Source: Candidatus Nomurabacteria bacterium GW2011_GWD2_36_14 (GTDB lineage: Bacteria > Patescibacteriota > Minisyncoccia > Phycocordibacterales > UBA9973). From it: a stretch of DNA of 64,000 nt. The notes under the pieces were generated by a model. It saw only the letters and a list, made by a program, of their open reading frames with translations. It was not told the DNA's origin and ran no database searches. The translations under genes and the position numbers were made by a program. Positions within the stretch are counted from its first letter, which is position 1. Each line of letters starts with the position of its first letter. Positions 1 through 64,000 of this stretch are shown here, piece after piece. The stretch is taken from the NCBI GenBank assembly GCA_000991405.1, contig LBRL01000001.1, positions 456,466-520,465 of the forward strand, read 5' to 3'.

Positions 1-817
<817 letters not shown>

Positions 818-930
818 TTATTATTAATGATAATTGAGTCTTATAAGACTATTCTATCATAATTAAGTTCATTAAAAAAATAAGGTTTATTGGTATTCCA
901 GAACTTTATTATGTGTTACTATATTAATAT

Positions 931-2175
931 ATGAATAAGAAAAACCTATTTTATTGGTCACTTTATGATTTTGCCAATTCGTTCGTCTTTATTAATTTTT
1001 TGCTTTATTTTTCACAGTGGCTAGTGATTGATGGAGGGTTATCTGATTTCTGGTATAACGCAATTTTTGCCATAAGCTCAGTTATATTACTATTTTCTGG
1101 TCCTACACTCGCCTCTTTTACTGATAAGTTTGGAGGGAGAAAACATTTTCTTAAATTTTCAACATTTGGGACTATCTTAGGTTATGGTTTTGCAACTCTT
1201 CTGGCATACTTGAATCAACCAATGATTTTTATCGCCATATGCTTCCTAATTGGACAATATTTTTATCAATTATCTTTTATTTTTCATAACCCTATGATTG
1301 AAGATGTGGCAGACATAAATCATAGAGCGAGAGCCTCTGGAATTTGCCAATTCTCAAATAGCTTGGGTCAATTAATGGGTCTTGTGCTTTCACTCTTTTT
1401 TTCAAAAAATAGATTGGCATCTCTCCTCCCTTCAATAATTATATTTTTCCTTCTATCTTTGCCAATTCTAATTTATTTCAAAGAACAACAAATAAGGCAG
1501 GCAAAACTTAGTATTCAATCTTTCAGTAATGGTTCTAAAGAATTTTTTAGAAAGTTAGTTATTTTCTTCTCAGTTTCAGTGGCAGTTCCAGTGCTTGTAG
1601 CATTCTTTTTCTTTAATGATGCCCTTCTAACAGCGTCAAATAATTATTCTATTTATATGGAAAGAGTTTTCTCTATCCCAGATATGACTAAAAATATTAT
1701 TTTAATGACTATTCTTATAATGTCTGCTCTGGGTGGATTAACTTTTGGTAAAATTGCTGATAGAATTGGAGCATTGAAGTCCATAAAGATAATCCTTATA
1801 ACTTGGATTGTGTTGTTTCCAGGTTTGGGATTAGTGAAAACTATTCCTGGTTTAATTATTTGTTCTACTATGCTTGGTTTTACAATGGGCGGAATGGTTG
1901 CCGTAGTACGCGCATATTTGAGTCAGAAACTTAAGAAAGAAGAGTTTGGTTATGGATTTTCTTTCTATACATTATTTGAAAGATTTTCAACATTTTTTGG
2001 GCCACTAACATGGGGAGGATCAATTGCAATATTTGGAACTAGTGCAACTAGCTATCGCATAACGATGATATTTATGACTGTTTATATAGTAATTGGATTT
2101 TTAGTTATACAATTCTGGAAAATAAAACAACGCTCCACAAATCTTCAAACAGAACAAACCTCTTCGATGATATAA
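931..2175 (+). CDS. polytopic membrane transporter, MFS-like (about 12 predicted TM segments)
   Basis: 414-aa ORF, uniformly hydrophobic helical segments, two 6-TM halves separated by a charged loop; no specific substrate motif recognised. Confidence 0.45.
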   Translation: MNKKNLFYWSLYDFANSFVFINFLLYFSQWLVIDGGLSDFWYNAIFAISSVILLFSGPTLASFTDKFGGRKHFLKFSTFGTILGYGFATLLAYLNQPMIFIAICFLIGQYFYQLSFIFHNPMIEDVADINHRARASGICQFSNSLGQLMGLVLSLFFSKNRLASLLPSIIIFFLLSLPILIYFKEQQIRQAKLSIQSFSNGSKEFFRKLVIFFSVSVAVPVLVAFFFFNDALLTASNNYSIYMERVFSIPDMTKNIILMTILIMSALGGLTFGKIADRIGALKSIKIILITWIVLFPGLGLVKTIPGLIICSTMLGFTMGGMVAVVRAYLSQKLKKEEFGYGFSFYTLFERFSTFFGPLTWGGSIAIFGTSATSYRITMIFMTVYIVIGFLVIQFWKIKQRSTNLQTEQTSSMI

Positions 2176-2243
2176 ATATAGAACCTACAACAGCATTATC
2201 GCAAGGATGGTCACTACGATTTTGTGTTTAAAATTTACCTTAA

Positions 2244-2930
2244 TTATTTCAAGAGAAAACGAAGAGTTGAAACTAAACGGATCTTTTTATACTCAGGAGA
2301 GCCAGGATCTTTGTCTGTAATATCAAATACTCCTTGATTCCCTCTTGTAACACTTCCAACTACTGAATTTGAATTTTTAGCAAATTGTGAAGCTGTATCA
2401 CGAGCATTTTTTATTGCTTCAGCAAGCATTTCTGGCTTCACGCTATTTAAGTCAGAAAATTCAAAAGATATATTATTCTGGCTTAGTACCACTCCCCTTT
2501 TAACTAAGAGCAATGTCTCATTTGATGCTGATTTAGCAAGATCAACTTTCTTTGTATATACAGAAACTTGATTATTGGAATTGTATCTAAAGGCAGAACC
2601 TTTGTATGTATCTTGATAAATATTTACAGGAGCTGCATTTATTTCACTATCTTCAAAACCTTTTTCTTTTAGAAAAGATTTAATCGTTACAATGTTTTTT
2701 TCTATATCAGAATATAGTGAATCAACTTCATTTGATTTCACTTCAAAACTCATAGACCAAATAGCCGTATCAGCTTTCACAATCTTCTCAGAAAGACCCT
2801 TTACCTCCACATATGAACCTTGCTTTGAGAAATCATGAGCTGAGATAAAAAAGGCAACAGAAATTAATATAGCAAAAGCTACAATTGATAAACTTATAAA
2901 AGCAAACTTATTTTCTTTAATATTTTCCAT
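2244..2930 (-). CDS. SIMPL/DUF541-like periplasmic protein with N-terminal membrane anchor
   Basis: 228 aa, N-terminal TM then soluble domain; resembles 26-kDa periplasmic immunogenic protein (SIMPL) family by overall pattern. Confidence 0.4.
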   Translation of the reverse strand: MENIKENKFAFISLSIVAFAILISVAFFISAHDFSKQGSYVEVKGLSEKIVKADTAIWSMSFEVKSNEVDSLYSDIEKNIVTIKSFLKEKGFEDSEINAAPVNIYQDTYKGSAFRYNSNNQVSVYTKKVDLAKSASNETLLLVKRGVVLSQNNISFEFSDLNSVKPEMLAEAIKNARDTASQFAKNSNSVVGSVTRGNQGVFDITDKDPGSPEYKKIRLVSTLRFLLK

Positions 2931-2955
2931 ACATTAAGTATACCATATTTCCTGC

Positions 2956-3041
2956 GGAGCCGGCTGGATTCGAACCAGCGAGGGGTTTTATCCCCTGCAT
3001 CTTTAGCAAAGATGTACGTTAGACCACTCTGACACGGCTCC
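2956..3041 (-). tRNA. tRNA-Ser (anticodon GCU), type II with long variable arm
   Basis: Hand fold of reverse complement: acceptor GGAGCCG/CGGCUCC, discriminator G, anticodon stem CAUCU/AGAUG with loop UUGCUAA, long variable stem-loop, T arm GGUUCGAAUCC. Confidence 0.8.
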
Positions 3042-3136
3042 ATAATAACAATTATACCTTATCATATTTAAGATTTTTACTCAAAATTGTAATTTTATAT
3101 TTAAAGATAATTATGTTAATATAATCAGAGTTAAAA

Positions 3137-3223
3137 GGAGGATTGGATGAGTGGTTTAAATCAACGGTTTACTAAACCGTCGTACCTTAACCGGTACCGT
3201 GAGTTCGAATCTCACATCCTCCG
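3137..3223 (+). tRNA. type-II tRNA, Ser-like (G73, long variable arm); hand-folded anticodon loop UUACUAA = ACU (atypical A34)
   Basis: Acceptor GGAGGAU/AUCCUCC + G; anticodon stem ACGGU/ACCGU; variable stem GUACC/GGUAC; T arm GUGAG-UUCGAAU-CUCAC. Confidence 0.65.
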
Positions 3224-3269
3224 CAAATTATATGGTATAATTATATTATTATTTAAATAATATAAATTT

Positions 3270-3677
3270 ATGCTTAAAGAATTCAAACAATTTTTACTTC
3301 GTGGTAATGTAGTTGACCTTGCTGTCGGTGTCGTCATTGGTGCAGCTTTCGGTACTATCGTCTCGTCCCTAGTTGCCGATATTCTCACTCCGCTTATTGG
3401 AGCTATCGCTAAAACGCCAGACTTCAATGGTCTTGTATTTACTATTAATGGTAGCAACTTCTTGTACGGACATTTTATAAATAGTCTCATCTCCTTCTTG
3501 CTGGTATCTGGCTCTGTCTTCTTCTTCGTAGTTAAGCCTATGAACTTGCTTATTGCTCGCTCTCGTTCTAAGAAGGAACTCCCTGCCGATCCTACCACCA
3601 AGAAGTGTACAGAGTGTCTAAGTGAAGTACCTATCGAAGCCAAGCGTTGCTCGCATTGTACAGAAGTCATAGCTTAA
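3270..3677 (+). CDS. mscL: large-conductance mechanosensitive channel MscL
   Basis: MLKEFKQFLLRGNVVDLAVGVVIGAAFGTIVSSLVADILTPLIG is the canonical MscL N-terminus/TM1. Confidence 0.9.
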   Translation: MLKEFKQFLLRGNVVDLAVGVVIGAAFGTIVSSLVADILTPLIGAIAKTPDFNGLVFTINGSNFLYGHFINSLISFLLVSGSVFFFVVKPMNLLIARSRSKKELPADPTTKKCTECLSEVPIEAKRCSHCTEVIA

Positions 3678-3714
3678 TCTTCTTAAAAAGTTAAAACCTG
3701 TTATACTATATAAT

Positions 3715-4470
3715 ATGGACTCGAAAGACGATATAGAGAAAATTAAAAAAGAAAATGAGAAGTTAAAATTTATTAATGAGAATAAGTCTGACTTGGTCTC
3801 TGTATCTGCTCATCAGCTACGAACTTCCCTATCAGCTCTCAAGTGGACGTTGAAAATGTTTGACGACGGCGAGCTAGGCAATATAAACGACGAGCAAAAG
3901 AAATATATCGGGAAGGCTATAGAGAGCAACGAGCACGCTATAGATCTAGTGAACTACCTTCTGACTTTCAACAACTTAGAGGATACTTCCATGGCTTTCG
4001 ACTTTAAAAAGGTTTCTATTTTAGATATTTTAGGAAAAGTTATCGACGAATTCTACGGCGAACTTAGAAATAAAAATATCAAATTGACATTTATAAAACC
4101 AGCGACAGATATACCTGATGTGAAATGCGACAAAGAAATGATTACCGTCGCAATTCAAAGCTTGATAGAAAACGCCATCAAATATAGTCAAAATAACGAA
4201 GAGATTAATATAGATTTAAAGTATGATCCCAAGAATAATGAAATTCTGATATCTATTCATGATCAAGGTATAGGTATCAAGAAAGAGGACCAGCTAAAAA
4301 TATTCAATAAATTCTACCGGGCACCAAATGCAATCAAGAAGGAAACTACTGGCTCTGGACTTGGACTCTTCACAACAAAAAGCATTGTCGAAAGGCACAA
4401 TGGCAAAATATGGTTTGAAAGTTCTAGAGAATCAGGAACTTCCTTCTTTATATTATTGCCCATATCTTAA
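3715..4470 (+). CDS. sensor histidine kinase, cytoplasmic (HisKA + HATPase_c, no TM/sensor domain)
   Basis: H-box SVSAHQLRTSLSAL, N-box IENAIKYS, G-box GSGLGLFTTKSIVERHNGKI. Confidence 0.8.
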   Translation: MDSKDDIEKIKKENEKLKFINENKSDLVSVSAHQLRTSLSALKWTLKMFDDGELGNINDEQKKYIGKAIESNEHAIDLVNYLLTFNNLEDTSMAFDFKKVSILDILGKVIDEFYGELRNKNIKLTFIKPATDIPDVKCDKEMITVAIQSLIENAIKYSQNNEEINIDLKYDPKNNEILISIHDQGIGIKKEDQLKIFNKFYRAPNAIKKETTGSGLGLFTTKSIVERHNGKIWFESSRESGTSFFILLPIS

Positions 4471-4493
4471 TCATTGTGGTATAATAACAACAT

Positions 4494-4856
4494 ATGAAGA
4501 GAGTACTTATAATAGAAGACGACGATTTCCTACAAGGACTTGAAGCCAAGAAAATATTGAACAGTGGATATGATGTTTTGTCTGCGCAAACTGGAGAAGA
4601 TGCCATGAAGAAGATTCTAGAACCCAACGTAGATGTAATACTACTAGACCTACTACTTCCCAACTTCGATGGATTCGAAATTTTAAAGAAGATTAAAGAG
4701 AACGATAAGACCAAGAATATCCCCGTCATAATCTTCTCAAATTTATCTGAGAACAAAGACATAGAAAAGGCTATTAGTCTGGGGGCCACGAAGTTCATGG
4801 TCAAGTCCAACTTCTCCCTTGAAGAACTTATGGAGCAAATCAAAAAGCTAATATAA
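4494..4856 (+). CDS. single-domain response regulator (REC only, CheY-like)
   Basis: RVLIIEDDD...DVILLDLLLPNFDG...ATKFMVK: phospho-acceptor Asp and conserved Lys of receiver domain; 120 aa, no output domain. Confidence 0.8.
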   Translation: MKRVLIIEDDDFLQGLEAKKILNSGYDVLSAQTGEDAMKKILEPNVDVILLDLLLPNFDGFEILKKIKENDKTKNIPVIIFSNLSENKDIEKAISLGATKFMVKSNFSLEELMEQIKKLI

Positions 4857-4858
4857 AT

Positions 4859-4887
4859 AACACCGAGATGCCTCGGTGTTATTTTGT
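4859..4887 (+). terminator. rho-independent terminator after REC gene
   Basis: AACACCGAG-ATGC-CTCGGTGTT hairpin followed by ATTTTGT. Confidence 0.6.
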
Positions 4888-7178
4888 ATGTTACAATATA
4901 CATTATGAAACTAGATGACAAGATTGAGCTACATTTTCGAATTGATATAAACCAAAAGAAAGCGCTGGGACAGCTTGGACTCAAAACCTTAAAGGATCTT
5001 CTGTATCATTTCCCCTCTCGCTACAGTGATATAAGTGAGGTCAGAAATATAAACACCCTCACTGACGGCGAGAACGTTACAGTACTTGGCAATATATCAG
5101 GTCTCAAAACGAAAAAGGGTTTCAAGAGTAAGATCCCAATGGGTCAGGCAACTTTGAAAGATTTGACTGGCTCTATCAATATCATATGGTTCCACCAGCC
5201 TTACTTGGCAAAAATGCTAAAGGAAGGAGCAACCGTCCGTGTAACAGGGAAAGTATCTGAGAGTAAAACTTATGGGCTAACACTAACAAACCCAGAAATC
5301 ACAAAGGAGGATATTCTGCCGATAGATATACATGATTCATTGTTTAGTAGCAAAGAAGGGGCACAGACCCAATTCGGTTTTCCAGTCTACAGAGAGTCGC
5401 GAGGTATCACTTCTAAGTGGTTCTACCATGCCATTGGAAAAATATTAAAACAAAGTTGTGTCACAAATATTGTCGACTATATACCGAGCGATATTTTAAA
5501 TACCTACAAACTGCCAGCCTTGCACACGGCTCTATTCTGGATACATATGCCACAGAAGAAAGAGCATGCAGAGATAGCTCGCAAAAGATTTGCATTTGAA
5601 GAAGTCTTCTTCATCCAGCTTGCTCGCCAACAAGAGAAGAAGAAGTATCAAGAAAACTTTTCTTATAAATTGAAAATTCCTCACAAGGACGTGACGGACT
5701 TCATATCACGTTTCCCCTTCACTCCTACGAAAGCACAGACACATACAATAGATACGATACTAGAAGATTTTATAAAAGATAAGCCAATGTCTCGTCTAAT
5801 CGAGGGAGACGTGGGGTCTGGTAAAACTTTCGTCGCTGCTACTGTCGCTTATGCAGTTATCAAGAATACAACTGGAACTTCACGATATGGAGACTTTGGT
5901 AACCTTCAAGTCGCGTACATGGCTCCGACCGAAGTGCTGGCAACGCAACTTTTTGAGAACTTTATAGGATACTTTGAGCACACTGGTATATCTGTCGCTC
6001 TTATGACTGGCTCTGGATGTAGGAAGTATCCTAGTAAGAGTGCGAGGTGGGAGAATGGCTCACAAGTAAAAACTTGGACGACAATTTCGAAAAGCCAACT
6101 TTTGAAATGGATTAAAAATGGAGAGATACCTATCGTGATCGGTACTCATGCTCTCATATCGAAAACTGTAGAATTCAAAGATTTAGGATTAGTTATAATA
6201 GACGAACAACACCGCTTTGGTACAAACCAAAGAATGAAACTAGTGAAGAAGCATGGCCACGCTCCACACTATTTATCCATGACGGCCACCCCTATCCCCC
6301 GTACACTCGCTCTCACTATCTACGGAGACTTGGATTTAAGTATTATCGATGAAATGCCTTTGGGGCGTAAAAAAGTAATAACCGAAATAGTTCCTGAGAA
6401 TAAAAGAGGGGATTCTTATGAGAAAATAAAAAAGGAATTAGAAGCTGGTAGACAACTATACGTTATTTGTCCGAAGATAGGTGAGGAGTTCGGACAAAGT
6501 GTTTCAGGAAGCATTACGGAGGCTGTCGAGCCGAGTACTAGCAAAAATCTCAGCAGAGATTTATTGCGTGCTGACGGAAATACTTTGTCCGAACTCCGAA
6601 CCGTTAATGATGAGGCAAGGCGACTTAAAAAAGATATTTTCCAAAATTACAATATCGATATCATGCACAGTAAGATGACGAAAGAAAAGAAAGAGAAAGT
6701 CATGAAGGACTTTGCGGAAAAGAAAATAGATATCCTTGTTTCTACTTCTGTAATAGAAGTAGGAGTAAATGTACCAAACGCCACAGTTATAATAATAGAA
6801 GGATCTGAACGTTTCGGGCTTGCCCAGCTTCACCAGCTCCGTGGACGAGTTATTCGTTCAAATTATCAGTCCTACTGTTACCTATTTGCCGATGCTAAAA
6901 GTAATAAGACTATAGATAGACTTAAGGCCTTGACCAAAGCTACCAATGGCTTTGAGCTTGCCGAACTCGATTTACAGCTCCGCGGAGCAGGACTCCTCTC
7001 TGGCGACAAGCAATGGGGTATTACAGACCTTGGCATGGAAGCTATCAAGAATATTAAGATGGTAGAAGCCGCCCGCACCGAAGCAATAAGAATAGTAGAG
7101 AGTGATATAGATCTAAAATCTTCCCCTCTCCTCTCCAAAACTCTCTTAGAAAAAAATCTAAAACTGCATTTTGAATAG
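4884..7178 (+). CDS. recG: ATP-dependent DNA helicase RecG (likely true start at 4905, MKLDD...)
   Basis: Walker A GDVGSGKT, DEQHRFG motif, C-terminal HQLRGRVIRS; N-terminal wedge-domain region; two lineage-specific insertions in helicase core. Confidence 0.9.
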   Translation: MYVTIYIMKLDDKIELHFRIDINQKKALGQLGLKTLKDLLYHFPSRYSDISEVRNINTLTDGENVTVLGNISGLKTKKGFKSKIPMGQATLKDLTGSINIIWFHQPYLAKMLKEGATVRVTGKVSESKTYGLTLTNPEITKEDILPIDIHDSLFSSKEGAQTQFGFPVYRESRGITSKWFYHAIGKILKQSCVTNIVDYIPSDILNTYKLPALHTALFWIHMPQKKEHAEIARKRFAFEEVFFIQLARQQEKKKYQENFSYKLKIPHKDVTDFISRFPFTPTKAQTHTIDTILEDFIKDKPMSRLIEGDVGSGKTFVAATVAYAVIKNTTGTSRYGDFGNLQVAYMAPTEVLATQLFENFIGYFEHTGISVALMTGSGCRKYPSKSARWENGSQVKTWTTISKSQLLKWIKNGEIPIVIGTHALISKTVEFKDLGLVIIDEQHRFGTNQRMKLVKKHGHAPHYLSMTATPIPRTLALTIYGDLDLSIIDEMPLGRKKVITEIVPENKRGDSYEKIKKELEAGRQLYVICPKIGEEFGQSVSGSITEAVEPSTSKNLSRDLLRADGNTLSELRTVNDEARRLKKDIFQNYNIDIMHSKMTKEKKEKVMKDFAEKKIDILVSTSVIEVGVNVPNATVIIIEGSERFGLAQLHQLRGRVIRSNYQSYCYLFADAKSNKTIDRLKALTKATNGFELAELDLQLRGAGLLSGDKQWGITDLGMEAIKNIKMVEAARTEAIRIVESDIDLKSSPLLSKTLLEKNLKLHFE

Positions 7179-7179
7179 A

Positions 7180-7225
7180 AATTACAATTAAGAAACGGCC
7201 GTTTCTTAATTGTAAAATTATATTT
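7180..7225 (+). terminator. rho-independent terminator of recG
   Basis: 15-bp perfect palindrome ACAATTAAGAAACGG|CCGTTTCTTAATTGT followed by AAAATTATATTTTTATA. Confidence 0.65.
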
Positions 7226-7234
7226 TTATAATTG

Positions 7235-7308
7235 TCCGTCCTCTAGGATTCGAACCTAGGACCCCAGAGGTATAAGCTCTGTGCTCTAACCAACTGAGCT
7301 AAGGACGG
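7235..7308 (-). tRNA. tRNA with anticodon UAU (AUA-decoding Ile-type)
   Basis: RC fold: acceptor CCGUCCU/AGGACGG + A73; D arm GCUC-AGUUGGUUA-GAGC; anticodon stem CAGAG/CUCUG, loop CUUAUAC; T arm CUAGG-UUCGAAU-CCUAG. Confidence 0.7.
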
Positions 7309-7353
7309 ATTGGTTAAACTAAACATATATTACATAAAAACAGCCCAATAAGC

Positions 7354-7392
7354 AACCAACCCCGAAGCGAAGCTTCGGGGTTGGTTTTATTT
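7354..7392. terminator. strong GC hairpin + T-run between tRNA and ftsH 3' end (terminator/processing hairpin)
   Basis: AACCAACCCCGAAG-CGAAG-CTTCGGGGTTGGTT followed by TTTATTTGTTT on plus strand. Confidence 0.5.
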
Positions 7393-7406
7393 GTTTACTT
7401 TCTACT

Positions 7407-9311
7407 TCACTTCTTCCTTTTTTTCGGCACTATTCCATTCGCTACTATTATCTCATTGTATTCGGCTTGTTCGAGAGTTTCTACTTCTATTAATTTACTT
7501 GCAATAGCGTCTAGAACTTTTCTCTTTTCTGTCAGAACTTGTTTTGCAACAGCAAAGGCATTATTCATGATCTTCGAGACTTCTCCATCTATAAGAGCAC
7601 TGACTCTCTCAGAATACTCTTTATCATTTACCCCCTGACCGAACATTGTGCGCCCGCCATCACTCTCAAGAGCTATTGGACCTATCTCGCTACTCATCCC
7701 CCACCTTGTGACCATTGCTCGAGCTAGACTTGTCGCTACTTGAAGGTCGTTCGATGGACCTGTTGTAATATCTCCGAAGACCATTTCTTCTGCGACATAT
7801 CCACCGAGTGACATTGCTATGTCATCTAGGAATTCTTTCTTGCTTTGAAGTCTTCTTTCTTCTAAAGGAAGCTTGAGTGTGTAGCCTCCAGCACTTCCAC
7901 GAGAAACAATTGAAACTTTGTGAACTGGATCAGCATGAGGAAGCACAGATGCCACGAGTGCATGCCCTGCTTCATGATAAGCGGTAATTTCCTTTTCTTG
8001 TTTTGAAAGCAAGTGACTCTTCCTCTCGGGGCCCATCATTACTTTCTCAATGGAACGTACAAGGTCGAACTGGGCAATCTTCTTCCTATCTTCTCTCGCT
8101 GCAAGTATCGCTCCTTCATTCATAATAGAGAAAAGGTCAGCTCCTGAAAATCCGGGAGTCCTCTCTGCTATAACTTTCAAATTCACATCTTCGGCAAAAG
8201 GCTTCTTGCGAGAATGAATAGCGAGAATATCTTCGCGGTCTTTTCTATCAGGAAGATCTAGTAGTACTCTTCTGTCGAATCTTCCTGGGCGAAGAAGCGC
8301 TGGATCTAGCACATCACCTCTATTTGTCGCCGCCATCACTATTACCTTTTCATTGGGTTCAAATCCGTCCATCTCCACAAGTATCTGGTTCAAAGTCTGC
8401 TCACGTTCATCGTTGCCTCCTCCTACTCCTGTACCACGTACTCGCCCGACGGCATCTATTTCGTCAATAAAGACGATTGATGGTGCAGCCTTTTTGGCCA
8501 TTTTGAATAAATCCCGGACGCGGGAAGCTCCCACCCCTACGAACATTTCTACAAATTCAGAACCTGAAAGATGGAAAAATGGTACTTCTGCTTCTCCTGC
8601 TACAGCTCTAGCTAGCAAGGTCTTGCCTGTACCTGGTTGCCCAGTTAGAAGTACACCCTTTGGAATTCTTGCTCCAATATCTAAAAACTTTTTAGGATTC
8701 TTTAGGAAGTCTACAATTTCTTTCAATTCTTCTTTGGCTTCTTTCGCTCCGGCGACATCTTTGAAGGTTACTTTGTTGTTCTTGTCATCTGGGTCTGTAA
8801 TGCGAGCCTTGGATTGTCCGAAGGTGAAAGCTTGCATACCTTGACCTTTGGCCTGACGTGTAAGCATCCAGAATAAAAACATAATGAGGAATACTGGAAG
8901 TAAGAACGGTAGAATACTAAGTATCCAATACATGAAGCCAGACTCCGTCTTTATTTCAATCGGAGTAGAAGTAATCTGTGCCGGAGTCACTCCGTAATTG
9001 TACAAAGTCTCGGAGAGAGAACTCTCTAGCTCCTTTTTGGCTATACCTTTTGTCTTGTCCTTAAAGTCAATATTGATGTCGCCTCCTGAAACAGTAATTT
9101 TCTCAATAGTTCCATCTACAACACTTTTGGCAACGTCTGAAATAGCCATTTTCTTCACATCATCGCCCTTCTTTGTGAAAAAAGTATAAGCGACAGTAAT
9201 CGCCATGAAAATAAAGATGGCAATTACTATTTGGTTCATTATATTGGGGATCTTTGGTTGGGTTGGTTTTTTGTTTGTTTTTGGGTTCATAATATATTGC
9301 ATTATACACAA
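7407..9311 (-). CDS. ftsH: ATP-dependent zinc metalloprotease FtsH
   Basis: N-terminal TMs, Walker [19 protein letters not shown], Walker [33 protein letters not shown], zinc site HEAGHALV. Confidence 0.95.
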
Positions 9312-9534
9312 AATATGGCTAAATAAAAATGCTTACTGTTTAAAAAAACAATAAGCATTTTAATTAGACTTGAAAACAGTGAACTTCAGGCCAGGCTTTG
9401 GGAGTAGTTGAGTTCTTGCTCCCGTGCCTCATTGTGAAAAAACAATTGTAGTTAAAGTCATTAAATCAAATTTAAAATAAAGAGTCAATGCTCTGTTTTG
9501 ATATTATTCATTATAACTGGTAACATAAGAGAAT

Positions 9535-9987
9535 ATGGCAACATATATAGACAATAGAAAAGCACACTTTAACTATAGTATAGAAGAAACATTCGAAGCT
9601 GGAATAGAGCTTTATGGTTTTGAAGTTAAAGCAATAAAAAATGGACAAGGAAGCATTACTTCGGCTTTTTGTATAATCCGTGGCGGTGAAGCTTATATTA
9701 TGAATTTACACATTCCTCCATACCAACCCAACAACGTCGATCCTGCATATGATCCCGACAGAACACGAAAACTATTATTATCAAAAAAGGAGATTAAGAA
9801 ACTCGCGGATAAGGATGATACGAAAGGATTGACTCTTATTCCCCTTTCATTGTATAGTAAAGGACGCTACATAAAGGTCTCTATAGCTGTCGCTCGTGGA
9901 AAGAAAGTTTTCGACAAAAGAGAAACTATCAAGAAACGGGAAACAGATAGAGAAATAAGTAGAGAGTTTAAAATAATTAAAAATTAG
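9535..9987 (+). CDS. smpB: SsrA-binding protein SmpB
   Basis: MATYIDNRKAHFNYSIEETFEAGIELYGFEVKAIKNGQGSI...DPDRTRKLLLSKKEIKKL matches SmpB throughout. Confidence 0.9.
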   Translation: MATYIDNRKAHFNYSIEETFEAGIELYGFEVKAIKNGQGSITSAFCIIRGGEAYIMNLHIPPYQPNNVDPAYDPDRTRKLLLSKKEIKKLADKDDTKGLTLIPLSLYSKGRYIKVSIAVARGKKVFDKRETIKKRETDREISREFKIIKN

Positions 9988-10071
9988 TAATTAATAATTA
10001 AAAATTGAAATCCAAAATTCTTAATTCATAATTATTAATTATTAATTGAAATTTTCTTTGAAAATTTCATA

Positions 10072-10462
10072 GGGGGATGATCGGTTTCGACAATAGGAAT
10101 CATCTTATATATGCATGTAAAGTACTCAGGAATCTTTTAAAACTTCTTGGAAAAGACTAAGTGCAAACAAAGTCGCAAAAGTAAAGTCTCCATACTTCGG
10201 TATGAACAGCTTTGCTTTCGCTTTCGCCTAATTTAGGCCCGAGCGATGTCTGCCCTCTTTACATCCGATACAGAGGGTGGGCATAATTCATCGGATTACG
10301 AATTTACAACCGCTTGCTGTAAATTCCGACAATTTAAAGCTCGGTGTTTATTTTTCTTGTATGTTCTCTAGAATAAACATTTAAACCCAAGTTGAACACT
10401 CTAAACATGTAGACTTCTATAAGATTTCCCCTTGCACGCGGGTCCGATTCCCGCCATCTCCA
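10072..10462 (+). ncRNA. ssrA: tmRNA (ssrA); tag ORF ANKVAKVKSPYFGMNSFAFAFA*
   Basis: Immediately downstream of smpB; 5' GGGGAUGAUCGGUUUCGACA, 3' T-arm GCGGGUCCGAUUCCCGC + acceptor CAUCUCC pairing with 5' GGGGAUG; in-frame tag ending AFAFA-TAA. Confidence 0.8.
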
Positions 10463-10515
10463 CAATATTGAAAAAACCCTTATTTTATAAGGGGTTTTTC
10501 AATATTGTGGAGATG
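10455..10515 (+). terminator. 27-bp near-perfect hairpin spanning tmRNA 3' acceptor end (terminator/processing structure)
   Basis: CATCTCCACAATATTGAAAAAACCCTTA ... TAAGGGGTTTTTCAATATTGTGGAGATG. Confidence 0.6.
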
Positions 10516-19865: not shown

Positions 19866-20897
19866 ATGACTACACAAAATAAAAAATACAAATTTCATGT
19901 TCACGGTATGCACTGTAACTCATGTGTATTATTAACAGAAAGTGAAATAAATGATTTAGAAAATGTAACACATGCCAAATCAAGTCTTAAAAATAATTCT
20001 ATTGAAATAGAGGGTAGCTTTGGAGATAAAACAGTAGAAGAAATTGCAAATGAATTAACTCTAATATTAAAACCTCACGGATACACTTTATCTTTAGAAA
20101 AAGAAACAAAAGACAAGAAGTGGAGTGACTTTAAAATTGCAATACCGATAGCCTTTTTATTTTTAGCGGTATTTATAATCTTGCAAAAAATAGGAATCGT
20201 CAATCTTGTAAACGTATCTAAAGTGTCATATGGTACTTCTTTCGTCATAGGAATCATTGCTTCCCTTTCGACTTGTATGGCAGTAGTTGGAGGACTTGTC
20301 CTCTCCATGTCAGCAACTTTTGCCAAAGAGGGAGACAAGATTAAACCTCAGATATTATTCCACGGAGGAAGACTCGTCTCTTTCTTTATCCTCGGTGGTG
20401 TCATAGGTGCCCTAGGTAGTGTTTTCACTTTAAATACTTCTGCTACATTTATCTTAGGAATAATAATCGGGTTAGTCATGCTTATTATGGGAATAAACCT
20501 TCTTGATATTTTCCATGGAGCCAAGAAGGCTCAAATCAGTATGCCGAAATTCATTTCCAAGAGAGCTTTCGGCATTTCAAAGATAAACCATACTCTGACT
20601 CCACTTCTAGTCGGTATTGCTACATTTTTCCTTCCTTGTGGATTTACTCAATCAATGCAAGTGTACACTCTCTCGACTGGAAGCTTTATGAATGGAGCTC
20701 TTACAATGCTTGCTTTTGCCCTTGGGACACTACCTGTGCTTGCACTTGTAAGCTTTAGCTCATTTAGTATTAAGAATAATAAGAACTCTGGTATCTTTTT
20801 CAAGTCAGCTGGACTTATCGTCGTATTGTTCGCTATAATGAATATCCTAAACAGCTTGGTCATTATAGGATTAATCAAACCAATATTTAATTTTTAA
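19866..20897 (+). CDS. HMA (CopZ-like) domain fused to polytopic membrane permease (DsbD_2/TauE-like)
   Basis: N-terminal YKFHVHGMHCNSC metal-binding fold; C-terminal 8-TM region with STCM and FLPCGF Cys motifs. Confidence 0.55.
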   Translation: MTTQNKKYKFHVHGMHCNSCVLLTESEINDLENVTHAKSSLKNNSIEIEGSFGDKTVEEIANELTLILKPHGYTLSLEKETKDKKWSDFKIAIPIAFLFLAVFIILQKIGIVNLVNVSKVSYGTSFVIGIIASLSTCMAVVGGLVLSMSATFAKEGDKIKPQILFHGGRLVSFFILGGVIGALGSVFTLNTSATFILGIIIGLVMLIMGINLLDIFHGAKKAQISMPKFISKRAFGISKINHTLTPLLVGIATFFLPCGFTQSMQVYTLSTGSFMNGALTMLAFALGTLPVLALVSFSSFSIKNNKNSGIFFKSAGLIVVLFAIMNILNSLVIIGLIKPIFNF

Positions 20898-20899
20898 AT

Positions 20900-21301
20900 A
20901 TGAAAAATACAATCATATCAATAATAATAGCTTCCACTCTTATAATTCTCGCAATTGTTTTTACGAGTGGGAAAAAGAGTACCCCAGAACAAAACATTCA
21001 AAATGAAACTATTGTAAACAATGTCTCTATTGTGGATGGAAAACAAATAATAGAAATAAAAGCAAAAGGTGGATATACTCCAAGAGTAAGTATTGCTAAA
21101 GCTGACACCCCTACCATACTACGATTCAATACAAATGGAACTTTCGATTGCTCTTCTTCGGTCAGAATTCCGAGTATGAACATTTCAAAATTTCTTCCAC
21201 AATCAGGTATCACAGATATCGACCTAGGTATACAAAAAACAGGCACCCTACAAGGCACCTGTGGTATGGGCATGTACCCATTTGAAATCGAATTTCAATA
21301 A
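20900..21301 (+). CDS. cupredoxin-like small copper-binding protein (membrane-anchored)
   Basis: N-terminal anchor; beta-rich; C-terminal ligand-like cluster TCGMGMYPFE with upstream Cys/Ser. Confidence 0.45.
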   Translation: MKNTIISIIIASTLIILAIVFTSGKKSTPEQNIQNETIVNNVSIVDGKQIIEIKAKGGYTPRVSIAKADTPTILRFNTNGTFDCSSSVRIPSMNISKFLPQSGITDIDLGIQKTGTLQGTCGMGMYPFEIEFQ

Positions 21302-21325
21302 ATAATTTATATAGTTATAAATAGT

Positions 21326-22711
21326 CTAGCAGTCTATCACTACTTGCTCGCCGGCTATTGGTGTATAAGCATTGACGCCAAGATTGTCTTTAAGTTTTTG
21401 AGCTAGAAACATTGCAGATTTCGGCTCTCCCATAAGTAAGAATATTTTCTTCACTGTATTTGCTGTGTCTGCTACGAACTCCACAAGATGGTCTGAGTCC
21501 TTGTGTCCAGAATAGCCACTGATCATTTCGACATGAGCTTTGACATGAATATCTTCGCCCATTATGTGTAGCTTCTTTGTACCATTTTGAATAGATCGTC
21601 CGAGAGTACCTACAGACTGGTAGCCAATAAGCAGTATGGTGTTGCTGGCATAAGGCAGATAATTCTTCTCATGATGTAGTATCCTTCCGCCATTACTCAT
21701 ACCGCTACCAGCCATGATAATCTTGGGGTCAGGAGCATGTAAGATGGCTTTCGATTCATCGGTTGTATCAGTCATTTTTAATCCAATGAAATTAAATATC
21801 TCATCGCCTCCTCTTATTATCTTTAAGGCTGTAGGATTAAAATACTTCTCGTACTTAGTATAAATAGCGGTAAGCTTTATAGCCAAAGGAGAGTCTAAGA
21901 ATATAGACATCTTGGGAATAAGATTCCACTCTACTAAAGTATTTATTTCATATAGTAATTCTTGTGTTCTCTCTAAAGAAAAAGTTGGTATTATAAGAGT
22001 GCCTTTCCTGTCATAGTTTTGCTTAATGATTTCCATTAATTTATTCTTCCTCTCATCACGGTCTTCATGATTCCTATCTCCGTAACAAGACTCCATAAAC
22101 AAATAATCCACATCTTTTATCTTCTCTGTATCGCGGAGTAAAGGTGATGGCGAATTCCCTAGGTCGCCAGTGAAGACAATCTTCCTATAATTATATATTA
22201 TCTCAAGCATTCCAGACCCAAGTATGTGTCCAGAATCTTTATAAGAAAATTGAAAGCCGTGATCCACGTTGAGCTTCTGTCCGTACTCTATAGTCTCCCA
22301 TAGACTTAGAGCCTTCTTGATATTCTCTGGGCTATATATCTCTGCCAAGTTATGATCCTCATCACGCGAAAGTAAGTGAGCTGTATCGGCTAGCATGACT
22401 TCTGTAATCTCTTTCGTGGGAATAGTAGAGATTATCCTACCGTTGAATCCTTCAGCTATAAGCTTGGGAATACGCCCTATATGATCGATATGTCCATGAG
22501 TGATGAAGAGGATATCTATAGTGGAAGCCTCATAAGGGAATTTGTCCCAGTTTAGATCCTCGGCAACCTTTTCGCCTTGGATAAGCCCACAGTCTACCAA
22601 GAACTTCTTGCCATTCCCCTCTATCAAAAAGTTGGCACCTGTGACAGTACCAGCACCAGAACAAAATGTAACTTTCAGTTTTGTATCATTATCCATCTTT
22701 TTATTATACAC
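21326..22711 (-). CDS. beta-CASP family MBL-fold ribonuclease (RNase J/CPSF-like)
   Basis: LVDCGLIQGE, HGHIDHIGRIP (HxHxDH), 461 aa with beta-CASP C-terminal half. Confidence 0.75.
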   Translation of the reverse strand: MYNKKMDNDTKLKVTFCSGAGTVTGANFLIEGNGKKFLVDCGLIQGEKVAEDLNWDKFPYEASTIDILFITHGHIDHIGRIPKLIAEGFNGRIISTIPTKEITEVMLADTAHLLSRDEDHNLAEIYSPENIKKALSLWETIEYGQKLNVDHGFQFSYKDSGHILGSGMLEIIYNYRKIVFTGDLGNSPSPLLRDTEKIKDVDYLFMESCYGDRNHEDRDERKNKLMEIIKQNYDRKGTLIIPTFSLERTQELLYEINTLVEWNLIPKMSIFLDSPLAIKLTAIYTKYEKYFNPTALKIIRGGDEIFNFIGLKMTDTTDESKAILHAPDPKIIMAGSGMSNGGRILHHEKNYLPYASNTILLIGYQSVGTLGRSIQNGTKKLHIMGEDIHVKAHVEMISGYSGHKDSDHLVEFVADTANTVKKIFLLMGEPKSAMFLAQKLKDNLGVNAYTPIAGEQVVIDC

Positions 22712-22762
22712 GAAGTATATAAAAAGTGGAATTCAAATAGCTCTTCTCAGTCTTTGTGAAGC

Positions 22763-22830
22763 AGGATTGTTAAAATTATTTATCTCGTAGGGCCCCTTTG
22801 GGGTAAAGAGGAAATAATTTTAATAATCCT
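22763..22830. repeat. palindromic ~70-nt repeat element, copy 1 (5' UTR of RNase gene)
   Basis: AGGATTGTTAAAATTATTTATCTC...GAGGAAATAATTTTAATAATCCT arms pair ~22/24; near-identical to 29685-29755. Confidence 0.7.
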
Positions 22831-23128
22831 GCGAAACATATTACTTATAAATAAAAAATCCTTTCAAGTAAATGAAAGAATCTCTTATTAGGACTATCCG
22901 AAAGATATTACCATAGCATAACGCTAAGTGGGATTTGAGGATGAAGCAGATTTGTGAACATAATATTGTATACAGCACTGTCTCAAAACTCTATATCCCC
23001 TAAAAAATTGTTCTAGGTAATACAATTCAAATAACCCTACTTAAACTATACTCGCGAGAGTAAAGAAGCGCAAGCCCCTACTCTAAATAAAGCACACCTT
23101 TGACAGTATTTCAATAAATATACTTAAT

Positions 23129-23773
23129 TCATATTGAAAAATCTTGTAATTTTTCCAAGTAAGGAACAATAGATTCATCATTTATATCTTCTGGTTTGAT
23201 TTTAGTGTGAGAAAAAATCTGTTTTTCTATTTCAAATAAATTTTTGTTAAAGAAAATTCTTTTTTCTTCATCAAACGCATGAGGATGATCTTCATACCTT
23301 TTTTTAGCATCTAAACTATGTTCTTCTACAGACACAACACCATGAGGTGACACCCGATTGTCCACATATGCACATATTTTTTTATTGAAATCATCTTCTA
23401 TTACTATTTTTTCTGCGACTGAAGCATCAATGCAATTTATAAGATCATAAATAGATGTAGATAATCCTAACTCTTTAGCAATTTCCAAACTTGCATGATG
23501 TTCATCGTTACCGTATTTAAGAATAAAATCATCTTTAACTCCTTGCCAGTATGCTGTACCTAGTGGTTCATTCCATTCTGGTCTCTGCTCAAGCTTGAAC
23601 TTAATAATATTGCCCATATCATGAAGAAGACAAGCTTTGATAACACTTTCCTTATCTACTTCTACATCTAAAGCTTCACAAATCTGCATTGCCACTCCTG
23701 CCACTCGCATTTGATGCATAGCAAGCATAGGCATAATATTGTATTCTTTATATATCTCTGTAATTTTTTTCAT
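23129..23773 (-). CDS. HD-domain phosphohydrolase
   Basis: H..(28)..HDMGN metal-binding HD signature (AMHQMRVAG...LLHDMGNI). Confidence 0.65.
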   Translation of the reverse strand: MKKITEIYKEYNIMPMLAMHQMRVAGVAMQICEALDVEVDKESVIKACLLHDMGNIIKFKLEQRPEWNEPLGTAYWQGVKDDFILKYGNDEHHASLEIAKELGLSTSIYDLINCIDASVAEKIVIEDDFNKKICAYVDNRVSPHGVVSVEEHSLDAKKRYEDHPHAFDEEKRIFFNKNLFEIEKQIFSHTKIKPEDINDESIVPYLEKLQDFSI

Positions 23774-23831
23774 CTCTTAGTTTTAGCATAAAACCACCCT
23801 AAGGTGGTTTTATGCTTCAGAACAAAATCTA

Positions 23832-24908
23832 TTAAAGTCCTAAAGCTTTTACTAACTGCTTTATCAAGCCTACTACAACTGGAGGAGGAAGGAAACTATA
23901 AGAATCTACTCCTTCGTCATCTTTAACAACCCATGATTCTTCAGTTACATCTACTTTTCCTGTCTGTTCGTTATATTTATATATATAACCTGGAGTAATT
24001 TCATAATCATCTACATCATTTATGCTACTAACAGGAATAGAATTTCGAAGAAGTATTTTAGGAACTCCATGCAAAGACATTACTTGCTTAATCAATTTAT
24101 CATCCAAGGTTAAACGGTCGCGAATACTTTCAATACCAGCATCGTCACCCTCCTTGCCTACCATTCTCTCTCCGTTACATTCTGGATTGTCACACTTTAG
24201 GAAATATTTACCAGTCTCTTTATCATAACCAACTTCTTTAGTTGGGAAAACTGTCAAATTTCTTGGAGCCTGACATTTAGGGCAAATGACACGATTACGC
24301 ATACGTTCATCAAGAACTGATTCTGGAATATTGATAGCAATAAACAAGTCAGGGTCAAGACGATAATCTGCTAAATCTCTAAAATAAAGTGAGTATTGAA
24401 CTTGATCTAGATCACGAGGGAAACCATCTATAAAGATAACTTTCCTATCAAACTTATTAATTTCTCTTTTCAATAAGGCGAGAATGAATTCGGTTGGGAG
24501 TAATACCTTTTGGTTTTTACCAACTAGGGCATCAATGGCCTCTTCTACAGAGATATATCCACGATAATGTTCCTCTAAATATTCAACGATATCTGCCTTT
24601 TTTTCAGGGTCAGCAATATCTTTATATATTTGGCGAACCAAGTCACCTACAGAAATATGTCCAATCTTGTCTGCGCCGAAAATTTCAGCCATTAATTTAG
24701 TATAAGTTCCCTTTCCTGAGTTCTTCTTACCAAGAAGATAGGCAATAAAGGTATTATCCTCTAAATACTTTTTAATTTTAGCAATTTCTGGACCTGCTTT
24801 TGCTTCAAAATAATCTTTCCTTTCCTCTGGATTTGTAAGATTAAATTTCTTAGTAACATTAGGCACTTTTGTTTTAATAATAGGGAAATCTGTTAACGGT
24901 CCTTTCAT
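23832..24908 (-). CDS. adenylate kinase-family nucleoside monophosphate kinase, long form (358 aa) with zinc-ribbon LID and N/C extensions
   Basis: P-loop LLGKKNSGKGT, HISVGD, IFIDGFPRD, LID CPKC...CDNPEC; second adk-like gene in window. Confidence 0.65.
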   Translation of the reverse strand: MKGPLTDFPIIKTKVPNVTKKFNLTNPEERKDYFEAKAGPEIAKIKKYLEDNTFIAYLLGKKNSGKGTYTKLMAEIFGADKIGHISVGDLVRQIYKDIADPEKKADIVEYLEEHYRGYISVEEAIDALVGKNQKVLLPTEFILALLKREINKFDRKVIFIDGFPRDLDQVQYSLYFRDLADYRLDPDLFIAINIPESVLDERMRNRVICPKCQAPRNLTVFPTKEVGYDKETGKYFLKCDNPECNGERMVGKEGDDAGIESIRDRLTLDDKLIKQVMSLHGVPKILLRNSIPVSSINDVDDYEITPGYIYKYNEQTGKVDVTEESWVVKDDEGVDSYSFLPPPVVVGLIKQLVKALGL

Positions 24909-24966
24909 AATAATATATATAAATAATCTAATAAAGTACTGGCATTATATACTAAAAACCCATATA

Positions 24967-25003
24967 ACACAAAATACATAGGACGGTCCTATGTATTTTG
25001 TGT
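24967..25003. repeat. REP-like palindrome copy A (overlaps stop codon of CYTH gene)
   Basis: ACACAAAATACATAGGAC-G-GTCCTATGTATTTTGTGT, 18-bp arms. Confidence 0.7.
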
Positions 25004-25567
25004 ATTTTTTGTTTGTTCTTCAAAGGTTAGAACTGAATATTCTTTTTCATTAATCCCATAATGTTTATAAATTTGCATAGTTGAACAACGAATATGTTCT
25101 CTCCAATTCAAATCGAGTTTAATTGCCATATTCTCAACTTCAGCCCAATTTCTTCCTTCTATTTCAAGATACGGTGGAATAAGGGGCCATTCATCAATAC
25201 AAAACTCGACTTCATCTAAAGTATATTTTAATCTTTTATTTTCTTCATAAAACTTTTCGATCATTCCTATGGAAAGTAAAATGTCGGCTGTTTTATTAAA
25301 ATCACTAACTATGATTTCTGTTTCATTCATTCCTAAATCGTTTAAATTTTCTCCAACTCCAAATCTTTTTTTATAAGATAAAGTAATCTGATCTCCTTCA
25401 TCTCTTAATCGAAGCCATGAATGATTAGACTCTAAGCTATCGTTTGGAAAATCAAAAACTCGACGACGATAAATAATATCAAAATTTTTCTTTGCTCCCA
25501 AAGATTCTAGTTTTTCAATAATTTTTTTAATATCAATTTCTAAAAATTTTGCCTCAATTTCTTCCAT
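24989..25567 (-). CDS. CYTH-domain protein (class IV adenylate cyclase / triphosphatase fold)
   Basis: N-terminal EIEAKF (ExExK) signature, 192 aa. Confidence 0.65.
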   Translation of the reverse strand: MEEIEAKFLEIDIKKIIEKLESLGAKKNFDIIYRRRVFDFPNDSLESNHSWLRLRDEGDQITLSYKKRFGVGENLNDLGMNETEIIVSDFNKTADILLSIGMIEKFYEENKRLKYTLDEVEFCIDEWPLIPPYLEIEGRNWAEVENMAIKLDLNWREHIRCSTMQIYKHYGINEKEYSVLTFEEQTKNTQNT

Positions 25568-25601
25568 AAAAAGATTATACTATACTCTGCCTTAAAAAAC
25601 A

Positions 25602-26289
25602 TATACATAGGACGGTCCTATGTGATATAATGTTTATATGGGATTAAGAAGAACTCCCCTTGTTAGAGGAGAATATTATCATATTTATAATAGAGGAGTT
25701 GAAAAAAGAGAAATCTTTTTAGATAAAGAAGATTATTTTCATTTTTTAAAACTCTTATATATTTGTAATTCAAACAAAAGTATCACCCTTCGAAATATCA
25801 GCGATAATTTTGATCGTGGAGAAACTATAGTTGATATAGGCGCTTATTGTATAATGCCTAATCATTTTCATGTACTTTGTTATGAAAAAATAGAAAATGG
25901 CATTTCTACTTTTATGAAAAAATTATCAACTGCATATGCTATGTATTTTAATAAAAAATATATAAGAACAGGAATTCTTTTCCAGGGACGATTTAAATCT
26001 GAACATGCAAATACTGATGGATATTTAAAATATTTATATGCTTATATCCATCTTAATCCTGCAAAACTAAAAAATCCAAAATGGAAAGAAGACAAAACAC
26101 ACAAATCAAAAGAATTACTAATCTTTGTAAAAAAATATCCATATTCTAGTTTATATGAATATCTAAATAATAAAATTAAAATTACAAACCCAGCATCATT
26201 CCCTTCTTATTTCCCAAATATTAAATCTCATATTGATGATCTCTTTCAATGGTTATCAACACAAAATACATAGGACCGTCCTATGTATT
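25602..26289 (+). mobile_element. REPtron: IS200/IS605-like Y1 (HuH) transposase gene flanked by REP palindromes B (25602-25624) and C (26265-26289)
   Basis: ACATAGGAC(G/C)GTCCTATGT palindromes on both sides of the transposase ORF; third copy at 24967-25003. Confidence 0.7.
25638..26273 (+). CDS. Y1 HuH transposase, IS200-like / REP-associated tyrosine transposase (RAYT)
   Basis: HuH motif IMPNHFHVL and catalytic-Tyr motif YLYAYIHLNP; 211 aa; stop codon lies inside REP copy C. Confidence 0.7.
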   Translation: MGLRRTPLVRGEYYHIYNRGVEKREIFLDKEDYFHFLKLLYICNSNKSITLRNISDNFDRGETIVDIGAYCIMPNHFHVLCYEKIENGISTFMKKLSTAYAMYFNKKYIRTGILFQGRFKSEHANTDGYLKYLYAYIHLNPAKLKNPKWKEDKTHKSKELLIFVKKYPYSSLYEYLNNKIKITNPASFPSYFPNIKSHIDDLFQWLSTQNT

Positions 26290-26296
26290 AAAGTTT

Positions 26297-26821
26297 TTAG
26301 TCGATATTCTCTACAATACTCGTCTTGTCGTGCCCTAATTCTTTAGCTCTTTTTACAGCTTTATTCATTAGGTAAACCCAATGATCATAATCCTTATTGT
26401 GATTTCTAGACATCCAACTGGTTAAAATTTCTTCATTTGTGTGCCATTCTAATTCAAAGTTTTCATGTTCTTCCAACTTAGTTTGCTGAGTTTTTTGACT
26501 ATTTAATATAACCAACAAGCAGGTTGCGTATGCTACACGAGGAACTTGCTTGTTGCTATTGAAGTAATGCGTCAAAACCTTATCAACCTTTTCAATATGT
26601 AAATAGTCCACTAGGCCACTCTCTTCGACAAGTTCTCTCAAGACTCCCGTCTCTTCATCTTCACCTTCATCGAATCCTCCTCCAAAGAGTCCTAATACTC
26701 CATTTTTCAAATTTCTATATACAGCGTACTTTTGTGTTTGTGGATCAAAAACAACAGAGCATCCACCATCGCGACGCTCTTCCCCTTCTCTCTTTATTCC
26801 AAACTCCAAAATTTCTTCCAT
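26297..26821 (-). CDS. NUDIX hydrolase
   Basis: Nudix box GGGFDEGEDEETGVLRELVEESG. Confidence 0.75.
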   Translation of the reverse strand: MEEILEFGIKREGEERRDGGCSVVFDPQTQKYAVYRNLKNGVLGLFGGGFDEGEDEETGVLRELVEESGLVDYLHIEKVDKVLTHYFNSNKQVPRVAYATCLLVILNSQKTQQTKLEEHENFELEWHTNEEILTSWMSRNHNKDYDHWVYLMNKAVKRAKELGHDKTSIVENID

Positions 26822-26827
26822 AATTTC

Positions 26828-29563
26828 TTACAAATTCCTATACTTCTCCATTATCTCTTCTTCTACTTCTTCACGAAGGCGACCGTACTTGAGGTACGAT
26901 AACTCCTTGATCTTATCAACTATTTCTGTATTACCCTTTGGAGTTAGGCTCCAGTGGGAAGTCATAGAAAATGGCTTCGTCGGTGTACCATTTACCAGCA
27001 TTGAGACATATGAATTGAAATTATCCAACTTCATAATATCTGTTGCTGTGAAAGTTGGCTTGAATCTTGGCTCTATGAAGCTCGCATCCTCGGTACTGAT
27101 TCGATAGATAGCCATCGAACCCACGTTTCCGAAGACAGCATTCTTAATACCCTCTTCAAGTTGAGAAATATACTGGTGAGCCACAGTCAAAGACAAGCGG
27201 TACTTACGAGCTTCAGAAAGTATTGAGGCTATTGAGTCCGTCGTGACATTTTGGAATTCATCGATATATAGATAGAAGTCATTCATTTTCTGCCCATACA
27301 TATCTACACGAGAAAGCGCCGCCATCTGAATCTTGCCGACAAGCAGAAGTCCTATTAGATTGGCATTTACTTCTCCAAGTCTACCTTTAGAAAGATTGAT
27401 CAAAAGTATCTTTTTATTGTCCATGATCTCACGGAAGTTAAAGGCTGACTTCTCCTGAAGCACCACTGGACGCATGATGTCGTTCGATATAAAGTTGTCG
27501 AACTTGGAAGTAATGTATGGCACGAAGTTGGCAATGGACTGGTCCCCTGTTGTCTTCTCGGCATTGGCCCAGAATTCTTTGACGATTGGGTTCTTGCATT
27601 TAGCACAAAGTGCATCTCGGTATTCCTTGTTGCCAAGTATGCGCGTGATATCAAGTAAGGTTGCATGAGCTTCTGGATCATCCATGGCTAGGAAGGCACT
27701 GTTCTTGAAATATTGTTCGAACATCGGACCGCCTGAAGTCTTCATATCAAAAAGTTTATTGAAGATACTCATAAGCTCGTTGACCACGAAAGTCTTCTGT
27801 TCAGGATACTTGGGATCATACTCAAGCATGTTGAGCCCCATAGGACGAGCTGTATAAGCAGGGTCAAAGTATATGACGTCATCAATACGCTCCTTGGGTA
27901 CATAACTCAAGATGTCTTGGATATCACTACCATGCGGATCAATAAAGCAACATCCCTCCCCGTTCTTAATATCCTGCGCAATCATATTCTTCAATATTGT
28001 AGTCTTACCTGTACCAGTCTGTCCTATGACGTACATATGACGCATACGATCTTCGCGACTCATACGTATCTCTGTATCCTTACCTCGGTAGCTATTGATA
28101 CCCAAGAGTATCCCCTCACTGCCCATCTCAAGAGGAGCTGGGGCAAAGCCGGCCTTAGCCTGCTTGAGCTGTGAAGATACCACTCCATTGGGAAAGTGAA
28201 AGACCGTTGCAAGCTCTTTCAGATTGAGTGGCATCGAGTAATTATCAGAGAAGGTTCGATAAGAGAAATCATGAATGAGATTCATTAGAGACGAACCCGT
28301 AGGATGATTAAAATTGAAACCATTCCTGTCTGACTCGGTGAATTGATTGAAGGAGGACTCTATTTCAGAGAGTATTTGTTTGGATCTACTTTCGTCTTCT
28401 GCTGAAGCCATGATACGGATGTTGGTAGCCATGATAGTACTCTTGAGCTTCTCGCCGATGTACTCAACAGCCTTATCATTTACCTTTTTCTCTTCTTTCT
28501 TTTTAGAAGCTCCAAAAAGTAATTCGGACGCCAAATTCTTAAATTCTTTCGTGACTTGGCGAGTCATACTAGAGGCTGTACGAACCGACATCCCATTCTT
28601 CACATCAGAGTGAATGATGTGAAACTTTCTGATAATGTCTTCGTCTTCAGGACAAATAGAGAATTGAATTGCCGCTCCTTCGCCTTCCTTCTTTAACTTC
28701 GTAAAGACATTGAGAATGATATTTAAAGGATCGTGGTCGATAGCATCATAAAGCTTGATAGGATAGACTTCATGATGAGCGAGAGTAGCATAAGAGGCAC
28801 TGATAGATGCATGCTCAGAGAAAATATTGTAATCATCTGGCACTTCTGTAACTTTTGCATCCAAGTTCACTCCGAGAAGTTGCTTCTCGAAAAGTTCTGC
28901 CTTATTCGTAGGTACCGCAACGTAGAATACAAAGCTATCAGATCCTTCAGAAAGAGCAATCTCTAGGGTAAAGTGATTCCTATTATAATTCTCTCTACCT
29001 TCCCCCACTGAGTGCATACCTGCATAGAATTGCTCCATGGCAGAAAGTAATTCTTTCAAACCCTTCTTTTCTTTATCGTTATCAGCTGCATCTGGAAGAG
29101 TAATTTCGAAAAGTTTCATATCTAGAGATTTGAAGAGGGGTGTACCTTCTTTAAGTCCAGGAACTTTGTGAGTTGTATACAAGTATTGAACAAGGAAACG
29201 ATGGAAGTCGTCATCTAGGTGAGGATTGTTCATTTTGGCAATAACAGAAAGAACGTTGGAAATACCTTTGTCTAGTAGTATTGCAAGCATTTCTTCCATT
29301 TTGGCATCATGACCTTCTGGATGTAACCTCAAAACCAAACTTTCAACTTCTTTTTTACCCATGACTGCACTTTTATGCATTACATCTTCTGGCTCATACT
29401 TTCTGTATTCATGGATTACATCATGAGCAAGCATTTCCTTATTGGCCTCCTTGCCTTGTTCTACCAAGGCCTTCTCTTTCTCTGCGATATGCGCACGCAA
29501 AAATTCTAACTCCTCTTGTGGAGTCTTAAATTTAGGAGCATTGTTCAAATTAAATCCTTCCAT
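26828..29563 (-). CDS. FtsK/HerA-superfamily P-loop ATPase resembling type IV secretion coupling proteins (TraD/TraG/VirD4/TrwB-like), no N-terminal TM
   Basis: Walker A GQTGTGKTT, downstream FIDPHGSD (DPKG-like), Walker B YLYIDEF, C-terminal ARKYRLSLTVAHQYISQL; ~450-aa non-ATPase N-terminal region. Confidence 0.5.
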   Translation of the reverse strand: MEGFNLNNAPKFKTPQEELEFLRAHIAEKEKALVEQGKEANKEMLAHDVIHEYRKYEPEDVMHKSAVMGKKEVESLVLRLHPEGHDAKMEEMLAILLDKGISNVLSVIAKMNNPHLDDDFHRFLVQYLYTTHKVPGLKEGTPLFKSLDMKLFEITLPDAADNDKEKKGLKELLSAMEQFYAGMHSVGEGRENYNRNHFTLEIALSEGSDSFVFYVAVPTNKAELFEKQLLGVNLDAKVTEVPDDYNIFSEHASISASYATLAHHEVYPIKLYDAIDHDPLNIILNVFTKLKKEGEGAAIQFSICPEDEDIIRKFHIIHSDVKNGMSVRTASSMTRQVTKEFKNLASELLFGASKKKEEKKVNDKAVEYIGEKLKSTIMATNIRIMASAEDESRSKQILSEIESSFNQFTESDRNGFNFNHPTGSSLMNLIHDFSYRTFSDNYSMPLNLKELATVFHFPNGVVSSQLKQAKAGFAPAPLEMGSEGILLGINSYRGKDTEIRMSREDRMRHMYVIGQTGTGKTTILKNMIAQDIKNGEGCCFIDPHGSDIQDILSYVPKERIDDVIYFDPAYTARPMGLNMLEYDPKYPEQKTFVVNELMSIFNKLFDMKTSGGPMFEQYFKNSAFLAMDDPEAHATLLDITRILGNKEYRDALCAKCKNPIVKEFWANAEKTTGDQSIANFVPYITSKFDNFISNDIMRPVVLQEKSAFNFREIMDNKKILLINLSKGRLGEVNANLIGLLLVGKIQMAALSRVDMYGQKMNDFYLYIDEFQNVTTDSIASILSEARKYRLSLTVAHQYISQLEEGIKNAVFGNVGSMAIYRISTEDASFIEPRFKPTFTATDIMKLDNFNSYVSMLVNGTPTKPFSMTSHWSLTPKGNTEIVDKIKELSYLKYGRLREEVEEEIMEKYRNL

Positions 29564-29684
29564 ATAGAAACATTATAACAACAAACGAGGAGCATAAGCA
29601 AATAAAGTAATCTTTAATTTGCTTAATGTCCGAGAGCTGTTTTTATATCGTAATCGATATATCATAAGAAACAAAAAGTGAAGT

Positions 29685-29755
29685 AGGATTGTTAAAATTA
29701 TTTATCTCGTAGGGCTCGCCTCTCTGGGTAAAGAGGAAATAATTTTAATAATCCT
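29685..29755. repeat. palindromic ~70-nt repeat element, copy 2 (between map stop and T4CP-like gene start)
   Basis: Same arms as 22763-22830, divergent central loop; on minus-sense followed by U-run (terminator-like). Confidence 0.7.
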
Positions 29756-29769
29756 ACGAAACGGAGATT

Positions 29770-30537
29770 TTATATTTTCGTCAATATTTCTGCCTCTCCT
29801 TCAGTAATTAGAATAGTATGTTCAAAGTGAGCTGAGCGTGAACCGTCTGCTGTTTTGATAGTCCAGTCATCCGACGCACTGACAATCGAAGCCTTGCCAA
29901 TATTTAGCATTGGTTCTATGGCGATAATCATTCCCGGTATAAGCTTGACCCCTTTACCCTTTTTGCCATAGTTCGGTATATATGGATCTTCGTGTATCTT
30001 CACTCCGACTCCATGTCCCGAAAGCTCTCTGACTATACCGTACTTTCTGTTTACAAAGGATTCTATGGCGTGCCCAATATCCCCGACAGTAGCACCTCCC
30101 TGCGCTGCCCAAATGCCCACCTCAAGAGCTTTCTTCGTATAATCGAGAAGTTGCTGATCCTTCTTCGAAATCTTCCCTACAGCGACAGTGACAGCATGGT
30201 CAGTAAATAGTCCCTTGTATTCAAGCCCCAAGTCTAGAGAAACAATATCGCCTTCTTTTAATATTTTCGTTTTAGTAGGAATACCGTGAACTATCTCATT
30301 ATTCACTGATATGCAGATAGTAGCAGGGAAAGCCTTCGGAGCCCCTTCAGGCCTATAATTCAAAAAAGCAGGAATCCCTCCCTCTTTTATTATTAAATCA
30401 TGTGCATATTTATCAAGTTCGAAAGTCGAAATACCAGGCTTTGCCTTCTTGGCAACCTTATCCAATACCCTCGCCAGTATCTTCCCCCCTTCTCTTATAA
30501 TCTTTATTTGTTCTTTATTTTTTACAATAACCGTCAT
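29770..30537 (-). CDS. map: methionine aminopeptidase type I
   Basis: 255 aa; MTVIVKNKEQIKIIREGGKILA..., metal-ligand D/D/H/E/E pattern of MetAP-I. Confidence 0.85.
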   Translation of the reverse strand: MTVIVKNKEQIKIIREGGKILARVLDKVAKKAKPGISTFELDKYAHDLIIKEGGIPAFLNYRPEGAPKAFPATICISVNNEIVHGIPTKTKILKEGDIVSLDLGLEYKGLFTDHAVTVAVGKISKKDQQLLDYTKKALEVGIWAAQGGATVGDIGHAIESFVNRKYGIVRELSGHGVGVKIHEDPYIPNYGKKGKGVKLIPGMIIAIEPMLNIGKASIVSASDDWTIKTADGSRSAHFEHTILITEGEAEILTKI

Positions 30538-30662
30538 ATATCATCATACTATCCCAAAACCTCAATATAATCAAACCAATTCTCCCAGATAGAGCTCCGG
30601 GCCCTATCTGGGAGAGTGAATTCATTTACCAATCTAAACCTATGGGTTTGAGTTGGTAAAGA

Positions 30663-31205
30663 TTATAAAGAGATAATTCCGTTATATTTAGAACTGATTA
30701 TCAAACCTTTGTACTTAGGTAAATCTACCTTATTGGCTACTTCGGTTTTTTCTGGATATGAGAAAAATATTTTTGTTTTAAAATTAATTCCCAAGAGTTC
30801 ATTTCTAAATGCACATTTATCTATATCCCCAGAGAAAATTACATACTTATGGTCTTTTAGTTTATTAAAAAGTTTTATACTATATTCTTCTATGTTCTTA
30901 AATAAAATAATTCTTTCATCTAAATCTTTTATTTTATCTAGCTCTTTTATGAAGTCATCTTCGTCTCCAGTTGGAATTATTATAATATTTTCATTCATTC
31001 TGCCATTAAGCTGGTCTCTAAATAATTCTTTCGCAGGATCAAAGCCTGTAAAGAATACAATCTTTTCTCCTTGTTCAAACAACTTGGTCATAAGTGATAC
31101 ACTGAAAAATGAAGCTCCACTTTGCACAAAAGCCTTACCGTTTATAAACATTGGAAAATCTTCTTTATTAAAAACCACTTCCTGCTCATTTATTGATATT
31201 TTCAT
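30663..31205 (-). CDS. hypothetical protein
   Basis: 180-aa ORF flanked by hairpins with shared CCAGATAG/CTATCTGG stems. Confidence 0.3.
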   Translation of the reverse strand: MKISINEQEVVFNKEDFPMFINGKAFVQSGASFFSVSLMTKLFEQGEKIVFFTGFDPAKELFRDQLNGRMNENIIIIPTGDEDDFIKELDKIKDLDERIILFKNIEEYSIKLFNKLKDHKYVIFSGDIDKCAFRNELLGINFKTKIFFSYPEKTEVANKVDLPKYKGLIISSKYNGIISL

Positions 31206-31248
31206 AAATTATTCTTCCAGATAGGGGTTGAACCCCTATCTGGGGTTA

Positions 31249-32946
31249 TTAATACACTTCCTGTTGATAGCACTTCTCACAGTATACTATTTCTGGTCGG
31301 TCGGGAGAATATGAGGTTTCGAATTCATTAGTACAACCCTCTTTCATACAAGAGCGATGGTAAAAATGAGGTGAATTACGTAATTGCAATCTTTCATAGT
31401 GACGACAATTAGGACATAACCTAGGTAATGGAATATTCATTCTTTTACAAAAATCAACTTCTTTTTCAATAACCCTAAAAGCCCCAACACATTCATGATG
31501 ACAATTTCCTTGATGAGCACATTCAATAATTTCATTTAAAATATTTTTATCTACATCTTGAATATCATCAGGAATTTCTGCATTTTTTAATGTTATTTTA
31601 TAATCTTGACCTAAAGTTGAATACCATGTAAATCCTTGCTCTTTAGCAACTTGTTCTTCTAATGGAAAAAATTCATATGCTTCTGTTGCCTGATATGGCC
31701 AAGGAGATAACGATGATGGGAAAAATTCACCATACTCACCAGTTGTTTTCATATGTTCAATTATTTTTGGAATCAATTCTTCATATTTTTCTTTTGTATA
31801 CTGTTTATTTAAAATACAATATTCTTTTTTACGAAGTGAAATACATCCAAACAAATTTGAACACGAGGGAAAACAAAAGAAACAATAAGTAAGATTTTTA
31901 CCATTTTGAACAACTTGAGAAGAAAATTTAACATTAGATATCCCACTTCCAACAACTAATGATTCATATATAAGCTCTACATTATCTCCATAATTTGCAT
32001 AATCGTAACAATCATTCACTGGACCAGTTAAAATATTTTGAATAAATTTACTATTTTCAACCTCTTTAACTCTAAAACAATTTAGAGCATTTTTGGACTC
32101 ATAAATATAATCACCTAAAACAGTTAGGTTTTGCTTTCCATGAATAAATTTATGAGGATATTTTAGCCAATGTTTATATGCTTGATCTTTTAATGATTGA
32201 AAATCTTTTTCTGAACCAAAATTAAATTCTGATAATTTCTTTTTATATTCTTCTTTTGTATAAGGCTTATTAAATATATAATATGATTTATTTCGAAGTC
32301 CAATTGAAGCAATACAATTATTACAACCTATGCAATCTTTGCATAAAATTGTATCTTGGCAAATTTCACAATCAACTGAAAAGAAAGTCTTATAGCAAGA
32401 AATAGTATTTACATTACCATAACTTAATTCGCATTGATCTGTCATGTGACTATCTAAACATTCTTTTGATTTTTGATCCCAAATAAGATAAGCAGAATCT
32501 TCTGTAAAAGATGCACCACGTACCAAATAACAACCTTTGATATTATTAGAATTTGTACAATATTCGCAATCTGTAATATACATCATGGAGTGTGCAGGGA
32601 GAGGAACTGTATGTAATAATTCTTTGAATTGTTCAAAAAAAGTTTTAGAAAAATCATAATCCTTACCATATGTAGTTGGGTCCCAATCATCTGAAATCCA
32701 ATAATCTCGATCATAAATTTTTACTGGACTTTCTTCGGGAAACAATGAAAAAATCTTTTTACCATTAAGACTGTCCGTTTTTTTAAATAAATGCCATCCA
32801 TTTCTCCAAGACATTCGACGCTGTAAACGACAATTAGGACAGAAGGTTGGAGGAGGGACTTTAATCTTCTCATAAAAAGAAAAGTCATCAGGTTCAATAA
32901 TAAAGTCTTTTTTACAGTTTTGGCAGGTCTTCGTTTGTGATTCCAT
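31249..32946 (-). CDS. large Cys-rich protein of unknown function (paralog A)
   Basis: N-terminal CQNCKKDF-IE-DF-FY-KIKVP-PTFCP-CR; many CxxC/CxC repeats; C-terminal NIPLP-LCPNCR...YC-KCYQQE-Y; paralogous to 52761-54512. Confidence 0.5.
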   Translation of the reverse strand: MESQTKTCQNCKKDFIIEPDDFSFYEKIKVPPPTFCPNCRLQRRMSWRNGWHLFKKTDSLNGKKIFSLFPEESPVKIYDRDYWISDDWDPTTYGKDYDFSKTFFEQFKELLHTVPLPAHSMMYITDCEYCTNSNNIKGCYLVRGASFTEDSAYLIWDQKSKECLDSHMTDQCELSYGNVNTISCYKTFFSVDCEICQDTILCKDCIGCNNCIASIGLRNKSYYIFNKPYTKEEYKKKLSEFNFGSEKDFQSLKDQAYKHWLKYPHKFIHGKQNLTVLGDYIYESKNALNCFRVKEVENSKFIQNILTGPVNDCYDYANYGDNVELIYESLVVGSGISNVKFSSQVVQNGKNLTYCFFCFPSCSNLFGCISLRKKEYCILNKQYTKEKYEELIPKIIEHMKTTGEYGEFFPSSLSPWPYQATEAYEFFPLEEQVAKEQGFTWYSTLGQDYKITLKNAEIPDDIQDVDKNILNEIIECAHQGNCHHECVGAFRVIEKEVDFCKRMNIPLPRLCPNCRHYERLQLRNSPHFYHRSCMKEGCTNEFETSYSPDRPEIVYCEKCYQQEVY

Positions 32947-33042
32947 AATATGATTATACTAGAATATCAGCCTAAAATATACAGAACCCAAAAGTGCCCC
33001 TAAGCAAGGCTTATAGGGGCACTCTTTATATTTTGTATTATT

Positions 33043-33086
33043 ACTAGAACCTAGTCACTAGCCCCTAGCCCCTAGCCCCTAGAACC
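33043..33086. repeat. short tandem repeat (CTAGCCC)x3 plus CTAG-rich flank abutting pyrH stop
   Basis: CACTAGCCCCTAGCCCCTAGCCCCTAGAACCTA. Confidence 0.6.
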
Positions 33087-33775
33087 TAATTCTTGATCGT
33101 TGTCCCTGTAAATGCTTCCCCCTTTAGATAATTATTCAAGCCTTCTAGATTGGAACCAGACATAAATGCCACTTCCATGCCATCTTTTTCTGCCATTTCG
33201 GAAGCTATAGGATCGAATGGTGTGTTAGACCCTGGGGTCCACTTGGATGATATGAATGAGCGATATTCCTTCCATGTAAGATTCTCGAACTTCTTGGCTG
33301 TACTGTTTGTCTTTGGGTCGCTATCGTAAACATAGTCTATATTTGAAAGATTGACTATCTTCTTGGCATTAAGTTCTTTGGCTACTAAGACTGCGTCCGT
33401 ATCGGTTGAACACCCTGGTTGCCATCCTGCTCCTATGATAATATCGTCATTGAACTTTGTAACGTCCCTTGGGTCTATCACTATCTGACCAGAGGTATCT
33501 TTCCCAAAGGCAAGCCTCACAAGTTGAGCATTCAACTGTGTAGAATATATACCCATCCAGTCCAAGTCTTCACTCGTAGCTTCTATGACCTTGCTGAGTG
33601 CCTCATTGTAACGTCGGCAAGTCTTACCACCACCAACAATAATCACAAACCTCTTCCCTTTCTCTACCCATTCTAAAATAATCTTTTTGAAATCTTTGAT
33701 AAATTCTGGATTGGGCATGTCTGGGACAACGATTGCTCCTCCTAGTGATATAATTATTGTTTCTTTTTCTTGCAT
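33086..33775 (-). CDS. pyrH: UMP kinase, archaeal-type (amino acid kinase family)
   Basis: IISLGGAIV, VIIVGGGKTCRRY, GAGWQPGCSTDTDAVLVA; 229 aa. Confidence 0.7.
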   Translation of the reverse strand: MQEKETIIISLGGAIVVPDMPNPEFIKDFKKIILEWVEKGKRFVIIVGGGKTCRRYNEALSKVIEATSEDLDWMGIYSTQLNAQLVRLAFGKDTSGQIVIDPRDVTKFNDDIIIGAGWQPGCSTDTDAVLVAKELNAKKIVNLSNIDYVYDSDPKTNSTAKKFENLTWKEYRSFISSKWTPGSNTPFDPIASEMAEKDGMEVAFMSGSNLEGLNNYLKGEAFTGTTIKN

Positions 33776-33776
33776 T

Positions 33777-34373
33777 TTATAAATAAGGTTTAATTTTGTT
33801 AATAATATCTGTCTGAATTTCTTCTATTGCTCCTTCCCCATCTATCTCAATATAAATATATCCGGGTTGATTCTTCAGATACTCTATAGAAGGAGTTACA
33901 TCTTTATCATACCAGTCTAGTCTTGTCTCCGTATTCTCTTCTGTATCATCATACCTTCCTCTTCCTAGCATTCTCTTCTTGGAAGTCTCTCGTGAGACTA
34001 TGAAGTCTAATATAATTACATTTTCTCGATTGAAAAATTTTAAAGCTCCATCTACCATTTCTGCCTCTTCTTTACGTCTTGGATAACCGTCTATAAACAT
34101 ATGGTTGTCTTGTTCTAGATTACTGAGCATCGCATTCCCCCAAAGAGATATAGTAAGAAATAATGGTTGAAGTAATCCATTTGCAGTAATATCCTTAGAT
34201 AGATTGCTGGCATAAGAATTCTTTGTAAATAATTCTCGAAATCCATCGCCAGTTGAATAAGCAAACTGCTTTCGATTAGAATCTTCTTTTTCTAAATACT
34301 CTCTTAATAGTTTAAGCTGAGTACCCTTCCCGCAACCTGACCTTCCAAAAAATATAAATGTTTGTGGTTTCAT
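33777..34373 (-). CDS. adk: adenylate kinase (short form)
   Basis: P-loop FFGRSGCGKGTQ; follows secY as in canonical cluster. Confidence 0.8.
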   Translation of the reverse strand: MKPQTFIFFGRSGCGKGTQLKLLREYLEKEDSNRKQFAYSTGDGFRELFTKNSYASNLSKDITANGLLQPLFLTISLWGNAMLSNLEQDNHMFIDGYPRRKEEAEMVDGALKFFNRENVIILDFIVSRETSKKRMLGRGRYDDTEENTETRLDWYDKDVTPSIEYLKNQPGYIYIEIDGEGAIEEIQTDIINKIKPYL

Positions 34374-34477
34374 ATCTCTCTATTATATCCTGTAGTGAAT
34401 TTTTTAACAAAAATCTACTACGGGATTATATACTAAAATTATTAATCATAAAAAAAGACCCGATTATAGGTCTTTTT

Positions 34478-35749
34478 TTAATACTCTCGCATGGACAGTT
34501 GTGCTTCTATCTTTTTAATCAAATCTAAAACAACAGAGACAACGATGAGAAGGGCAGTTCCTCCAATAGCAAAAGCAGAGATATCGGTAATGGCTTTCAT
34601 TATGAGAGGGAGGACTGCTATCAAACCAAGGAAGACTGCACCGATAGTTGTAATGCGTGTGAGAATCTTCTCGATATATTCACGAGTAGCAGGTCCTGGA
34701 CGAATCCCCGGTACAAAGGCACCATTCTTCTGTAAATTTTCTGAAAGCTGATTTGGGTCGAAAGTAACAGCTGTATAGAAGTAAGTAAATAGAAATACAA
34801 ATGCGAAGTAGAATAGTGAGTATAACCAAGTGTTTGCTACAAACCATAGTAATCCATCTGATATAGATTTTAAAATATTATTCTCCATTCCAGCTAAAGC
34901 ATTACCTATGAGCTGAGGGAACATAAGTATAGAAAGTGCAAAGATGATAGGGATAACTCCAGCTTGGTTGACACGTAATGGTAGATAAGTCTGAGTACCT
35001 CCTGCGACATGATCGCCACGTACTTGCTTGGCATAAGTGACTGGTATTGGCCTCTCTGCTTCTGTCATGACGACAACTCCAGCAATAATCAAAAGACCCA
35101 CTGCTAGGAATAATATGTATAGAGGAAGATTGGCAATATTGAAAGTAAACATGAATTGTGCAATTTCCTTTGGAATGCTTGCCACGATACCAGCAAAGAT
35201 AATAAGTGACATACCGTTACCAATACCAAATTCTGATATAAGCTCTCCTATCCACATAATGAGCATTGATCCAGCAACGATGACAGAGAGATTGGCAACC
35301 ATGTTAAACATGGAAAGATCAGCTAGGATCCCCTGCTTCTTAAGCAAGAACAAAAGTGCAAATCCTTGGATGATAGCTAGAGGAACTGTGATCATACGAC
35401 TAAATTGAGTGAATTTCTTGCGTCCAATCTCGCCATCTTCTTGATACATAGCTTTCAAACGAGGAGACATGATAGTCAAAAGTTGCATTATGATAGATGC
35501 AGTAATGTATGGACCAACTCCAAGCATTAGTATAGAAAGAGTTGAGAGTCCTCCACCTGAAAACATGTTTAGGACTCCTAGGAATTGGTTATTGCTGATG
35601 AAAGTCTGAAGACGAAATGCATCAATACCTGGTATTGGAATTGCAGAAAGAAATCTGAATAATACGAGTGCCCCAAGCACAAACAAGACACGATTTCGAA
35701 GTGACTTGTCTGTAAACACCATTCTTATTTTGTCGAAAACATTTTCCAT
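34478..35749 (-). CDS. secY: preprotein translocase subunit SecY
   Basis: 423 aa, 10 TM, conserved SecY segments (GIGNGMSLIIFAGIV etc.). Confidence 0.95.
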   Translation of the reverse strand: MENVFDKIRMVFTDKSLRNRVLFVLGALVLFRFLSAIPIPGIDAFRLQTFISNNQFLGVLNMFSGGGLSTLSILMLGVGPYITASIIMQLLTIMSPRLKAMYQEDGEIGRKKFTQFSRMITVPLAIIQGFALLFLLKKQGILADLSMFNMVANLSVIVAGSMLIMWIGELISEFGIGNGMSLIIFAGIVASIPKEIAQFMFTFNIANLPLYILFLAVGLLIIAGVVVMTEAERPIPVTYAKQVRGDHVAGGTQTYLPLRVNQAGVIPIIFALSILMFPQLIGNALAGMENNILKSISDGLLWFVANTWLYSLFYFAFVFLFTYFYTAVTFDPNQLSENLQKNGAFVPGIRPGPATREYIEKILTRITTIGAVFLGLIAVLPLIMKAITDISAFAIGGTALLIVVSVVLDLIKKIEAQLSMREY

Positions 35750-35751
35750 TT

Positions 35752-36180
35752 TTATTTTATACTTCCACCAGCTTTTTCAATCTTCTCTTTGGCAGTTTTA
35801 GAAGTGATACAATCAGTAATTGTTACTTTAACTGTAATCTCTCCATTGCCCAAGATTTTAACTTTTGGCAACTTGCCTCCAACTCGGCGGACTAGGTTAG
35901 CTTCGAATAAAGTTGCTGGACTTATTATAGCACCTGTAGCGAAAACATTGAGAGAACCAACATTCACAGGGGAAGCCTTTATATCGTGTGAAGCGAAACG
36001 GTAACCACGAAGCTTTGGAATCTTCTTGATGATGTCACGCATTTGTGGACGACGCTTGTTACCTGCACGAGCTGTCTGACCCTTGCCTCCACGTCCAGAA
36101 GTCTTACCACGTGTACCTCCACGTCCTACTTGTCGTGACTTTTTATTTGGATGTTCTCTTTTTAGTGTGTGTAATTGCAT
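35752..36180 (-). CDS. rplO: 50S ribosomal protein L15
   Basis: MQLHTLK...GRGGTRGKTSGRGGKGQ. Confidence 0.9.
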   Translation of the reverse strand: MQLHTLKREHPNKKSRQVGRGGTRGKTSGRGGKGQTARAGNKRRPQMRDIIKKIPKLRGYRFASHDIKASPVNVGSLNVFATGAIISPATLFEANLVRRVGGKLPKVKILGNGEITVKVTITDCITSKTAKEKIEKAGGSIK

Positions 36181-36187
36181 AAAATTA

Positions 36188-36895
36188 TTATTTAGTTACT
36201 TCTACTGCTATTTCCTTGGCTTCAACTTTAGCCTCTTCTTCTTGTTCTGCTATAAATGCAGCTACTTTAGGTAATGATGCTATCGCCTTTAATTGGTAAA
36301 GAGTCTTATAAGCAACTCTTGCATTGTTGAGCTTGTTCTTACTTCCTGAGTGAAGCTTGGCTGTAACATTCTTTAATCCTGCAAGGATTAGCATATCACG
36401 AACTGTACTTCCTGCTACAAGTCCCTTACCACGGTTTGGTCTGACAACAAGTTTTGAACTTGAGAACTTTGCAGAGACTTCATGAGTTATAGACATATCT
36501 TTAGTAGTCTTGATCTTGAACATATTCTTCTTGGCTTGGCGAAGAGCTTTGGCTATAGCTATGGCTGTGTCGCCTCCCTTACCTGTACCTAGTCCGATTG
36601 AGCCTTTCTTGTCACCGATAGCAAGCGCCACTGCGAAAGTCATACGACGTCCTCCAGCTACGACACGAGTAACGCGACGAATGGAGACCATCTTCTGATC
36701 AAATTCTGGCTTTGGTCTTTCAAAGAATGTTCTTGGCTTTCTTTCTCCTCCTTGACCCCCTTCACGCTTTGGGAAACGGTTACTAGATCCGAAACTTCTG
36801 TTTGGAGTGTTGGTTCTAGCGCCTGCTTGTGGACGTGGTGATGTTGGTGCTGGTGTTGTAGGTGTAGTATTTTGTTTTGGTGTTGTTGTATCCAT
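36188..36895 (-). CDS. rpsE: 30S ribosomal protein S5 with ~70-aa low-complexity N-terminal extension
   Basis: Core VSIRRVTRVVAGGRRMTFAVALAIGDKKG...; P/T/G-rich leader. Confidence 0.9.
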   Translation of the reverse strand: MDTTTPKQNTTPTTPAPTSPRPQAGARTNTPNRSFGSSNRFPKREGGQGGERKPRTFFERPKPEFDQKMVSIRRVTRVVAGGRRMTFAVALAIGDKKGSIGLGTGKGGDTAIAIAKALRQAKKNMFKIKTTKDMSITHEVSAKFSSSKLVVRPNRGKGLVAGSTVRDMLILAGLKNVTAKLHSGSKNKLNNARVAYKTLYQLKAIASLPKVAAFIAEQEEEAKVEAKEIAVEVTK

Positions 36896-36903
36896 ATATA
36901 ATA

Positions 36904-37248
36904 TTAAAATTTAAGACCTGAAGCACGAGCACTATCTGCTAGAGCTTTAATACGGCCAGTGTACTTGAATCCATTGCGATCAAAGACGCAAGCCTTTATG
37001 CCTTTTGCATTTGATGCTTTAGCTATGAGAGTTCCTACGGCTACAGAGCGTTCAGTCTTGGTACCAGTCTTCACATCCATGTCTGAAGCAGAAGCAATGG
37101 TTGTACCCTTGGAATCATCAATCATTTGAGCATAAATGAAATTGTTGGAGCGGAAAACAGAAAGACGTGGAGATACAGATGTACCAAAAATCTTTGTACG
37201 AATCTTTTTCTTTAATCTTATTCTTTTGTCTAATTTTTTGTTTGCCAT
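36904..37248 (-). CDS. rplR: 50S ribosomal protein L18
   Basis: sequence match, position between L6 and S5. Confidence 0.9.
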
Positions 37249-37259
37249 ATATATTTTGA

Positions 37260-37796
37260 TTATGCAGCCTTCTTACCTTGCTTACGACGAATAACTTCAT
37301 CTGAATAACGAAATCCTTTACCCTTGTAAGGTTCTGGCTTTTTCATTGCCCTCACTGATGCAGTGAATGATCCTACAAGTTCCTTGTCGATACCTGTAAC
37401 TGTTACATTGTTCTTCTCTGCTGTAACGGTAAGTCCTTCTGGTATTTCAACTTTCACAGGGTGTGAGAATCCAAGCGCTAGATTTAGAGCCTTGCCTACT
37501 ACTTCTGACTTGAATCCAACTCCTTCTAGTATAAGCTTCTTGGTATATCCTTCGTTGACGCCTACTACCATGTTCTTCACATGAGAAGCATATGTGCCCC
37601 ATAAAGCATTGACTGTTCTGTCGCCTTCCTTGTTGGGAGTAAAAGTAATTTCATTGCCGGCAATGTGAATAGTGACAGGACCTGTAAAGTCGCGAGTCAA
37701 GGTACCCTTTGGTCCTTTGGCAGAGAAAGTAGTACCAGTAAGCTTTACTTCTGTACCTGCGGGAACTATAACTGTTTGTTTTCCAATTCTACTCAT
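37260..37796 (-). CDS. rplF: 50S ribosomal protein L6
   Basis: [21 protein letters not shown]... Confidence 0.9.
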
Positions 37797-37808
37797 ATAT
37801 ATATTTAA

Positions 37809-38195
37809 TTACCACATTTTAAACAATACTTCTCCTCCGACCATTTCTTTACGGGCTTGCTTGTCTGTCATGATACCTTTAGGTGTAGAAAATACTGTGA
37901 TAAGGTTACCACCCTTTGTGTATCTGATATCTTTCATTCCTTTATAAACACGACGGGAGGACTTGGAAACGCGTTCTACTTCATTTACCTTTGGTGCTCC
38001 ATCTACATAAGCTATTCCAAGCTCAAGAATAGGGAAACCTTTCTTTGTCTTCTTTGTAGCAGAAGTTAAATATCCTTCTTTGACAAGACATTCGGCGATT
38101 GCATACTTTATTTTAGAAAATGGAACAGTAACGAACTCGTGACTAGCACGACCTCCATTCTTTACCATATTCACCATGTTTGCTATTTGATCCAT
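37809..38195 (-). CDS. rpsH: 30S ribosomal protein S8
   Basis: MDQIANMVNMVKNG... Confidence 0.9.
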   Translation of the reverse strand: MDQIANMVNMVKNGGRASHEFVTVPFSKIKYAIAECLVKEGYLTSATKKTKKGFPILELGIAYVDGAPKVNEVERVSKSSRRVYKGMKDIRYTKGGNLITVFSTPKGIMTDKQARKEMVGGEVLFKMW

Positions 38196-38208
38196 AATAT
38201 TGATTGTG

Positions 38209-38265
38209 CCATAGGTCAGACCTAGGGTCTTTAATTTATCTTTTGTCCCTAGGTCTGACCTATGG
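38209..38265. promoter_or_regulatory. 19-bp perfect inverted repeat with 19-nt loop between rpsZ stop and rpsH start (candidate translational operator/REP)
   Basis: CCATAGGTCAGACCTAGGG ... CCCTAGGTCTGACCTATGG. Confidence 0.5.
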
Positions 38266-38277
38266 GCCCTTATTTAT

Positions 38278-38463
38278 CTACCAACTTGATTTACGTACCC
38301 CCGGAAGCATACCTTCGTTTGCTAATTCACGGAAGCATATACGACAAAGACCGAAGTCTCTCATATAAGCATGACCTCGTGAACAACGAAAACAACGATT
38401 TGTTTCTCGTGTACTAAATTTTGACTTTTTTAAATGTCTTGCTGTTACTGATGTTTTTGCCAT
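38278..38463 (-). CDS. rpsZ: 30S ribosomal protein S14 type Z (zinc-binding)
   Basis: 61 aa, CxxC...CxxC (RCFRCSRGH...LCRICFRE). Confidence 0.9.
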
Positions 38464-38585
38464 AAATAAATTAACTTAAGGGTGAAAACCCTCCATAAGT
38501 AATGATATCTCGTTTATTTTCTTCCTAGTCCTTCCCTAATCTCTTTGAGACGGGCAAAGAAGGAGACAAACGGATCTAAAACTCA

Positions 38586-38625
38586 TGTAGCCCCATACTA
38601 GCAAATGAATGAAAAGATGTCAAAT
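38586..38625 (-). promoter_or_regulatory. sigma70-consensus promoter for rpsZ operon: TTGACA(38622-38617)-17-TAGTAT(38599-38594)
   Basis: Minus-sense AATTTGACATCTTTTCATTCATTTGCTAGTATG; near-identical module at 43352-43392. Confidence 0.6.
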
Positions 38626-39282
38626 TAAAAGAGAACATTGTCATAAAAAGCAATGTTCTCAGTTTTTTGTATATTATTTCTTTCTTAATACAAACCAAAT
38701 ACCAATAACGATACTTAGTCCATACCCCAATATAGACCCTACTAGGTTCCAATAAAAAGTAGAACCTGTTGTTATATAGCAACCATATTGGCACAACCCA
38801 CCAATAATGGCGAAATCAATAACAATAATCTGGATTGATTTTCTCTTTTTCATTTTCTGGTTTTTAATAGTTTATTTATTACTTTGCAGCACTTTTTACT
38901 GCCAAAAACATTAGCGTTCCTATAACTGCATTTATTATAAAAAAGAAAAATGCATTTATGAATTTTGCATCAATTTCCTGGTGGAAAAAATAAATTCCAC
39001 CGAACAAAGTTATGCAAAATATTAACACCATTAATACAGCAAGAATAGTTTTCATAATTCAATTATTTTGATTTATATTATTGTTACCTATTTCAAAAAT
39101 CCTCAAAAGACTCTTGAAATAGATAACAATTTATCCGCCGAAGAGGCCGAATTAGCCAAAAAGCTATATAAATCAACTAAAAACCAAAAATATCAAAGAA
39201 CTTAATACTCGTATAGTATAGCATATTTGAGTCAATTTGTCAATGATTTTTAAGGCACATTCAACCTCATTATCCAGTCCTA

Positions 39283-39375
39283 AGCCACGCTTAGGACTGA
39301 TACTTAAAACTAGCGACTGCCCCTGTTACCGAAGCCTTGCTTCGGTAAACCTTTATTTTTAAAGGATTTAATCTC
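39283..39375 (+). terminator. plus-strand tandem hairpins + T-run inside the rplE-rpsZ insertion (candidate antisense sRNA 3' end / bidirectional terminator)
   Basis: AGTCCTAAGC-CAC-GCTTAGGACT then TTACCGAAGC-CTTG-CTTCGGTAA followed by ACCTTTATTTTT. Confidence 0.35.
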
Positions 39376-39443
39376 AATTTTAGACAAAAAAATCAGCACT
39401 TATACCATAACGATACAAGTGCCTCATTTCTTAGATTTAAATT

Positions 39444-39770
39444 TTACTTAATGGAAACATCTCTCAAAAGCTCTTTTTCAACCTTCCTCTTTTTTTTATC
39501 AAGACCCAAAATAGTGATTTCACTATTCTTAGAAGTAAAATTATACTTTTTATACTTCCCATGAAATTCCTGCTTTTCGGTAAGGTAATAGAACCCACCA
39601 TTCTTAATTTTCCAAAAAGAAACTGTTACATTTTTGTGCTCAATAATTTTTGCTGGACTTAATACCAGCATTGTCTTCGTCAGCTCTCTAAAAATTCTTT
39701 CAGATTTTTTAGCACTAACTAACAAAGATAGCAAAAACAACACAACGATAATCATTACTCGCTTTTTCAT
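39444..39770 (-). CDS. small secreted hypothetical protein inserted in ribosomal cluster
   Basis: 108 aa, N-terminal signal peptide MKKRVMIIVVLFLLSLLVSA. Confidence 0.4.
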   Translation of the reverse strand: MKKRVMIIVVLFLLSLLVSAKKSERIFRELTKTMLVLSPAKIIEHKNVTVSFWKIKNGGFYYLTEKQEFHGKYKKYNFTSKNSEITILGLDKKKRKVEKELLRDVSIK

Positions 39771-39879
39771 AGTCTTTGGTTTTAAATTTATATATATACT
39801 TCCATTTTATAAGAAATTTGTCAAAGATTTTTATATCACAAAAATACCCCCTTTCGGGAGTATTTTAAAGTAATTTGTC

Positions 39880-40422
39880 TTACGCTTTCTTAAATGGTAC
39901 ACCTATCAGCTCAAAGAATTCTGTGGCTTCGGCTTTGGTCTTGGCTGTGGTTACAAGTGTAACTCCCATTCCGAATACGTCTTTCAATTCTTCGTCACCT
40001 GTTTCAGGGAAGATAGTATGCTCCTTGATACTCATAGTTAGGTTACCGATATTGTCCACAATCTTTCTTTCAATACCACGGAAGTCCTTTGTACGAGGGA
40101 TAGCTACGTTTATAAGCTTGTCTAGGAATCCATACATACGAGCTCCTCGAAGAGTTACCATGACTCCTACAGGGTCTCCAATACGAATCTTGAAGGATGC
40201 TATAGACTTCTTTGCACTCTTGGTAGCAGGCTTCTGGCCGGTAATCTTGGCAATACGTTCAATAACCATCTTGTTGTGATCCTTGTTGCGCTTTAGTCCT
40301 GAACCTGTGCCTGAAGCTACTATCACCTTTACAAGGTGAGGAGCAGCCATGACATTCTTGTAGCCATACTTGGCCTTAAGTGTACTATATGCTTTCTTTT
40401 CTTTTTGTTTTACTGTTTCCAT
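39880..40422 (-). CDS. rplE: 50S ribosomal protein L5
   Basis: sequence match. Confidence 0.9.
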   Translation of the reverse strand: METVKQKEKKAYSTLKAKYGYKNVMAAPHLVKVIVASGTGSGLKRNKDHNKMVIERIAKITGQKPATKSAKKSIASFKIRIGDPVGVMVTLRGARMYGFLDKLINVAIPRTKDFRGIERKIVDNIGNLTMSIKEHTIFPETGDEELKDVFGMGVTLVTTAKTKAEATEFFELIGVPFKKA

Positions 40423-40472
40423 TTTGTTTTGTGTTCGAATTATTAATTATTAATTATTAATTCTTAATTACT

Positions 40473-40691
40473 CTAGTCTTTCTTAGCAACATTTGATACG
40501 TGTATAGGCATTGCAATCTCAAGAATCTGACTCTGATCGCCCTTACCTTTTGCTTTATGGGCCTTCTTTCTCACGTTTACACCTTCCACAACAACCTTGT
40601 TTTCACTTGGCATAGCTTTGACAACCTTGCCACTTTTGCCTTTGTTGCTACCTGCGATAACTATTACATTGTCTCCTTTCTTTATTTTCAT
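40473..40691 (-). CDS. rplX: 50S ribosomal protein L24 (short, 72 aa, KOW)
   Basis: MKIKKGDNVIVIAGSNKGKSGKV. Confidence 0.85.
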   Translation of the reverse strand: MKIKKGDNVIVIAGSNKGKSGKVVKAMPSENKVVVEGVNVRKKAHKAKGKGDQSQILEIAMPIHVSNVAKKD

Positions 40692-40764
40692 ATATTTATC
40701 CGCCTAAATTTTAATACTAATACTTATGCCCTCCGTTGAAATTTTGTGAAAAATTTTGGCGGAT

Positions 40765-41136
40765 TTATATAACTTCTTGGGCTAATGAAATAATCTTTTG
40801 GTAACCCCTTTCAGCAAGCTCACGAGGGATAGGTCCGAATACGCGTCCACCCTTTGGATCCTGCTTGTCTTTTTCCAAGATTACAACAGCGTTGTCGTCA
40901 AAACGAATATATGAACCATCCTTACGGCGATATGACTTTACAGTACGGACTACGACAGCTTGGCAGACATCCTTTTTCTTCACACCCTTGCGAGGCTCAG
41001 CAATCTTGACTGAGATGATAACTTTGTCTCCAATACCTGCATAACGGCGTTTTGATGCGCCAAGTACCTTGAAAACCTTTCCGACTTTTCCGCCGGCGTT
41101 ATCTGTGATATTTACTACTGTTCCGTCTTGTATCAT
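40765..41136 (-). CDS. rplN: 50S ribosomal protein L14
   Basis: MIQDGTVVNITDNAGGK. Confidence 0.9.
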   Translation of the reverse strand: MIQDGTVVNITDNAGGKVGKVFKVLGASKRRYAGIGDKVIISVKIAEPRKGVKKKDVCQAVVVRTVKSYRRKDGSYIRFDDNAVVILEKDKQDPKGGRVFGPIPRELAERGYQKIISLAQEVI

Positions 41137-41142
41137 ATAATA

Positions 41143-41388
41143 TTAACTAATTACTTTAAAATGTTTATCCTTTGATATTGGTCTGACTTCTTCTATTTCT
41201 ACTACGTCGCCTACCTTCTTGGCATTGTCGGCATCGTGAGCTTTGTAGTTCTTGGTCTTCTTGATACGCTTACCGTACTTCTTGTGCTCAACAAAGCGAG
41301 TAACTTCTACGACAACAGTCTTGTCCATCTTGTCTGAGACAACTACTCCCTTGAGAACTTTATTTGATTTTTTAATTTTTGCTTCCAT
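41143..41388 (-). CDS. rpsQ: 30S ribosomal protein S17
   Basis: [19 protein letters not shown]. Confidence 0.9.
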
Positions 41389-41398
41389 ATTTTTTAAA

Positions 41399-41815
41399 TT
41401 ATCGTGCTACGATACAAGTTGTTACTGGTAATTTGGTTCCAGCCTTACGGAGAGCTTCTTTGGCTACTGCTTCCGTAACCCCATCTACTTCAAACAATAC
41501 TCGGCCTGGGCGAACGTCTAGACAGTATCCCTGAGGATCTCCTTTTCCTTTTCCCATTCCTACTTCTGCAGGCTTGGCTGTAAAAGGTCTGTCAGGAAAG
41601 ATGCGAATCCACATACGGCCAGTCTTACCAATTGTTCTAGATACTACCTTACGAGCTGATTCTATCTGATTTGAACGGACACGTCCACCTGCTGTGGCCT
41701 TAAGTCCAAATGATCCGAAAGCTATGGTAATACCACGTGTATCTGGAGTGACTTTCGTCATATCCGTCCTACCTGTCTGCCATTTTCTAAATTTTACTTT
41801 TTTTGGTGTTAACAT
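41399..41815 (-). CDS. rplP: 50S ribosomal protein L16
   Basis: [16 protein letters not shown]. Confidence 0.9.
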
Positions 41816-41821
41816 AAAATT

Positions 41822-42511
41822 TTATTGTTTATTATTCTTACTTCCAGTTGCTCCGCCTTCAGCCGAGAAAACTTCTCCACGATATATCCAGACCTTAATA
41901 CCGATATCTCCATAACTCATATGAGCCTTCTCACGAGCAAAGTCAACGTCAGCACGGAAAGTTTGCAAGGGAATAGAACCACGCTTGATCTGCTCACTAC
42001 GTGCGATTTCAGCACCTCCTAGACGGCCTCCAAGGTAGATACGAGCTCCTTTAACTCCACGAGCAGTCATAACCTTCTCAATAGTCTGCTTCATAACACG
42101 ACGGAATGGTAGACGCTTCTCAAGGCCTTCAGCAATCATACAAGCGACGATAGCTGCGTCTGCATCTGGGTTTGCAACTTCTACTATATCAAATTTGAAA
42201 TCTTCAGGAATTATAACGCCACGTTTCTTCATAGTAGAAACAAGGTCTGCCTTAAGCTTACTTGCTCCATCTCCACCACGGCCGATTATCATACCTGGGC
42301 GTGAAGTAAATACCATGACTTTTGTAGCTTTTACACCTCTGTCAATTTCTACACGAGAAACATAGAATCCACGAAGCTTCTTCATGAGGAACTCACGGAT
42401 AACAACATCACTCTTGAGTAAGTCTTTGTATTTCTTGTCAGCAAACCAGCGTGATTTCCAATCACGGAGTGTTACTAGTCTATGTGCATATGGATGGACA
42501 ACTTTTGACAT
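41822..42511 (-). CDS. rpsC: 30S ribosomal protein S3
   Basis: KH domain + S3 C-terminal domain, 229 aa. Confidence 0.9.
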   Translation of the reverse strand: MSKVVHPYAHRLVTLRDWKSRWFADKKYKDLLKSDVVIREFLMKKLRGFYVSRVEIDRGVKATKVMVFTSRPGMIIGRGGDGASKLKADLVSTMKKRGVIIPEDFKFDIVEVANPDADAAIVACMIAEGLEKRLPFRRVMKQTIEKVMTARGVKGARIYLGGRLGGAEIARSEQIKRGSIPLQTFRADVDFAREKAHMSYGDIGIKVWIYRGEVFSAEGGATGSKNNKQ

Positions 42512-42516
42512 ATAAA

Positions 42517-42951
42517 TTAATTTTCTGCTTTAACTTCTGGTTTTTTTGTTACCTTCGACTTCTTTACTACTTTTTCCTTTTTCTCTACTTTGTCTGTTTT
42601 TGAAACTTTCTTTGCTTTCTTTTCAACTGTTTTCTCTATAAGGGTAAGCATTATATGACTGGTACGCTTGTTGATACGTGAAGCTGATCCACGAGCACGT
42701 GGCATACTGCGCTTCATAACTATGCCTTTGTTTACAGTTACGTTCTCAACATATAAATTTTCAGGTGATATTCCTGAGTTCTTTGCATTTGCTACTGCAG
42801 AAGCCAACAACTGTTCTATTGGACCTGATGCTCTTCTTGGTAATGCTTTCAACTGAGTAAAAGCCTGTGCAACCCTATTGCCTTTGATTAAGTCTGCTAC
42901 AAGGCGAACCTTGCGAGGAGACTGTCTGTAATTTTTTAAAAATGCTTTCAT
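42517..42951 (-). CDS. rplV: 50S ribosomal protein L22 with K-rich C-terminal tail
   Basis: sequence match. Confidence 0.9.
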   Translation of the reverse strand: MKAFLKNYRQSPRKVRLVADLIKGNRVAQAFTQLKALPRRASGPIEQLLASAVANAKNSGISPENLYVENVTVNKGIVMKRSMPRARGSASRINKRTSHIMLTLIEKTVEKKAKKVSKTDKVEKKEKVVKKSKVTKKPEVKAEN

Positions 42952-42960
42952 ATAAGTTTA

Positions 42961-43305
42961 TTACTTCTTCTTGGTATCTGTTGCGGCTTTGGCTGATTTG
43001 GATGCGGTAATCTCGGCTTCTTTCTTCTTGGCTTCTAGTTCTTTCTGCATCTTACCTCCGTGTCTGACGAACTTGCGTGTTAGTGAGAATTCTCCAAGTC
43101 TGTGTCCCACCATATCTTCACTGACGAGTACTTCTACATGAACCTTGCCATTGTGGACTCCAAATACGAAGCCTACCATTTCAGGGGAGATCACACATGC
43201 TCGTGACCATGTCTTAATAACGCCTGTTTCTAGAGGTTTCTTTCCAGCAATTTTTTTCAAAAGCCTTTCGTCTACATATGGTCCTTTTTTAAGTGATCTT
43301 GTCAT
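42961..43305 (-). CDS. rpsS: 30S ribosomal protein S19 with K/A-rich C-terminal tail
   Basis: [12 protein letters not shown]...[13 protein letters not shown]. Confidence 0.9.
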
Positions 43306-43351
43306 TTGGTTTTGTATCTACAATATAAATAAGCTCCTTTGAGCTCGTTGG

Positions 43352-43392
43352 TTCATACTAGCAAATGAAAGAATATATGTCAAATTCAAATT
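43352..43392 (-). promoter_or_regulatory. sigma70-consensus promoter for rpsS operon: TTGACA(43383-43378)-17-TAGTAT(43360-43355)
   Basis: Minus-sense AATTTGACATATATTCTTTCATTTGCTAGTATG; shares CATTTGCTAGTATGAAC with 38586-38625 copy. Confidence 0.6.
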
Positions 43393-43404
43393 TTTGGAAT
43401 TAGA

Positions 43405-43797
43405 TTAAAACACCAAAGCTATTACTTTAGGTCCAAAGATTAAGAGCCCTATAACCCCTGCTACAATAGTAGCAATAGAAACAGCCCCAGCAGCTACATC
43501 TTTAGTATCTCTAGCATACGGATGGTAGTTTGGGCTGGTAAGATCTATGTCTATCTCTATTGCTGTGTTAAATGCTTCAGCAATTACAACTAGTCCAATA
43601 GCGAGTATAACTACTGCCCACTCAACAGAAGATAAAGAAAAAACAAAACCCATATATATAGCTAAAATTGCAAAGAATAGATGTATCCATAAATTATGAG
43701 TTGTCTTAATAAAAACTCCCAACCCACGAAGACCATGATTAGTGCTTTTGAAACGAGAAATAATTGAAAACCTCTTTTTCTCTGATATTTTTTCCAT
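43405..43797 (-). CDS. dgkA: diacylglycerol kinase / undecaprenol kinase family membrane protein (DgkA-like)
   Basis: 3 TM; signature AEAFNTAIEIDIDL and DTKDVAAGAV. Confidence 0.6.
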   Translation of the reverse strand: MEKISEKKRFSIISRFKSTNHGLRGLGVFIKTTHNLWIHLFFAILAIYMGFVFSLSSVEWAVVILAIGLVVIAEAFNTAIEIDIDLTSPNYHPYARDTKDVAAGAVSIATIVAGVIGLLIFGPKVIALVF

Positions 43798-44002
43798 GTT
43801 TGTATTATATACTCAAAAATGCAAAAGAAAAACCTTGGTCATAAAACGATCAAGGTTTTCTGATTAAATTTATTCCCCGGTTTAAAAGAACACCAAAACT
43901 TTTATTTTCCGGGCAGGAATCTATTTTACGGAAAACTCCCACAACGTTTGGCCTTTTATTGTTATGAAAGACCGAAATCTATTACTTTTTCATAGGCAAC
44001 AA

Positions 44003-44200
44003 TTATTTTTTAAATAAAAAATCTTCAGACTTTCTGTCTGGAGAGGTAAAATGGATTTCTTTACTTCTTGCAAATAACTTTGGAGATATACGTCCTAAGA
44101 CAATCCCCAAACAAAAAATAATTATATCCCAATAATTAAACGGGGTATAAATAAAAATATAAAATACAATACAAACCACAAATATTAAAATAATTTTCAT
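44003..44200 (-). CDS. small hypothetical membrane protein
   Basis: 65 aa, two hydrophobic helices; inserted between rplB and dgkA-like. Confidence 0.3.
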   Translation of the reverse strand: MKIILIFVVCIVFYIFIYTPFNYWDIIIFCLGIVLGRISPKLFARSKEIHFTSPDRKSEDFLFKK

Positions 44201-44329
44201 AGCGCTAGGTATTATTGGTTTATTTTTTTCAATTTCATTCTAAGCTTATAGTTTATACACAATTTGTCAATACAACAAAAAATTCCCTTTCGGGAATTTT
44301 TTGTTGATAGAGATTTTTGTTTTTTAAAC

Positions 44330-45187
44330 TTAAGCTTTCTTTGACTTTCCAACTTTTCTTCGAGAAACAATCCACATGTTTGAATATTTCTTTGGAGTAC
44401 GAGTCTTCTGGCCTTTTCCTGATGGCTTACCCCACATAGTCTTGGCACGGCGTAGACCTCTTCCTTGGCGTCCTTCACCTCCACCGTGTGGGTGGTCTAC
44501 TGGGTTCATGGCTGTACCACGAACTGTAGGGCGAATTCCTTTCCAGCGAGAGCGTCCTGCTTTACCAAAGTTTTGAAGCTTGAATTCACTGTTTGAAACT
44601 TCACCGATAGATGCCCAAGCATTTTCTGAAACTTTGCGTACTTCTGTAGAAGGCATTTTGACGTTGGTATATCCAAGGTCATTCGCGACTACTTGTCCGA
44701 AGGTTCCAGCTCCGCGAGCAAGCTTTCCTCCGTTACCTGGCTTAATTTCTACATTGTAAACAAATGTTCCAACTGGTATTAGCTTAAGAGGTAAACGATT
44801 CCCAACTGTTAGAGGAGCTTTCTCGGAAACGATAAACTTGTCTCCAACTTTAACTGTTTTAGGTATCACTACGTATCTCTTCTCTCCGTCTGCATAAACT
44901 GCGATACCGATAAAGGCATTGCGGTTTGGATCGTATTCGATAGAAGCTATCTTGGCAGGAATGTCGTGCTTGTTGTACATGAAGTCTATCTCTCTGTAAA
45001 GTCTCTTGTGTCCACCCCCTTTATGTCGAGTAGTTATACGTCCCTGATTGTTACGTCCGACAGATCTTTTGAAACCATGAGTTAAAGCTTTCAAGGGCTC
45101 ACTTGTAGTTAAAACTTTTCTGTAAGTAACGGTAGTCTGGTGACGCTTTGATGGTGTTGTAGGTTTGTATGTTTTCATATTATGCAA
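44330..45187 (-). CDS. rplB: 50S ribosomal protein L2
   Basis: sequence match; 8-nt overlap with rplW. Confidence 0.95.
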   Translation of the reverse strand: MHNMKTYKPTTPSKRHQTTVTYRKVLTTSEPLKALTHGFKRSVGRNNQGRITTRHKGGGHKRLYREIDFMYNKHDIPAKIASIEYDPNRNAFIGIAVYADGEKRYVVIPKTVKVGDKFIVSEKAPLTVGNRLPLKLIPVGTFVYNVEIKPGNGGKLARGAGTFGQVVANDLGYTNVKMPSTEVRKVSENAWASIGEVSNSEFKLQNFGKAGRSRWKGIRPTVRGTAMNPVDHPHGGGEGRQGRGLRRAKTMWGKPSGKGQKTRTPKKYSNMWIVSRRKVGKSKKA

Positions 45188-45512
45188 TTGCTATCTTATC
45201 ACCCTTCTTCAAATATACGACCGCTTTCTTCCCTCCCTTTTTCGTTCCAATTATTCCACGACGAACTACTGTCTTTGAAGTAATCTTGGTAGTAGAAACT
45301 CGCAAAGGAGTAACTCCGTAGATAAGCTTGATAGCTTTCTTAATCTCATTCTTGGTAGCATTATCGGTCACATTGAAAGTATAAATTCCTTTCTCTGCGC
45401 CTAGTGCTGCCTTTTCTGTAATGCGAGGACTCTTGATCAAAGGGTGGGTCTTTGCTTTTTTACTATCAACTACCTCTTCTTTTGTATTCTTTTTTGTTTT
45501 TGTTGTTGCCAT
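45180..45512 (-). CDS. rplW: 50S ribosomal protein L23
   Basis: sequence match. Confidence 0.85.
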   Translation of the reverse strand: MATTKTKKNTKEEVVDSKKAKTHPLIKSPRITEKAALGAEKGIYTFNVTDNATKNEIKKAIKLIYGVTPLRVSTTKITSKTVVRRGIIGTKKGGKKAVVYLKKGDKIAIA

Positions 45513-45518
45513 ATAATA

Positions 45519-46187
45519 TTATTTTTTTTCTGTTTTGCCACCTAGGAATGCGACACTTTCAGTTGGCTGTGAAATAATAATATATCGGTAAGCTAGCAAA
45601 TCAACAGGATTCATGTTGCGAACCTCATCGATCTCTACTGTAGGAATATTTGCAAAACTCTTCTTAAGAACGTCTCCCTTTGCAGGAACTGAAATGTAAG
45701 TATTTGGCTTCTTGCCTCCTACCATTCTTTCAAATCCTTTGATACCGCTCAAATCTTTCATGACAGCTACTGCGTCTTTCGTCTTAATAGCCTTAAGATT
45801 CAATTCTTCTACAAAGATTAGCTGGCCCTTTCTTAGCTTCTCTGAGAGAACAGTGTAGAGAGCTTTTGCTTTCATTTTCTTGTTTATTTTCTGATCGTAA
45901 ACTTTGTCATTTCTTGGTCCATGGGTGACTCCTCCACCTTTCCAGATTGGAGAACGTGTTGAACCATGACGAGCTCGTCCTGTACCTTTCTGTTTCCATG
46001 GCTTCTTACCTCCTCCGCGAACTTCTCCACGTGTCTTTGTATGAGCAACTGGTGTGCGAGCATTGGCTTGCATAGCAGTCACTACTTGGTGAACCAAGTC
46101 ACCATTCCAAGGAACACCAAAGATTGATTCTGGGAGTTCAAATTTGCCTACGGACTTACCTTTTTGGTTATATATTTGTGTTTCCAT
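45519..46187 (-). CDS. rplD: 50S ribosomal protein L4
   Basis: sequence match. Confidence 0.9.
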   Translation of the reverse strand: METQIYNQKGKSVGKFELPESIFGVPWNGDLVHQVVTAMQANARTPVAHTKTRGEVRGGGKKPWKQKGTGRARHGSTRSPIWKGGGVTHGPRNDKVYDQKINKKMKAKALYTVLSEKLRKGQLIFVEELNLKAIKTKDAVAVMKDLSGIKGFERMVGGKKPNTYISVPAKGDVLKKSFANIPTVEIDEVRNMNPVDLLAYRYIIISQPTESVAFLGGKTEKK

Positions 46188-46233
46188 ATAATTTAGCCCT
46201 AAACTTATAGTCGGGCGATCAATAGTAATTGAT

Positions 46234-46866
46234 TTAGCCGATTATTTCTACGAGCGTTCCGCGTCTTCCTGGAATCGCACCTTTAATAAGTAATTGGTTA
46301 TTTTCGACATCAACACCAACAATTTCCAAATTTCTAACTGTAATACGGTCGCTACCCATACGGCCTCCCATGCGCATTCCCTTTGGAACTTTGTTGCGGA
46401 GACCTCCACCGATAGAACCGGGTTCACGTTCTGAGTGCTTCTGTCCGTGTGAACGTGGTCCTCCATGGAATCCATGACGCTTCACAACGCCTTGGAAACC
46501 TTTTCCTTTTGAAATACCTGTAACAGTTACAATGTCTCCCTTTTTAAATGCGGAAACTGTGATTCTGTCACCTGTGGCCATTTCTTCAATGTCTCGGAAT
46601 TCACGAAGATGCTTGAAAGCACCTTCACCCTCTACTGTGCTATCGCTACTTTTTGCGGATTTGATATGTCCAAGATGTGCCTTTGTCGCACGATTTTCTT
46701 TCTGTTCTTCGAAGGCTACTTGCACTGCTACATAGCCATCGACATCAGGGCTTTTCATTTGAGTGACGACAATAGGTCCAGCAGAAATAACTGTAGTTGG
46801 AACTACTTGTCCATCATCTAGAAAGCACTGCATCATATGCTGTTTTTTACCAAGGATAAATTTCAT
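46234..46866 (-). CDS. rplC: 50S ribosomal protein L3
   Basis: sequence match. Confidence 0.9.
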   Translation of the reverse strand: MKFILGKKQHMMQCFLDDGQVVPTTVISAGPIVVTQMKSPDVDGYVAVQVAFEEQKENRATKAHLGHIKSAKSSDSTVEGEGAFKHLREFRDIEEMATGDRITVSAFKKGDIVTVTGISKGKGFQGVVKRHGFHGGPRSHGQKHSEREPGSIGGGLRNKVPKGMRMGGRMGSDRITVRNLEIVGVDVENNQLLIKGAIPGRRGTLVEIIG

Positions 46867-46870
46867 ATTA

Positions 46871-46950
46871 GTATATAGGGTATAGTGTAAAGCGTATAGG
46901 GGGTGAAATTCAAAATCACTGTTCCCTTTACTCTATTCACTGTTCCCTTG
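46871..46950. repeat. ~80-nt 5'-UTR element upstream of rplC (copy 1)
   Basis: GTATATAGGGTATAGTGTAAAGCGTATAGGGGGTGAAATTCAAAATCACTGTTCCCTTTACTCTATTCACTGTTCCCTT; ~85% identical to 47334-47411. Confidence 0.65.
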
Positions 46951-46955
46951 TTAAT

Positions 46956-47324
46956 CTACATCATCTTCACGTCGATATCAACACCAGATGGTAGAGATAA
47001 GCTTGTGAGAGCTTCAATAGTCTTAGGATTTGGATTCAGGATGTCAATAACGCGTTTATGTATTCTGATTTCGAATTGTTCACGAGCATTCTTAAACACA
47101 AAAGATGCTCTGTTGACTGTGTATTTCTTAATTTCGGTAGGAAGTGGAATTGGTCCGACAATCTTTGCATCGTAGCGAAGAGCGGTATCAATAATCTGCT
47201 TGACGGATGCGTCAAGAATCTTATTCTCGTATGCTCTTACGCGTATACGAAGCTGGACAACTGCGTCTTCTTTCCCCTTCTTTGTTTTTGCTACACCTAC
47301 TGGTGCATTTGTCTTTGTTGTCAT
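46956..47324 (-). CDS. rpsJ: 30S ribosomal protein S10
   Basis: sequence match. Confidence 0.9.
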   Translation of the reverse strand: MTTKTNAPVGVAKTKKGKEDAVVQLRIRVRAYENKILDASVKQIIDTALRYDAKIVGPIPLPTEIKKYTVNRASFVFKNAREQFEIRIHKRVIDILNPNPKTIEALTSLSLPSGVDIDVKMM

Positions 47325-47333
47325 AGTAATTTA

Positions 47334-47411
47334 GTGTATAGGGTACAGTACAAAGCGTATAGAGAAGATTCAAAATCACTATTCCCTTTACTCTATTCGC
47401 TATTCCCTTCT
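47334..47411. repeat. ~80-nt 5'-UTR element upstream of rpsJ (copy 2)
   Basis: GTGTATAGGGTACAGTACAAAGCGTATAGAGAAGATTCAAAATCACTATTCCCTTTACTCTATTCGCTATTCCCTT. Confidence 0.65.
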
Positions 47412-47413
47412 TG

Positions 47414-48613
47414 CTATTTAATGATCTTTGTTACAACACCAGCACCAACTGTTTTACCTCCTTCACGGATAGCAAAGTGCATAGTTTCTTCAAGAGCAAC
47501 TGGGGTTACAAGTTTAACTCCTAGTTTAACTGTATCTCCTGGCATAACCATTTCTACTCCGGCTGGTAATGTAGACTCACCTGTAACGTCTGTTGTACGG
47601 ATATAGAACTGAGGCTTGTATCCTGTGAAGAATGGTGTGTGACGTCCTCCTTCTTCCTTTTTCAAAATGTAAACTTCACATTCGAATTCTGAGTGAGGAG
47701 TAACTGTTCCTGGCTTTACTAGAACTTGTCCACGAGTTACATCTTCCTTCTTGATTCCACGGATAAGGATTCCAGCATTATCGCCAGCCATACCTTGCTT
47801 CAAATTTTTGTTGAACATTTCAATACCAGTAACTGTTGTCTTGGCTGTATCTTTAATACCAACGATTTCAACATCTTCACCAACATTGATAACTCCACGT
47901 TCGATCTTACCAGTCACAACTGTTCCACGTCCTTCGATTGAGAATATATCCTCAATAGGCATTAGGAATGGCTTTGTAACATCACGTTCTGGAACTGGAA
48001 TATAAGTATCAAGAGCATTTACAAGGTCAAGGATCTTAGTTGCCCATTCATTTGTATTGTCAGCTGATTCAAGAGCCTTAAGAGCTGAACCACGGATAAC
48101 TGGAGCATTTGCACCATCAAATCCTTGCTTTGTAAGAAGTTCACGAACTTCTTCTTCAACTAGTTCAAGCATATCAGGATCATCAACCATGTCGCACTTG
48201 TTTAGGAATACGATAATCTTAGGAACGTTCACTTGCTTTGCTAGAAGGATGTGCTCACGTGTCTGTGGCATAACTCCGTCTGTAGCAGCAACTACGATAA
48301 CTGCACCGTCCATTTGAGCGGCACCTGTAATCATGTTCTTAATATAGTCGGCGTGTCCTGGAGCATCGATGTGAGCGTAGTGACGTGTTGGTGTCCAGTA
48401 CTCATTGTGAGAAAGAGCGATCGTGATACCACGAGCCTTTTCTTCAGGAGCTGAGTCGATTTGATCGACACCTTTAATCTTCGCACCATATTCACCACCT
48501 TGTCTTGCTAAAATCTGCAAAATAGCCGCGGTTAGTGTAGTTTTCCCATGATCGACGTGACCAATAGTACCTACGTTTACGTGAGGCTTATCTCTTTTAA
48601 ATTCTTCTGCCAT
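47414..48613 (-). CDS. tuf: elongation factor Tu
   Basis: [19 protein letters not shown]; 399 aa. Confidence 0.95.
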
Positions 48614-48898
48614 ATGAATTATTGGTTGATAAACGTAACAAAGTATACGAGAACCTTACTTTATTATATTTACCAACATAAATTATTAATAAATGTTTCG
48701 TTTCAAACGAAACTACGCAAAAATTGCGATTGACTCTCATCGTAGCAAATATAAGAATAATGTCAACCTCCACACCTACTTTTTCATTATTGTGTTTTTA
48801 ACTATAAAAAATCAATAAAATAAACAATATTTATATATTAAATATCTCAAAAAAATATAATAGTGACACAATAAAAACTATGAAAAAGTGGGTGTGGG

Positions 48899-48932
48899 GG
48901 TCAAATGCCCGACGCCTACGGCGTCGGGCATT
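48899..48932. terminator. 14-bp GC-rich hairpin downstream of surface-protein gene (terminator)
   Basis: AAATGCCCGACGCC-TACG-GCGTCGGGCATTT. Confidence 0.5.
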
Positions 48933-48952
48933 TGTATTTATTGCCTCATTCC

Positions 48953-51451
48953 CTAATTTTCTATATATATCGGATCTATATTCCCTACTTTAATTTCAGG
49001 GCATAGGAAAGGAAGAGAATCTATTCCCCCCTTACTACAAACTATACTATATCTTACTGTCTTTGCAGGCCAAAGAGTCTTGTTTCCTGATGAAGAACCC
49101 GTCCCTCCCAATAAATCTGTAGTAGAGCTACCAGCATACATCTCACAAGATGTAGCATCTGTCGAAGTCCAAGCTACATTCACAGAATCACCTGAATTTA
49201 TCTTAGTATTATTTGGAGTACAAGAAGTAACAACCGGCGAAGTTGATACTACTGGTGGAGTTGTAAATTGTTTAATTAATCCCCAACCATGACCCAAAGA
49301 ATTTGCGGCGAAAGCCCGAACATTATAAGTAGTGTTAGGTAATAATAAAGAATAGTTACTAGCAAAATTTCCCATACCTGCACCATCTATTTTTCTAAGC
49401 ATAAGGTTCTCAGGGTCATTAGGTGCTACATCCCAAGCTACTCCTCTTACAAGGACTGACAGTCCTCCACTATTTGTAACATTACCCCCCAGTATTGCAC
49501 TAGTTGAAGTTACACTTGTAGGAACTGAAGTTGTAACTGTTGGAACGGTATTGAATCCACTACATGCACTTGCTACTGTTCCAGACACTAAAGATGATGA
49601 AGCAGAATCCCCTGAAGCATTAGTGGCTTTAACTGTGTATGAATGAGTTGAATCAAGAGCAAGACCATCATCAGACCCACGACATGTACCATCTGAACAA
49701 TTATTGTAAGACGCTAGAGTAGAAGCCATTATAGGAGTTGCACTTCCATCTTTATAAACTTTATAATTTGTTGCACCTGTTGATGGTGTCCAGGCTAGGT
49801 TCAACCAAGAATTATTACAAGCACTGGGTGATACAGTAAGGTTTGTTGGGGTGGGTGGTGGGGTACAACCTGATACTAGTTTTGAAATTGTTGCAGTCCC
49901 AGAAGTTCCATTTGGTCCCATCGCTGTAAGATTATACGTATAAGTATTCCCTACAGTAAGTCCAGAATCTACAAAAGAATTTGCTGGGCCTGTATATCTA
50001 GGAGCACCAACACCAACTCTAAACAATTGATAAGTAGTAGCGGTTGGAACAAGATCCCATGATAAAGATAAGGACGTACTTCCACAAGCACTTTGAACTG
50101 CTTGAAAGTTTGTAGGAGTAGCAGTCTGATTAGATACAATCACATCAGTCCAAGAACTACAGTTATCATTTTCATTGGCAACTGATCCTTCGTTGATAGT
50201 TCCACTGTTTCCAGAAGAACTTTTGTCTGCACAAGCTCGTACTGAATATGTTCCTGCTGTTATAAATTTATGAGTAGTTTGAGCAACTGTAGCTGGACCT
50301 GTCCCACCGACAGCAAGTGCTGTCATAGAAGAAGAAGGCTTATCAGTTATAGTAGAAGTAGCAGGACAAATTCCTGCCTGAGAAGCAGTAGAACATATTT
50401 GGAAAAAATTGTTAAAACTTGCACCAGTTGAAGCTGTACCCTCATTTGAGATTGTAGAAGAGAATGTTGTGTCAACATTCAACATTGCCCAATTTGGAGT
50501 TGGAGCAGAAGCCTTAAGATTAGGATAAGGAGTTGCTAGTGTTTTGAAAGTTCCATTAGAAGATACTGATCCATTAGTAGAATAAGTGAGTCCTTTATCA
50601 TTCTCAGCTTTTCCACGGAAATAATAAGTAGTATTGGGAGTTAGTCCTGTAGCATCAAAGAAGAAAGTGCCCATGCCTGTGCCCGCTGAATAACAACTTG
50701 TAGAATTAAGTGCAAGTCCATAACAAATAGATCTGGAAACAGGAGGGTCATTGCCATCTGAAGTAACATTAGCAGATAGTCTTGCAGAAGTAGATGTAAT
50801 GTTAGTAGCTGGCTCTATAAGGAGTATAGAAGGAGGAAATGTACCTGCATTAAACGTTACAATACAAGTCTTACTTGAATCCATAGTTACTTGGCCATTA
50901 GCACAATTAGCTGACCAACTACTAAATGCATAACCTGAACCAGCAGACTGGGCAAGAGTAACTGAAGTTCCTGAAGGATATGATCCTGTACAATCAGCTC
51001 CACACGAGATAGCCCCAACAGTAGGAATATCAGATGTCACCGTCCCCGTCCCTACCTTAGTTATAGTGAGAGTATAATTAGTTGCTGCACCAAACGTTGC
51101 GGTACAATTTTTATTGGCATTATTATTGGCACTCATGGTAACAGTACCAAGTGACCCACAGTCTCCACCCCAGACTACTGTAGGTGAATTAGCTGTTATA
51201 GAAACTGCTCCTGTATTTAGAGGATATGTCTCGGTACAAGTAAGGGTTCCAGCTCCACAAACCTTACCAGTATCAAAAGTTATTATCCCAGTATTAGCCC
51301 CTGCCCCCAACTTTGTAACAGTAAGAATAGGATTTGGAGTCACGGTTACTGTTACCTTACTTCCTCCGTTTGTAGCACTAACAGAAGAAATACCTGTGAT
51401 GAAAAATGCAAGGAGAATAAATAAAAATATTTTTATGGTTTTCATATACAA
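48953..51451 (-). CDS. large secreted surface protein with InlB-B-repeat-like module and fibronectin type III-like domains; T/S/G/N-rich
   Basis: Signal peptide; TLTITKVGTGTVTSDIPTVGAISCGADCTGSYPSGTSVTLAQSA (InlB B-repeat-like); Fn3-like TNLTVSPSACNNSWLNLAWTPSTGATNYKVYKDG. Confidence 0.55.
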   Translation of the reverse strand: MYMKTIKIFLFILLAFFITGISSVSATNGGSKVTVTVTPNPILTVTKLGAGANTGIITFDTGKVCGAGTLTCTETYPLNTGAVSITANSPTVVWGGDCGSLGTVTMSANNNANKNCTATFGAATNYTLTITKVGTGTVTSDIPTVGAISCGADCTGSYPSGTSVTLAQSAGSGYAFSSWSANCANGQVTMDSSKTCIVTFNAGTFPPSILLIEPATNITSTSARLSANVTSDGNDPPVSRSICYGLALNSTSCYSAGTGMGTFFFDATGLTPNTTYYFRGKAENDKGLTYSTNGSVSSNGTFKTLATPYPNLKASAPTPNWAMLNVDTTFSSTISNEGTASTGASFNNFFQICSTASQAGICPATSTITDKPSSSMTALAVGGTGPATVAQTTHKFITAGTYSVRACADKSSSGNSGTINEGSVANENDNCSSWTDVIVSNQTATPTNFQAVQSACGSTSLSLSWDLVPTATTYQLFRVGVGAPRYTGPANSFVDSGLTVGNTYTYNLTAMGPNGTSGTATISKLVSGCTPPPTPTNLTVSPSACNNSWLNLAWTPSTGATNYKVYKDGSATPIMASTLASYNNCSDGTCRGSDDGLALDSTHSYTVKATNASGDSASSSLVSGTVASACSGFNTVPTVTTSVPTSVTSTSAILGGNVTNSGGLSVLVRGVAWDVAPNDPENLMLRKIDGAGMGNFASNYSLLLPNTTYNVRAFAANSLGHGWGLIKQFTTPPVVSTSPVVTSCTPNNTKINSGDSVNVAWTSTDATSCEMYAGSSTTDLLGGTGSSSGNKTLWPAKTVRYSIVCSKGGIDSLPFLCPEIKVGNIDPIYIEN

Positions 51452-51721
51452 ATTATAAAATAATGCTAAGCATTAATTAATTGATAAAAATACAAACTGT
51501 TTGATGTAAATTACTCCCCAAATTATACCACATAACACTTTATTTATGAACATAGCGTTTAATCCTCCAAAGCAAATATGCATTTAAAGCGTTTCAAATC
51601 TAAAAGTTGAACTAGAAATCCCAAAAAGTTATCCACAACATTATAATTTGTGATCCTCAAAATCAACTCCTGATAAAAAATAATGGTGGTTGTCCCCCCA
51701 TTTCCCTTTTCCATTATTAAA

Positions 51722-51976
51722 TCATTGAGTATTGTTTTTTTTAATATTTTTAAGATTTATTAGAGCAGAAATCATAAATGCCATTCCTGCTATAACACCC
51801 AAATATCTACCTAAACTATCTTCCCCTGTTAAAACCAAAGATACATTAATTACTATCATCAGAATACCACCAACCAAAACTAAAGTGTAGATATTTTTCT
51901 TTTTATTATCCATATATAAAAAATTAATTATTATACTAGTATTATACACCAGTAAAATAAAAAATTCTAGAAACAA
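51722..51976 (-). CDS. small hypothetical membrane protein
   Basis: 84 aa, two TM helices. Confidence 0.3.
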   Translation of the reverse strand: MFLEFFILLVYNTSIIINFLYMDNKKKNIYTLVLVGGILMIVINVSLVLTGEDSLGRYLGVIAGMAFMISALINLKNIKKNNTQ

Positions 51977-52182
51977 TGGTGGCTGACCCCAATTATCTTG
52001 ATAAATTTATTTTTAAAATAGGGTACAAATGGATCTATGTATAGGGGGAAATTTAAGCTGTTTTTAGCTCGCTAAATTATTAGTGGATTACCAATTGGTA
52101 ATCCACTTTTTGTTTTAAAAATAAGTATTGCTTAGTTATATATTAGTAGTAAAAAAACCACAATTAATCAATAATTGTGGTT

Positions 52183-52665
52183 TTAATCTTTAAGAACAAG
52201 TAAGCTTCTTTCAATCAATAGCTTCATGACATCTTTTTCCCAGTTATATTTGGAAATAAATTCTGGTATAGTCATAAGTTTTCTTTCAAAAGAATCCGAC
52301 TTGGGAACAAATTCATCTAGTACGCAATCCTTTGAAGCATAGAAAAGCATTACTTTATCTTTTCCTTCAAATTGAATTGTGGCGTAAGGCTTAGCATTAC
52401 CAATAATGGTATTTGACTCTTCATAAGTTTCTCTTTTAAGAGCATCTAGTAAACTAGGGTCTGTTTTATTAACGTGACCACCTGGTATATCCCAACCTCT
52501 TTCATTTCTTGCTGTAATTATTTGACCGTCAAAATATCCAACGAGAAATACAGCACTAACATTCTCAGGGTCTGGTAAAGAATTTTCATCAATGAAAAGA
52601 ATTTTCACATTTTTTACTAATACCTTCTCTTCCTTAATTATTACTTCGTTTCCATTTGAAATCAT
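52183..52665 (-). CDS. NUDIX hydrolase
   Basis: Nudix box GGHVNKTDPSLLDALKRETYEESN. Confidence 0.7.
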   Translation of the reverse strand: MISNGNEVIIKEEKVLVKNVKILFIDENSLPDPENVSAVFLVGYFDGQIITARNERGWDIPGGHVNKTDPSLLDALKRETYEESNTIIGNAKPYATIQFEGKDKVMLFYASKDCVLDEFVPKSDSFERKLMTIPEFISKYNWEKDVMKLLIERSLLVLKD

Positions 52666-52760
52666 ATGTACAATAATACCATCTTTTAGAGAAATTAATA
52701 AAAATCTATTATCTATTGCTATCTATCCTTTATTTAAATTATCAATTATAATAAAACTAT

Positions 52761-54512
52761 ATGGAAAAAGAAAACAAAATCTGCCAAAATTGTAAAAAAG
52801 ACTTTACAATCGAATCAGAGGATTTTATATTTTACGATAAAATAAAAGTTCCAGTACCAACTTTTTGTCCAGAATGTAGATCTATTCGTCGATTATTATG
52901 GAGAAATGAACACACACTATATAGAAGAATATGTAATTTATGTCAAAAACAAATTATATCTATTTACTCACAAGAATACCCTGGGTTGGTCTACTGTAAC
53001 AAATGCTTGCATTCTGATAAATGGGATTCTAATAATCAAAAAGAATATGATTTTTCGATACCATTCTTTATCCAATTTAAAGAATTAATAAACTCCACAC
53101 CACTATTAGCATTAAATATTTTTAATTCTGAAAATTGTCAATACAATAATCATATGAGTAATTGTAAGGACTGTTATTTATGTTTTCGAGTTCATAATTC
53201 CAAGAATATGCTCTATACTTATCGCGCAAAACCATGTAACGATTGCACAGACTGCATGGGGGTATTTAATTCTAGTTGGCTTTATTCATGTATTGAGTGC
53301 ATAGATTCAAATAATTCTAAATATTTAGAATTTTGTAGTGGATGTATTGAATCTTTGTTTTTGTATGACTGCCGAAATTGTATGTCTTGCTATATGTGCT
53401 CAAATTTACGTAATAAACAATACTGCTTTATGAATGAGCAATTAACCAAAGAAGAATACCTAAAAAGAATAAGTGAAATTGATTTTGGGTCACGAAACAC
53501 TACAAACAAACTCTTTTTGAAATTTGAAAATATAAAAGCAAATGCGATAAGAAAATATGCGCTGATAACCAATTCAAGTAACGTTACAGGGGACAACATT
53601 AGAAATTCTGAAAACTGCTATCAATGCTTCGATGTTGCTGATATTAAAAATGGAGCATATTTACTTGAAGTATTACACTCATCTCGAGATTCATATGATG
53701 CAATCGGAGGTGGAATGAATGAGCTAGTGTATGAATTTGGTGGAGTCTCTTGTAATAATGCTAAGTTCTGTTTAGATGTCTCTGAGTCAAGAAACATTGA
53801 ATATTGCCAATACAGTGAAAATAATCATGATTTATTTGGTTGTGTAGGATTAAAACATAAAGAATACTGTATTTTAAACAAGCAATACACAAAAGAAGAA
53901 TACGAATTACTTCTCCCAAAAATAATTAATCATATGAATAATATGCCTTATATCTCAAAAGATAATGTTATATATAAATATGGTGAATTTTTCCCAGAAG
54001 AATTATCCCCATTTGCATACAATGAATCATATGCACAAAATTTTTTCCCTTTAACTAAGAAACAAGCATTCGATACAAAAACAGGTTGGCACGAACAAGA
54101 AAAAAGAAACTATCCATTAACAATTGACTCTTCCAATTTAGAAGATAATATTTCCAATGTTACTAAAAATATTTTGGAAGAAACAATTGGTTGCGATCAT
54201 AGAGGGGAATGTCAAGAAAACAATAGTGAATGTAAAGCAATCTGTATTTCTGCTTTTAAAATAACTCCTGAAGAACTTCAATTCTATAAAAAAATGAACA
54301 TACCATTGCCAACATTATGCCCTAATTGTAGACAACACAAAAGACTATTGCAAAAAAACCCCATAAAGCTATGGCACCGTCAGTGTATGTGCAGTACAAA
54401 ACACACTCATCATAAGGATGAACGCTGTGACATAAAATTCGAAACTATATATTCTCCAGATAAATCAGAAATAGTCTATTGTTCAAAATGTTATCAACAG
54501 GAAATATATTAA
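52761..54512 (+). CDS. large Cys-rich protein of unknown function (paralog B)
   Basis: Same N- and C-terminal Cys motifs and internal C-x2-C/NK-Y-ILNKQYTKEEY repeats as 31249-32946. Confidence 0.5.
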   Translation: MEKENKICQNCKKDFTIESEDFIFYDKIKVPVPTFCPECRSIRRLLWRNEHTLYRRICNLCQKQIISIYSQEYPGLVYCNKCLHSDKWDSNNQKEYDFSIPFFIQFKELINSTPLLALNIFNSENCQYNNHMSNCKDCYLCFRVHNSKNMLYTYRAKPCNDCTDCMGVFNSSWLYSCIECIDSNNSKYLEFCSGCIESLFLYDCRNCMSCYMCSNLRNKQYCFMNEQLTKEEYLKRISEIDFGSRNTTNKLFLKFENIKANAIRKYALITNSSNVTGDNIRNSENCYQCFDVADIKNGAYLLEVLHSSRDSYDAIGGGMNELVYEFGGVSCNNAKFCLDVSESRNIEYCQYSENNHDLFGCVGLKHKEYCILNKQYTKEEYELLLPKIINHMNNMPYISKDNVIYKYGEFFPEELSPFAYNESYAQNFFPLTKKQAFDTKTGWHEQEKRNYPLTIDSSNLEDNISNVTKNILEETIGCDHRGECQENNSECKAICISAFKITPEELQFYKKMNIPLPTLCPNCRQHKRLLQKNPIKLWHRQCMCSTKHTHHKDERCDIKFETIYSPDKSEIVYCSKCYQQEIY

Positions 54513-54522
54513 AAACTTATCA

Positions 54523-55488
54523 TTAAGATAACGCTACATAGTTCAGCCAAGATAAGTATCTCTCGTCTTCTCCATGGACTGCATGCTGATAGGCTAATTT
54601 AATTTCTTTTACTATTGGACCTTCTTCTTTATTATTTAAAATATATTCATTGATTTTTGATATTGCATTTACTTCAGATGCAGTACCAGTAAAAAATGCT
54701 TCAGTAAATGTGGGTATTTCATCTATGGAAATATTTTTTTCAATTACTTCATAACCAAGATCGTTTGCGATACGCATTATACTTGCACGAGTAAAACCAG
54801 AAAGAATAGCATTCTCATTTGGGGTGTATAAAACTTTATCTTTCACAAAGAAAATATTTTCACCAGCACCCTCAGCAATATACCCATTTTCATCAAGAAA
54901 TAATGCCTTTTCAAAACCATCTCTTTTAGCATCCAACAGGGCCAAAATAGAATTGGCATAATTACCTGATATTTTTGCAGTCATATCGCTCAAATTAGAA
55001 CTCATTCTAATATATGGCGATACTTTGACAGTAACTGTTTCTCTGGGAAGATATTTCCCCCATTGCCATGTTGCTATAGCAAAATGAATCGGGGTATCAT
55101 CAGTCGGCAAAAGATCCATTTTTTCTCCATAAAATATAATTGGTCGTATGTAGCATTCATTATAATTATTTTGTTTTATTAAATTAATTATCGCAATCAT
55201 TATATCGTTTTCTGAATATGGAATGGTCATTCCCATTATTTTGGCAGAATGAAATAAATGATGTATATGATCTTTCAGACGAAAAACTGCGGGCCCTTTT
55301 GGAGTAAAATAACAACGAATCCCCTCAAAAACACCAGAACCATAGAATAGGCTGTGTGTTAACAATGGAATTCGAGCATCAGCGAGATCCATTACTTTTC
55401 CATCAAACCATATTTTTTTAGACAATGTTTCTGCTTTCATATATTTATTAATTAAAAATAAAATATTAGATATTAACCTGATAACCAT
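54523..55488 (-). CDS. class IV PLP aminotransferase (branched-chain / D-amino-acid aminotransferase family)
   Basis: 321 aa; fold-type IV pattern incl. EGAGENIFFVKD and catalytic-Lys region; 23-nt overlap with upstream PheRS-like gene. Confidence 0.65.
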   Translation of the reverse strand: MVIRLISNILFLINKYMKAETLSKKIWFDGKVMDLADARIPLLTHSLFYGSGVFEGIRCYFTPKGPAVFRLKDHIHHLFHSAKIMGMTIPYSENDIMIAIINLIKQNNYNECYIRPIIFYGEKMDLLPTDDTPIHFAIATWQWGKYLPRETVTVKVSPYIRMSSNLSDMTAKISGNYANSILALLDAKRDGFEKALFLDENGYIAEGAGENIFFVKDKVLYTPNENAILSGFTRASIMRIANDLGYEVIEKNISIDEIPTFTEAFFTGTASEVNAISKINEYILNNKEEGPIVKEIKLAYQHAVHGEDERYLSWLNYVALS

Positions 55489-56725
55489 CAGTATTACCTT
55501 GATGAAGCTTGGGATATGCTAGAGAATAAAGTTCCGCTGATTCTTTCTTTGTCAGTGTTTTATCAGGGTGTCTAAGAATAATACGAACAAGCACATTATC
55601 TTGACCTTCTTTTGCTCCAAGTCTTTCCTTTGCAATTGGTTGCAACTTATCATAAGAAGTTCTTTCTAGTATCTTAACCTCTTCTAATAAATCCGCCTTT
55701 TCTCCAAAGACATTTTTTATAGCTTCACATATATCTTCCTCGGAGTCATTTTTATTAACACAATATGACATATCACGTGCTATTGCTGGCTGATTAGAGA
55801 CATTTTCAAACTTTCTCATATTAGTCATTTGTTTGATAACACGAGGATCTGTAGAACGTATTAGTCTAATGTCTGGTAAATTTTTCCGAGCCATAATCAA
55901 TCTCTCAACGCCCATACCAAGAGCAAGTCCAGAATATTGATCTGGATCAATACCAGAATTCCTTAATACGTCTGGATGAGCAAGACCTGCTTCTAAAACT
56001 TCTATTTCTTTCCCATCAACTTTTGCATAAACTTCAATGCCGTCAATAGTATAAGGGTGCTTTGCTTCATAAACAATCATTTCAGCTTCTGGACAAGCTG
56101 CCTCAAAAACAGTATTAGCTAAATCTAATAAATCTTTTCTCGTAACTTTTCCATATTTTTTACTATCTTGAAGCGTCCAAACATCAATTTGATGAAAAAC
56201 ATCCAAATGTTTAGGGTCAATAACATCACGCCTATACACTAAACCTGGAAGAACAAAGGTTGAACGATCTATATTTTTTTGTAATTTTTCAAATGTTGAT
56301 GGAATTAAAGCAGACGTATGCGTTCTAAGAACATGATTACCATCTACATATCTTGTATAAGTTGAGGAACGCCCAGGATTTCCAGGAGAGAATAACAGGC
56401 TATCAAAATTATCTTTTGCATCAACTTTAGGATCTGATCTCACAACATGAATATCTGGAAAGTGATACTTATTTAACTTTTCAATAACTTGATCATATAT
56501 TCTACCAATAATATTTCTTTCTTGGCCTTCTTCTGTTGGTAAAGTTAAATCTTTAATAGAAAGAAGTTTTTCGATCGTTTCAGGAGAGGAAATTTCAAAC
56601 TTGAGTTGCATAGGTAGCTCTGGATTTTCTTTTGAAATTTCTGTCTTCGCTCTTTCAAGTGCGCTAATATAAGGAGTTTTTTCAGACTTATCTTGATATT
56701 TTTCCATATTTATATAATACCACAC
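55466..56725 (-). CDS. PheRS alpha-like class II aaRS catalytic domain + C-terminal FDX-ACB-like domain (monomeric mitochondrial-type architecture), paralog 1
   Basis: Motif 1 region NFDSLLFSPGNPGRS, motif 2 LRTHTSALIP...GLVYRRD...FHQID, motif 3 GLALGMGVERLIMA; C-terminal FENVSNQPAIARDMSYCV resembles FDX-ACB; no pheT adjacent. Confidence 0.6.
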   Translation of the reverse strand: MWYYINMEKYQDKSEKTPYISALERAKTEISKENPELPMQLKFEISSPETIEKLLSIKDLTLPTEEGQERNIIGRIYDQVIEKLNKYHFPDIHVVRSDPKVDAKDNFDSLLFSPGNPGRSSTYTRYVDGNHVLRTHTSALIPSTFEKLQKNIDRSTFVLPGLVYRRDVIDPKHLDVFHQIDVWTLQDSKKYGKVTRKDLLDLANTVFEAACPEAEMIVYEAKHPYTIDGIEVYAKVDGKEIEVLEAGLAHPDVLRNSGIDPDQYSGLALGMGVERLIMARKNLPDIRLIRSTDPRVIKQMTNMRKFENVSNQPAIARDMSYCVNKNDSEEDICEAIKNVFGEKADLLEEVKILERTSYDKLQPIAKERLGAKEGQDNVLVRIILRHPDKTLTKKESAELYSLAYPKLHQGNTDGYQVNI

Positions 56726-56774
56726 ATATTCATTGTTGCAAATACTTCTATTATAGATTATATTTATAAATATT

Positions 56775-57833
56775 ATGGATAAAAAAATTTATAAAGAAGT
56801 TTTAAGTGAAGTAGAGAAAATAAATTCTCCATTTGTTTCTAAGCAAGGAGAAAATATATACATAATAACAGGAGATCTTTTTAATAAAGTTATAAAATTT
56901 TTTCCACCCCATCTCAAAGATAAAACAGCATCAGTTCCACTTTCAAGTTTGTATTCTGTTTTTTTTCATAAACAAACTAACGGATTAGTTGTAGTCAACA
57001 AGGGCGCTTCCCTACTATCGAGAAGTGTTCTGAGTGGAAGATATATGGTTATACGTCATATAGGATTTGTAGTATATCTCCCTAACCAAGGAATAGAAAT
57101 TATTGATGTTGGGGTTGCAGGTAATTTACATAAAAGTAAATTTACCATCTTGCGACCAGAATCAGCATGCTCACCAGGCTTTATGTTTGGATCACAACGT
57201 TGTAATTGTTACGATCAATGGACATTGTCAAAAGAATTAGCACACGAATATAATTTAATTACAAAGCCGAACCTATCTTCAGTTGAACTTGAAAAATTTC
57301 TAACTTCTGAAATGTTTTTAGATGAGAATAATAATCTAACATCAAAATCAGATGGGCAAGCATTTATAATGGCACACTTTACATCACAAAACGGAATGGG
57401 TAGTGGTGTCATAGAAAATAGTTTCGTTCCTGACTTAACCGCAAATGCTTTTATTCGACATAGAGGTGAATATTCTGCTGAACAAATTCATAAAGTATCA
57501 GTTGCGGGAGGATTTGAATCACTAGGAATAAAACCCGACCCAAGAAAATTAAATAGCGGACTTTCTTTTAGATTAATATCTACTGTTCTTGATTATCTTA
57601 ATGCCCCTAAAAAAATTGTTGCCTTAACAAATAATACTGATAAAATAAATGCCTTAAATAATTCTGGTTATGAAGTTCAAAGACTTCAATTGGTTGCTAG
57701 GGCTGGAGATGGATGCGAAATAGAAATAGATGATCGACGAAACGAATTCGGACATTTAATCCCTGAAAACATATGTGTCTCTTGGGAAGAAGAGCTTGTT
57801 AGGCTAAAGAGTGAAATAAATTCATTATTATAA
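56775..57833 (+). CDS. GTP cyclohydrolase II (RibA)-like enzyme with ~120-aa N-terminal extension
   Basis: Zinc motif C-x10-C-x-C (ACSPGFMFGSQRCNCYDQW); C-terminal IVALTNNTDKINALNNSGYEV like RibA. Confidence 0.55.
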   Translation: MDKKIYKEVLSEVEKINSPFVSKQGENIYIITGDLFNKVIKFFPPHLKDKTASVPLSSLYSVFFHKQTNGLVVVNKGASLLSRSVLSGRYMVIRHIGFVVYLPNQGIEIIDVGVAGNLHKSKFTILRPESACSPGFMFGSQRCNCYDQWTLSKELAHEYNLITKPNLSSVELEKFLTSEMFLDENNNLTSKSDGQAFIMAHFTSQNGMGSGVIENSFVPDLTANAFIRHRGEYSAEQIHKVSVAGGFESLGIKPDPRKLNSGLSFRLISTVLDYLNAPKKIVALTNNTDKINALNNSGYEVQRLQLVARAGDGCEIEIDDRRNEFGHLIPENICVSWEEELVRLKSEINSLL

Positions 57834-57844
57834 TAATAAATTAT

Positions 57845-59233
57845 ATGAAAAAAAAAGTTAATATTGCAATTATTGGTGGTTCGGGGTACTGGTCCGACAG
57901 AAATCATAATAAAAATATACTGGAATTAAAAGATGAACTTACAATTCAACTTACCGCAATTGTTGATCCTATCGACCCTAGAACTGTCAATATTAATAAT
58001 AATACAATAAAACTTTGTACTATCGATAATACCGTATGGATAAACCCTAAAGATTTTAAAAATACAGATGAAATTATTAAAAATCTTAAAGAAAAACTAG
58101 ATGTTAATCTTGTAATTATCGCATCAAACCCTTGCGCACATTTTGAATATGGTATTAGTTGCTTGAAATATGGAATAAATGTCATATGTGATAAACCAAT
58201 AATTAGCAACTATAATGCCTCAACAAGTATAGCTGCCGCTTCCCATATCCGAGAACAATATAATGAACTTCTTGAAGCTTATTATAGAGCTAGAAGACAA
58301 TATCCGAATTTAATGTTCCATTCGATTTTGAGAAGACGATCACTTGAGTCATTTACAAAAGTGGCTAACGAATTAAATAAGGTATACAAAAAAACAAAAG
58401 CCGGAATAAACAATATGACTATGTTGATTAATGGTGGAGTATGTAAACTACCAGCAGAGTTAAGTAACCCAGGGGCTCACGGATATCTTGATGGAGTAGG
58501 ATCACTATCTCATTCCGCATATCACTACATTGATGCTATAGCTTGGTTTGTTTCTATGGCACCAGGAAAAACAGTTGAAATTGTTCCAAAACTTAATTAC
58601 ATAACTAGGATTAATGACTATTTAGATTCTGAAACTTATACAAGTATTGTAAGTATTATAAATGCTAGTCAAGACTCTTTATTAAAACCAAAGCTTTCAA
58701 AAGAAACATTGGGGTGTGAACTTAATGTAGGGTTTACATTTATTATGAACAATAAAGAAAATATTCAGGTTGGTATAATATCTCTTCTTTTCAATCATAT
58801 AAGTTTTACCACCAGAATTAATAATTATGATAAATCAGTTCGAGAGCCAGGAGACCACAAAGGTGGAGGAAGAATGTCTCAGTCTTTTATTGATGTTCAC
58901 CAAGAAGGTTTACAAAACTGGCAGATAATGAAAAACAATGTGGCATTAGGTGATAACACAATTTTACTCCAAGGAAGAAGACACCCATCCATAGAGGGAG
59001 TTGGTTTTGAATGTAAAAATTACGAAAATGCATACGATACTGGTATCAGTATGAAGGAATTATTAGCACATGCAATTAAATACATAGCGGAAGAAAAAGA
59101 TTTAATTGGTCATTCTGTAATAAGAGAACTCCCAGAAGAAAGACTAGCTATTGATATTTACACCTCTTGTTATGAATTAATTGCCAGAGAATACAATAGC
59201 GAGCCTCTTCAAGTCCCAGGAATAAAAATATAA
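57845..59233 (+). CDS. Gfo/Idh/MocA-family NAD(P)-dependent oxidoreductase
   Basis: N-terminal Rossmann VNIAIIGGSGYWS...; VICDKPI motif; 462 aa. Confidence 0.55.
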   Translation: MKKKVNIAIIGGSGYWSDRNHNKNILELKDELTIQLTAIVDPIDPRTVNINNNTIKLCTIDNTVWINPKDFKNTDEIIKNLKEKLDVNLVIIASNPCAHFEYGISCLKYGINVICDKPIISNYNASTSIAAASHIREQYNELLEAYYRARRQYPNLMFHSILRRRSLESFTKVANELNKVYKKTKAGINNMTMLINGGVCKLPAELSNPGAHGYLDGVGSLSHSAYHYIDAIAWFVSMAPGKTVEIVPKLNYITRINDYLDSETYTSIVSIINASQDSLLKPKLSKETLGCELNVGFTFIMNNKENIQVGIISLLFNHISFTTRINNYDKSVREPGDHKGGGRMSQSFIDVHQEGLQNWQIMKNNVALGDNTILLQGRRHPSIEGVGFECKNYENAYDTGISMKELLAHAIKYIAEEKDLIGHSVIRELPEERLAIDIYTSCYELIAREYNSEPLQVPGIKI

Positions 59234-59273
59234 TCAATGAATAAATAGGTAATTTAAATATATTAATTTAAAC

Positions 59274-60245
59274 ATGAAAACTTCATTGAATAAAGAAAAA
59301 AAATATCAAAAAGAAATTCTAAAATTTAAGGGAGAAAAGTGGAATTTTATAAAGGAGCGTATGTTAACAAATAGTAAAATATATAAATCTATTGATGGTT
59401 TAAAGTACTTACATATTGGTAATAATAAGAATATTAAGAAAGAAGCTTTGTGTATAAAAAAAATAAAAAGATTAGGATTCCCTATTCCTGAATTACTTGA
59501 ATATGATAAAACAAAAAAACAGAGCTATTATATTGAAAAATCTGCTGGGGATAAATCTTTTGGAGATAAATTTTATAAAGAATACTTCTCGCAGTCAAAA
59601 ATAAATTCTAATACACTGGAATCCATGTGTGATGTAGTATGTCTTTTTTTGAGGTCACAAATTAGATCTTCTGATTATTTTAACTCAAAATATGACTTGA
59701 GAAAAAATATAATGCTAAAAAATATATTAGTGGAAAATCCTGATTTAAATCATATAAAAGTAGAATTATGTGTTTCAAAAATAGAAAATAGGTTATATTC
59801 ACTACCAACTACTTTTTCCCACGGAGATTTAACACCGCGTAATATATTTGAAAATGGAATTATAGATATTGAATTTAATTCAATTATGCCTGTCGGTTAT
59901 GACGTACTTACCCTACCGATAATGGAACGTTTTTGGGGCTTCAAAAAAAACAAAAATGAAACATATGAAAATTTTTATTTAAGCGAAAAACAAATCTCTC
60001 ATTATTTTAAAAGAATAGAAGCTGAAGCTAAAATAAATGGAATTAAAGATTTTTTAACTTTTAGAAATGACTTCATTTTGCTTAAGGCTATATGGTCACT
60101 TGCCAATGAAAAATATTCCGCAAAAAAATCTGGAGATACATCTAAATTAAATTTTCGTAAAAAAATTTTAATTTATTGTATAGACAAATATTTAAACAAT
60201 GAAATGATTGAAACAAAAAAATTTAAAACATTTATTACTATATAA
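59274..60245 (+). CDS. aminoglycoside phosphotransferase/choline-kinase-like small-molecule kinase (APH fold)
   Basis: Brenner motif HGDLTPRNIF, downstream DIEF. Confidence 0.6.
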   Translation: MKTSLNKEKKYQKEILKFKGEKWNFIKERMLTNSKIYKSIDGLKYLHIGNNKNIKKEALCIKKIKRLGFPIPELLEYDKTKKQSYYIEKSAGDKSFGDKFYKEYFSQSKINSNTLESMCDVVCLFLRSQIRSSDYFNSKYDLRKNIMLKNILVENPDLNHIKVELCVSKIENRLYSLPTTFSHGDLTPRNIFENGIIDIEFNSIMPVGYDVLTLPIMERFWGFKKNKNETYENFYLSEKQISHYFKRIEAEAKINGIKDFLTFRNDFILLKAIWSLANEKYSAKKSGDTSKLNFRKKILIYCIDKYLNNEMIETKKFKTFITI

Positions 60246-60354
60246 GTATTATTAGCCTAGCTAATATAATTATTTCTTTAATTAAGAGATAGTGCTATCA
60301 TGAAACTATTGTTAATTGGTAAAATATTATTAAGAAAAAATAAATAATCTCCAT

Positions 60355-61971
60355 ATGATTAAAATATCAAAAAAAATAAAAAACCTGTTTTATGACCCAG
60401 AAACAGATTCTATTGCTTCTTTATTGCGAGATATCAAAAAAACACATTTAAAATTACTAAAAAAAACTGATTTAGTAAAAGGAACATTAATAAAAAGCTC
60501 AATAAATGACAAAGACTTGATTGATAATTTTAAAATCCCGGAAAAAAGTCTAGATAGTAAATATATATCATCAACCATTTCTAATTTGTTTGATGGTGTT
60601 TCTAGATGGCATTTTCCTAATACAATGTATAATGCTGCCCCTCCCCCACTACTTCCAACTGTAATTACTAAAATGATCACTTCTTTATATAATCCCAATT
60701 TAGCACTCTATTCAGCATCTGGTAAAAGTCTTTTAACTGAACAAAAAGTAATAAAAGCAATCGCAGAATATGTTGGATGGAACCGAGAAAGTGCAGGGGG
60801 TGTCTTTACATGGGGAGGAAAAGCAACAACTATGTATGGAATTAAGTTTGGAATAAAAAATTGTTCTCCAAATTCTGCCGCACAAGGTATAAAAGAAGAT
60901 ATAATTGTATTGTCTACTAAAGTAGGGCATCCTTCTCATATATCTGATTCTGAGTGGCTAGGGATAGGCTCGTCAAATGTCGTCAGGTTGGGGGTAGATG
61001 AAAATTCTCAAGTTAATCTTAATGAAATGGAGGAAATAATTAGAAAAGCAGTAAAAGAAAAAAAGAAAATTGCCACTATTATTATTTCAGGAGGAACAAC
61101 AAACGATATGGTAGTTGATACCATTGATGATGTAGTTAATTTAAGAGATAAAATTACAAAAGAACTTGAATTAGAATATAAACCTCATATTCACGTAGAT
61201 ACAGTCGTAGCATTTCCCTGGATATTCTTTAAAGACTATGAATTTGAAAAAAATCCTCTAAATATAGAAAAAAGAGCATTAGCCAGAATTTCAAAAATAA
61301 AAACGAACCTAAAAAATCTTCATATGGCTGATTCTTTTGGTGTTGATTTTCATAAAATGGGTTTCTGTCCTTATATATCTAGTGTTTTTATGATAAAAGA
61401 TAAAATGGCTCTATCTAACGTTAAAAATGCTTATAACTGGCCATTCTTATATTCAATGGAAAATTCAAGACCAGCTGATGGCCCAAACTCTGCCTTTATG
61501 GCACTTAGTGTACTGGGGGTAGAGGGTTTCCAAATTTTAATAGGACATCTCACTGAGATTGCAGTACATTTACAAGATGAAATAAATGCAACAGAGGATT
61601 TTGAAGTTATAAATAAAACAGGGCTCGGTACTGCTGTTATGTTTATACCACGCATCCCTAAACACATAACAATTAGTACTCCAGAAGAAGAGGTAATTAT
61701 GCGTAATTCGTATACTATGGCTTTTATAGAAAAGCTGGCAGACTTAGGAAATCCTTTTTATATTGATAAAATACCGAGTGATTCAACTGGGGGAAATTCA
61801 TTCCCTTATACATCTTTAAAAGCATATATAATGTCACCTTATTCGAGCAAAAAATCAAATATTGAATTTGTATCATTTATGATTAAAATAAAAAAAGAAA
61901 TTGATCAAAATTTTAATTTCAAAGATAAATCATTTTATGTAGAAGAAGAACATCCCTTAAAAAACAACTAA
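60355..61971 (+). CDS. PLP-dependent amino-acid decarboxylase (group II, fold type I)
   Basis: SGGTTNDMV, DSFGVDFHKMGFCPY (PLP-Lys in HK), 538 aa. Confidence 0.65.
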   Translation: MIKISKKIKNLFYDPETDSIASLLRDIKKTHLKLLKKTDLVKGTLIKSSINDKDLIDNFKIPEKSLDSKYISSTISNLFDGVSRWHFPNTMYNAAPPPLLPTVITKMITSLYNPNLALYSASGKSLLTEQKVIKAIAEYVGWNRESAGGVFTWGGKATTMYGIKFGIKNCSPNSAAQGIKEDIIVLSTKVGHPSHISDSEWLGIGSSNVVRLGVDENSQVNLNEMEEIIRKAVKEKKKIATIIISGGTTNDMVVDTIDDVVNLRDKITKELELEYKPHIHVDTVVAFPWIFFKDYEFEKNPLNIEKRALARISKIKTNLKNLHMADSFGVDFHKMGFCPYISSVFMIKDKMALSNVKNAYNWPFLYSMENSRPADGPNSAFMALSVLGVEGFQILIGHLTEIAVHLQDEINATEDFEVINKTGLGTAVMFIPRIPKHITISTPEEEVIMRNSYTMAFIEKLADLGNPFYIDKIPSDSTGGNSFPYTSLKAYIMSPYSSKKSNIEFVSFMIKIKKEIDQNFNFKDKSFYVEEEHPLKNN

Positions 61972-62052
61972 AATATGTAGATATAATAAATGGGGCTACA
62001 GACATTGTCCATAGCCCCATTGAGTGATTCAATTAATTAATAAATAGGTAAA

Positions 62053-63165
62053 TTACATATACCCTCTATCTCCTTCGTTGAGTTTTGGGTAAAGACGTTG
62101 CATCCATTCATTAACGACAGCTTTGGGTAAAGAACTTTCTAACGAACGGAAAGTTAGTACAACAACTACATTTTTTTGGTGTGGCTGAATACCAAGGTTA
62201 ATCCTGGCTTTTTCTGGAAGTTGATCATAAGAAGTTTCAGAATATTCTATATTCTCTATAAACACAGAATCTGAGCCTAATTCATCCTTAATTTCTTCAC
62301 AAATATCTTCTTCGGTTTTTTCAACAGAAGCAGAATATGAAAGTACTCTCTTGGTAGCGGGCTGATTAGAAACAACAACAAATTTTTCAAGATTTGTCAT
62401 CTGGCCCTTTATCCTAATATCCTCTGACCTTAAAACACGAATATCATCAATCCCTTTTAGAATCATGACGAGCCGATCCAATCCCATACCAAGAGCAAGC
62501 CCAGAGTATTCTTCAGGATCAAGTCCAGCGTTTTTCAGAATAGTCGGGTGAACTTCTCCACATTCAAGAAGTTCTAGCCAATTACCATTCACAAAAATTT
62601 CAATTTCAAGCCCATTTATCGTATAGGGGTGTTCAACTTCATTCGCCCGATATTCATATCCTGGAATAACATTATCCAAAATAGTCTCAACAAAACGAAT
62701 TAAATCTGACCTATCGAAAAGTGGCAATCCTCGTTTGATTCGCCAAACATCCATTTGATGAGGTTCTCCGCAATGATTTTTATCTACGACATCACGACGA
62801 TAACACATCCCTGGAACTAATAATATTGTGTCAGTAATATTATTAGAAGATTTTTTGAGCCATCTTGGAATAGCACATGAGGTGTGAGTACGTAAAATAG
62901 TATCTTCTGTCACATACCTTGTATACCGAGAAGATCTACCTGCATTGTCCAAAGGGAAAAGAAGATCATCAAAATTTTCTTTCAATGAGACTTCAGGACC
63001 AGAACGAACCTCCTCAATAGTTGTTTCGGGGTAAGTTTTTTCAAAAGCCTGTTTTACATTATCAATAATGATATTGATAGCGTGAACCCCATTATCAGGG
63101 TCAGTAAGATCTAAAATTGCCAAAGACGATGCTAGTCGTTCTGGCGACATAATTTCTTGTTTCAT
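62053..63165 (-). CDS. PheRS alpha-like class II aaRS catalytic domain + FDX-ACB-like C-terminus, paralog 2
   Basis: NFDDLLFPLDNAGRS, LRTHTSCAIP, GMCYRRD, PHQMDVW, GLALGMGLDRLVMI; C-terminal VVVSNQPATKRVLSYSA. Confidence 0.6.
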   Translation of the reverse strand: MKQEIMSPERLASSLAILDLTDPDNGVHAINIIIDNVKQAFEKTYPETTIEEVRSGPEVSLKENFDDLLFPLDNAGRSSRYTRYVTEDTILRTHTSCAIPRWLKKSSNNITDTILLVPGMCYRRDVVDKNHCGEPHQMDVWRIKRGLPLFDRSDLIRFVETILDNVIPGYEYRANEVEHPYTINGLEIEIFVNGNWLELLECGEVHPTILKNAGLDPEEYSGLALGMGLDRLVMILKGIDDIRVLRSEDIRIKGQMTNLEKFVVVSNQPATKRVLSYSASVEKTEEDICEEIKDELGSDSVFIENIEYSETSYDQLPEKARINLGIQPHQKNVVVVLTFRSLESSLPKAVVNEWMQRLYPKLNEGDRGYM

Positions 63166-63542
63166 GATTATCCTCCTTTTACATTAGTGTTATGTTATTG
63201 TTTTTTCTTACTAAATTCAATAAAACCTATTACGTAATACCTATTATTTATTAATATTTAAAGAACAATTATCTATATGAGTTCTATAGAACTTAAAAAA
63301 ATAATACATCAAAACATGTTGTATGTCAAAACAGCCGTATAGGCTCAATGACTTGAACGCAACCTAAAAAATCTACTTCGGGAAAGCAAATTCTCAAATC
63401 TTTTGTAGAATATAAAATGTATTGGAGGGGAGAAAAAAGTAAATAAAACGAATTCGCTCTGAAAAACAAAACACCATTCCAACCGAAGTTAGAATGGCAT
63501 TATATCGCATGCATTATAAATGCAATGTGTATTAGAGAAAGA

Positions 63543-63902
63543 TTACTTCTTGTATCCATGATTACCATAGATTTGCGTAACCTTCTGGTTCAACTCATTA
63601 ATATATGAAATATTTAATTTTTCATTACTTATTTTTTCAAGCTTACATTGCCTGCCTCCATAAGTGAGTATAGCGGGAGATTTACTCCTATCAAGACTCC
63701 AATTCCTGTTATAGAGATTACCATTTTTTAATGCAGTACTTGTTCCATCAGAAGAAAAGTTTAAAATTTCTTCATTGGTTGAATCCCAGCGATTTAAATC
63801 TATATAAACAGAATCAAGGTCCCATATAACATTCAATATAGGCCATAAAAGAGAGTCTTTTTCAGTAGATACACTTACCACCTGGTCGGTGACACTAGCC
63901 AC
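63543..63902 (-). CDS. hypothetical protein
   Basis: 119-aa ORF; no family recognised. Confidence 0.3.
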   Translation of the reverse strand: MASVTDQVVSVSTEKDSLLWPILNVIWDLDSVYIDLNRWDSTNEEILNFSSDGTSTALKNGNLYNRNWSLDRSKSPAILTYGGRQCKLEKISNEKLNISYINELNQKVTQIYGNHGYKK

Positions 63903-64000
63903 GGAAAAAGAATTAGAGGATGGAGTTAAGATAACTCCATTAGCTAGGATATTACTTAATACATACCCATCTTTCAGGATATAAGTAAAAGTAACCTTTT

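Follow-up and report, generated by a model that had tools for sequence, protein, structure and literature searches.

The two spacers which flank the S10 gene rpsJ in the window analysed here (the whole stretch of DNA, 64,000 nucleotides) are best explained as paralogous copies of a low-copy, dispersed and transcribed family of intercistronic hairpin repeats in the Patescibacteria (Paceibacteria), a reading which is given about an even chance of being right and in which the repeats would act as punctuation of the mRNA. The hairpin repeat would probably act on the polycistronic mRNA through its stability, its processing or the uncoupling of translation, and at the level of the mRNA it may well set S10 apart from its neighbours. 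The family is specific to neither S10 nor L3 and has no homology to the E. coli S10 leader. As related uncultured bacteria have it between further genes of translation, it is no dedicated leader for S10/L4 control.

On the minus strand the order is tuf, copy 1, rpsJ, copy 2, rplC and rplD (Table 1). An earlier note on this DNA had described leaders of about 80 nucleotides, some 85% identical, in front of rpsJ and rplC. The likeness was borne out, with 72 of the 94 columns of a MAFFT alignment being identical, which corresponds to 88% of the aligned pairs and to 77% when gaps are counted. The size has to be corrected to 89 nucleotides, by which both spacers are filled completely from stop codon to start codon. 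A 31-nucleotide core, GAATAGAGTAAAGGGAAYAGTGATTTTGAAT, is exactly the same in both copies, and none of 100 shuffles contained such a core. The tandem half-sites of the earlier note are present as two exact matches to AAGGGAAYAGYGA per spacer, and these four are the only exact matches in the 64 kb, but the half-sites turned out to belong to a longer periodicity of seven nucleotides. Matches with up to two mismatches elsewhere in the window were at chance level (10 versus 5.0 expected). The GTATAG repeats which had also been noted are found in both spacers (two between tuf and rpsJ, two to three between rpsJ and rplC) and read CTATAC in the sense of the mRNA. No third copy was detected within the window by repeat search or covariance model, and none in 18 kb scanned in addition, which gives two copies in 82 kb of a scaffold of about 801 kb. 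Other heptad arrays occur in the window at 33044-33088, 9972-10047 and 40438-40470.

Table 1. Positions of the two spacer elements, their parts and other features in the window
Feature	Position	Strand	Remarks
tuf (EF-Tu)	47414..48613	-	first gene of the transcription unit
copy 1, whole tuf-rpsJ spacer, 89 nt	47325..47413	-	covariance model R1, 91.3 bits
copy 1, 5' arm, purine-rich AGNGAAY heptads, contains both copy 1 half-sites	47374..47408	-	lag-7 identity 0.61, reached by 3 of 5000 shuffles
copy 1, 3' arm, NCTATAC heptads, followed by a 15-nt unpaired A/U-rich tail to the rpsJ ATG	47340..47370	-	
AAGGGAAYAGYGA half-sites, copy 1	47397-47409, 47376-47388	-	exact match
rpsJ (ribosomal protein S10, 122 aa), with a copy on each side	46956..47324	-	Pfam Ribosomal_S10, E=1.5e-30
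copy 2, whole rpsJ-rplC spacer, 89 nt	46867..46955	-	covariance model R1, 101.6 bits
copy 2, 5' arm, contains both copy 2 half-sites	46916..46948	-	
copy 2, 3' arm, CTATAC heptads, followed by a 10-nt unpaired tail to the rplC ATG	46877..46906	-	
AAGGGAAYAGYGA half-sites, copy 2	46937-46949, 46916-46928	-	exact match
rplC (L3)	46234..46866	-	Pfam Ribosomal_L3
best promoter-like site 5' of tuf, TTGACA-16-TACGAT with extended TG	48739..48766	-	10/12 consensus matches only
weak promoter-like site TTGATA-17-TAGATT, over the rpsJ end and stop codon	46953..46981	-	9/12 matches
RNase J-like beta-CASP nuclease gene	21326-22711		
Y1_Tnp-like ORF (IS200/Y1-transposase-like), flanked by three copies of the palindrome ATACATAGGACSGTCCTATGTAT	25638-26273		

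Structure prediction, which the earlier note had proposed, yielded a hairpin on the sense strand of both spacers, with folding energies of -17.2 and -21.0 kcal/mol. Each spacer forms a single long imperfect hairpin with about five AGNGAAY heptads in the 5' arm and about five NCTATAC heptads in the 3' arm. The heptads of the 5' arm are degenerate, with AGNG invariant at every seventh nucleotide, and the 3' arm is complementary to it, with CNCU at every seventh nucleotide. The loop is often UUUUGAAUC-like, and the cassette ends in an unpaired A/U-rich tail of 10-15 nucleotides directly before the next start codon. The predicted stems have 21-25 pairs in a roughly 30-bp imperfect helix spanning about 70 nucleotides, which is within the size of about 20 bp or more for an RNase III-type intercistronic stem, and are made up of mini-helices of 4 bp with partly mismatched steps of three nucleotides between them. 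Identity at a lag of seven nucleotides is 0.47-0.61 in all four arms, values reached by 3-52 of 5000 shuffles. Tandem Repeats Finder (TRF) gave periods of 14 and 21 at the spacers, the 7-nt units being degenerate rather than exact. Among rpsJ-flanking spacers of the clade the lag-7 z-score exceeded 3 in 12 of 50, and any other lag did so in at most two spacers. The TAG stop codon of tuf falls into the heptad register of copy 1, as read off the sequence; an array of stop codons in three frames was nevertheless rejected, as the register is shifted in copy 2 and the U replaced by C (CAG), and stop codons are not the conserved feature. An intramolecular G-quadruplex was ruled out as well, because there are no more than two GGG tracts in either 5' arm and at least four G-tracts are needed.

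Pairing is further suggested by an alignment of eight homologues, in which 94% of the cells fall into standard pairs, compared to 26-59% after a shift of the 3' partners by one to three columns. One pair occurs as GC, CG and UA plus GU, a second one as UA and CG plus UG, and the covariation score of 0.152 (0.093 in shuffles) was reached by 8 of 500 shuffles. The fold of copy 1 is no better than that of shuffled sequence (z = -1.1). Antisense folds, at -13.6 and -26.0 kcal/mol, are about as good as those of the sense strand, and G-U pairs are about as frequent as A-C mismatches in the eight-sequence alignment, so that the structure discriminates neither between the strands nor between RNA and DNA. 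The orientation is consistent at the level of the genes, since in every case, among low-GC contigs, the purine-rich arm lies on the sense strand of co-directional genes.

Among relatives the presence of the element is patchy. The closest ones (L001 and L002) have an rpsJ-rplC gap of 4-12 nucleotides, and the hairpin after their tuf gene is unrelated to the element. Orthologues of the rpsJ-rplC copy were found in L094, L100 and L011/L088. A tuf-rpsJ copy is present in L094 and L011 too; L100 has no tuf-rpsJ copy at all and carries a third family copy after rplC, in the rplC-rplD spacer. Further members of the family occupy the spacers rpsF-ssb and ssb-(IVP)-rpsR in L099, L087 and L084, and yqeY-ftsA in L105. 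About 80 metagenomic populations share the S10 protein of the window in identical form. Among 80 related genomes the element was found in L011 alone, and in a neighbour-joining tree of L3 and L4 each element-bearing genome adjoins one without the element. From this presence next to element-free genomes it follows that the element is dispensable. The alternative outcome named in the earlier note, a generic repeat at many unrelated intergenic sites, applies in part: the family does occupy other spacers in other genomes, but it is of low copy number and found mostly in translation operons. Hairpins after tuf are widespread in the clade with unrelated sequences (L001, L002, L003, L006, L012 and L014, z from -4.5 to -9.6) and leave about 9-15 unpaired nucleotides before the ATG. 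Scans of viral contigs for the pattern of the 5' arm and for that of the 3' arm returned only coding or chance matches, and the TIGR-Tas arrays of the literature were set aside as their architecture is unrelated.

Such a distribution could also be expected from a palindromic repeat that is selfish or neutral, whether REPIN-like, MITE-like or a product of 7-nt slippage, and that has settled in permissive stop-to-start spacers, where it is tolerated and does no service to the host. This explanation is fairly unlikely. Presence and absence vary in close relatives, the occupied spacer differs from genome to genome, and near-identical arms are found at non-orthologous sites. Each copy is an imperfect extragenic palindrome capable of forming a hairpin, as is characteristic of REP and REPIN sequences, with which it shares the frequent location within operons, dispersed copies and a patchy distribution. 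The genome also has a Y1-transposase-like gene between palindromes, as in REP/REPIN systems with their RAYT transposases. Palindromic repeats are seen in other spacers of the ribosomal cluster as well, an example being the REPIN-like hairpin in rpsZ-rpsH, which supports the preferred reading as well as this one. However, the palindrome occurring in three copies at the Y1 gene of the window, ATACATAGGACSGTCCTATGTAT, is unrelated in sequence to the spacer element, and a GTAG-type 5' motif was not found in the element. REPs typically amount to tens to hundreds per genome, whereas only two copies are present in 82 kb here, and the arms are heptad arrays in place of one short palindrome. The consistent sense-strand orientation also speaks against a selfish repeat. 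Comparison of empty sites (TTAT, TTTAATTT) with filled ones (ATTAAC...ACTAAT) revealed no convincing target-site duplication.

Conservation is a further argument against mere tolerance. The rpsJ-rplC copy is 89% identical between the window and L094 and 83% between the window and L100, both more distant relatives than L001 and L002, while third codon positions of S10 and L3 are only 44-55% identical, silent sites thus being saturated. Recent recombination was dismissed as the cause: in the last 25 rpsJ codons beside copy 2 third-position identity is 0.47 and 0.35, and as it is not elevated there, no recent recombination tract explains the conservation of the element. The degree of conservation points to some sequence-specific recognition that the hairpin model leaves unnamed, as a purely structural stem would be expected to drift. 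As conservation of the sequence far exceeds that of silent sites, the element may have the protein-binding role suggested by the earlier note, with a sequence-specific binder.

One form of such recognition is an operator RNA whose tandem AAGGGAAYAGYG / (N)AG-N4 sites would be bound by a regulator, either a ribosomal protein (L4, S10 or L3, for instance) or a factor of general scope, which would thereby govern how the downstream cistrons are translated or how stable they are. The conservation, the invariant AGNG at each seven nucleotides of the 5' arm and the tandem sites adjoining start codons would all fit, and in a context-blind metagenome scan six of nine Patescibacteria-type contigs were ribosomal-protein operons. 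This enrichment is not significant, however, once orthologues of the query site are excluded, as only one of the four other contexts is then a ribosomal-protein operon. In addition, the element is shared by the S10 operon, the S6 operon and a site before ftsA, and it therefore cannot mimic the rRNA site of one ribosomal protein; the nearest relatives have the same genes without it; none of the ribosomal-leader families in Rfam is matched; and the window contains no gene for the candidate binders CsrA, HutP, TRAP or Csp. An operator RNA is accordingly considered unlikely. Quite improbable is the more specific idea that an oligomeric, sequence-specific RNA-binding protein recognises the AGNG or (N)AG-every-7-nt arrays and opens or locks the hairpin by a logic like that of HutP or TRAP. 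HutP and TRAP, known from Firmicutes, recognise periodic (U/G)AG triplets, with the spacing UAG-N4 for HutP, in single-stranded RNA beside a terminator hairpin. The 5' arm of the element has NAG every seven nucleotides, five to six times, and binding would compete with the hairpin; in contrast to the known sites the first base here varies between U, A and C, and the predicted fold places the motif within base pairs.

The analogy drawn by the earlier note to the L4-responsive attenuator in the E. coli S10 leader could not be upheld. Likeness is limited to the location directly 5' of rpsJ, a sense-structured RNA and an operon that encodes L4. The spacers match no leader in Rfam by sequence or structure, neither stem is followed by a U-tract, and copy 1 lies after tuf within the operon and not behind a promoter at the 5' end of the transcription unit. 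The element is moreover duplicated before rplC, present in other operons elsewhere and lacking in the nearest relatives, and it differs from ribosomal protein autoregulatory leaders in general in not being held at one orthologous position across the lineage. In Rfam searches at gathering thresholds (cmscan, whole window) only the tmRNA and tRNAs were found, and at E<=10 the region 46700-47600 gave only two chance matches, to a miRNA and an sRNA family. The regulatory RNAs of E. coli ribosomal proteins have been reported as largely restricted to Gammaproteobacteria (PMC3616713).

No convincing promoter was seen in the two spacers. The promoter-like site 5' of tuf is presumed, from its sequence, to be the start of the tuf-rpsJ-rplC transcript. 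Promoter-like sites across the region show no excess (17 versus 14.9 expected in shuffles), and within either spacer there is none with 9/12 matches; an internal candidate in the elements (TTGAAT...TACTGT / TACACT) was discarded as it has about 7/12 matches and is not conserved in L094, L100 and L011. An intrinsic, Rho-independent terminator was also ruled out in the absence of a U-tract: the stems are followed by the tails CCCUAUACACUAAAUUACU and CCCUAUAUACUAAU, and the terminator scan listed none in either spacer, canonical hairpin-plus-U terminators being located elsewhere in the window at about 32990-33030 and at 48902-48934. These results bear on the possibility of a DNA-level element, an internal promoter or operator giving rplC and perhaps rpsJ a start of its own, with the heptads as sites for a DNA-binding protein. 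The weak site over the rpsJ stop codon resembles the repeated TTGACA-17-TAGTAT promoters of this genome 5' of rpsS and rpsZ, the start of the spacer, ATTAAC, is kept in L094 and L100, and the palindrome is equally good on both strands. An active weak site would make copy 2 the 5' leader of an rplC mRNA. Conservation of the site in L094, L100 and L011 is only partial, though, with its -35 part lying within conserved coding sequence and its -10 part degraded in L100 (TGAATT) and L011 (TAACTA), and the tuf-rpsJ copy has no equivalent. With the lack of a promoter excess and the poor internal candidate this makes a DNA-level element very doubtful.

The two copies could finally pair with each other through the 3' arm of copy 1 and the 5' arm of copy 2, and thereby enclose the rpsJ cistron in a processing stem like those of rRNA or intervening sequences. 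Cross duplexes, at -24.5 and -21.8 kcal/mol, have a slight advantage in stability over those in cis, at -19.0 and -21.8 kcal/mol, and L084 offers a suggestive arrangement with a 5' arm after ssb, a hairpin before rpsR and a 23S_rRNA_IVP gene in between. Any 5' arm of the family, however, complements any 3' arm, and cross-complementarity is therefore automatic. The energy difference is due to two nucleotides, local hairpins form first in transcription and the tuf-rpsJ copy is entirely missing in L100, all of which makes long-range pairing extremely improbable.

For the preferred reading, a dispersed intercistronic hairpin repeat, the following course of events may be envisaged. The cassette would be transcribed within the tuf-rpsJ-rplC polycistronic mRNA and fold into an imperfect stem-loop there. 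The stem may shield the 3' end of the upstream cistron against exonucleases and, once the mRNA has been cleaved or has been started from a weak promoter close by, the 5' end of the cistron that follows, a step beside which the RNase J-like beta-CASP nuclease of this genome may be cited; an rnc gene is not present in the window. The stem may also stop the hand-over of ribosomes, so that translation of every cistron would begin separately on the unpaired A/U-rich tail, without a Shine-Dalgarno sequence, which was found in none of 26 genes checked in the genome of the window. The heptad build may be the trace of 7-nt slippage-type repeats, and copy 1 was possibly derived from copy 2, or homogenised with it, by duplication or gene conversion.

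Parts of this scheme have precedents. Upstream mRNA can be stabilised by REP hairpins, as in the classic example of malE-malF in E. coli. Other known intercistronic stems are the RNase III sites of phage T7 and the 5' and 3' stabiliser hairpins of organisms with RNase J. The element resembles these in its long imperfect stem with internal loops between highly expressed cistrons, a stem which is a prediction here, but they are neither built of heptads nor members of dispersed families. In kind the element is related to heptameric simple sequence repeats, including the cyanobacterial STRR, as well as to REP-like palindromes. Heptamers without a known function are frequent between the genes of bacteria (PMC4692102, PMC4679880), which would equally suit a tolerated repeat: GGGAATC and GGGGA(C/T)T occur in Xanthomonas and Nostoc (Rehm et al. 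2015, PMC4692102), and TAACTGA in Beggiatoaceae (MacGregor 2015, PMC4679880), where it lies just 5' of start codons without ribosome-binding sites within ribosomal-protein operons, including before L3. The (A)GGGAAY(A) of the element is close to GGGAATC, and both kinds of repeat consist of 7-nt units and are strongly intergenic, lying by preference between co-directional genes just after a stop codon with the G-rich strand as the sense strand (PMC4692102), and probably differ in length and sequence among close relatives; inverted arrays with stem-loop potential were mentioned by those authors. In contrast to them, the units here are degenerate with AGNG alone kept, every array has a complementary one as its partner, and the entire 89-nt cassette is conserved between genomes and copied between spacers at very low copy number. 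The two GGG tracts per arm are also below the four which GGGNATC-type repeats would need for a G-quadruplex.

Gene regulation is almost unexplored in the Patescibacteria, the candidate phyla radiation, whose tiny genomes lack most classical regulators. Should the element be merely a tolerated repeat, it would caution against reading paired spacers of ribosomal operons as autoregulatory leaders. If an oligomeric protein did bind the arrays, it would provide a shared post-transcriptional switch for these bacteria without Shine-Dalgarno sequences, acting on tuf/S10, S6/SSB/S18 and gatCA, and would explain both the conservation far above silent sites and the recurrence in ribosomal-protein operons. 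The cassette ties the long-unexplained heptamer repeats of bacteria to a defined hairpin architecture. As it presumably punctuates the operon with the highest expression, has been copied among the spacers of translation operons and shows stronger conservation than synonymous sites, it offers a concrete handle on how EF-Tu, S10 and other ribosomal proteins are kept in proportion in these cells.

The window, which is also present in ENA ERZ28564079 as part of scaffold_3 (metagenomic, 800,830 bp) and has a near-identical assembly in NCBI GCA_000992205.1, belongs to a genome of the Paceibacteria/Nomurabacteria type of the Patescibacteria. The tuf-rpsJ spacer (copy 1) and the rpsJ-rplC spacer (copy 2) are taken up from stop codon to start codon by two related elements, here called cassettes. 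In their alignment 72 of 94 columns are identical, giving 88% of the aligned pairs, or 77% when gaps are counted. Both contain the same exact 31-mer, which never arises in shuffles, and the four exact occurrences of AAGGGAAYAGYGA in the 64 kb are all located inside the two copies. Due to this identity, the shared 31-mer and the exclusive sites, the observation of an earlier note that similar elements flank rpsJ was borne out.

Features of the ribosomal protein locus and of repeats elsewhere in the window
Feature	Position	Strand	Context
Promoter-like site TTGACA-16-TACGAT	48766-48739	minus	5' of tuf
tuf	48613-47414	minus	
Copy 1, 89 nt	47325-47413	minus	tuf-rpsJ spacer
rpsJ	47324-46956	minus	
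Copy 2, 89 nt	46867-46955	minus	rpsJ-rplC spacer
rplC	46866-46234	minus	followed by rplD, rplW, rplB and onward
AT-only heptad array (AATAATT / AATTATT)	40438-40470		between rplX and rplE; 88% identical to one arm of 9972-10047
REPIN-like stop-to-start hairpin, two inverted CCATAGGTCAGACCTAGGG copies	38196-38277	minus	rpsZ-rpsH spacer
Heptad array (NNNCTAG)x6	33088-33044	minus	begins at TAG stop of amino-acid-kinase-family gene
Y1_Tnp (Pfam, IS200-like transposase) ORF, 211 aa	25638-26273	plus	
Perfect palindrome ATACATAGGAC(C/G)GTCCTATGTAT, three copies	24974-24996, 25603-25625, 26266-26288		around Y1_Tnp ORF
RNase J-like nuclease gene (beta-CASP / RMMBL, metallo-beta-lactamase fold)	21326-22711	minus	
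AT-only heptad hairpin (AATAATT / AATTATT), inverted pair, GAAATCC loop	9972-10047		between smpB and tmRNA gene (10073-10465)

In mRNA sense each spacer is predicted to fold into one long imperfect hairpin, with 25 pairs and -17.2 kcal/mol for copy 1 (z = -1.1) and 21 pairs and -21.0 kcal/mol for copy 2 (z = -3.4). The loop frequently holds a UUUUGAAUC-like sequence, and 10-15 nt of A/U-rich unpaired RNA separate the stem from the ATG. The tandem sites previously described as half-sites are present, but the arms are more than that, all four having a significant 7-nt periodicity (lag-7 identity 0.47-0.61) with the pattern (AGNGAAY)x5 in the 5' arm and (NCTATAC)x5 in the 3' arm. As AGNG in the 5' arm and CNCU in the 3' arm recur every 7 nt without variation in eight aligned homologues, the predicted stem can be modelled as a stack of 4-bp mini-helices with 3-nt partly mismatched steps in between. 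In this 8-sequence alignment 94% of the consensus hairpin pairs are standard, a value which drops to 26-59% on shifting the 3' partners 1-3 columns along. One covarying pair occurs as GC, CG, UA, and GU, another as UA, CG, and UG, and the covariation score is 0.152 versus 0.093 in shuffles, 8 of 500 of which reach 0.152. Since independent sequences are few, the support for a conserved hairpin is moderate. The antisense strand folds about equally well, and among the homologues A-C mismatches are as frequent as G-U pairs, so the strand is not identifiable from the fold alone.

Terminator, promoter, and Shine-Dalgarno signals are absent from the cassettes, with neither a U-run after the stem nor a Shine-Dalgarno site in copy 1 or copy 2. 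The proposed analogy to the L4-responsive attenuator in the S10 leader of E. coli is unsupported. The idea of a structured, possibly protein-binding element which may separate S10 from its neighbours finds partial support. A promoter or operator acting at the DNA level, including the weak TTGATA-17-TAGATT which overlaps the rpsJ stop codon, is considered very unlikely. None of the 26 genes checked (start codons within 31205-48613) has a Shine-Dalgarno-like sequence. The 10-15 nt before these start codons are A/U-rich, and as TATAAT-like hexamers are found 6-8 nt 5' of the ATG in several of them, very short leaders or leaderless mRNAs are suggested by the sequence. The S10-spc cluster is broken by non-ribosomal inserts at 43305-44330 and 38463-39880, the one between rplB and rpsS containing small ORFs that resemble membrane proteins as well as a gene for diacylglycerol kinase (43405-43797), the one between rplE and rpsZ further small ORFs. 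Two 89%-identical canonical promoters TTGACA-17-TAGTAT on the minus strand, 5' of rpsZ (38594-38630) and of rpsS (43354-43390), appear to restart the ribosomal protein operon after these insertions.

In a protein-guided scan of 80 related genomes sharing the tuf-rpsJ-rplC arrangement the lengths of both spacers varied enormously, the rpsJ-rplC gap being as short as 2 nt at one extreme and, with genes inserted, several kb long at the other. This junction is a clade-wide insertion hotspot; eight genomes (L017, L048, L058-L060, L062, L065, and L069) have 1-3.7 kb, presumably whole genes, between rpsJ and rplC. Recognisable homologues were found in only one of the 80 genomes, L011, in both spacers. 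The nearest relatives, L001 and L002 (S10 94-95%, L3 89-91% identical), have an rpsJ-rplC gap of just 4-12 nt and a strong hairpin 3' of tuf with a sequence unrelated to copy 1. This follows a rule of the clade, in which a single strong hairpin (z -2.7 to -9.6) fills the tuf-rpsJ spacer and leaves 9-15 nt free 5' of the ATG, the sequences being unrelated. That the cassette is the operator of a sequence-specific RNA binder is regarded as rather improbable.

A context-blind search of metagenome contigs with a 20-nt core revealed true orthologues of copy 2 at rpsJ-rplC in L094, L100, and L088. L094 also carries a diverged tuf-rpsJ copy; in L100 the tuf-rpsJ spacer is absent and an extra copy, cut by the contig end, lies immediately 3' of rplC. 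Long-range pairing of two copies bracketing rpsJ is hardly credible. The element is also not specific for rpsJ and rplC: in L099, L087, and L084 members with arms about 85-90% identical occur in a different operon, at the rpsF-ssb junction and in the stretch from ssb through a 23S_rRNA_IVP gene to rpsR, and in L105 one is found 5' of ftsA. The inserted 23S_rRNA_IVP (four-helix-bundle) genes (L084 1386-1849, L099 1463-1942, L087 1599-1984) adjoin heptad-hairpin arms or sit between them. Arrays made up of the 5' arm alone come after gatC in L098 and after a zinc-ribbon gene in L092. The protein of the latter is about 45% identical to each product of a paralogous gene pair in the window (31249-32946 and 52761-54512), cysteine-rich proteins of about 570-580 aa with a zinc-ribbon-like N-terminus and without a Pfam match. 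Throughout these low-GC contigs the genes are co-directional and have the purine-rich arm on their sense strand. Matches in GC-rich contigs belonged to other phyla and were simple (GGGAAYA)n arrays, and nothing was found in the viral contigs scanned.

Copy 2 of the window is 89% identical to that of L094 and 83% to that of L100, compared with 44-55% at third codon positions in S10 and L3, the flanking genes, and 0.47 and 0.35, respectively, at those of the last 25 rpsJ codons. By these figures the cassette is conserved well above silent sites, and third positions at the rpsJ end do not point to recent transfer of a block. In a neighbour-joining tree of L3 and L4 the window, L094, and L011/L088 each group with element-free genomes, which implies either that an element under constraint yet dispensable was lost repeatedly or that it spread precisely, laterally or by duplication. 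As copy 1 is closer to copy 2 (77%, gaps counted) than to the tuf-rpsJ copy of L094 (66%), the comparison indicates that one spacer was duplicated into the other or that gene conversion took place between them. The family is low-copy: in 82 kb of the genome, made up of the window and a further 18 kb of flanking sequence, a covariance model detected only these two, and in about 0.75 Mb of loci from relatives it detected none away from the surroundings of rpsJ. A tolerated selfish repeat is an unlikely though serious explanation.

Lag-7 autocorrelation exceeded z = 3 in 12 of 50 rpsJ-flanking spacers from the 80 genomes, other lags in at most two each, and the heptad units differ (AGNGAAY, NNCTAGN, TTAGNNN). 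As three further heptad arrays and a REPIN-like hairpin occur in the window, colonisation by repeats, either palindromic or built of heptads, is general among the spacers of its ribosomal cluster. The NNNCTAG array, the heptads of which start with the stop TAG and therefore present TAG in all three frames, is followed by a canonical hairpin-plus-U terminator at ~33030-32990. The rpsZ-rpsH hairpin resembles the palindromes around the Y1_Tnp ORF, and a related perfect palindrome is found in the rplC-rplD spacer of L007; the arrangement of this ORF and its palindromes (24966-26289) is like that of a RAYT gene with REP sequences. Direct repeats were also seen at 22756-22837 and 29678-29762 (97% identical) and at 10582-10636 and 10841-10895 (84%). 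Comparable intergenic heptamers of unknown function have been published: GGGAATC and GGGGAYT repeats on the sense strand just 3' of stop codons of co-directional genes, sometimes inverted (PMC4692102), and TAACTGA repeats just 5' of start codons without ribosome-binding site, including before L3 (PMC4679880). New is the hairpin-forming, cassette-like variant of such heptamer and palindromic repeats, a moderate novelty. That it is a dispersed heptad-hairpin repeat and not an S10/L4 leader can be held with fair confidence.

Duplication, hairpin potential, heptad build, dispersal, orientation, and conservation above silent sites are shown by the analysis, as is the lack of terminator, promoter, and Shine-Dalgarno signals. 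An intercistronic punctuation of the mRNA by these cassettes is a reading to which we give an even chance. The cassettes would be part of the tuf-rpsJ-rplC transcript and fold while it is being made, and the stem would shield the upstream segment at its 3' end. As the RNase J-like gene bears on 5'-end-dependent mRNA decay in this organism, the stem may also protect the downstream segment at its 5' end after cleavage. It would further stop ribosomes from passing on to the next cistron, making initiation on the unpaired A/U tail independent for each cistron. The variant sits in a lineage in which gene regulation is almost unexplored, and if such punctuation holds, differing outputs of EF-Tu, S10, and L3-L2 may be possible from a single promoter.

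Follow-up and report, generated by a model that had tools for sequence, protein, structure and literature searches.

Recurrent linkage of a PheS-related mystery ligase with a group II decarboxylase in a Candidatus Nomurabacteria gene cluster

Introduction

What does a CPR bacterium do with two PheRS-like genes placed within a few kilobases of an aminotransferase, a cyclohydrolase-like enzyme, an oxidoreductase, a kinase and a PLP decarboxylase, and do these genes belong together at all? The locus lies in the window, by which we mean the whole stretch of 64,000 nucleotides analysed here from Candidatus Nomurabacteria bacterium GW2011_GWD2_36_14. The original prediction was of an aminoacyl-tRNA- or aminoacyl-adenylate-dependent pathway to a small molecule or modified nucleoside, in a cluster that could not be named. 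Some aminoacyl-tRNA synthetase (aaRS) paralogs are known to acylate metabolites; the Cys ligase MshC, and SepRS acting with SepCysS, are aaRS paralogs outside translation. In hisS-hdcA clusters, an aaRS-like gene stands beside the decarboxylase of its amino acid. Similarly, a tyrS-like gene is embedded in the enterococcal tyramine (tdcA) cluster (PMC3315439).

Results

An ORF check of the window found all seven genes intact and, in position and strand, as predicted (Table 1). SrmL-A is followed, after 25 nt and on the same strand, by ilvE, and the four genes of the divergent operon are tightly packed, with intergenic gaps of 11, 40 and 109 nt. The 49-nt gap predicted between the two halves holds with a GTG start of SrmL-A at 56725 (419 aa), but measures 67 nt with the ATG at 56707 of the public annotation (413 aa). 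Promoter-like sites, identified by consensus matches alone, occur there at 56736-56764 (plus strand) and 56742-56714 (minus strand), and the count of such matches over the region was not above shuffled expectation. SrmL-B, which faces the operon tail to tail, forms a transcription unit by itself and has a promoter-like site upstream at 63329-63301 (11/12 match). The hairpin between the two units has 15 pairs, 7 of them G-C, a loop of 3 and a T-rich tail after it. Profile searches detected no carrier protein, transferase, exporter or resistance gene in the cluster, and the locus gave no match to a scaffold-forming enzyme, transporter, dedicated tRNA, riboswitch or defence system. Of a contig of at least 800 kb, approximately 84 kb was inspected, and it contained neither canonical pheS/pheT nor any other PheRS besides the SrmL genes; since this is about a tenth of the genome, the absence of pheS/pheT there means little.

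Table 1. Features of the locus, with positions counted from the first letter of the window.
Feature	Coordinates	Strand	Remark
ilvE, predicted class IV branched-chain amino-acid aminotransferase	54523..55440	-	public start 55440; longest ORF to 55488
SrmL-A, monomeric class II ligase, mitochondrial-PheRS-shaped, A-subclade of SrmL	55466..56707	-	NF051887
Divergent intergenic region, SrmL-A / four-gene operon	56708..56774	.	overlapping promoter-like hexamers, both strands
GCH2L, nucleotide cyclohydrolase of GTP cyclohydrolase II / UTP cyclohydrolase fold	56775..57833	+	first operon gene
Gfo/Idh/MocA-family NAD(P)-dependent oxidoreductase, C-terminal half uncharacterised	57845..59233	+	PF01408
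APH / choline-kinase-family small-molecule kinase	59274..60245	+	PF01636/PF01633 of homologs, catalytic loop
Group II PLP-dependent amino-acid decarboxylase	60355..61971	+	PF00282
Terminator-like 15-bp GC-rich hairpin between convergent decarboxylase and SrmL-B	61989..62021	-	sequence pattern
SrmL-B, second SrmL paralog, B-subclade, 370 aa	62053..63165	-	NF051887

The two PheRS-like genes, 43% identical to each other and both encoding tRNA-synt_2d proteins, were assigned to the NCBIfam family NF051887, 'PheS-related mystery ligase SrmL', whose curated cutoff is 300 bits; SrmL-A passes it with 371.8 bits and SrmL-B with 388.3 bits. The PheRS-like genes thus belong to a named, though uncharacterised, family that extends far beyond the CPR. 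Other identities were rejected: SrmL-A and SrmL-B scored 112.9 and 120.2 bits against ordinary PheS (TIGR00468, cutoff 237.45) and 137.6 and 134.5 bits against mitochondrial PheRS (TIGR00469, pheS_mito, cutoff 258), and SepRS and PylRS gave 21 bits (sepS, cutoff 381) and 15 bits (PylS). Because the two genes are neither ordinary PheS nor pseudogenes, and because related genomes likewise carry the enclosed genes together with a PheRS-like gene, the prediction of a real cluster stood on each of these points.

Along its whole length, the AF2 model of SrmL-A (pLDDT 85.6) could be aligned with human mitochondrial PheRS 3CMQ (381 columns, TM 0.68). The mitochondrial enzyme (3CMQ/3TUP, TIGR00469) has the same single-chain layout of a class II catalytic module followed by a C-terminal ferredoxin-fold anticodon-binding domain; in contrast to it, SrmL scores far below cutoff, its Phe-ring residues are replaced and its C-terminal domain has been reshaped and contains an insertion specific to SrmL. 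This anticodon-binding-type domain is nonetheless retained, and it is strongly conserved within the family. With bacterial PheS (TIGR00468, working with PheT), SrmL shares a homologous catalytic core, in which the adenylate-forming residues RTHTS, YRRD (YRxD in PheS), HQ, the motif-3 GxGxxR and the Ala that corresponds to A294 of the E. coli enzyme are kept, whereas the N-terminal coiled coil, beta subunit and editing domain are missing and FPFTEPS is replaced by HPYT(I/V)(D/N)G. The pocket for the Phe ring is remodelled in all SrmL clades (FPF to HPY, EG to D[VI]W, GFAFG to GLA[LM]G). The corresponding motifs read FHQIDVW / HPYT / GLALG in SrmL-A and PHQMDVW / HPYT / GLALG in SrmL-B, with Pro in place of the adenine-stacking Phe of motif 2; this Phe is kept in A-type genes and lost in the B-type and non-CPR forms. 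The family signature HQxD[VI]W / H[PH]YT / GLA[LM]G and the conserved C-terminal domain are common to the window proteins and a Rhizobium member (442 bits with NF051887).

Outside the CPR, SrmL occurs in Rhizobium, Marinomonas, Myxococcus and actinomycetes, and the window proteins represent two CPR-specific subclades, 34-42% identical to those members. In a neighbour-joining tree without support values, the A-type falls inside SrmL and not with the C-type, a monomeric PheRS-like form of the CPR that is far nearer to mitochondrial PheRS (237-244 bits with TIGR00469); the pheT C-terminus scores 19 bits in the A-type against 83-85 in the C-type. A scan of 185,579 species genomes found few A-type genes (in about 45 genomes) and few B-type genes, although its patterns are sensitive (7/7 and 118/119). 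SrmL-B has more than 100 close homologs in Patescibacteria (56-80% identity). Since SrmL occurs outside the CPR and a B-type gene adjoins canonical pheS in a CPR contig (L025), the family as a whole is accessory.

The same gene set was found in several orders on at least seven independent contigs (L007/L092, L090, L091, L121, L151 and L152 among them), so its juxtaposition is not a matter of chance. SrmL-A is divergent and upstream in the window, L007, L121, L151 and L152; co-directional and downstream in L043 (gaps of at most 8 bp), L054, L062, L090, L091 and L093; and convergent in L057 and L099-L103. In L090, the cluster is 81-87% identical to that of the window, yet its A-type gene belongs to a different subclade (56% identical). 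As for the pair of bracketing PheRS-like genes originally proposed, the A-type is consistently operon-linked, but closure by the B-type is confined to three or four related lineages. Apart from the window, it is seen in L007, L151 and L123, and the neighbours of B-type genes differ in most loci. Clusters that contain GCH2L always have an SrmL, of B-type or A-type, in the slot after the decarboxylase. Most A-type genes, which are 67-80% identical, sit among housekeeping genes (gyrB, thrS, addA-like, rnc, smc). In single loci, the A-type, the C-type and canonical PheRS never occurred together, while B-type genes were seen within 10 kb of each. A survey of 27 loci found no dedicated tRNA gene close to the cluster.

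Of the partners of the PheRS-type gene, the decarboxylase (PF00282, Pyridoxal_deC, 56.5 bits, cutoff 27) is the most conserved, and its PLP-lysine motif DFHK334MG corresponds to an invariant DFHKMG in the alignment. Among solved structures, it is closest to the decarboxylases of aromatic amino acids, DABA, tyrosine and tryptophan (E = 1e-14 to 1e-11), the DABA enzyme scoring as well as the aromatic ones at a weak similarity (E ~1e-14). Within its subfamily, defined by at least 50% identity, a PheS-type gene lay within 6 kb in 11/11 loci with at least 5 kb of flank on both sides and in 26/40 at any flank length, against 0/7 and 0/24 for decarboxylases of less than 50% identity. The partner is SrmL-A (adjoining in at least 15 independent loci), the C-type (nine loci) or true pheS-pheT (L096, where the decarboxylase starts 10 bp after pheT, and L124). 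In the pheS-pheT and C-type loci, a block of decarboxylase, rSAM, f627 and aminotransferase genes is collinear, and SrmL-A fills the same 'PheRS slot'; these loci are without the kinase, dehydrogenase and cyclohydrolase. The recurrent uncharacterised proteins f627 and f588 are not membrane proteins.

The identities originally given to the aminotransferase, oxidoreductase and decarboxylase all held above cutoff. The product of 54523-55488 is predicted to be a bona fide branched-chain aminotransferase (NF005146, 353.6 bits, cutoff 279; TIGR01122, 333 bits; Pfam Aminotran_4, E = 4.7e-47). A transaminase is thus present as proposed, and ilvE also accompanies the cluster in L090, L121 and L152, but it is replaceable by a class I/II enzyme (Aminotran_1_2), as in L007 and L151. 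The oxidoreductase carries the GFO_IDH_MocA N-terminal domain (PF01408, 49.9 bits, cutoff 24) and its PDB matches are weak, all belonging to the Gfo/Idh/MocA family; it is present in L007, L043, L054, L090, L091, L121, L151 and L152 and replaced by its distant homolog f588 in L057 and L099-L103. The kinase had no direct Pfam or NCBIfam match, and its APH-fold assignment is carried by homologs P0242-P0258 with PF01636/PF01633 and by its catalytic loop HGDLTPRN. A search of 5.8 billion clusters yielded only 18 homologs, and in A-type contexts the kinase gene directly precedes that of the decarboxylase without exception.

The call of a GTP-cyclohydrolase-II-like enzyme was right for the fold of GCH2L, without establishing GTP as substrate. 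Its score with Pfam GTP_cyclohydro2 is 18 bits, below the cutoff of 23.3, and the zinc motif CX10CXC (CSPGFMFGSQRCNC) and TNNxxK are present; in a 65-sequence alignment CX10CXC, QNGMGSG, DPR and TNNxxK are invariant. The AF2 model (pLDDT 94.9) returned the UTP cyclohydrolase 7EEV (E = 3.5e-6) and E. coli GCH II 2BZ0 (E = 8.7e-5) in Foldseek as the sole significant PDB matches. GCH2L shares with RibA (GCH II) and 7EEV the fold, the zinc CX10CXC, DxR and TNNxxK, but differs in its low identity (17%, TM 0.35-0.41), in falling below both the Pfam and NCBIfam cutoffs, and in having an N-terminal domain of about 115 aa and a 44-aa insertion. The UTP cyclohydrolase 7EEV belongs to the URC pathway (Zhang et al., ACS Catal 2021, as cited in PMC12507026); no other riboflavin or URC pathway genes lie near GCH2L. 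The cyclohydrolase is confined to a few close lineages, where homologs of at least 68% identity are always in the cluster, those elsewhere being at most 45% identical.

Discussion

Our findings lead us to propose, tentatively, that the locus is a genuine functional module whose core, SrmL-A and the group II decarboxylase, shares a Phe-like amino acid. To this core an aminotransferase (IlvE here, HisC-like elsewhere) and the APH-type kinase are nearly always attached, while the Gfo/Idh/MocA dehydrogenase and the enzyme of GCH II / UTP-cyclohydrolase fold are lineage-specific additions, as is the adjacency of SrmL-B. Since the decarboxylase is also operonic with true pheS-pheT and, in other lineages, follows the C-type gene, its linkage points to a shared Phe-type amino acid and not to a natural-product assembly line. 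We infer that ligase, decarboxylase and probably aminotransferase may use one common amino acid, either phenylalanine itself or a closely similar aromatic compound of higher polarity. SrmL-A would form its aminoacyl-adenylate at the expense of ATP and might pass the residue, by way of the remodelled domain of anticodon-binding type, to an acceptor resembling tRNA, and the decarboxylase would decarboxylate that substrate or its phosphorylated derivative. Because the literature search found no paper that mentions the SrmL family, and its genes outside the CPR have no consistent neighbours, the decarboxylase/kinase linkage counts as new information on SrmL and provides a first testable lead to its function.

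The closest parallels are tyrS in the tyramine TDC cluster and hisS with hdcA, in which an aaRS-type gene likewise stands beside a group II PLP decarboxylase, a linkage conserved across lineages. In contrast to those loci, the window has no antiporter for amines or amino acids and no T-box leader, its ligase pocket is remodelled and not cognate-like, and it carries an extra kinase, dehydrogenase and cyclohydrolase. Both the missing antiporter and these three enzymes, whose roles we likewise infer and which have no part in a simple decarboxylation module, speak against the proposed reading, as does the weak resemblance of the decarboxylase to aromatic decarboxylases.

A somewhat unlikely alternative is that SrmL-A is the lineage's housekeeping monomeric PheRS of mitochondrial type, having replaced pheS-pheT within an old decarboxylase gene order, and that SrmL-B alone is accessory. 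The common slot filled by SrmL-A, the C-type and pheS-pheT would agree with this, as would the housekeeping neighbours and high mutual identity of A-type genes, their motif-2 Phe and the lack of canonical pheS/pheT in the region inspected. That the A-type never shares a locus with the other two, with B-type genes near each, would also fit SrmL-A as the organism's own PheRS. However, the A-type shares its derived pocket substitutions and remodelled C-terminal domain with the accessory SrmLs of Rhizobium, Marinomonas and Myxococcus, passes the SrmL model while failing both PheS models, lies inside SrmL in the tree, has a much lower pheT-C-terminus score than the C-type and is too patchy in distribution for the PheRS of a large lineage. 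We consider it more probable that SrmL-A is an additional, specialised ligase than that the cell has it as its sole PheRS.

The pathway of the original prediction, partly supported by our data without being the best-supported reading, appears unlikely. The operon would build a small molecule (for example a phosphorylated amino-alcohol, an aminocyclitol or a ring-opened nucleotide derivative), to which one or both of the SrmL ligases would attach an amino acid, either straight from the adenylate, in the manner of MshC, or via aminoacyl-tRNA. MshC and SepRS, in which an aaRS catalytic domain was recruited with tailoring enzymes, offer a possible model, but SrmL shows no homology to them beyond class II membership. 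Dehydrogenase with aminotransferase and kinase with decarboxylase are classic tailoring pairs, tightly packed here and, for the second pair, invariant in A-type contexts; zinc-binding and catalytic residues are intact in the cyclohydrolase, its clusters always have an SrmL after the decarboxylase, and the pocket and acceptor-binding domain of SrmL are altered. Nevertheless, the decarboxylase is linked equally to pheS-pheT and the C-type where kinase, dehydrogenase and cyclohydrolase are missing, the cyclohydrolase is limited in range, the cluster has no scaffold enzyme, carrier protein, transferase, exporter or resistance gene, and SrmLs outside the CPR lack consistent biosynthetic neighbours.

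A tRNA-dependent amino-acid conversion resembling that by SepRS/SepCysS or PSTK/SepSecS, in which SrmL-A charges a tRNA and the kinase and a fold-type-I PLP enzyme modify the bound residue, is very improbable. Its component types (a PheRS/SepRS-class ligase, a kinase and a PLP enzyme) are present and always adjacent, and the conserved anticodon-binding-type domain would suit it, but the 27 loci yielded no dedicated tRNA gene nearby, the PLP enzyme is a Pyridoxal_deC protein distantly like solved decarboxylases and not like SepCysS/SepSecS, the kinase is APH-type and not P-loop like PSTK, the sepS score is far below cutoff, and the decarboxylase also follows an ordinary pheT. That housekeeping and accessory genes without any relation lie together here by chance, as gene-dense CPR genomes and the variable adjacency of ilvE and SrmL-B might suggest, is hardly credible given the recurrence of the same genes in several orders on independent contigs and the decarboxylase linkage in all 11 well-flanked loci against none of seven.

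Organization of the cluster

All seven ORFs listed in the original prediction are intact at the positions that it had assigned to them, and the cluster as a whole proved to be real rather than a chance assembly, given these intact frames and the recurrence of the genes in related loci. The plus-strand operon is tight, with intergenic gaps of 11, 40 and 109 nt, and lies 49-67 nt from SrmL-A; SrmL-B has a strong promoter-like site of its own on its 5' side. An Rfam scan of the window gave no T-box or riboswitch, and no structured RNA in the region.

The gene next to ilvE on its upstream side encodes a cysteine-rich protein (583 aa, numerous CxxC pairs), which keeps this position in the organism's other assemblies and had no match in Pfam, NCBIfam or PADLOC. 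The lowest G+C values of the window (0.288-0.293, vs 0.31-0.41 elsewhere) are at 52001-54000 and 58001-62000, which take in this gene and the operon's distal half; these stretches may be of foreign origin or their genes may simply be AT-rich.

Coordinates of the cluster and of other features named in the text
Feature	Location	Position	Strand	Remark
ilvE	window	54523-55440	-	starts 25 nt after SrmL-A
SrmL-A	window	55466-56707	-	first gene ahead of ilvE
GCH II-fold cyclohydrolase	window	56775-57833	+	operon gene 1
Gfo/Idh/MocA oxidoreductase	window	57845-59233	+	operon gene 2
APH-type kinase	window	59274-60245	+	operon gene 3
Group II PLP decarboxylase	window	60355-61971	+	operon gene 4
15-bp hairpin	window	61989-62021		between decarboxylase and SrmL-B
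SrmL-B	window	62053-63165	-	convergent with operon
Cysteine-rich protein	window	52761-54512	+	583 aa
tRNA entry	window	2954-3041	-
tRNA entry	window	3137-3224	+
tRNA entry	window	7234-7308	-
ATPase-like protein	window	26828-29563	-	911 aa
Putative surface protein	window	48953-51451	-	832 aa
C-type gene	L014	17952-19094	-
C-type gene	L095	8802-9962	+
C-type gene	L098, L101, L104-L106, L108, L112, L115
SrmL-like copy D	L022	11252-12379	+	right after B-type gene
Canonical pheS	L025	11189-12220	-
Apparently degraded cluster	L123	10001-13209
tRNA-Ser (ACT)	L123	14521-14609	-
B-type gene and conserved block	L001	7873-13551		example locus
Radical SAM/SPASM locus	L015	5423-6469
Radical SAM/SPASM locus	L017	8404-13833

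The two PheRS-like genes

The original prediction was right that neither PheRS-like gene is an ordinary PheS, as HMM scores and motifs agree, but they are not nameless: both belong to SrmL (NCBIfam NF051887), an already known but uncharacterised family whose function is labelled a mystery by NCBI curators. SrmL-A and SrmL-B score 371.8 and 388.3 bits on this model (curated cutoff 300; Rhizobium member, 442.5), which both canonical PheS (96-98) and the C-type proteins, the monomeric PheRS-like proteins of other CPR loci (241-256), fail. On the pheS model (TIGR00468, cutoff 237.45) they reach 112.9 and 120.2 bits, vs 262 and 239 bits for the true PheS of loci L025 and L096, and on pheS_mito (TIGR00469, cutoff 258.35) 137.6 and 134.5 bits. 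The paralogs share 43% identity and stand in public records as "Phenylalanyl-tRNA synthetase domain protein" or as hypothetical; our literature search found no paper mentioning the family.

A motif table of 107 sequences revealed the signature HQxD[VI]W, H[PH]YT and GLA[LM]G common to SrmL. The adenylate-forming and alpha-amino-binding residues of E. coli PheS are kept (RTHTS, YRRD, HQ, GxGxxR and the Ala equivalent to E. coli A294), whereas the phenyl-ring sandwich and pocket are altered, with FPFTEPS changed to HPYT(I/V)(D/N)G, QxEGL to QxD(V/I)W and GFAFG to GLA(L/M)G. In both window paralogs the Phe-ring residues FPF(T/V)/GFAFG (E. coli F248, F250 and A294 region) are thus absent, replaced by HPYT and GLALG, and only the Ala is retained. 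The ATP-binding residues of motif 2 (YRxD ... HxxxF) and motif 3 (GxGxxR) are complete in the A-type, the subclade of SrmL-A, and the adenine-stacking Phe of motif 2 is Pro (EPHQ) in the B-type, the subclade of SrmL-B, and in non-CPR members.

The C-terminal domain is strongly conserved inside SrmL (e.g., TEEDICE) and has diverged from the B8 domain of PheT, the A-type scoring 19 bits on the PheT C-terminus vs 83-85 for C-type proteins; on Pfam FDX-ACB the A-type reaches 28 bits (cutoff 31.1) and the B-type gives no hit. The SrmL-A model (pLDDT 85.6) superposes over its full length on human mitochondrial PheRS 3CMQ, including the C-terminal anticodon-binding-type domain (Foldseek E = 1.7e-26, TM 0.68, 381 aligned columns). 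SrmL-A therefore has the single-chain architecture of mitochondrial-type PheRS, a catalytic module followed by a C-terminal FDX-ACB domain. No pheT was found beside either paralog, in the window or in the 10 kb past each end, and neither pheS nor pheT in these 84 kb. In one related locus, a B-type gene is followed in tandem by an SrmL-like copy (D) that barely exceeds the SrmL cutoff (304.8 bits) and, judging by its degenerate motifs (HPYLHEAYKG, SAVSAGIMLDR), may be catalytically dead.

Distribution and phylogeny of SrmL

Scanning 185,579 species genomes with SrmL-specific patterns detected 99 relatives, among them about 45 A-type proteins of Patescibacteria (51-80% identity to SrmL-A), about 20 B-type proteins (53-80% to SrmL-B) and non-CPR forms with 34-42% identity to both, from Rhizobium, Marinomonas, Reinekea, Arenibaculum, Myxococcus, Polyangiaceae, actinomycetes and Gemmatimonadota. 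Since the patterns recovered 7/7 A-type and 118/119 B-type sequences ascertained independently, the rarity and patchiness of both types are genuine. When 1.84 billion representatives were searched exhaustively, only 95 clusters reached E <= 1e-30; most of these show the SrmL signature, and the A-type accounts for only three of the full-length ones that were classified.

The original prediction had proposed placing the paralogs relative to PheRS, SepRS and PylRS. Both fall far short on the SepRS and PylRS models, and a neighbour-joining tree (without support values) sets SrmL apart from PheRS, with canonical PheS outside, the C-type sister to a monophyletic SrmL and, inside SrmL, A sister to B (with D) plus the non-CPR forms. 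A graded series is seen, from two-subunit PheRS through the monomeric C-type of CPR to SrmL (A, then B and non-CPR), each step being marked by defined changes in the active site and the acceptor domain. Proteobacteria and myxobacteria are known to use ordinary PheST, and in locus L025 a B-type gene directly adjoins a canonical pheS; therefore, SrmL taken as one family is an accessory of PheRS. That canonical pheS, convergent with the downstream B-type gene, has no pheT after it, nor any PheT-sized ORF within 10 kb. On monomeric PheRS in bacteria or CPR and on pheT in Patescibacteria, the literature yielded only one relevant point, the presence of PheRS beta in CPR bacteria.

The other enzymes of the cluster

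The labels given originally to the transaminase, the oxidoreductase and the PLP decarboxylase hold. The product of ilvE is a true branched-chain aminotransferase (equivalog NF005146, 353.6 bits, cutoff 279), the oxidoreductase exceeds its Pfam cutoff, and the decarboxylase scores 56.5 bits on PF00282 (cutoff 27), its invariant PLP-lysine motif DFHK334 aligning with DPHK of 6EBN; the solved relatives nearest to it, all distant, are decarboxylases of non-canonical aromatic amino acids, DABA, tyrosine and tryptophan. The kinase gave no match at E <= 0.01 in a Pfam/NCBIfam search in which PF01636 and PF01633 were sought; despite this, it is probably of the APH fold, as it carries an HGDLTPRN loop (HxDxxxxN type) and these APH/choline-kinase domains are matched by homologs at 51-74% identity and by the orthologs of L151 and L152.

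The first operon gene, described originally as GTP-cyclohydrolase-II-like, keeps the fold and catalytic motifs but misses the HMM cutoffs (PF00925, 18 bits vs 23.3; TIGR00505, 25.8 bits vs 205.85). Residues C132, C143, C145, R257, N286, N287 and K290 are invariant, as are the zinc motif CX10CXC, the DPR motif with the catalytic Arg and the phosphate-binding TNNxxK, and a Foldseek search of the PDB with the model (pLDDT 94.9) gave two significant matches alone, to UTP cyclohydrolase (7EEV) and to the GTP cyclohydrolase II of E. coli (2BZ0). Since the zinc and catalytic motifs are kept and the model matches both enzymes, the gene is predicted to encode a nucleotide cyclohydrolase, with GTP, UTP or another nucleotide as candidate substrates. 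Close homologs are limited to the cluster. More remote homologs, at <= 45% identity for the cyclohydrolase and 28% for the kinase, were discarded as guides to function, as they occur elsewhere in unrelated contexts without SrmL.

The GCH II-fold family is widespread, including archaea and a Clostridiales MAG, with fusions to NUDIX, RibD-type deaminase (PF00383) or methyltransferase domains (P0151, P0162, P0170, P0185, P0207, P0234; L008-L010). An NrtR-like NUDIX regulator often precedes its genes, and on one archaeal contig a member heads a cluster of radical SAM, PRAI, aminotransferase, cyclase, PRTase and HAD genes.

Recurrence in related genomes

The gene set co-occurs with a PheRS-like gene in related genomes, as originally anticipated. 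L007/L092 and L151 have the order A-type, cyclohydrolase, oxidoreductase, kinase, decarboxylase, class I/II aminotransferase and B-type, that is, the same bracket as the window; nevertheless, bracketing by two paralogs holds only in part, because the B-type usually has other neighbours. Elsewhere, ilvE and the A-type gene precede the operon (L121, L152), the order is ilvE, operon and A-type (L090), or the operon is followed by the A-type (L091). Reduced forms occur in L043 (kinase, decarboxylase and A-type with gaps <= 8 bp, plus a methyltransferase and the oxidoreductase), L054 and L062, and in L057 and L099-L103 the oxidoreductase is replaced by its distant homolog f588. The operon of L090 is 81-87% identical to that of the window, but its A-type gene comes from another A-subclade (56% identical) and lies at the opposite end. 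Adjacency thus outlasts changes of gene order and of partner, which argues for functional coupling rather than inertia.

In L123 the cluster is apparently degraded: a decarboxylase match covering residues 220-536 only is followed by a class I/II aminotransferase and a convergent B-type gene, and no kinase, oxidoreductase, cyclohydrolase or A-type gene was found in the 10 kb upstream. The B-type gene is followed in 9/19 loci (L001, L003, L011-L014, L019-L021) by a conserved block of a LysRS-like protein, two DCD (dCTP deaminase-like) genes, a methyltransferase, an Orn/DAP-type decarboxylase and an S66 (LD-carboxypeptidase/MccF-type) peptidase. The LysRS-like protein is divergent (482 aa; 264 bits on NF001756, cutoff 468), and the block thus offers another case, the second, of an aaRS-like gene paired with a decarboxylase. 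In six loci (L015, L016, L017, L019, L024, L059) the B-type adjoins a gene for a radical SAM/SPASM enzyme (~350 aa); this gene stands between the B-type and A-type genes in L015, and L017 and L059 also carry GNAT, Amidohydro_2, nucleosidase and phosphoribosyltransferase genes.

Association of the decarboxylase with PheRS-type genes

Metagenome contigs were also searched with the decarboxylase itself, which makes the result independent of SrmL. A PheS-type gene lies within 6 kb of the decarboxylase in 11/11 loci where the latter is >= 50% identical to that of the window and has >= 5 kb on both sides (26/40 at any flank length), and in none of those with more distant decarboxylases (0/7 well-flanked, 0/24 at any flank length). 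Partners other than SrmL-A also occur, namely a C-type gene in nine loci and, in L096 and L124, a normal pheS-pheT operon in which pheT is followed after 10 bp by the start of the decarboxylase gene. What stays constant is the pair of this decarboxylase and a PheRS-type ligase, mostly accompanied by an aminotransferase.

The C-type proteins (380-386 aa) have near-canonical motifs (FHQIDG, FPYT, GWAFG) and score 237-244 bits on pheS_mito, below its cutoff; they may be the bacterial counterpart of mitochondrial PheRS, and no paper on them was found. L095 (C-type) and L096 (pheS-pheT) are collinear after the decarboxylase, with a radical SAM gene, a 633-aa unknown on the opposite strand and a HisC-like aminotransferase, so that the C-type occupies the pheS-pheT position of L096/L124 upstream of the same block. 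A recent in-place fusion of pheS and pheT was rejected as its origin, since the upstream gene is non-orthologous between L095 and L096 and only the downstream block is collinear, the C-type is 30% identical to the PheS of the locus and its C-terminus has no BLAST similarity to PheT. Within single loci the B-type co-occurs with A, with C and with canonical pheS, and A, C and canonical genes never occur together.

Possible role of the cluster

We tentatively favour, with somewhat less than even confidence, a model in which one Phe-like amino acid serves both SrmL-A and the decarboxylase. The ligase would form the aminoacyl-adenylate of this amino acid and then probably charge a tRNA-like acceptor, with changed specificity; the decarboxylase would use the same substrate, and the kinase, the dehydrogenase and the cyclohydrolase would be lineage-specific additions. 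The best precedent is the tyrS-like gene embedded in the tyramine decarboxylase cluster, where ligase and decarboxylase share one amino acid (PMC3315439). Compared with a tdc/hdc-type amine locus (decarboxylase, precursor/product antiporter and aaRS-like gene), a linked decarboxylase and aaRS-like gene are there, the cluster has no transporter, and the recurrent unknowns are not membrane proteins. The 633-aa unknown (f627) was considered as a missing antiporter and rejected, having at most one hydrophobic segment.

The main rival, which we judge rather unlikely, is that SrmL-A is the housekeeping monomeric PheRS of this lineage. SrmL-A does fill the PheRS slot next to the decarboxylase, and in 36/42 species loci A-type genes stand, with no cluster nearby, among gyrB, thrS, an addA-like helicase, rnc and smc; however, the derived pocket and acceptor domain shared across SrmL, the tree position, the HMM scores and the rarity and patchiness of the A-type all speak against it.

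The original prediction of an aminoacyl-dependent small-molecule pathway built by the operon survives in part, and we consider it unlikely. The amino-acid and nucleotide enzymes are there, but the decarboxylase is also tied to true pheS-pheT in loci without the other tailoring genes, and a domain search revealed neither a scaffold enzyme (NRPS, PKS, or RiPP precursor and maturase) nor an export or resistance gene among the seven genes and their neighbours. Moreover, non-CPR SrmL genes lack a biosynthetic context, their inconsistent neighbours being amidase and DUF4139, GGDEF-EAL and YHYH, or a MocR-like regulator, Pyridox_ox_2 and a Na:Ala symporter. FO/F420- or riboflavin-type chemistry, suggested by cyclohydrolase, aromatic amino acid and radical SAM together, was rejected: the radical SAM enzymes of related loci resemble MoaA/SPASM maturases, with CofG/CofH missing from the 25 NCBIfam models that they match best, and genes for RibD, RibH or RibB are absent near the cluster. 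PADLOC gave no defence-component match among eight proteins tested.

Quite improbable, in our view, is a reading in which the amino acid activated by SrmL is non-canonical, being phosphorylated or a more polar aromatic one. SrmL-A, the kinase and the PLP enzyme would then either transform it in a tRNA-dependent way, adding a third such system to SepRS/SepCysS and PSTK/SepSecS, or aminoacylate a metabolite that the cyclohydrolase, the dehydrogenase and the aminotransferase derive from a nucleotide. If true, the aaRS scaffold would have been put to a new use, and the 'mystery ligase' would be explained. A SepRS/PSTK-like tRNA-dependent conversion proper is very improbable: the component types match, but the enzyme subfamilies are wrong, and neither in the window nor in 27 related loci does the cluster have a dedicated tRNA next to it. 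Chance juxtaposition is scarcely credible, contradicted as it is by the recurrence of the gene set.

To our knowledge, neither the linkage of ligase, decarboxylase and kinase nor the PheRS/C-type/SrmL series has been described before. The first reproducible genomic partner of any SrmL clade is one particular group II PLP decarboxylase, together with an APH-type kinase, and this decarboxylase is found with true PheRS genes as well. The finding, in kind a link between an aaRS paralog and an amino-acid decarboxylase module, makes this curated "mystery" family experimentally approachable. The question of which amino acid is shared by SrmL and the decarboxylase becomes directly testable, and knock-outs are possible in the cultivable hosts of the family, Rhizobium tropici, Marinomonas spartinae and Myxococcus. 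If the C-type is a functional PheRS, it would represent bacterial counterparts of the mitochondrial enzyme, with bearing on the origin of one-chain PheRS.

Other features of the window

Two window proteins are unrelated to the cluster, one with weak matches to VirD4/TraG/HerA-type ATPases (911 aa) and one Thr/Ser/Asn-rich with faint fn3 matches (832 aa). A tRNA-Ser with predicted anticodon ACT stands back-to-back with tRNA-Ser(GCT), and a tRNA-Ile with anticodon TAT is also present. A34 serine tRNAs are unusual in bacteria, and the ACT tRNA-Ser is found again in L123.

Follow-up and report, generated by a model that had tools for sequence, protein, structure and literature searches.

According to a 2010 review, the mitochondrial phenylalanyl-tRNA synthetase (PheRS) is a chimera in which the alpha catalytic module is joined to the B8 domain of the beta subunit, and no other class II synthetase is monomeric (PMC3275996). 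In both bacterial and mitochondrial PheRS, two phenylalanines (Tt F258 and F260) stack on the substrate ring (PMC3275996), and G34 is read out by a conserved Asp, a stacking aromatic and a C-terminal Arg (Tt R780, Mt R830) in the ferredoxin-fold domain (PMC8136816). SepRS and PylRS, which have the same class IIc catalytic fold, are precedents for PheRS relatives with new amino-acid specificities. Huge phages encode up to 15 aminoacyl-tRNA synthetases and up to 67 tRNAs (PMC7162821).

The window (the whole 64-kb stretch of DNA analysed) carries two PheRS-like genes, A and B, whose products are 43% identical. The features of this locus are:

54523..55440, minus strand: branched-chain (class IV) aminotransferase gene (NF005146, 353.6 bits; ENA gene call, 305 aa)
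55466..56707, minus strand: gene A, A-type SrmL, single-chain PheRS-like ligase (open reading frame, 413 aa from ATG 56707)
55523..55798, minus strand: C-terminal ferredoxin-fold (FDX-ACB-like) domain of A (Pfam FDX-ACB, 28.0 bits; gathering score 31.1)
55826..56524, minus strand: catalytic class IIc module of A (Pfam tRNA-synt_2d, E 3.3e-36, residues 68-300 of the 419-aa ORF)
56714..56742, minus strand: promoter-like site just 5' of the A start, in the 67-nt divergent spacer (consensus scan only)
56775..61971, plus strand: four-gene cassette between A and B (profile matches)
61989..62021, minus strand: terminator-like hairpin with a 15-bp stem, 32 nt past the B stop (sequence scan)
62053..63165, minus strand: gene B, B-type SrmL, 370 aa (open reading frame; NF051887, 388.3 bits)
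62056..62373, minus strand: C-terminal ferredoxin-fold domain of B, divergent (predicted secondary structure, 3CMQ superposition, alignments)
62401..63084, minus strand: catalytic class IIc module of B (Pfam tRNA-synt_2d, E 3.2e-40, residues 28-255)
63301..63329, minus strand: promoter-like site 5' of B, TTGACA-17-TATTAT, 11/12 (consensus scan only)

A sequence-only reading had placed two open reading frames here, and both are present on the minus strand. However, its start for A, the GTG at 56725 to which the frame continues upstream (419-aa ORF), is likely to be replaced by ATG 56707 (413 aa), since A-type orthologs share a common N-terminal block in the alignment and the same ATG is the start in the ENA gene call of an identical locus. 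Met39, also considered as a start, was ruled out by alignment of A-type N-termini. A protein identical to B is found on two ENA contigs with the gene order unchanged. The hairpin beyond B lies in the 81-nt gap before a convergent decarboxylase gene and would make B monocistronic. The class IV aminotransferase gene, 25 nt downstream of A on the same strand, is probably co-transcribed with it; none of the other SrmL loci compared has a homolog. Rfam models detected no T-box or other element 5' of A, B or three actinomycete SrmL genes.

A and B are members of a family that is already catalogued and named. Both pass the 300-bit equivalog cutoff of NF051887 (NCBIfam, "PheS-related mystery ligase SrmL"; model length 349), A with 371.8 bits over model positions 9-349 and B with 388.3 bits over positions 3-349, compared with 516-533 bits for the actinomycete members tested. 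The actinomycete relatives carry the name SrmL in NCBI and UniRef. The invariant motifs of the family in alignments of CPR, actinomycete, plasmid and phage members (GRSS.YTRY, HPYT, HQ.D.W and SGLA.G.G..R) are present in both proteins. Membership in the PheRS equivalogs themselves is not borne out: both fail the bacterial PheS equivalog (TIGR00468, cutoff 237.45) with 112.9 and 120.2 bits for A and B, respectively, where a true Patescibacteria PheS scores 262.1 bits. Both also fail the mitochondrial PheRS equivalog (TIGR00469, cutoff 258.35; A 137.6 and B 134.5 bits), and Pfam finds no PF02912, the N-terminal coiled-coil tRNA-binding domain of PheS, in either. Scores against SepRS and PylRS are trivial (sepS 21 bits, PylS 15-16 bits), and the tRNA-binding domains of these enzymes differ from those of A and B. 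A representative search of 1.84 billion proteins returned only stand-alone SrmL proteins of 360-420 aa and no domain fusions; longer entries have no extra Pfam domain except for one collagen-like insert. PADLOC anti-phage defence models match neither A, B nor the cassette proteins, and a search of one paper library turned up nothing relevant on SrmL, PheRS-like paralogs or monomeric bacterial PheRS.

The architecture was called mitochondrial-type, and this holds for the fold though not for the equivalog profile. AlphaFold (AF2) models of A (pLDDT 95.0) and B (94.6) have the same best PDB match, the closed human mitochondrial PheRS 3CMQ, and superpose on it across both domains (B: E 1e-28, TM 0.78, rmsd 2.7 Å over 380 columns; A: E 3e-27, TM 0.68-0.73). 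At the level of predicted structure, this confirms the single-chain "mito-type" two-domain plan for both proteins. The catalytic module is also recognized by tRNA-synt_2d (E 3e-36 for A and 3e-40 for B). The suggested C-terminal FDX-ACB fold is borne out by the models and the superposition, but PF03147 scores only 28.0 bits in A, below the 31.1 gathering score, and has no match in B at E<=0.01; the SrmL homologs P0362 and P0363 do pass (43.5 and 36.1 bits). In the A model this domain is beta-alpha-beta-(alpha)-beta-alpha and aligns with the mitochondrial anticodon-binding domain, and in the B model the elements along the chain are E271-280, H285-302, E303-312, H318-324, E330-339 and H348-362. 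Alignments place a family-specific inserted helix of 8-11 residues in it.

SrmL and mitochondrial PheRS (human FARS2; 3CMQ, 3TUP) share a PheRS-alpha catalytic module, a ferredoxin-fold C-terminal domain, a conserved DIR..R....Q linker and the absence of an editing domain. However, the identity of A and B to the mitochondrial enzyme is ~24-26%, FPFT is replaced by HPYT, FHQLEA by HQxDxW and GWAFGLG by SGLALGMG, and the mitochondrial domain lacks the inserted helix. The catalytic module of bacterial PheS is homologous to that of SrmL (26-31% identity; 97 bits to E. coli PheS), and motifs 1-3 of the two align residue by residue, but SrmL has no PF02912 coiled-coil, partner pheT or editing site, and carries in cis the C-terminal domain that canonically belongs to the beta subunit.

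The class II motifs reported earlier are present in both A (LRTHTS, GLVYRRD, VFHQIDVW, HPYT, GLALGMGVERL, VSNQPAIARDMSY) and B (LRTHTS, GMCYRRD, EPHQMDVW, HPYT, GLALGMGLDRL, VSNQPATKRVLSY), with the correction that motif 2 of B has Cys, not Val. Across 37 to 60 aligned sequences, LR(T/S)H.., Y-R-R-D (with the motif 2 Arg), H-Q-x-D and G-L-A-x-G-x-G-x-x-R (with the motif 3 Arg, and Ala as in E. coli Ala294) are invariant; judged by these alignments, the class II ATP/adenylate residues are invariant in SrmL. The Phe-ring residues are not those of PheRS: FPF reads HPY, the positions of Tt F258 and F260 being invariantly His and Tyr, and the position of Tt V286, where eukaryotic cytosolic PheRS has a compensating aromatic, is V, A or I. 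The FHQ(L/M)EG box is indeed altered in both proteins (VFHQIDVW in A, EPHQMDVW in B). Throughout the family it reads HQxDxW, with an invariant change of Glu to Asp, and in most clades, B included, Pro takes the place of the motif 2 aromatic (PHQ vs FHQ). In the C-terminal domain, sequence alignments find no counterpart of the Arg that reads G34; the strand-1 RD is kept in A and is RV in B, and a possible stacking Tyr is invariant.

A and B represent separate, anciently diverged orthogroups across Patescibacteria. Across many MAGs of this group, identity is 68-80% within the A-type and 53-80% within the B-type; between the types, 93 positions are conserved and identical and 26 are conserved but type-specific, and the A-type has a further conserved stretch of ~35 aa at its N-terminus. 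A retains FHQ and RD, whereas B has PHQ, RV and a Glu in the pocket rim. These type-specific differences are in keeping with one paralog being more derived, and their best reading is that A is the more PheRS-like and B the more derived, with functions that have probably diverged. Redundancy of the two is unlikely because B is more derived in both the pocket and the tRNA-binding domain. Either of the readings first offered may hold: one monomeric PheRS with a paralog put to another use, or a pair of non-canonical ligases.

Outside this group, SrmL is a stand-alone, mobile gene of actinomycetes, plasmids and huge phages. Further clades consist of stand-alone genes in Nocardia, Streptomyces and Amycolatopsis, with no partner genes conserved beside them in these three genera. 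Plasmids of Glutamicibacter and Azotobacter also carry SrmL, as do six huge-phage contigs (145-635 kb; all 370-443 bits). On two plasmids SrmL adjoins cmx, erm(X) and tet(65), a position that may reflect hitch-hiking.

As noted before, no pheT follows either gene, and neither pheS nor pheT was found in the whole 64-kb window. This does not mean that the lineage is without pheST, because canonical pheS-pheT operons, with PF02912 and a partner pheT, occur in Patescibacteria. In L015/L084, a canonical pheS (TIGR00468 262 bits vs 237) is convergent to the adjoining SrmL gene, and in L064, a Nomurabacteria MAG, a partial pheS is found 9.5 kb away from SrmL. When the longest contigs with PheS matches were compared by length with the large SrmL contigs, L015 (64,621 bp) alone agreed. 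The contig scan, which depends on exact patterns, is no census. The canonical operons, together with pheS beside SrmL in two MAGs, argue that SrmL is probably accessory rather than housekeeping.

Some SrmL genes are linked to tRNA-Phe. In phage L093, tRNA-Phe(GAA) genes lie on both sides of SrmL within a 17-tRNA array, in phage L097 tRNA-Phe is 124 nt upstream, and in the CPR locus L019 it is 71 nt downstream. In phage L094, SrmL belongs to an island that also contains a LysRS-like gene behind three tRNA-Lys genes and SerRS behind tRNA-Ser genes. Overall, tRNA-Phe accounts for 4 of the 8 tRNAs within 255 nt of SrmL vs 3 of the 86 farther off (Fisher p = 7e-4; conservative binomial p = 0.004), although the independent linkages number only two or three because L093 and L097 are related phages, and the majority of SrmL loci have no nearby tRNA. 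The phage linkage speaks for SrmL working on tRNA-Phe in the manner of PheRS. Self-sufficient, encoded by a single gene and found in translation islands and on plasmids, SrmL resembles the auxiliary aminoacyl-tRNA synthetases of plasmids and phages, but it is not known to be tied to an inhibitor, stress or phage function.

On balance, and with modest confidence, we regard A and B as editing-less single-chain synthetases that act on tRNA-Phe and are accessory to PheST, with an amino acid that would be Phe-like. A compact accessory synthetase of the Phe-tRNA type is probable because SrmL adjoins tRNA-Phe genes in huge phages. Each enzyme would activate an aromatic, Phe-like amino acid with ATP and then, once the C-terminal domain has swung open on its hinge as it does in mitochondrial PheRS, pass it to tRNA-Phe. 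It would do so alongside the canonical heterotetrameric PheST and not as the housekeeping enzyme. Counted against this explanation are HPY for FPF without an aromatic at the Tt V286 position, Asp for Glu, the missing G34-reading Arg, the inserted helix and the small number of tRNA-adjacent loci.

It also weighs against the favoured explanation that three PheRS-type enzymes all simply making Phe-tRNA-Phe would be surprising in a small Patescibacteria genome. Somewhat unlikely, in our estimation, is that A and B are ligases with a different substrate pair, which would join a non-Phe or non-proteinogenic amino acid to tRNA-Phe, another tRNA or a non-tRNA acceptor, feed neighbouring small-molecule cassettes, and add a class IIc specificity beside Phe, Sep and Pyl. 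The family-invariant pocket changes at the ring (HPY for FPF) and the alpha-amino group (D for E) are consistent with this, as are the altered anticodon-binding domain and parts of the gene neighbourhood. The cassette between A and B encodes a weakly GTP-cyclohydrolase-II-like protein, a GFO/IDH/MocA oxidoreductase, a kinase-like protein (no profile match) and a group II PLP decarboxylase; its functional tie to SrmL is uncertain, and a PDB sequence search with the kinase-like and GTP-cyclohydrolase-II-like proteins returned nothing useful. The decarboxylase adjoins A-type SrmL in the window and five other loci, in three different arrangements, accompanied by the kinase-like gene in two of these five and the GFO oxidoreductase in two or three. 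In eight loci, B-type SrmL adjoins a conserved operon for a LysRS-like paralog, two dCTP-deaminase-like proteins, a methyltransferase, an Orn/DAP-decarboxylase-like protein and an S66 peptidase; elsewhere, radical SAM/SPASM, GNAT or amidohydrolase genes accompany the B-type gene. In the window, L004, L005 and L009, a variable cassette is enclosed between two PheRS-family genes. However, the associations are a minority (6 of ~39 A-type and 8 of ~19 B-type loci), and the associated genes are often convergent and so not co-transcribed. The gene is solitary among unrelated neighbours in actinomycetes, plasmids and phages, and therefore whatever SrmL needs must be universally available. The phage copies sit in translation islands, and no domain fusion points to another acceptor.

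It is improbable that PheST was lost in this Patescibacteria lineage, leaving A, or A and B, as the sole PheRS in the manner of mitochondria. The window without pheS or pheT, the housekeeping neighbours on both sides of the A-type gene (gyrB and thrS, for example) in several Nomurabacteria-type loci, the strong conservation of A-type sequences and the tRNA-Phe linkage would all agree with such a replacement. Yet 64 kb is a small fraction of the genome, canonical operons exist in Patescibacteria, pheS is on the SrmL contig in L015/L084 and, in partial form, in L064, and A and B score far under both PheRS equivalog cutoffs. Actinomycetes possess pheST, and SrmL is clearly additional there. Very improbable are non-catalytic paralogs with a regulatory or RNA-binding role and, like HisZ, lost synthetase chemistry: the Pro in PHQ would suit them, but in CPR, actinomycete, plasmid and phage members alike there is no variation in the motif 2/3 arginines, the HTS and HQ.D amino-group binders or the Gly-rich floor, a conservation not expected in a dead paralog.

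More broadly, SrmL would be a fourth functional branch of class IIc if it handled a non-Phe amino acid, which the invariant His/Tyr pocket would allow, on a tRNA-Phe scaffold or a non-tRNA acceptor; A and B would then have distinct specificities and serve the variable cassettes they flank. Relatedly, the single-chain PheRS plan exists outside organelles, because the widespread bacterial, plasmid and phage SrmL family shares it, and it may not have been invented in mitochondria but may have been in circulation already in bacteria and huge phages, as SrmL and a C-type Patescibacteria protein (L004:17952-19094). FARS2 is far closer to this C-type protein (191.6 bits; TIGR00469 236.9) than to SrmL, and in a neighbour-joining tree of catalytic modules only, mitochondrial PheRS groups weakly (50% bootstrap) with SrmL and the C-type, outside canonical PheS. 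Taken jointly, a fourth branch and a non-mitochondrial origin of the plan seem unlikely to us.

Should the non-mitochondrial origin be true, a mobile-element origin of mitochondrial PheRS becomes testable. The SrmL family offers a concrete route to studying the source of the mitochondrial enzyme. The tRNA-Phe linkage in huge-phage translation islands provides a first testable functional hypothesis for the NCBI 'mystery' family. An editing-less auxiliary PheRS, as we favour, would matter for translation fidelity and for the way phages take over translation, and perhaps for tolerance of PheRS inhibitors or Phe analogues. A different amino-acid specificity would make SrmL a new synthetase activity, and the compact gene (1.1 kb) would then be a candidate for engineering orthogonal translation.

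Two reading frames had been claimed at 55466-56725 and 62053-63165, and both are present on the minus strand (419 codons from a GTG, and 370 codons). We call the genes A and B, and their orthogroups A-type and B-type. The two are 43% identical over their entire length, and the motifs of phenylalanyl-tRNA synthetase (PheRS) quoted for them were found with small deviations, B having GMCYRRD and not G.VYRRD, and A having RDMSY and not RDLSY. Because A-type orthologs of other genomes share the N-terminal block M-T/N-S-L-E-K-A-K-I-E-I-P-K-E-N-P-D-L-P-M-Q-L-K-F-E-V-S and an ENA gene call for an identical contig places the start on the ATG at 56707, gene A most likely makes a product of 413 aa.

Features of the A and B region
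55466-56707, minus strand: A-type gene A (reading frame, ortholog N-termini, ENA gene call)
62053-63165, minus strand: B-type gene B (reading frame, 370 codons)
63329-63301, minus strand: promoter-like site upstream of B
between A and B, plus strand: weak GTP-cyclohydrolase-II-like gene (profile match)
between A and B, plus strand: GFO/IDH/MocA oxidoreductase gene (profile match)
between A and B, plus strand: kinase-like protein gene (no family match)
between A and B, plus strand: group II PLP decarboxylase gene (profile match)

Both proteins match Pfam tRNA-synt_2d (E 3e-36 for A, 3e-40 for B) and clear the 300-bit cutoff of NF051887, the NCBIfam equivalog for the “PheS-related mystery ligase SrmL”, A with 371.8 bits and B with 388.3. 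Scores are far too low against the equivalogs for bacterial PheS (TIGR00468; 113 and 120 bits, cutoff 237) and mitochondrial PheRS (TIGR00469; 138 and 135 bits, cutoff 258), and far under the cutoff for archaeal PheS. A and B belong to SrmL, and to neither the PheS nor the mitochondrial PheRS equivalogs. With a Nocardia SrmL as query, a homology search brought up actinomycete relatives by the hundred, from Nocardia, Streptomyces, Kitasatospora, Amycolatopsis and others. Since NCBI and UniRef already name actinomycete relatives SrmL, this is a catalogued family whose very name marks its function as a mystery; no SrmL papers were found in the literature searched.

The C-terminal segment likened to an FDX-ACB domain scores 28.0 bits in A, just under the Pfam threshold of 31.1 that other SrmL members pass, and is without a Pfam match in B; its fold is supported by modelling. 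AlphaFold2 models from family alignments (B, pLDDT 94.6, pTM 0.90; A, pLDDT 95.0, pTM 0.91) both have closed human mitochondrial PheRS (FARS2, 3CMQ) as their best Foldseek PDB match (B, E 1e-28, TM 0.78, rmsd 2.7 Å, 380 columns; A, E 3e-27, TM 0.68-0.73). Both models agree less well with 3TUP, the open form with tRNA bound, and bacterial PheS chains align with the catalytic module alone. Given these matches, the idea of a single chain joining a catalytic module to a ferredoxin-fold domain normally part of PheT was correct, and A and B are predicted to be built like mitochondrial PheRS.

A third Patescibacteria single-chain PheRS-like protein, the 380-aa C-type (L004:17952-19094, minus strand), is much nearer to FARS2 than are A and B. 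It scores 191.6 bits against human mitochondrial PheRS over both domains, compared with 135 against E. coli PheS, and 236.9 bits against TIGR00469 (cutoff 258). It retains FPYT, FHQIDG, GWAFGFG, RDIS, LDEY and a C-terminal ILR; the residues of its Phe pocket and those that read the anticodon are preserved. Metagenomes hold about 42 close relatives (L098-L139), two of them with tRNA-Phe 50 nt downstream. In a neighbour-joining tree restricted to the catalytic module, drawn from 189 columns and few taxa and so indicative only, SrmL and C-type are joined at 100% bootstrap, human mitochondrial PheRS joins them at 50%, canonical PheS lies outside, and A-type is the first branch inside SrmL.

SrmL alignments of 14, 37 and 60 sequences show no variation in the arginines of motif 2 (Y-R-R-D) and motif 3 (G-x-G-x-x-R), in the elements LR(T/S)H.. 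and H-Q-x-D, or in the alanine matching E. coli Ala294. In PheRS, going by the Thermus enzyme (Tt), the substrate amino group is held by LR(T/S)H.. and H-Q-x-D. This invariance speaks for an active enzyme that forms adenylates. The PheRS specificity residues are altered in every SrmL member aligned: as had been read from A and B, the FHQxEG box is HQxDxW throughout, and the positions of Tt F258 and F260, phenylalanines set edge-to-face against the ring of the substrate (PMC3275996), are His/Tyr in all members. Eukaryotic cytosolic PheRS has a polar residue and Tyr at these positions with a compensating aromatic at the Tt V286 position, which in SrmL is V, A or I, with no compensating aromatic.

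The anticodon domain was likewise compared at sequence level, with anticodon-reading residues taken from M. tuberculosis and Thermus PheRS complexes (PMC8136816). A and the members from phages and actinomycetes retain the strand-1 Asp (RD), where core B-type proteins have Val; one Tyr, invariant in SrmL, may be the anticodon-stacking residue. SrmL has no counterpart of the G34-reading C-terminal Arg in this comparison, and an 8-11-residue helix is inserted ahead of strand 3.

A scan of species-representative genomes found 70 SrmL loci, which in Patescibacteria form two clean orthogroups. A-type proteins (68-80% identity to A) come from MAGs labelled Nomurabacteria, Paceibacterota, Zambryskiibacteria, WWE3 and Gracilibacteria; B-type proteins are 53-80% identical to B. 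Two family members share a locus in the window and at L004, L005, L009, L012 and L015. The two types share 93 conserved positions with the same residue, and 26 more are conserved yet different, among them the loop of motif 2, the rim of the pocket (E-A-G-L-A-H-P in A, E-C-G-E-V-H-P in B) and the RD/RV position, a pattern that indicates selection on both types and divergence at function-relevant places. An exhaustive representative search gave 429 SrmL clusters at E<=1e-30, none with informative domain fusions.

Linkage to tRNA-Phe genes gives the strongest functional clue to SrmL. Six huge-phage contigs (145-635 kb) encode SrmL, all at 370-443 bits against NF051887; such phages are known for their numerous tRNAs and as many as 15 synthetases (PMC7162821). 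In one (L093) the gene (7959-9089) lies inside a 17-tRNA array with tRNA-Phe(GAA) genes on either side (7714-7788 and 9240-9314), and in another (L097) tRNA-Phe is 124 nt upstream. Synthetase genes in these phages tend to lie beside cognate tRNA genes, given the SrmL-bearing island of a third (L094), where a LysRS-like gene comes after three tRNA-Lys genes and a bona fide SerRS after several tRNA-Ser genes. At one Patescibacteria locus (L019) tRNA-Phe is 71 nt downstream of SrmL. Across 79 non-redundant loci, tRNA-Phe accounts for 4/8 tRNA genes within 255 nt of SrmL and 3/86 farther off (Fisher p = 7e-4; p = 0.004 by a conservative independent-lineage count). The linkage points to tRNA-Phe as the acceptor and leaves the amino acid unnamed.

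Other genes recur beside SrmL. B looks monocistronic, as it has its own promoter-like site and a 15-bp-stem terminator directly 3' of its stop codon. A branched-chain aminotransferase gene follows A by 25 nt on the same strand, a linkage seen at no other locus. The group II PLP decarboxylase adjoins A-type SrmL at five further loci in differing arrangements; the kinase-like gene accompanies it at two of these, the oxidoreductase at two or three. B-type genes elsewhere are often convergent to one conserved operon (L001-L004, L008-L011, e.g. L008:11219-12667 and downstream genes) of a LysRS-like paralog (under lysS cutoffs), two dCTP-deaminase-like proteins, a SAM methyltransferase, an Orn/DAP-decarboxylase-like protein and an S66 peptidase (LD-carboxypeptidase). 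The methyltransferase, decarboxylase-like and S66 proteins resemble MccD, the MccE N-terminal part and MccF of microcin C clusters. PheRS-family gene pairs repeatedly flank variable cassettes: A and B bracket four genes (window 55466-63165), B- and A-type genes a radical SAM/SPASM gene (L005), two B-type copies the LysRS-like operon (L009), and B-type and C-type genes the same operon (L004).

One alternative, possible if rather doubtful, is that A and B use another amino acid or another acceptor in connection with the cassettes beside them. The associations are limited to a minority of SrmL loci and are dispensable where SrmL stands alone, so we treat them as a lead to that alternative and keep them out of the mechanism.

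Replacement of the housekeeping PheST by A and B is a less likely alternative still. The sequence-only reading rightly saw no adjoining pheT, and neither pheS nor pheT lies inside the window, whose 64 kb are part of the genome. Canonical pheS-pheT operons with a complete PheT domain set exist in Patescibacteria (L087, a 922-kb contig, and L088), and a canonical Patescibacteria PheS used as query filled the list of candidate matches, a lower bound. A Nomurabacteria MAG (L064) has a partial canonical pheS 9.5 kb from SrmL. Actinomycete SrmL is a stand-alone unit with unrelated neighbours. Plasmid copies occur amid IS elements in Azotobacter, beside cmx in Glutamicibacter (L089:6983-8101, a full gene 481 nt downstream of the Cmx/CmrA chloramphenicol efflux gene) and, truncated, between erm(X) and tet(65) in Corynebacterium diphtheriae (L092:5001-5627). 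Together with the phage copies, these observations favour an accessory role. The copies beside resistance genes may be hitch-hiking in resistance regions or may hint at antibiotic selection. On a contig shared with L015, a canonical PheS with N-terminal domain (L084:10001-11032) is convergent to SrmL, has no adjacent pheT and closes an operon of NTP-transferase, PfkB kinase, methyltransferase, NUDIX protein and B12-binding radical SAM enzyme. A non-catalytic role for A and B is, with the catalytic residues invariant, very improbable.

Elsewhere in the window, a long-arm (class II) tRNA with anticodon ACU (3137-3224, plus strand) lies beside tRNA-Ser(GCU) (2954-3041, minus strand) and is kept in a second Patescibacteria genome (L048:12817-12902); bacteria do not usually read the split AGN codon box with an A34 tRNA. 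The window also has a tRNA-Ile with anticodon UAU (7234-7308, minus strand), a rarer AUA-reading solution than the lysidine-modified CAU tRNA. A cysteine-rich protein of 583 aa, with numerous CxxC pairs (52761-54512, plus strand), has no match in Pfam, NCBIfam or PADLOC. On the minus strand are a probable surface protein of 832 aa, repetitive, rich in Ser/Thr/Gly/Asn and with a signal-like segment at its N-terminus (48953-51451), a beta-CASP/MBL ribonuclease whose top NCBIfam match is type VII CRISPR Cas14 (21326-22711; 367 bits, far below the 800 cutoff) and a 911-aa protein with a TraD/VirD4-like coupling-protein segment (26828-29563).

The initial observation is confirmed and its interpretation partly right. 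We lean, with modest confidence, towards A and B being catalytically active, editing-less accessory synthetases that would act on tRNA-Phe and would have diverged in function from each other. They represent two Patescibacteria orthogroups of the known but uncharacterised SrmL family.
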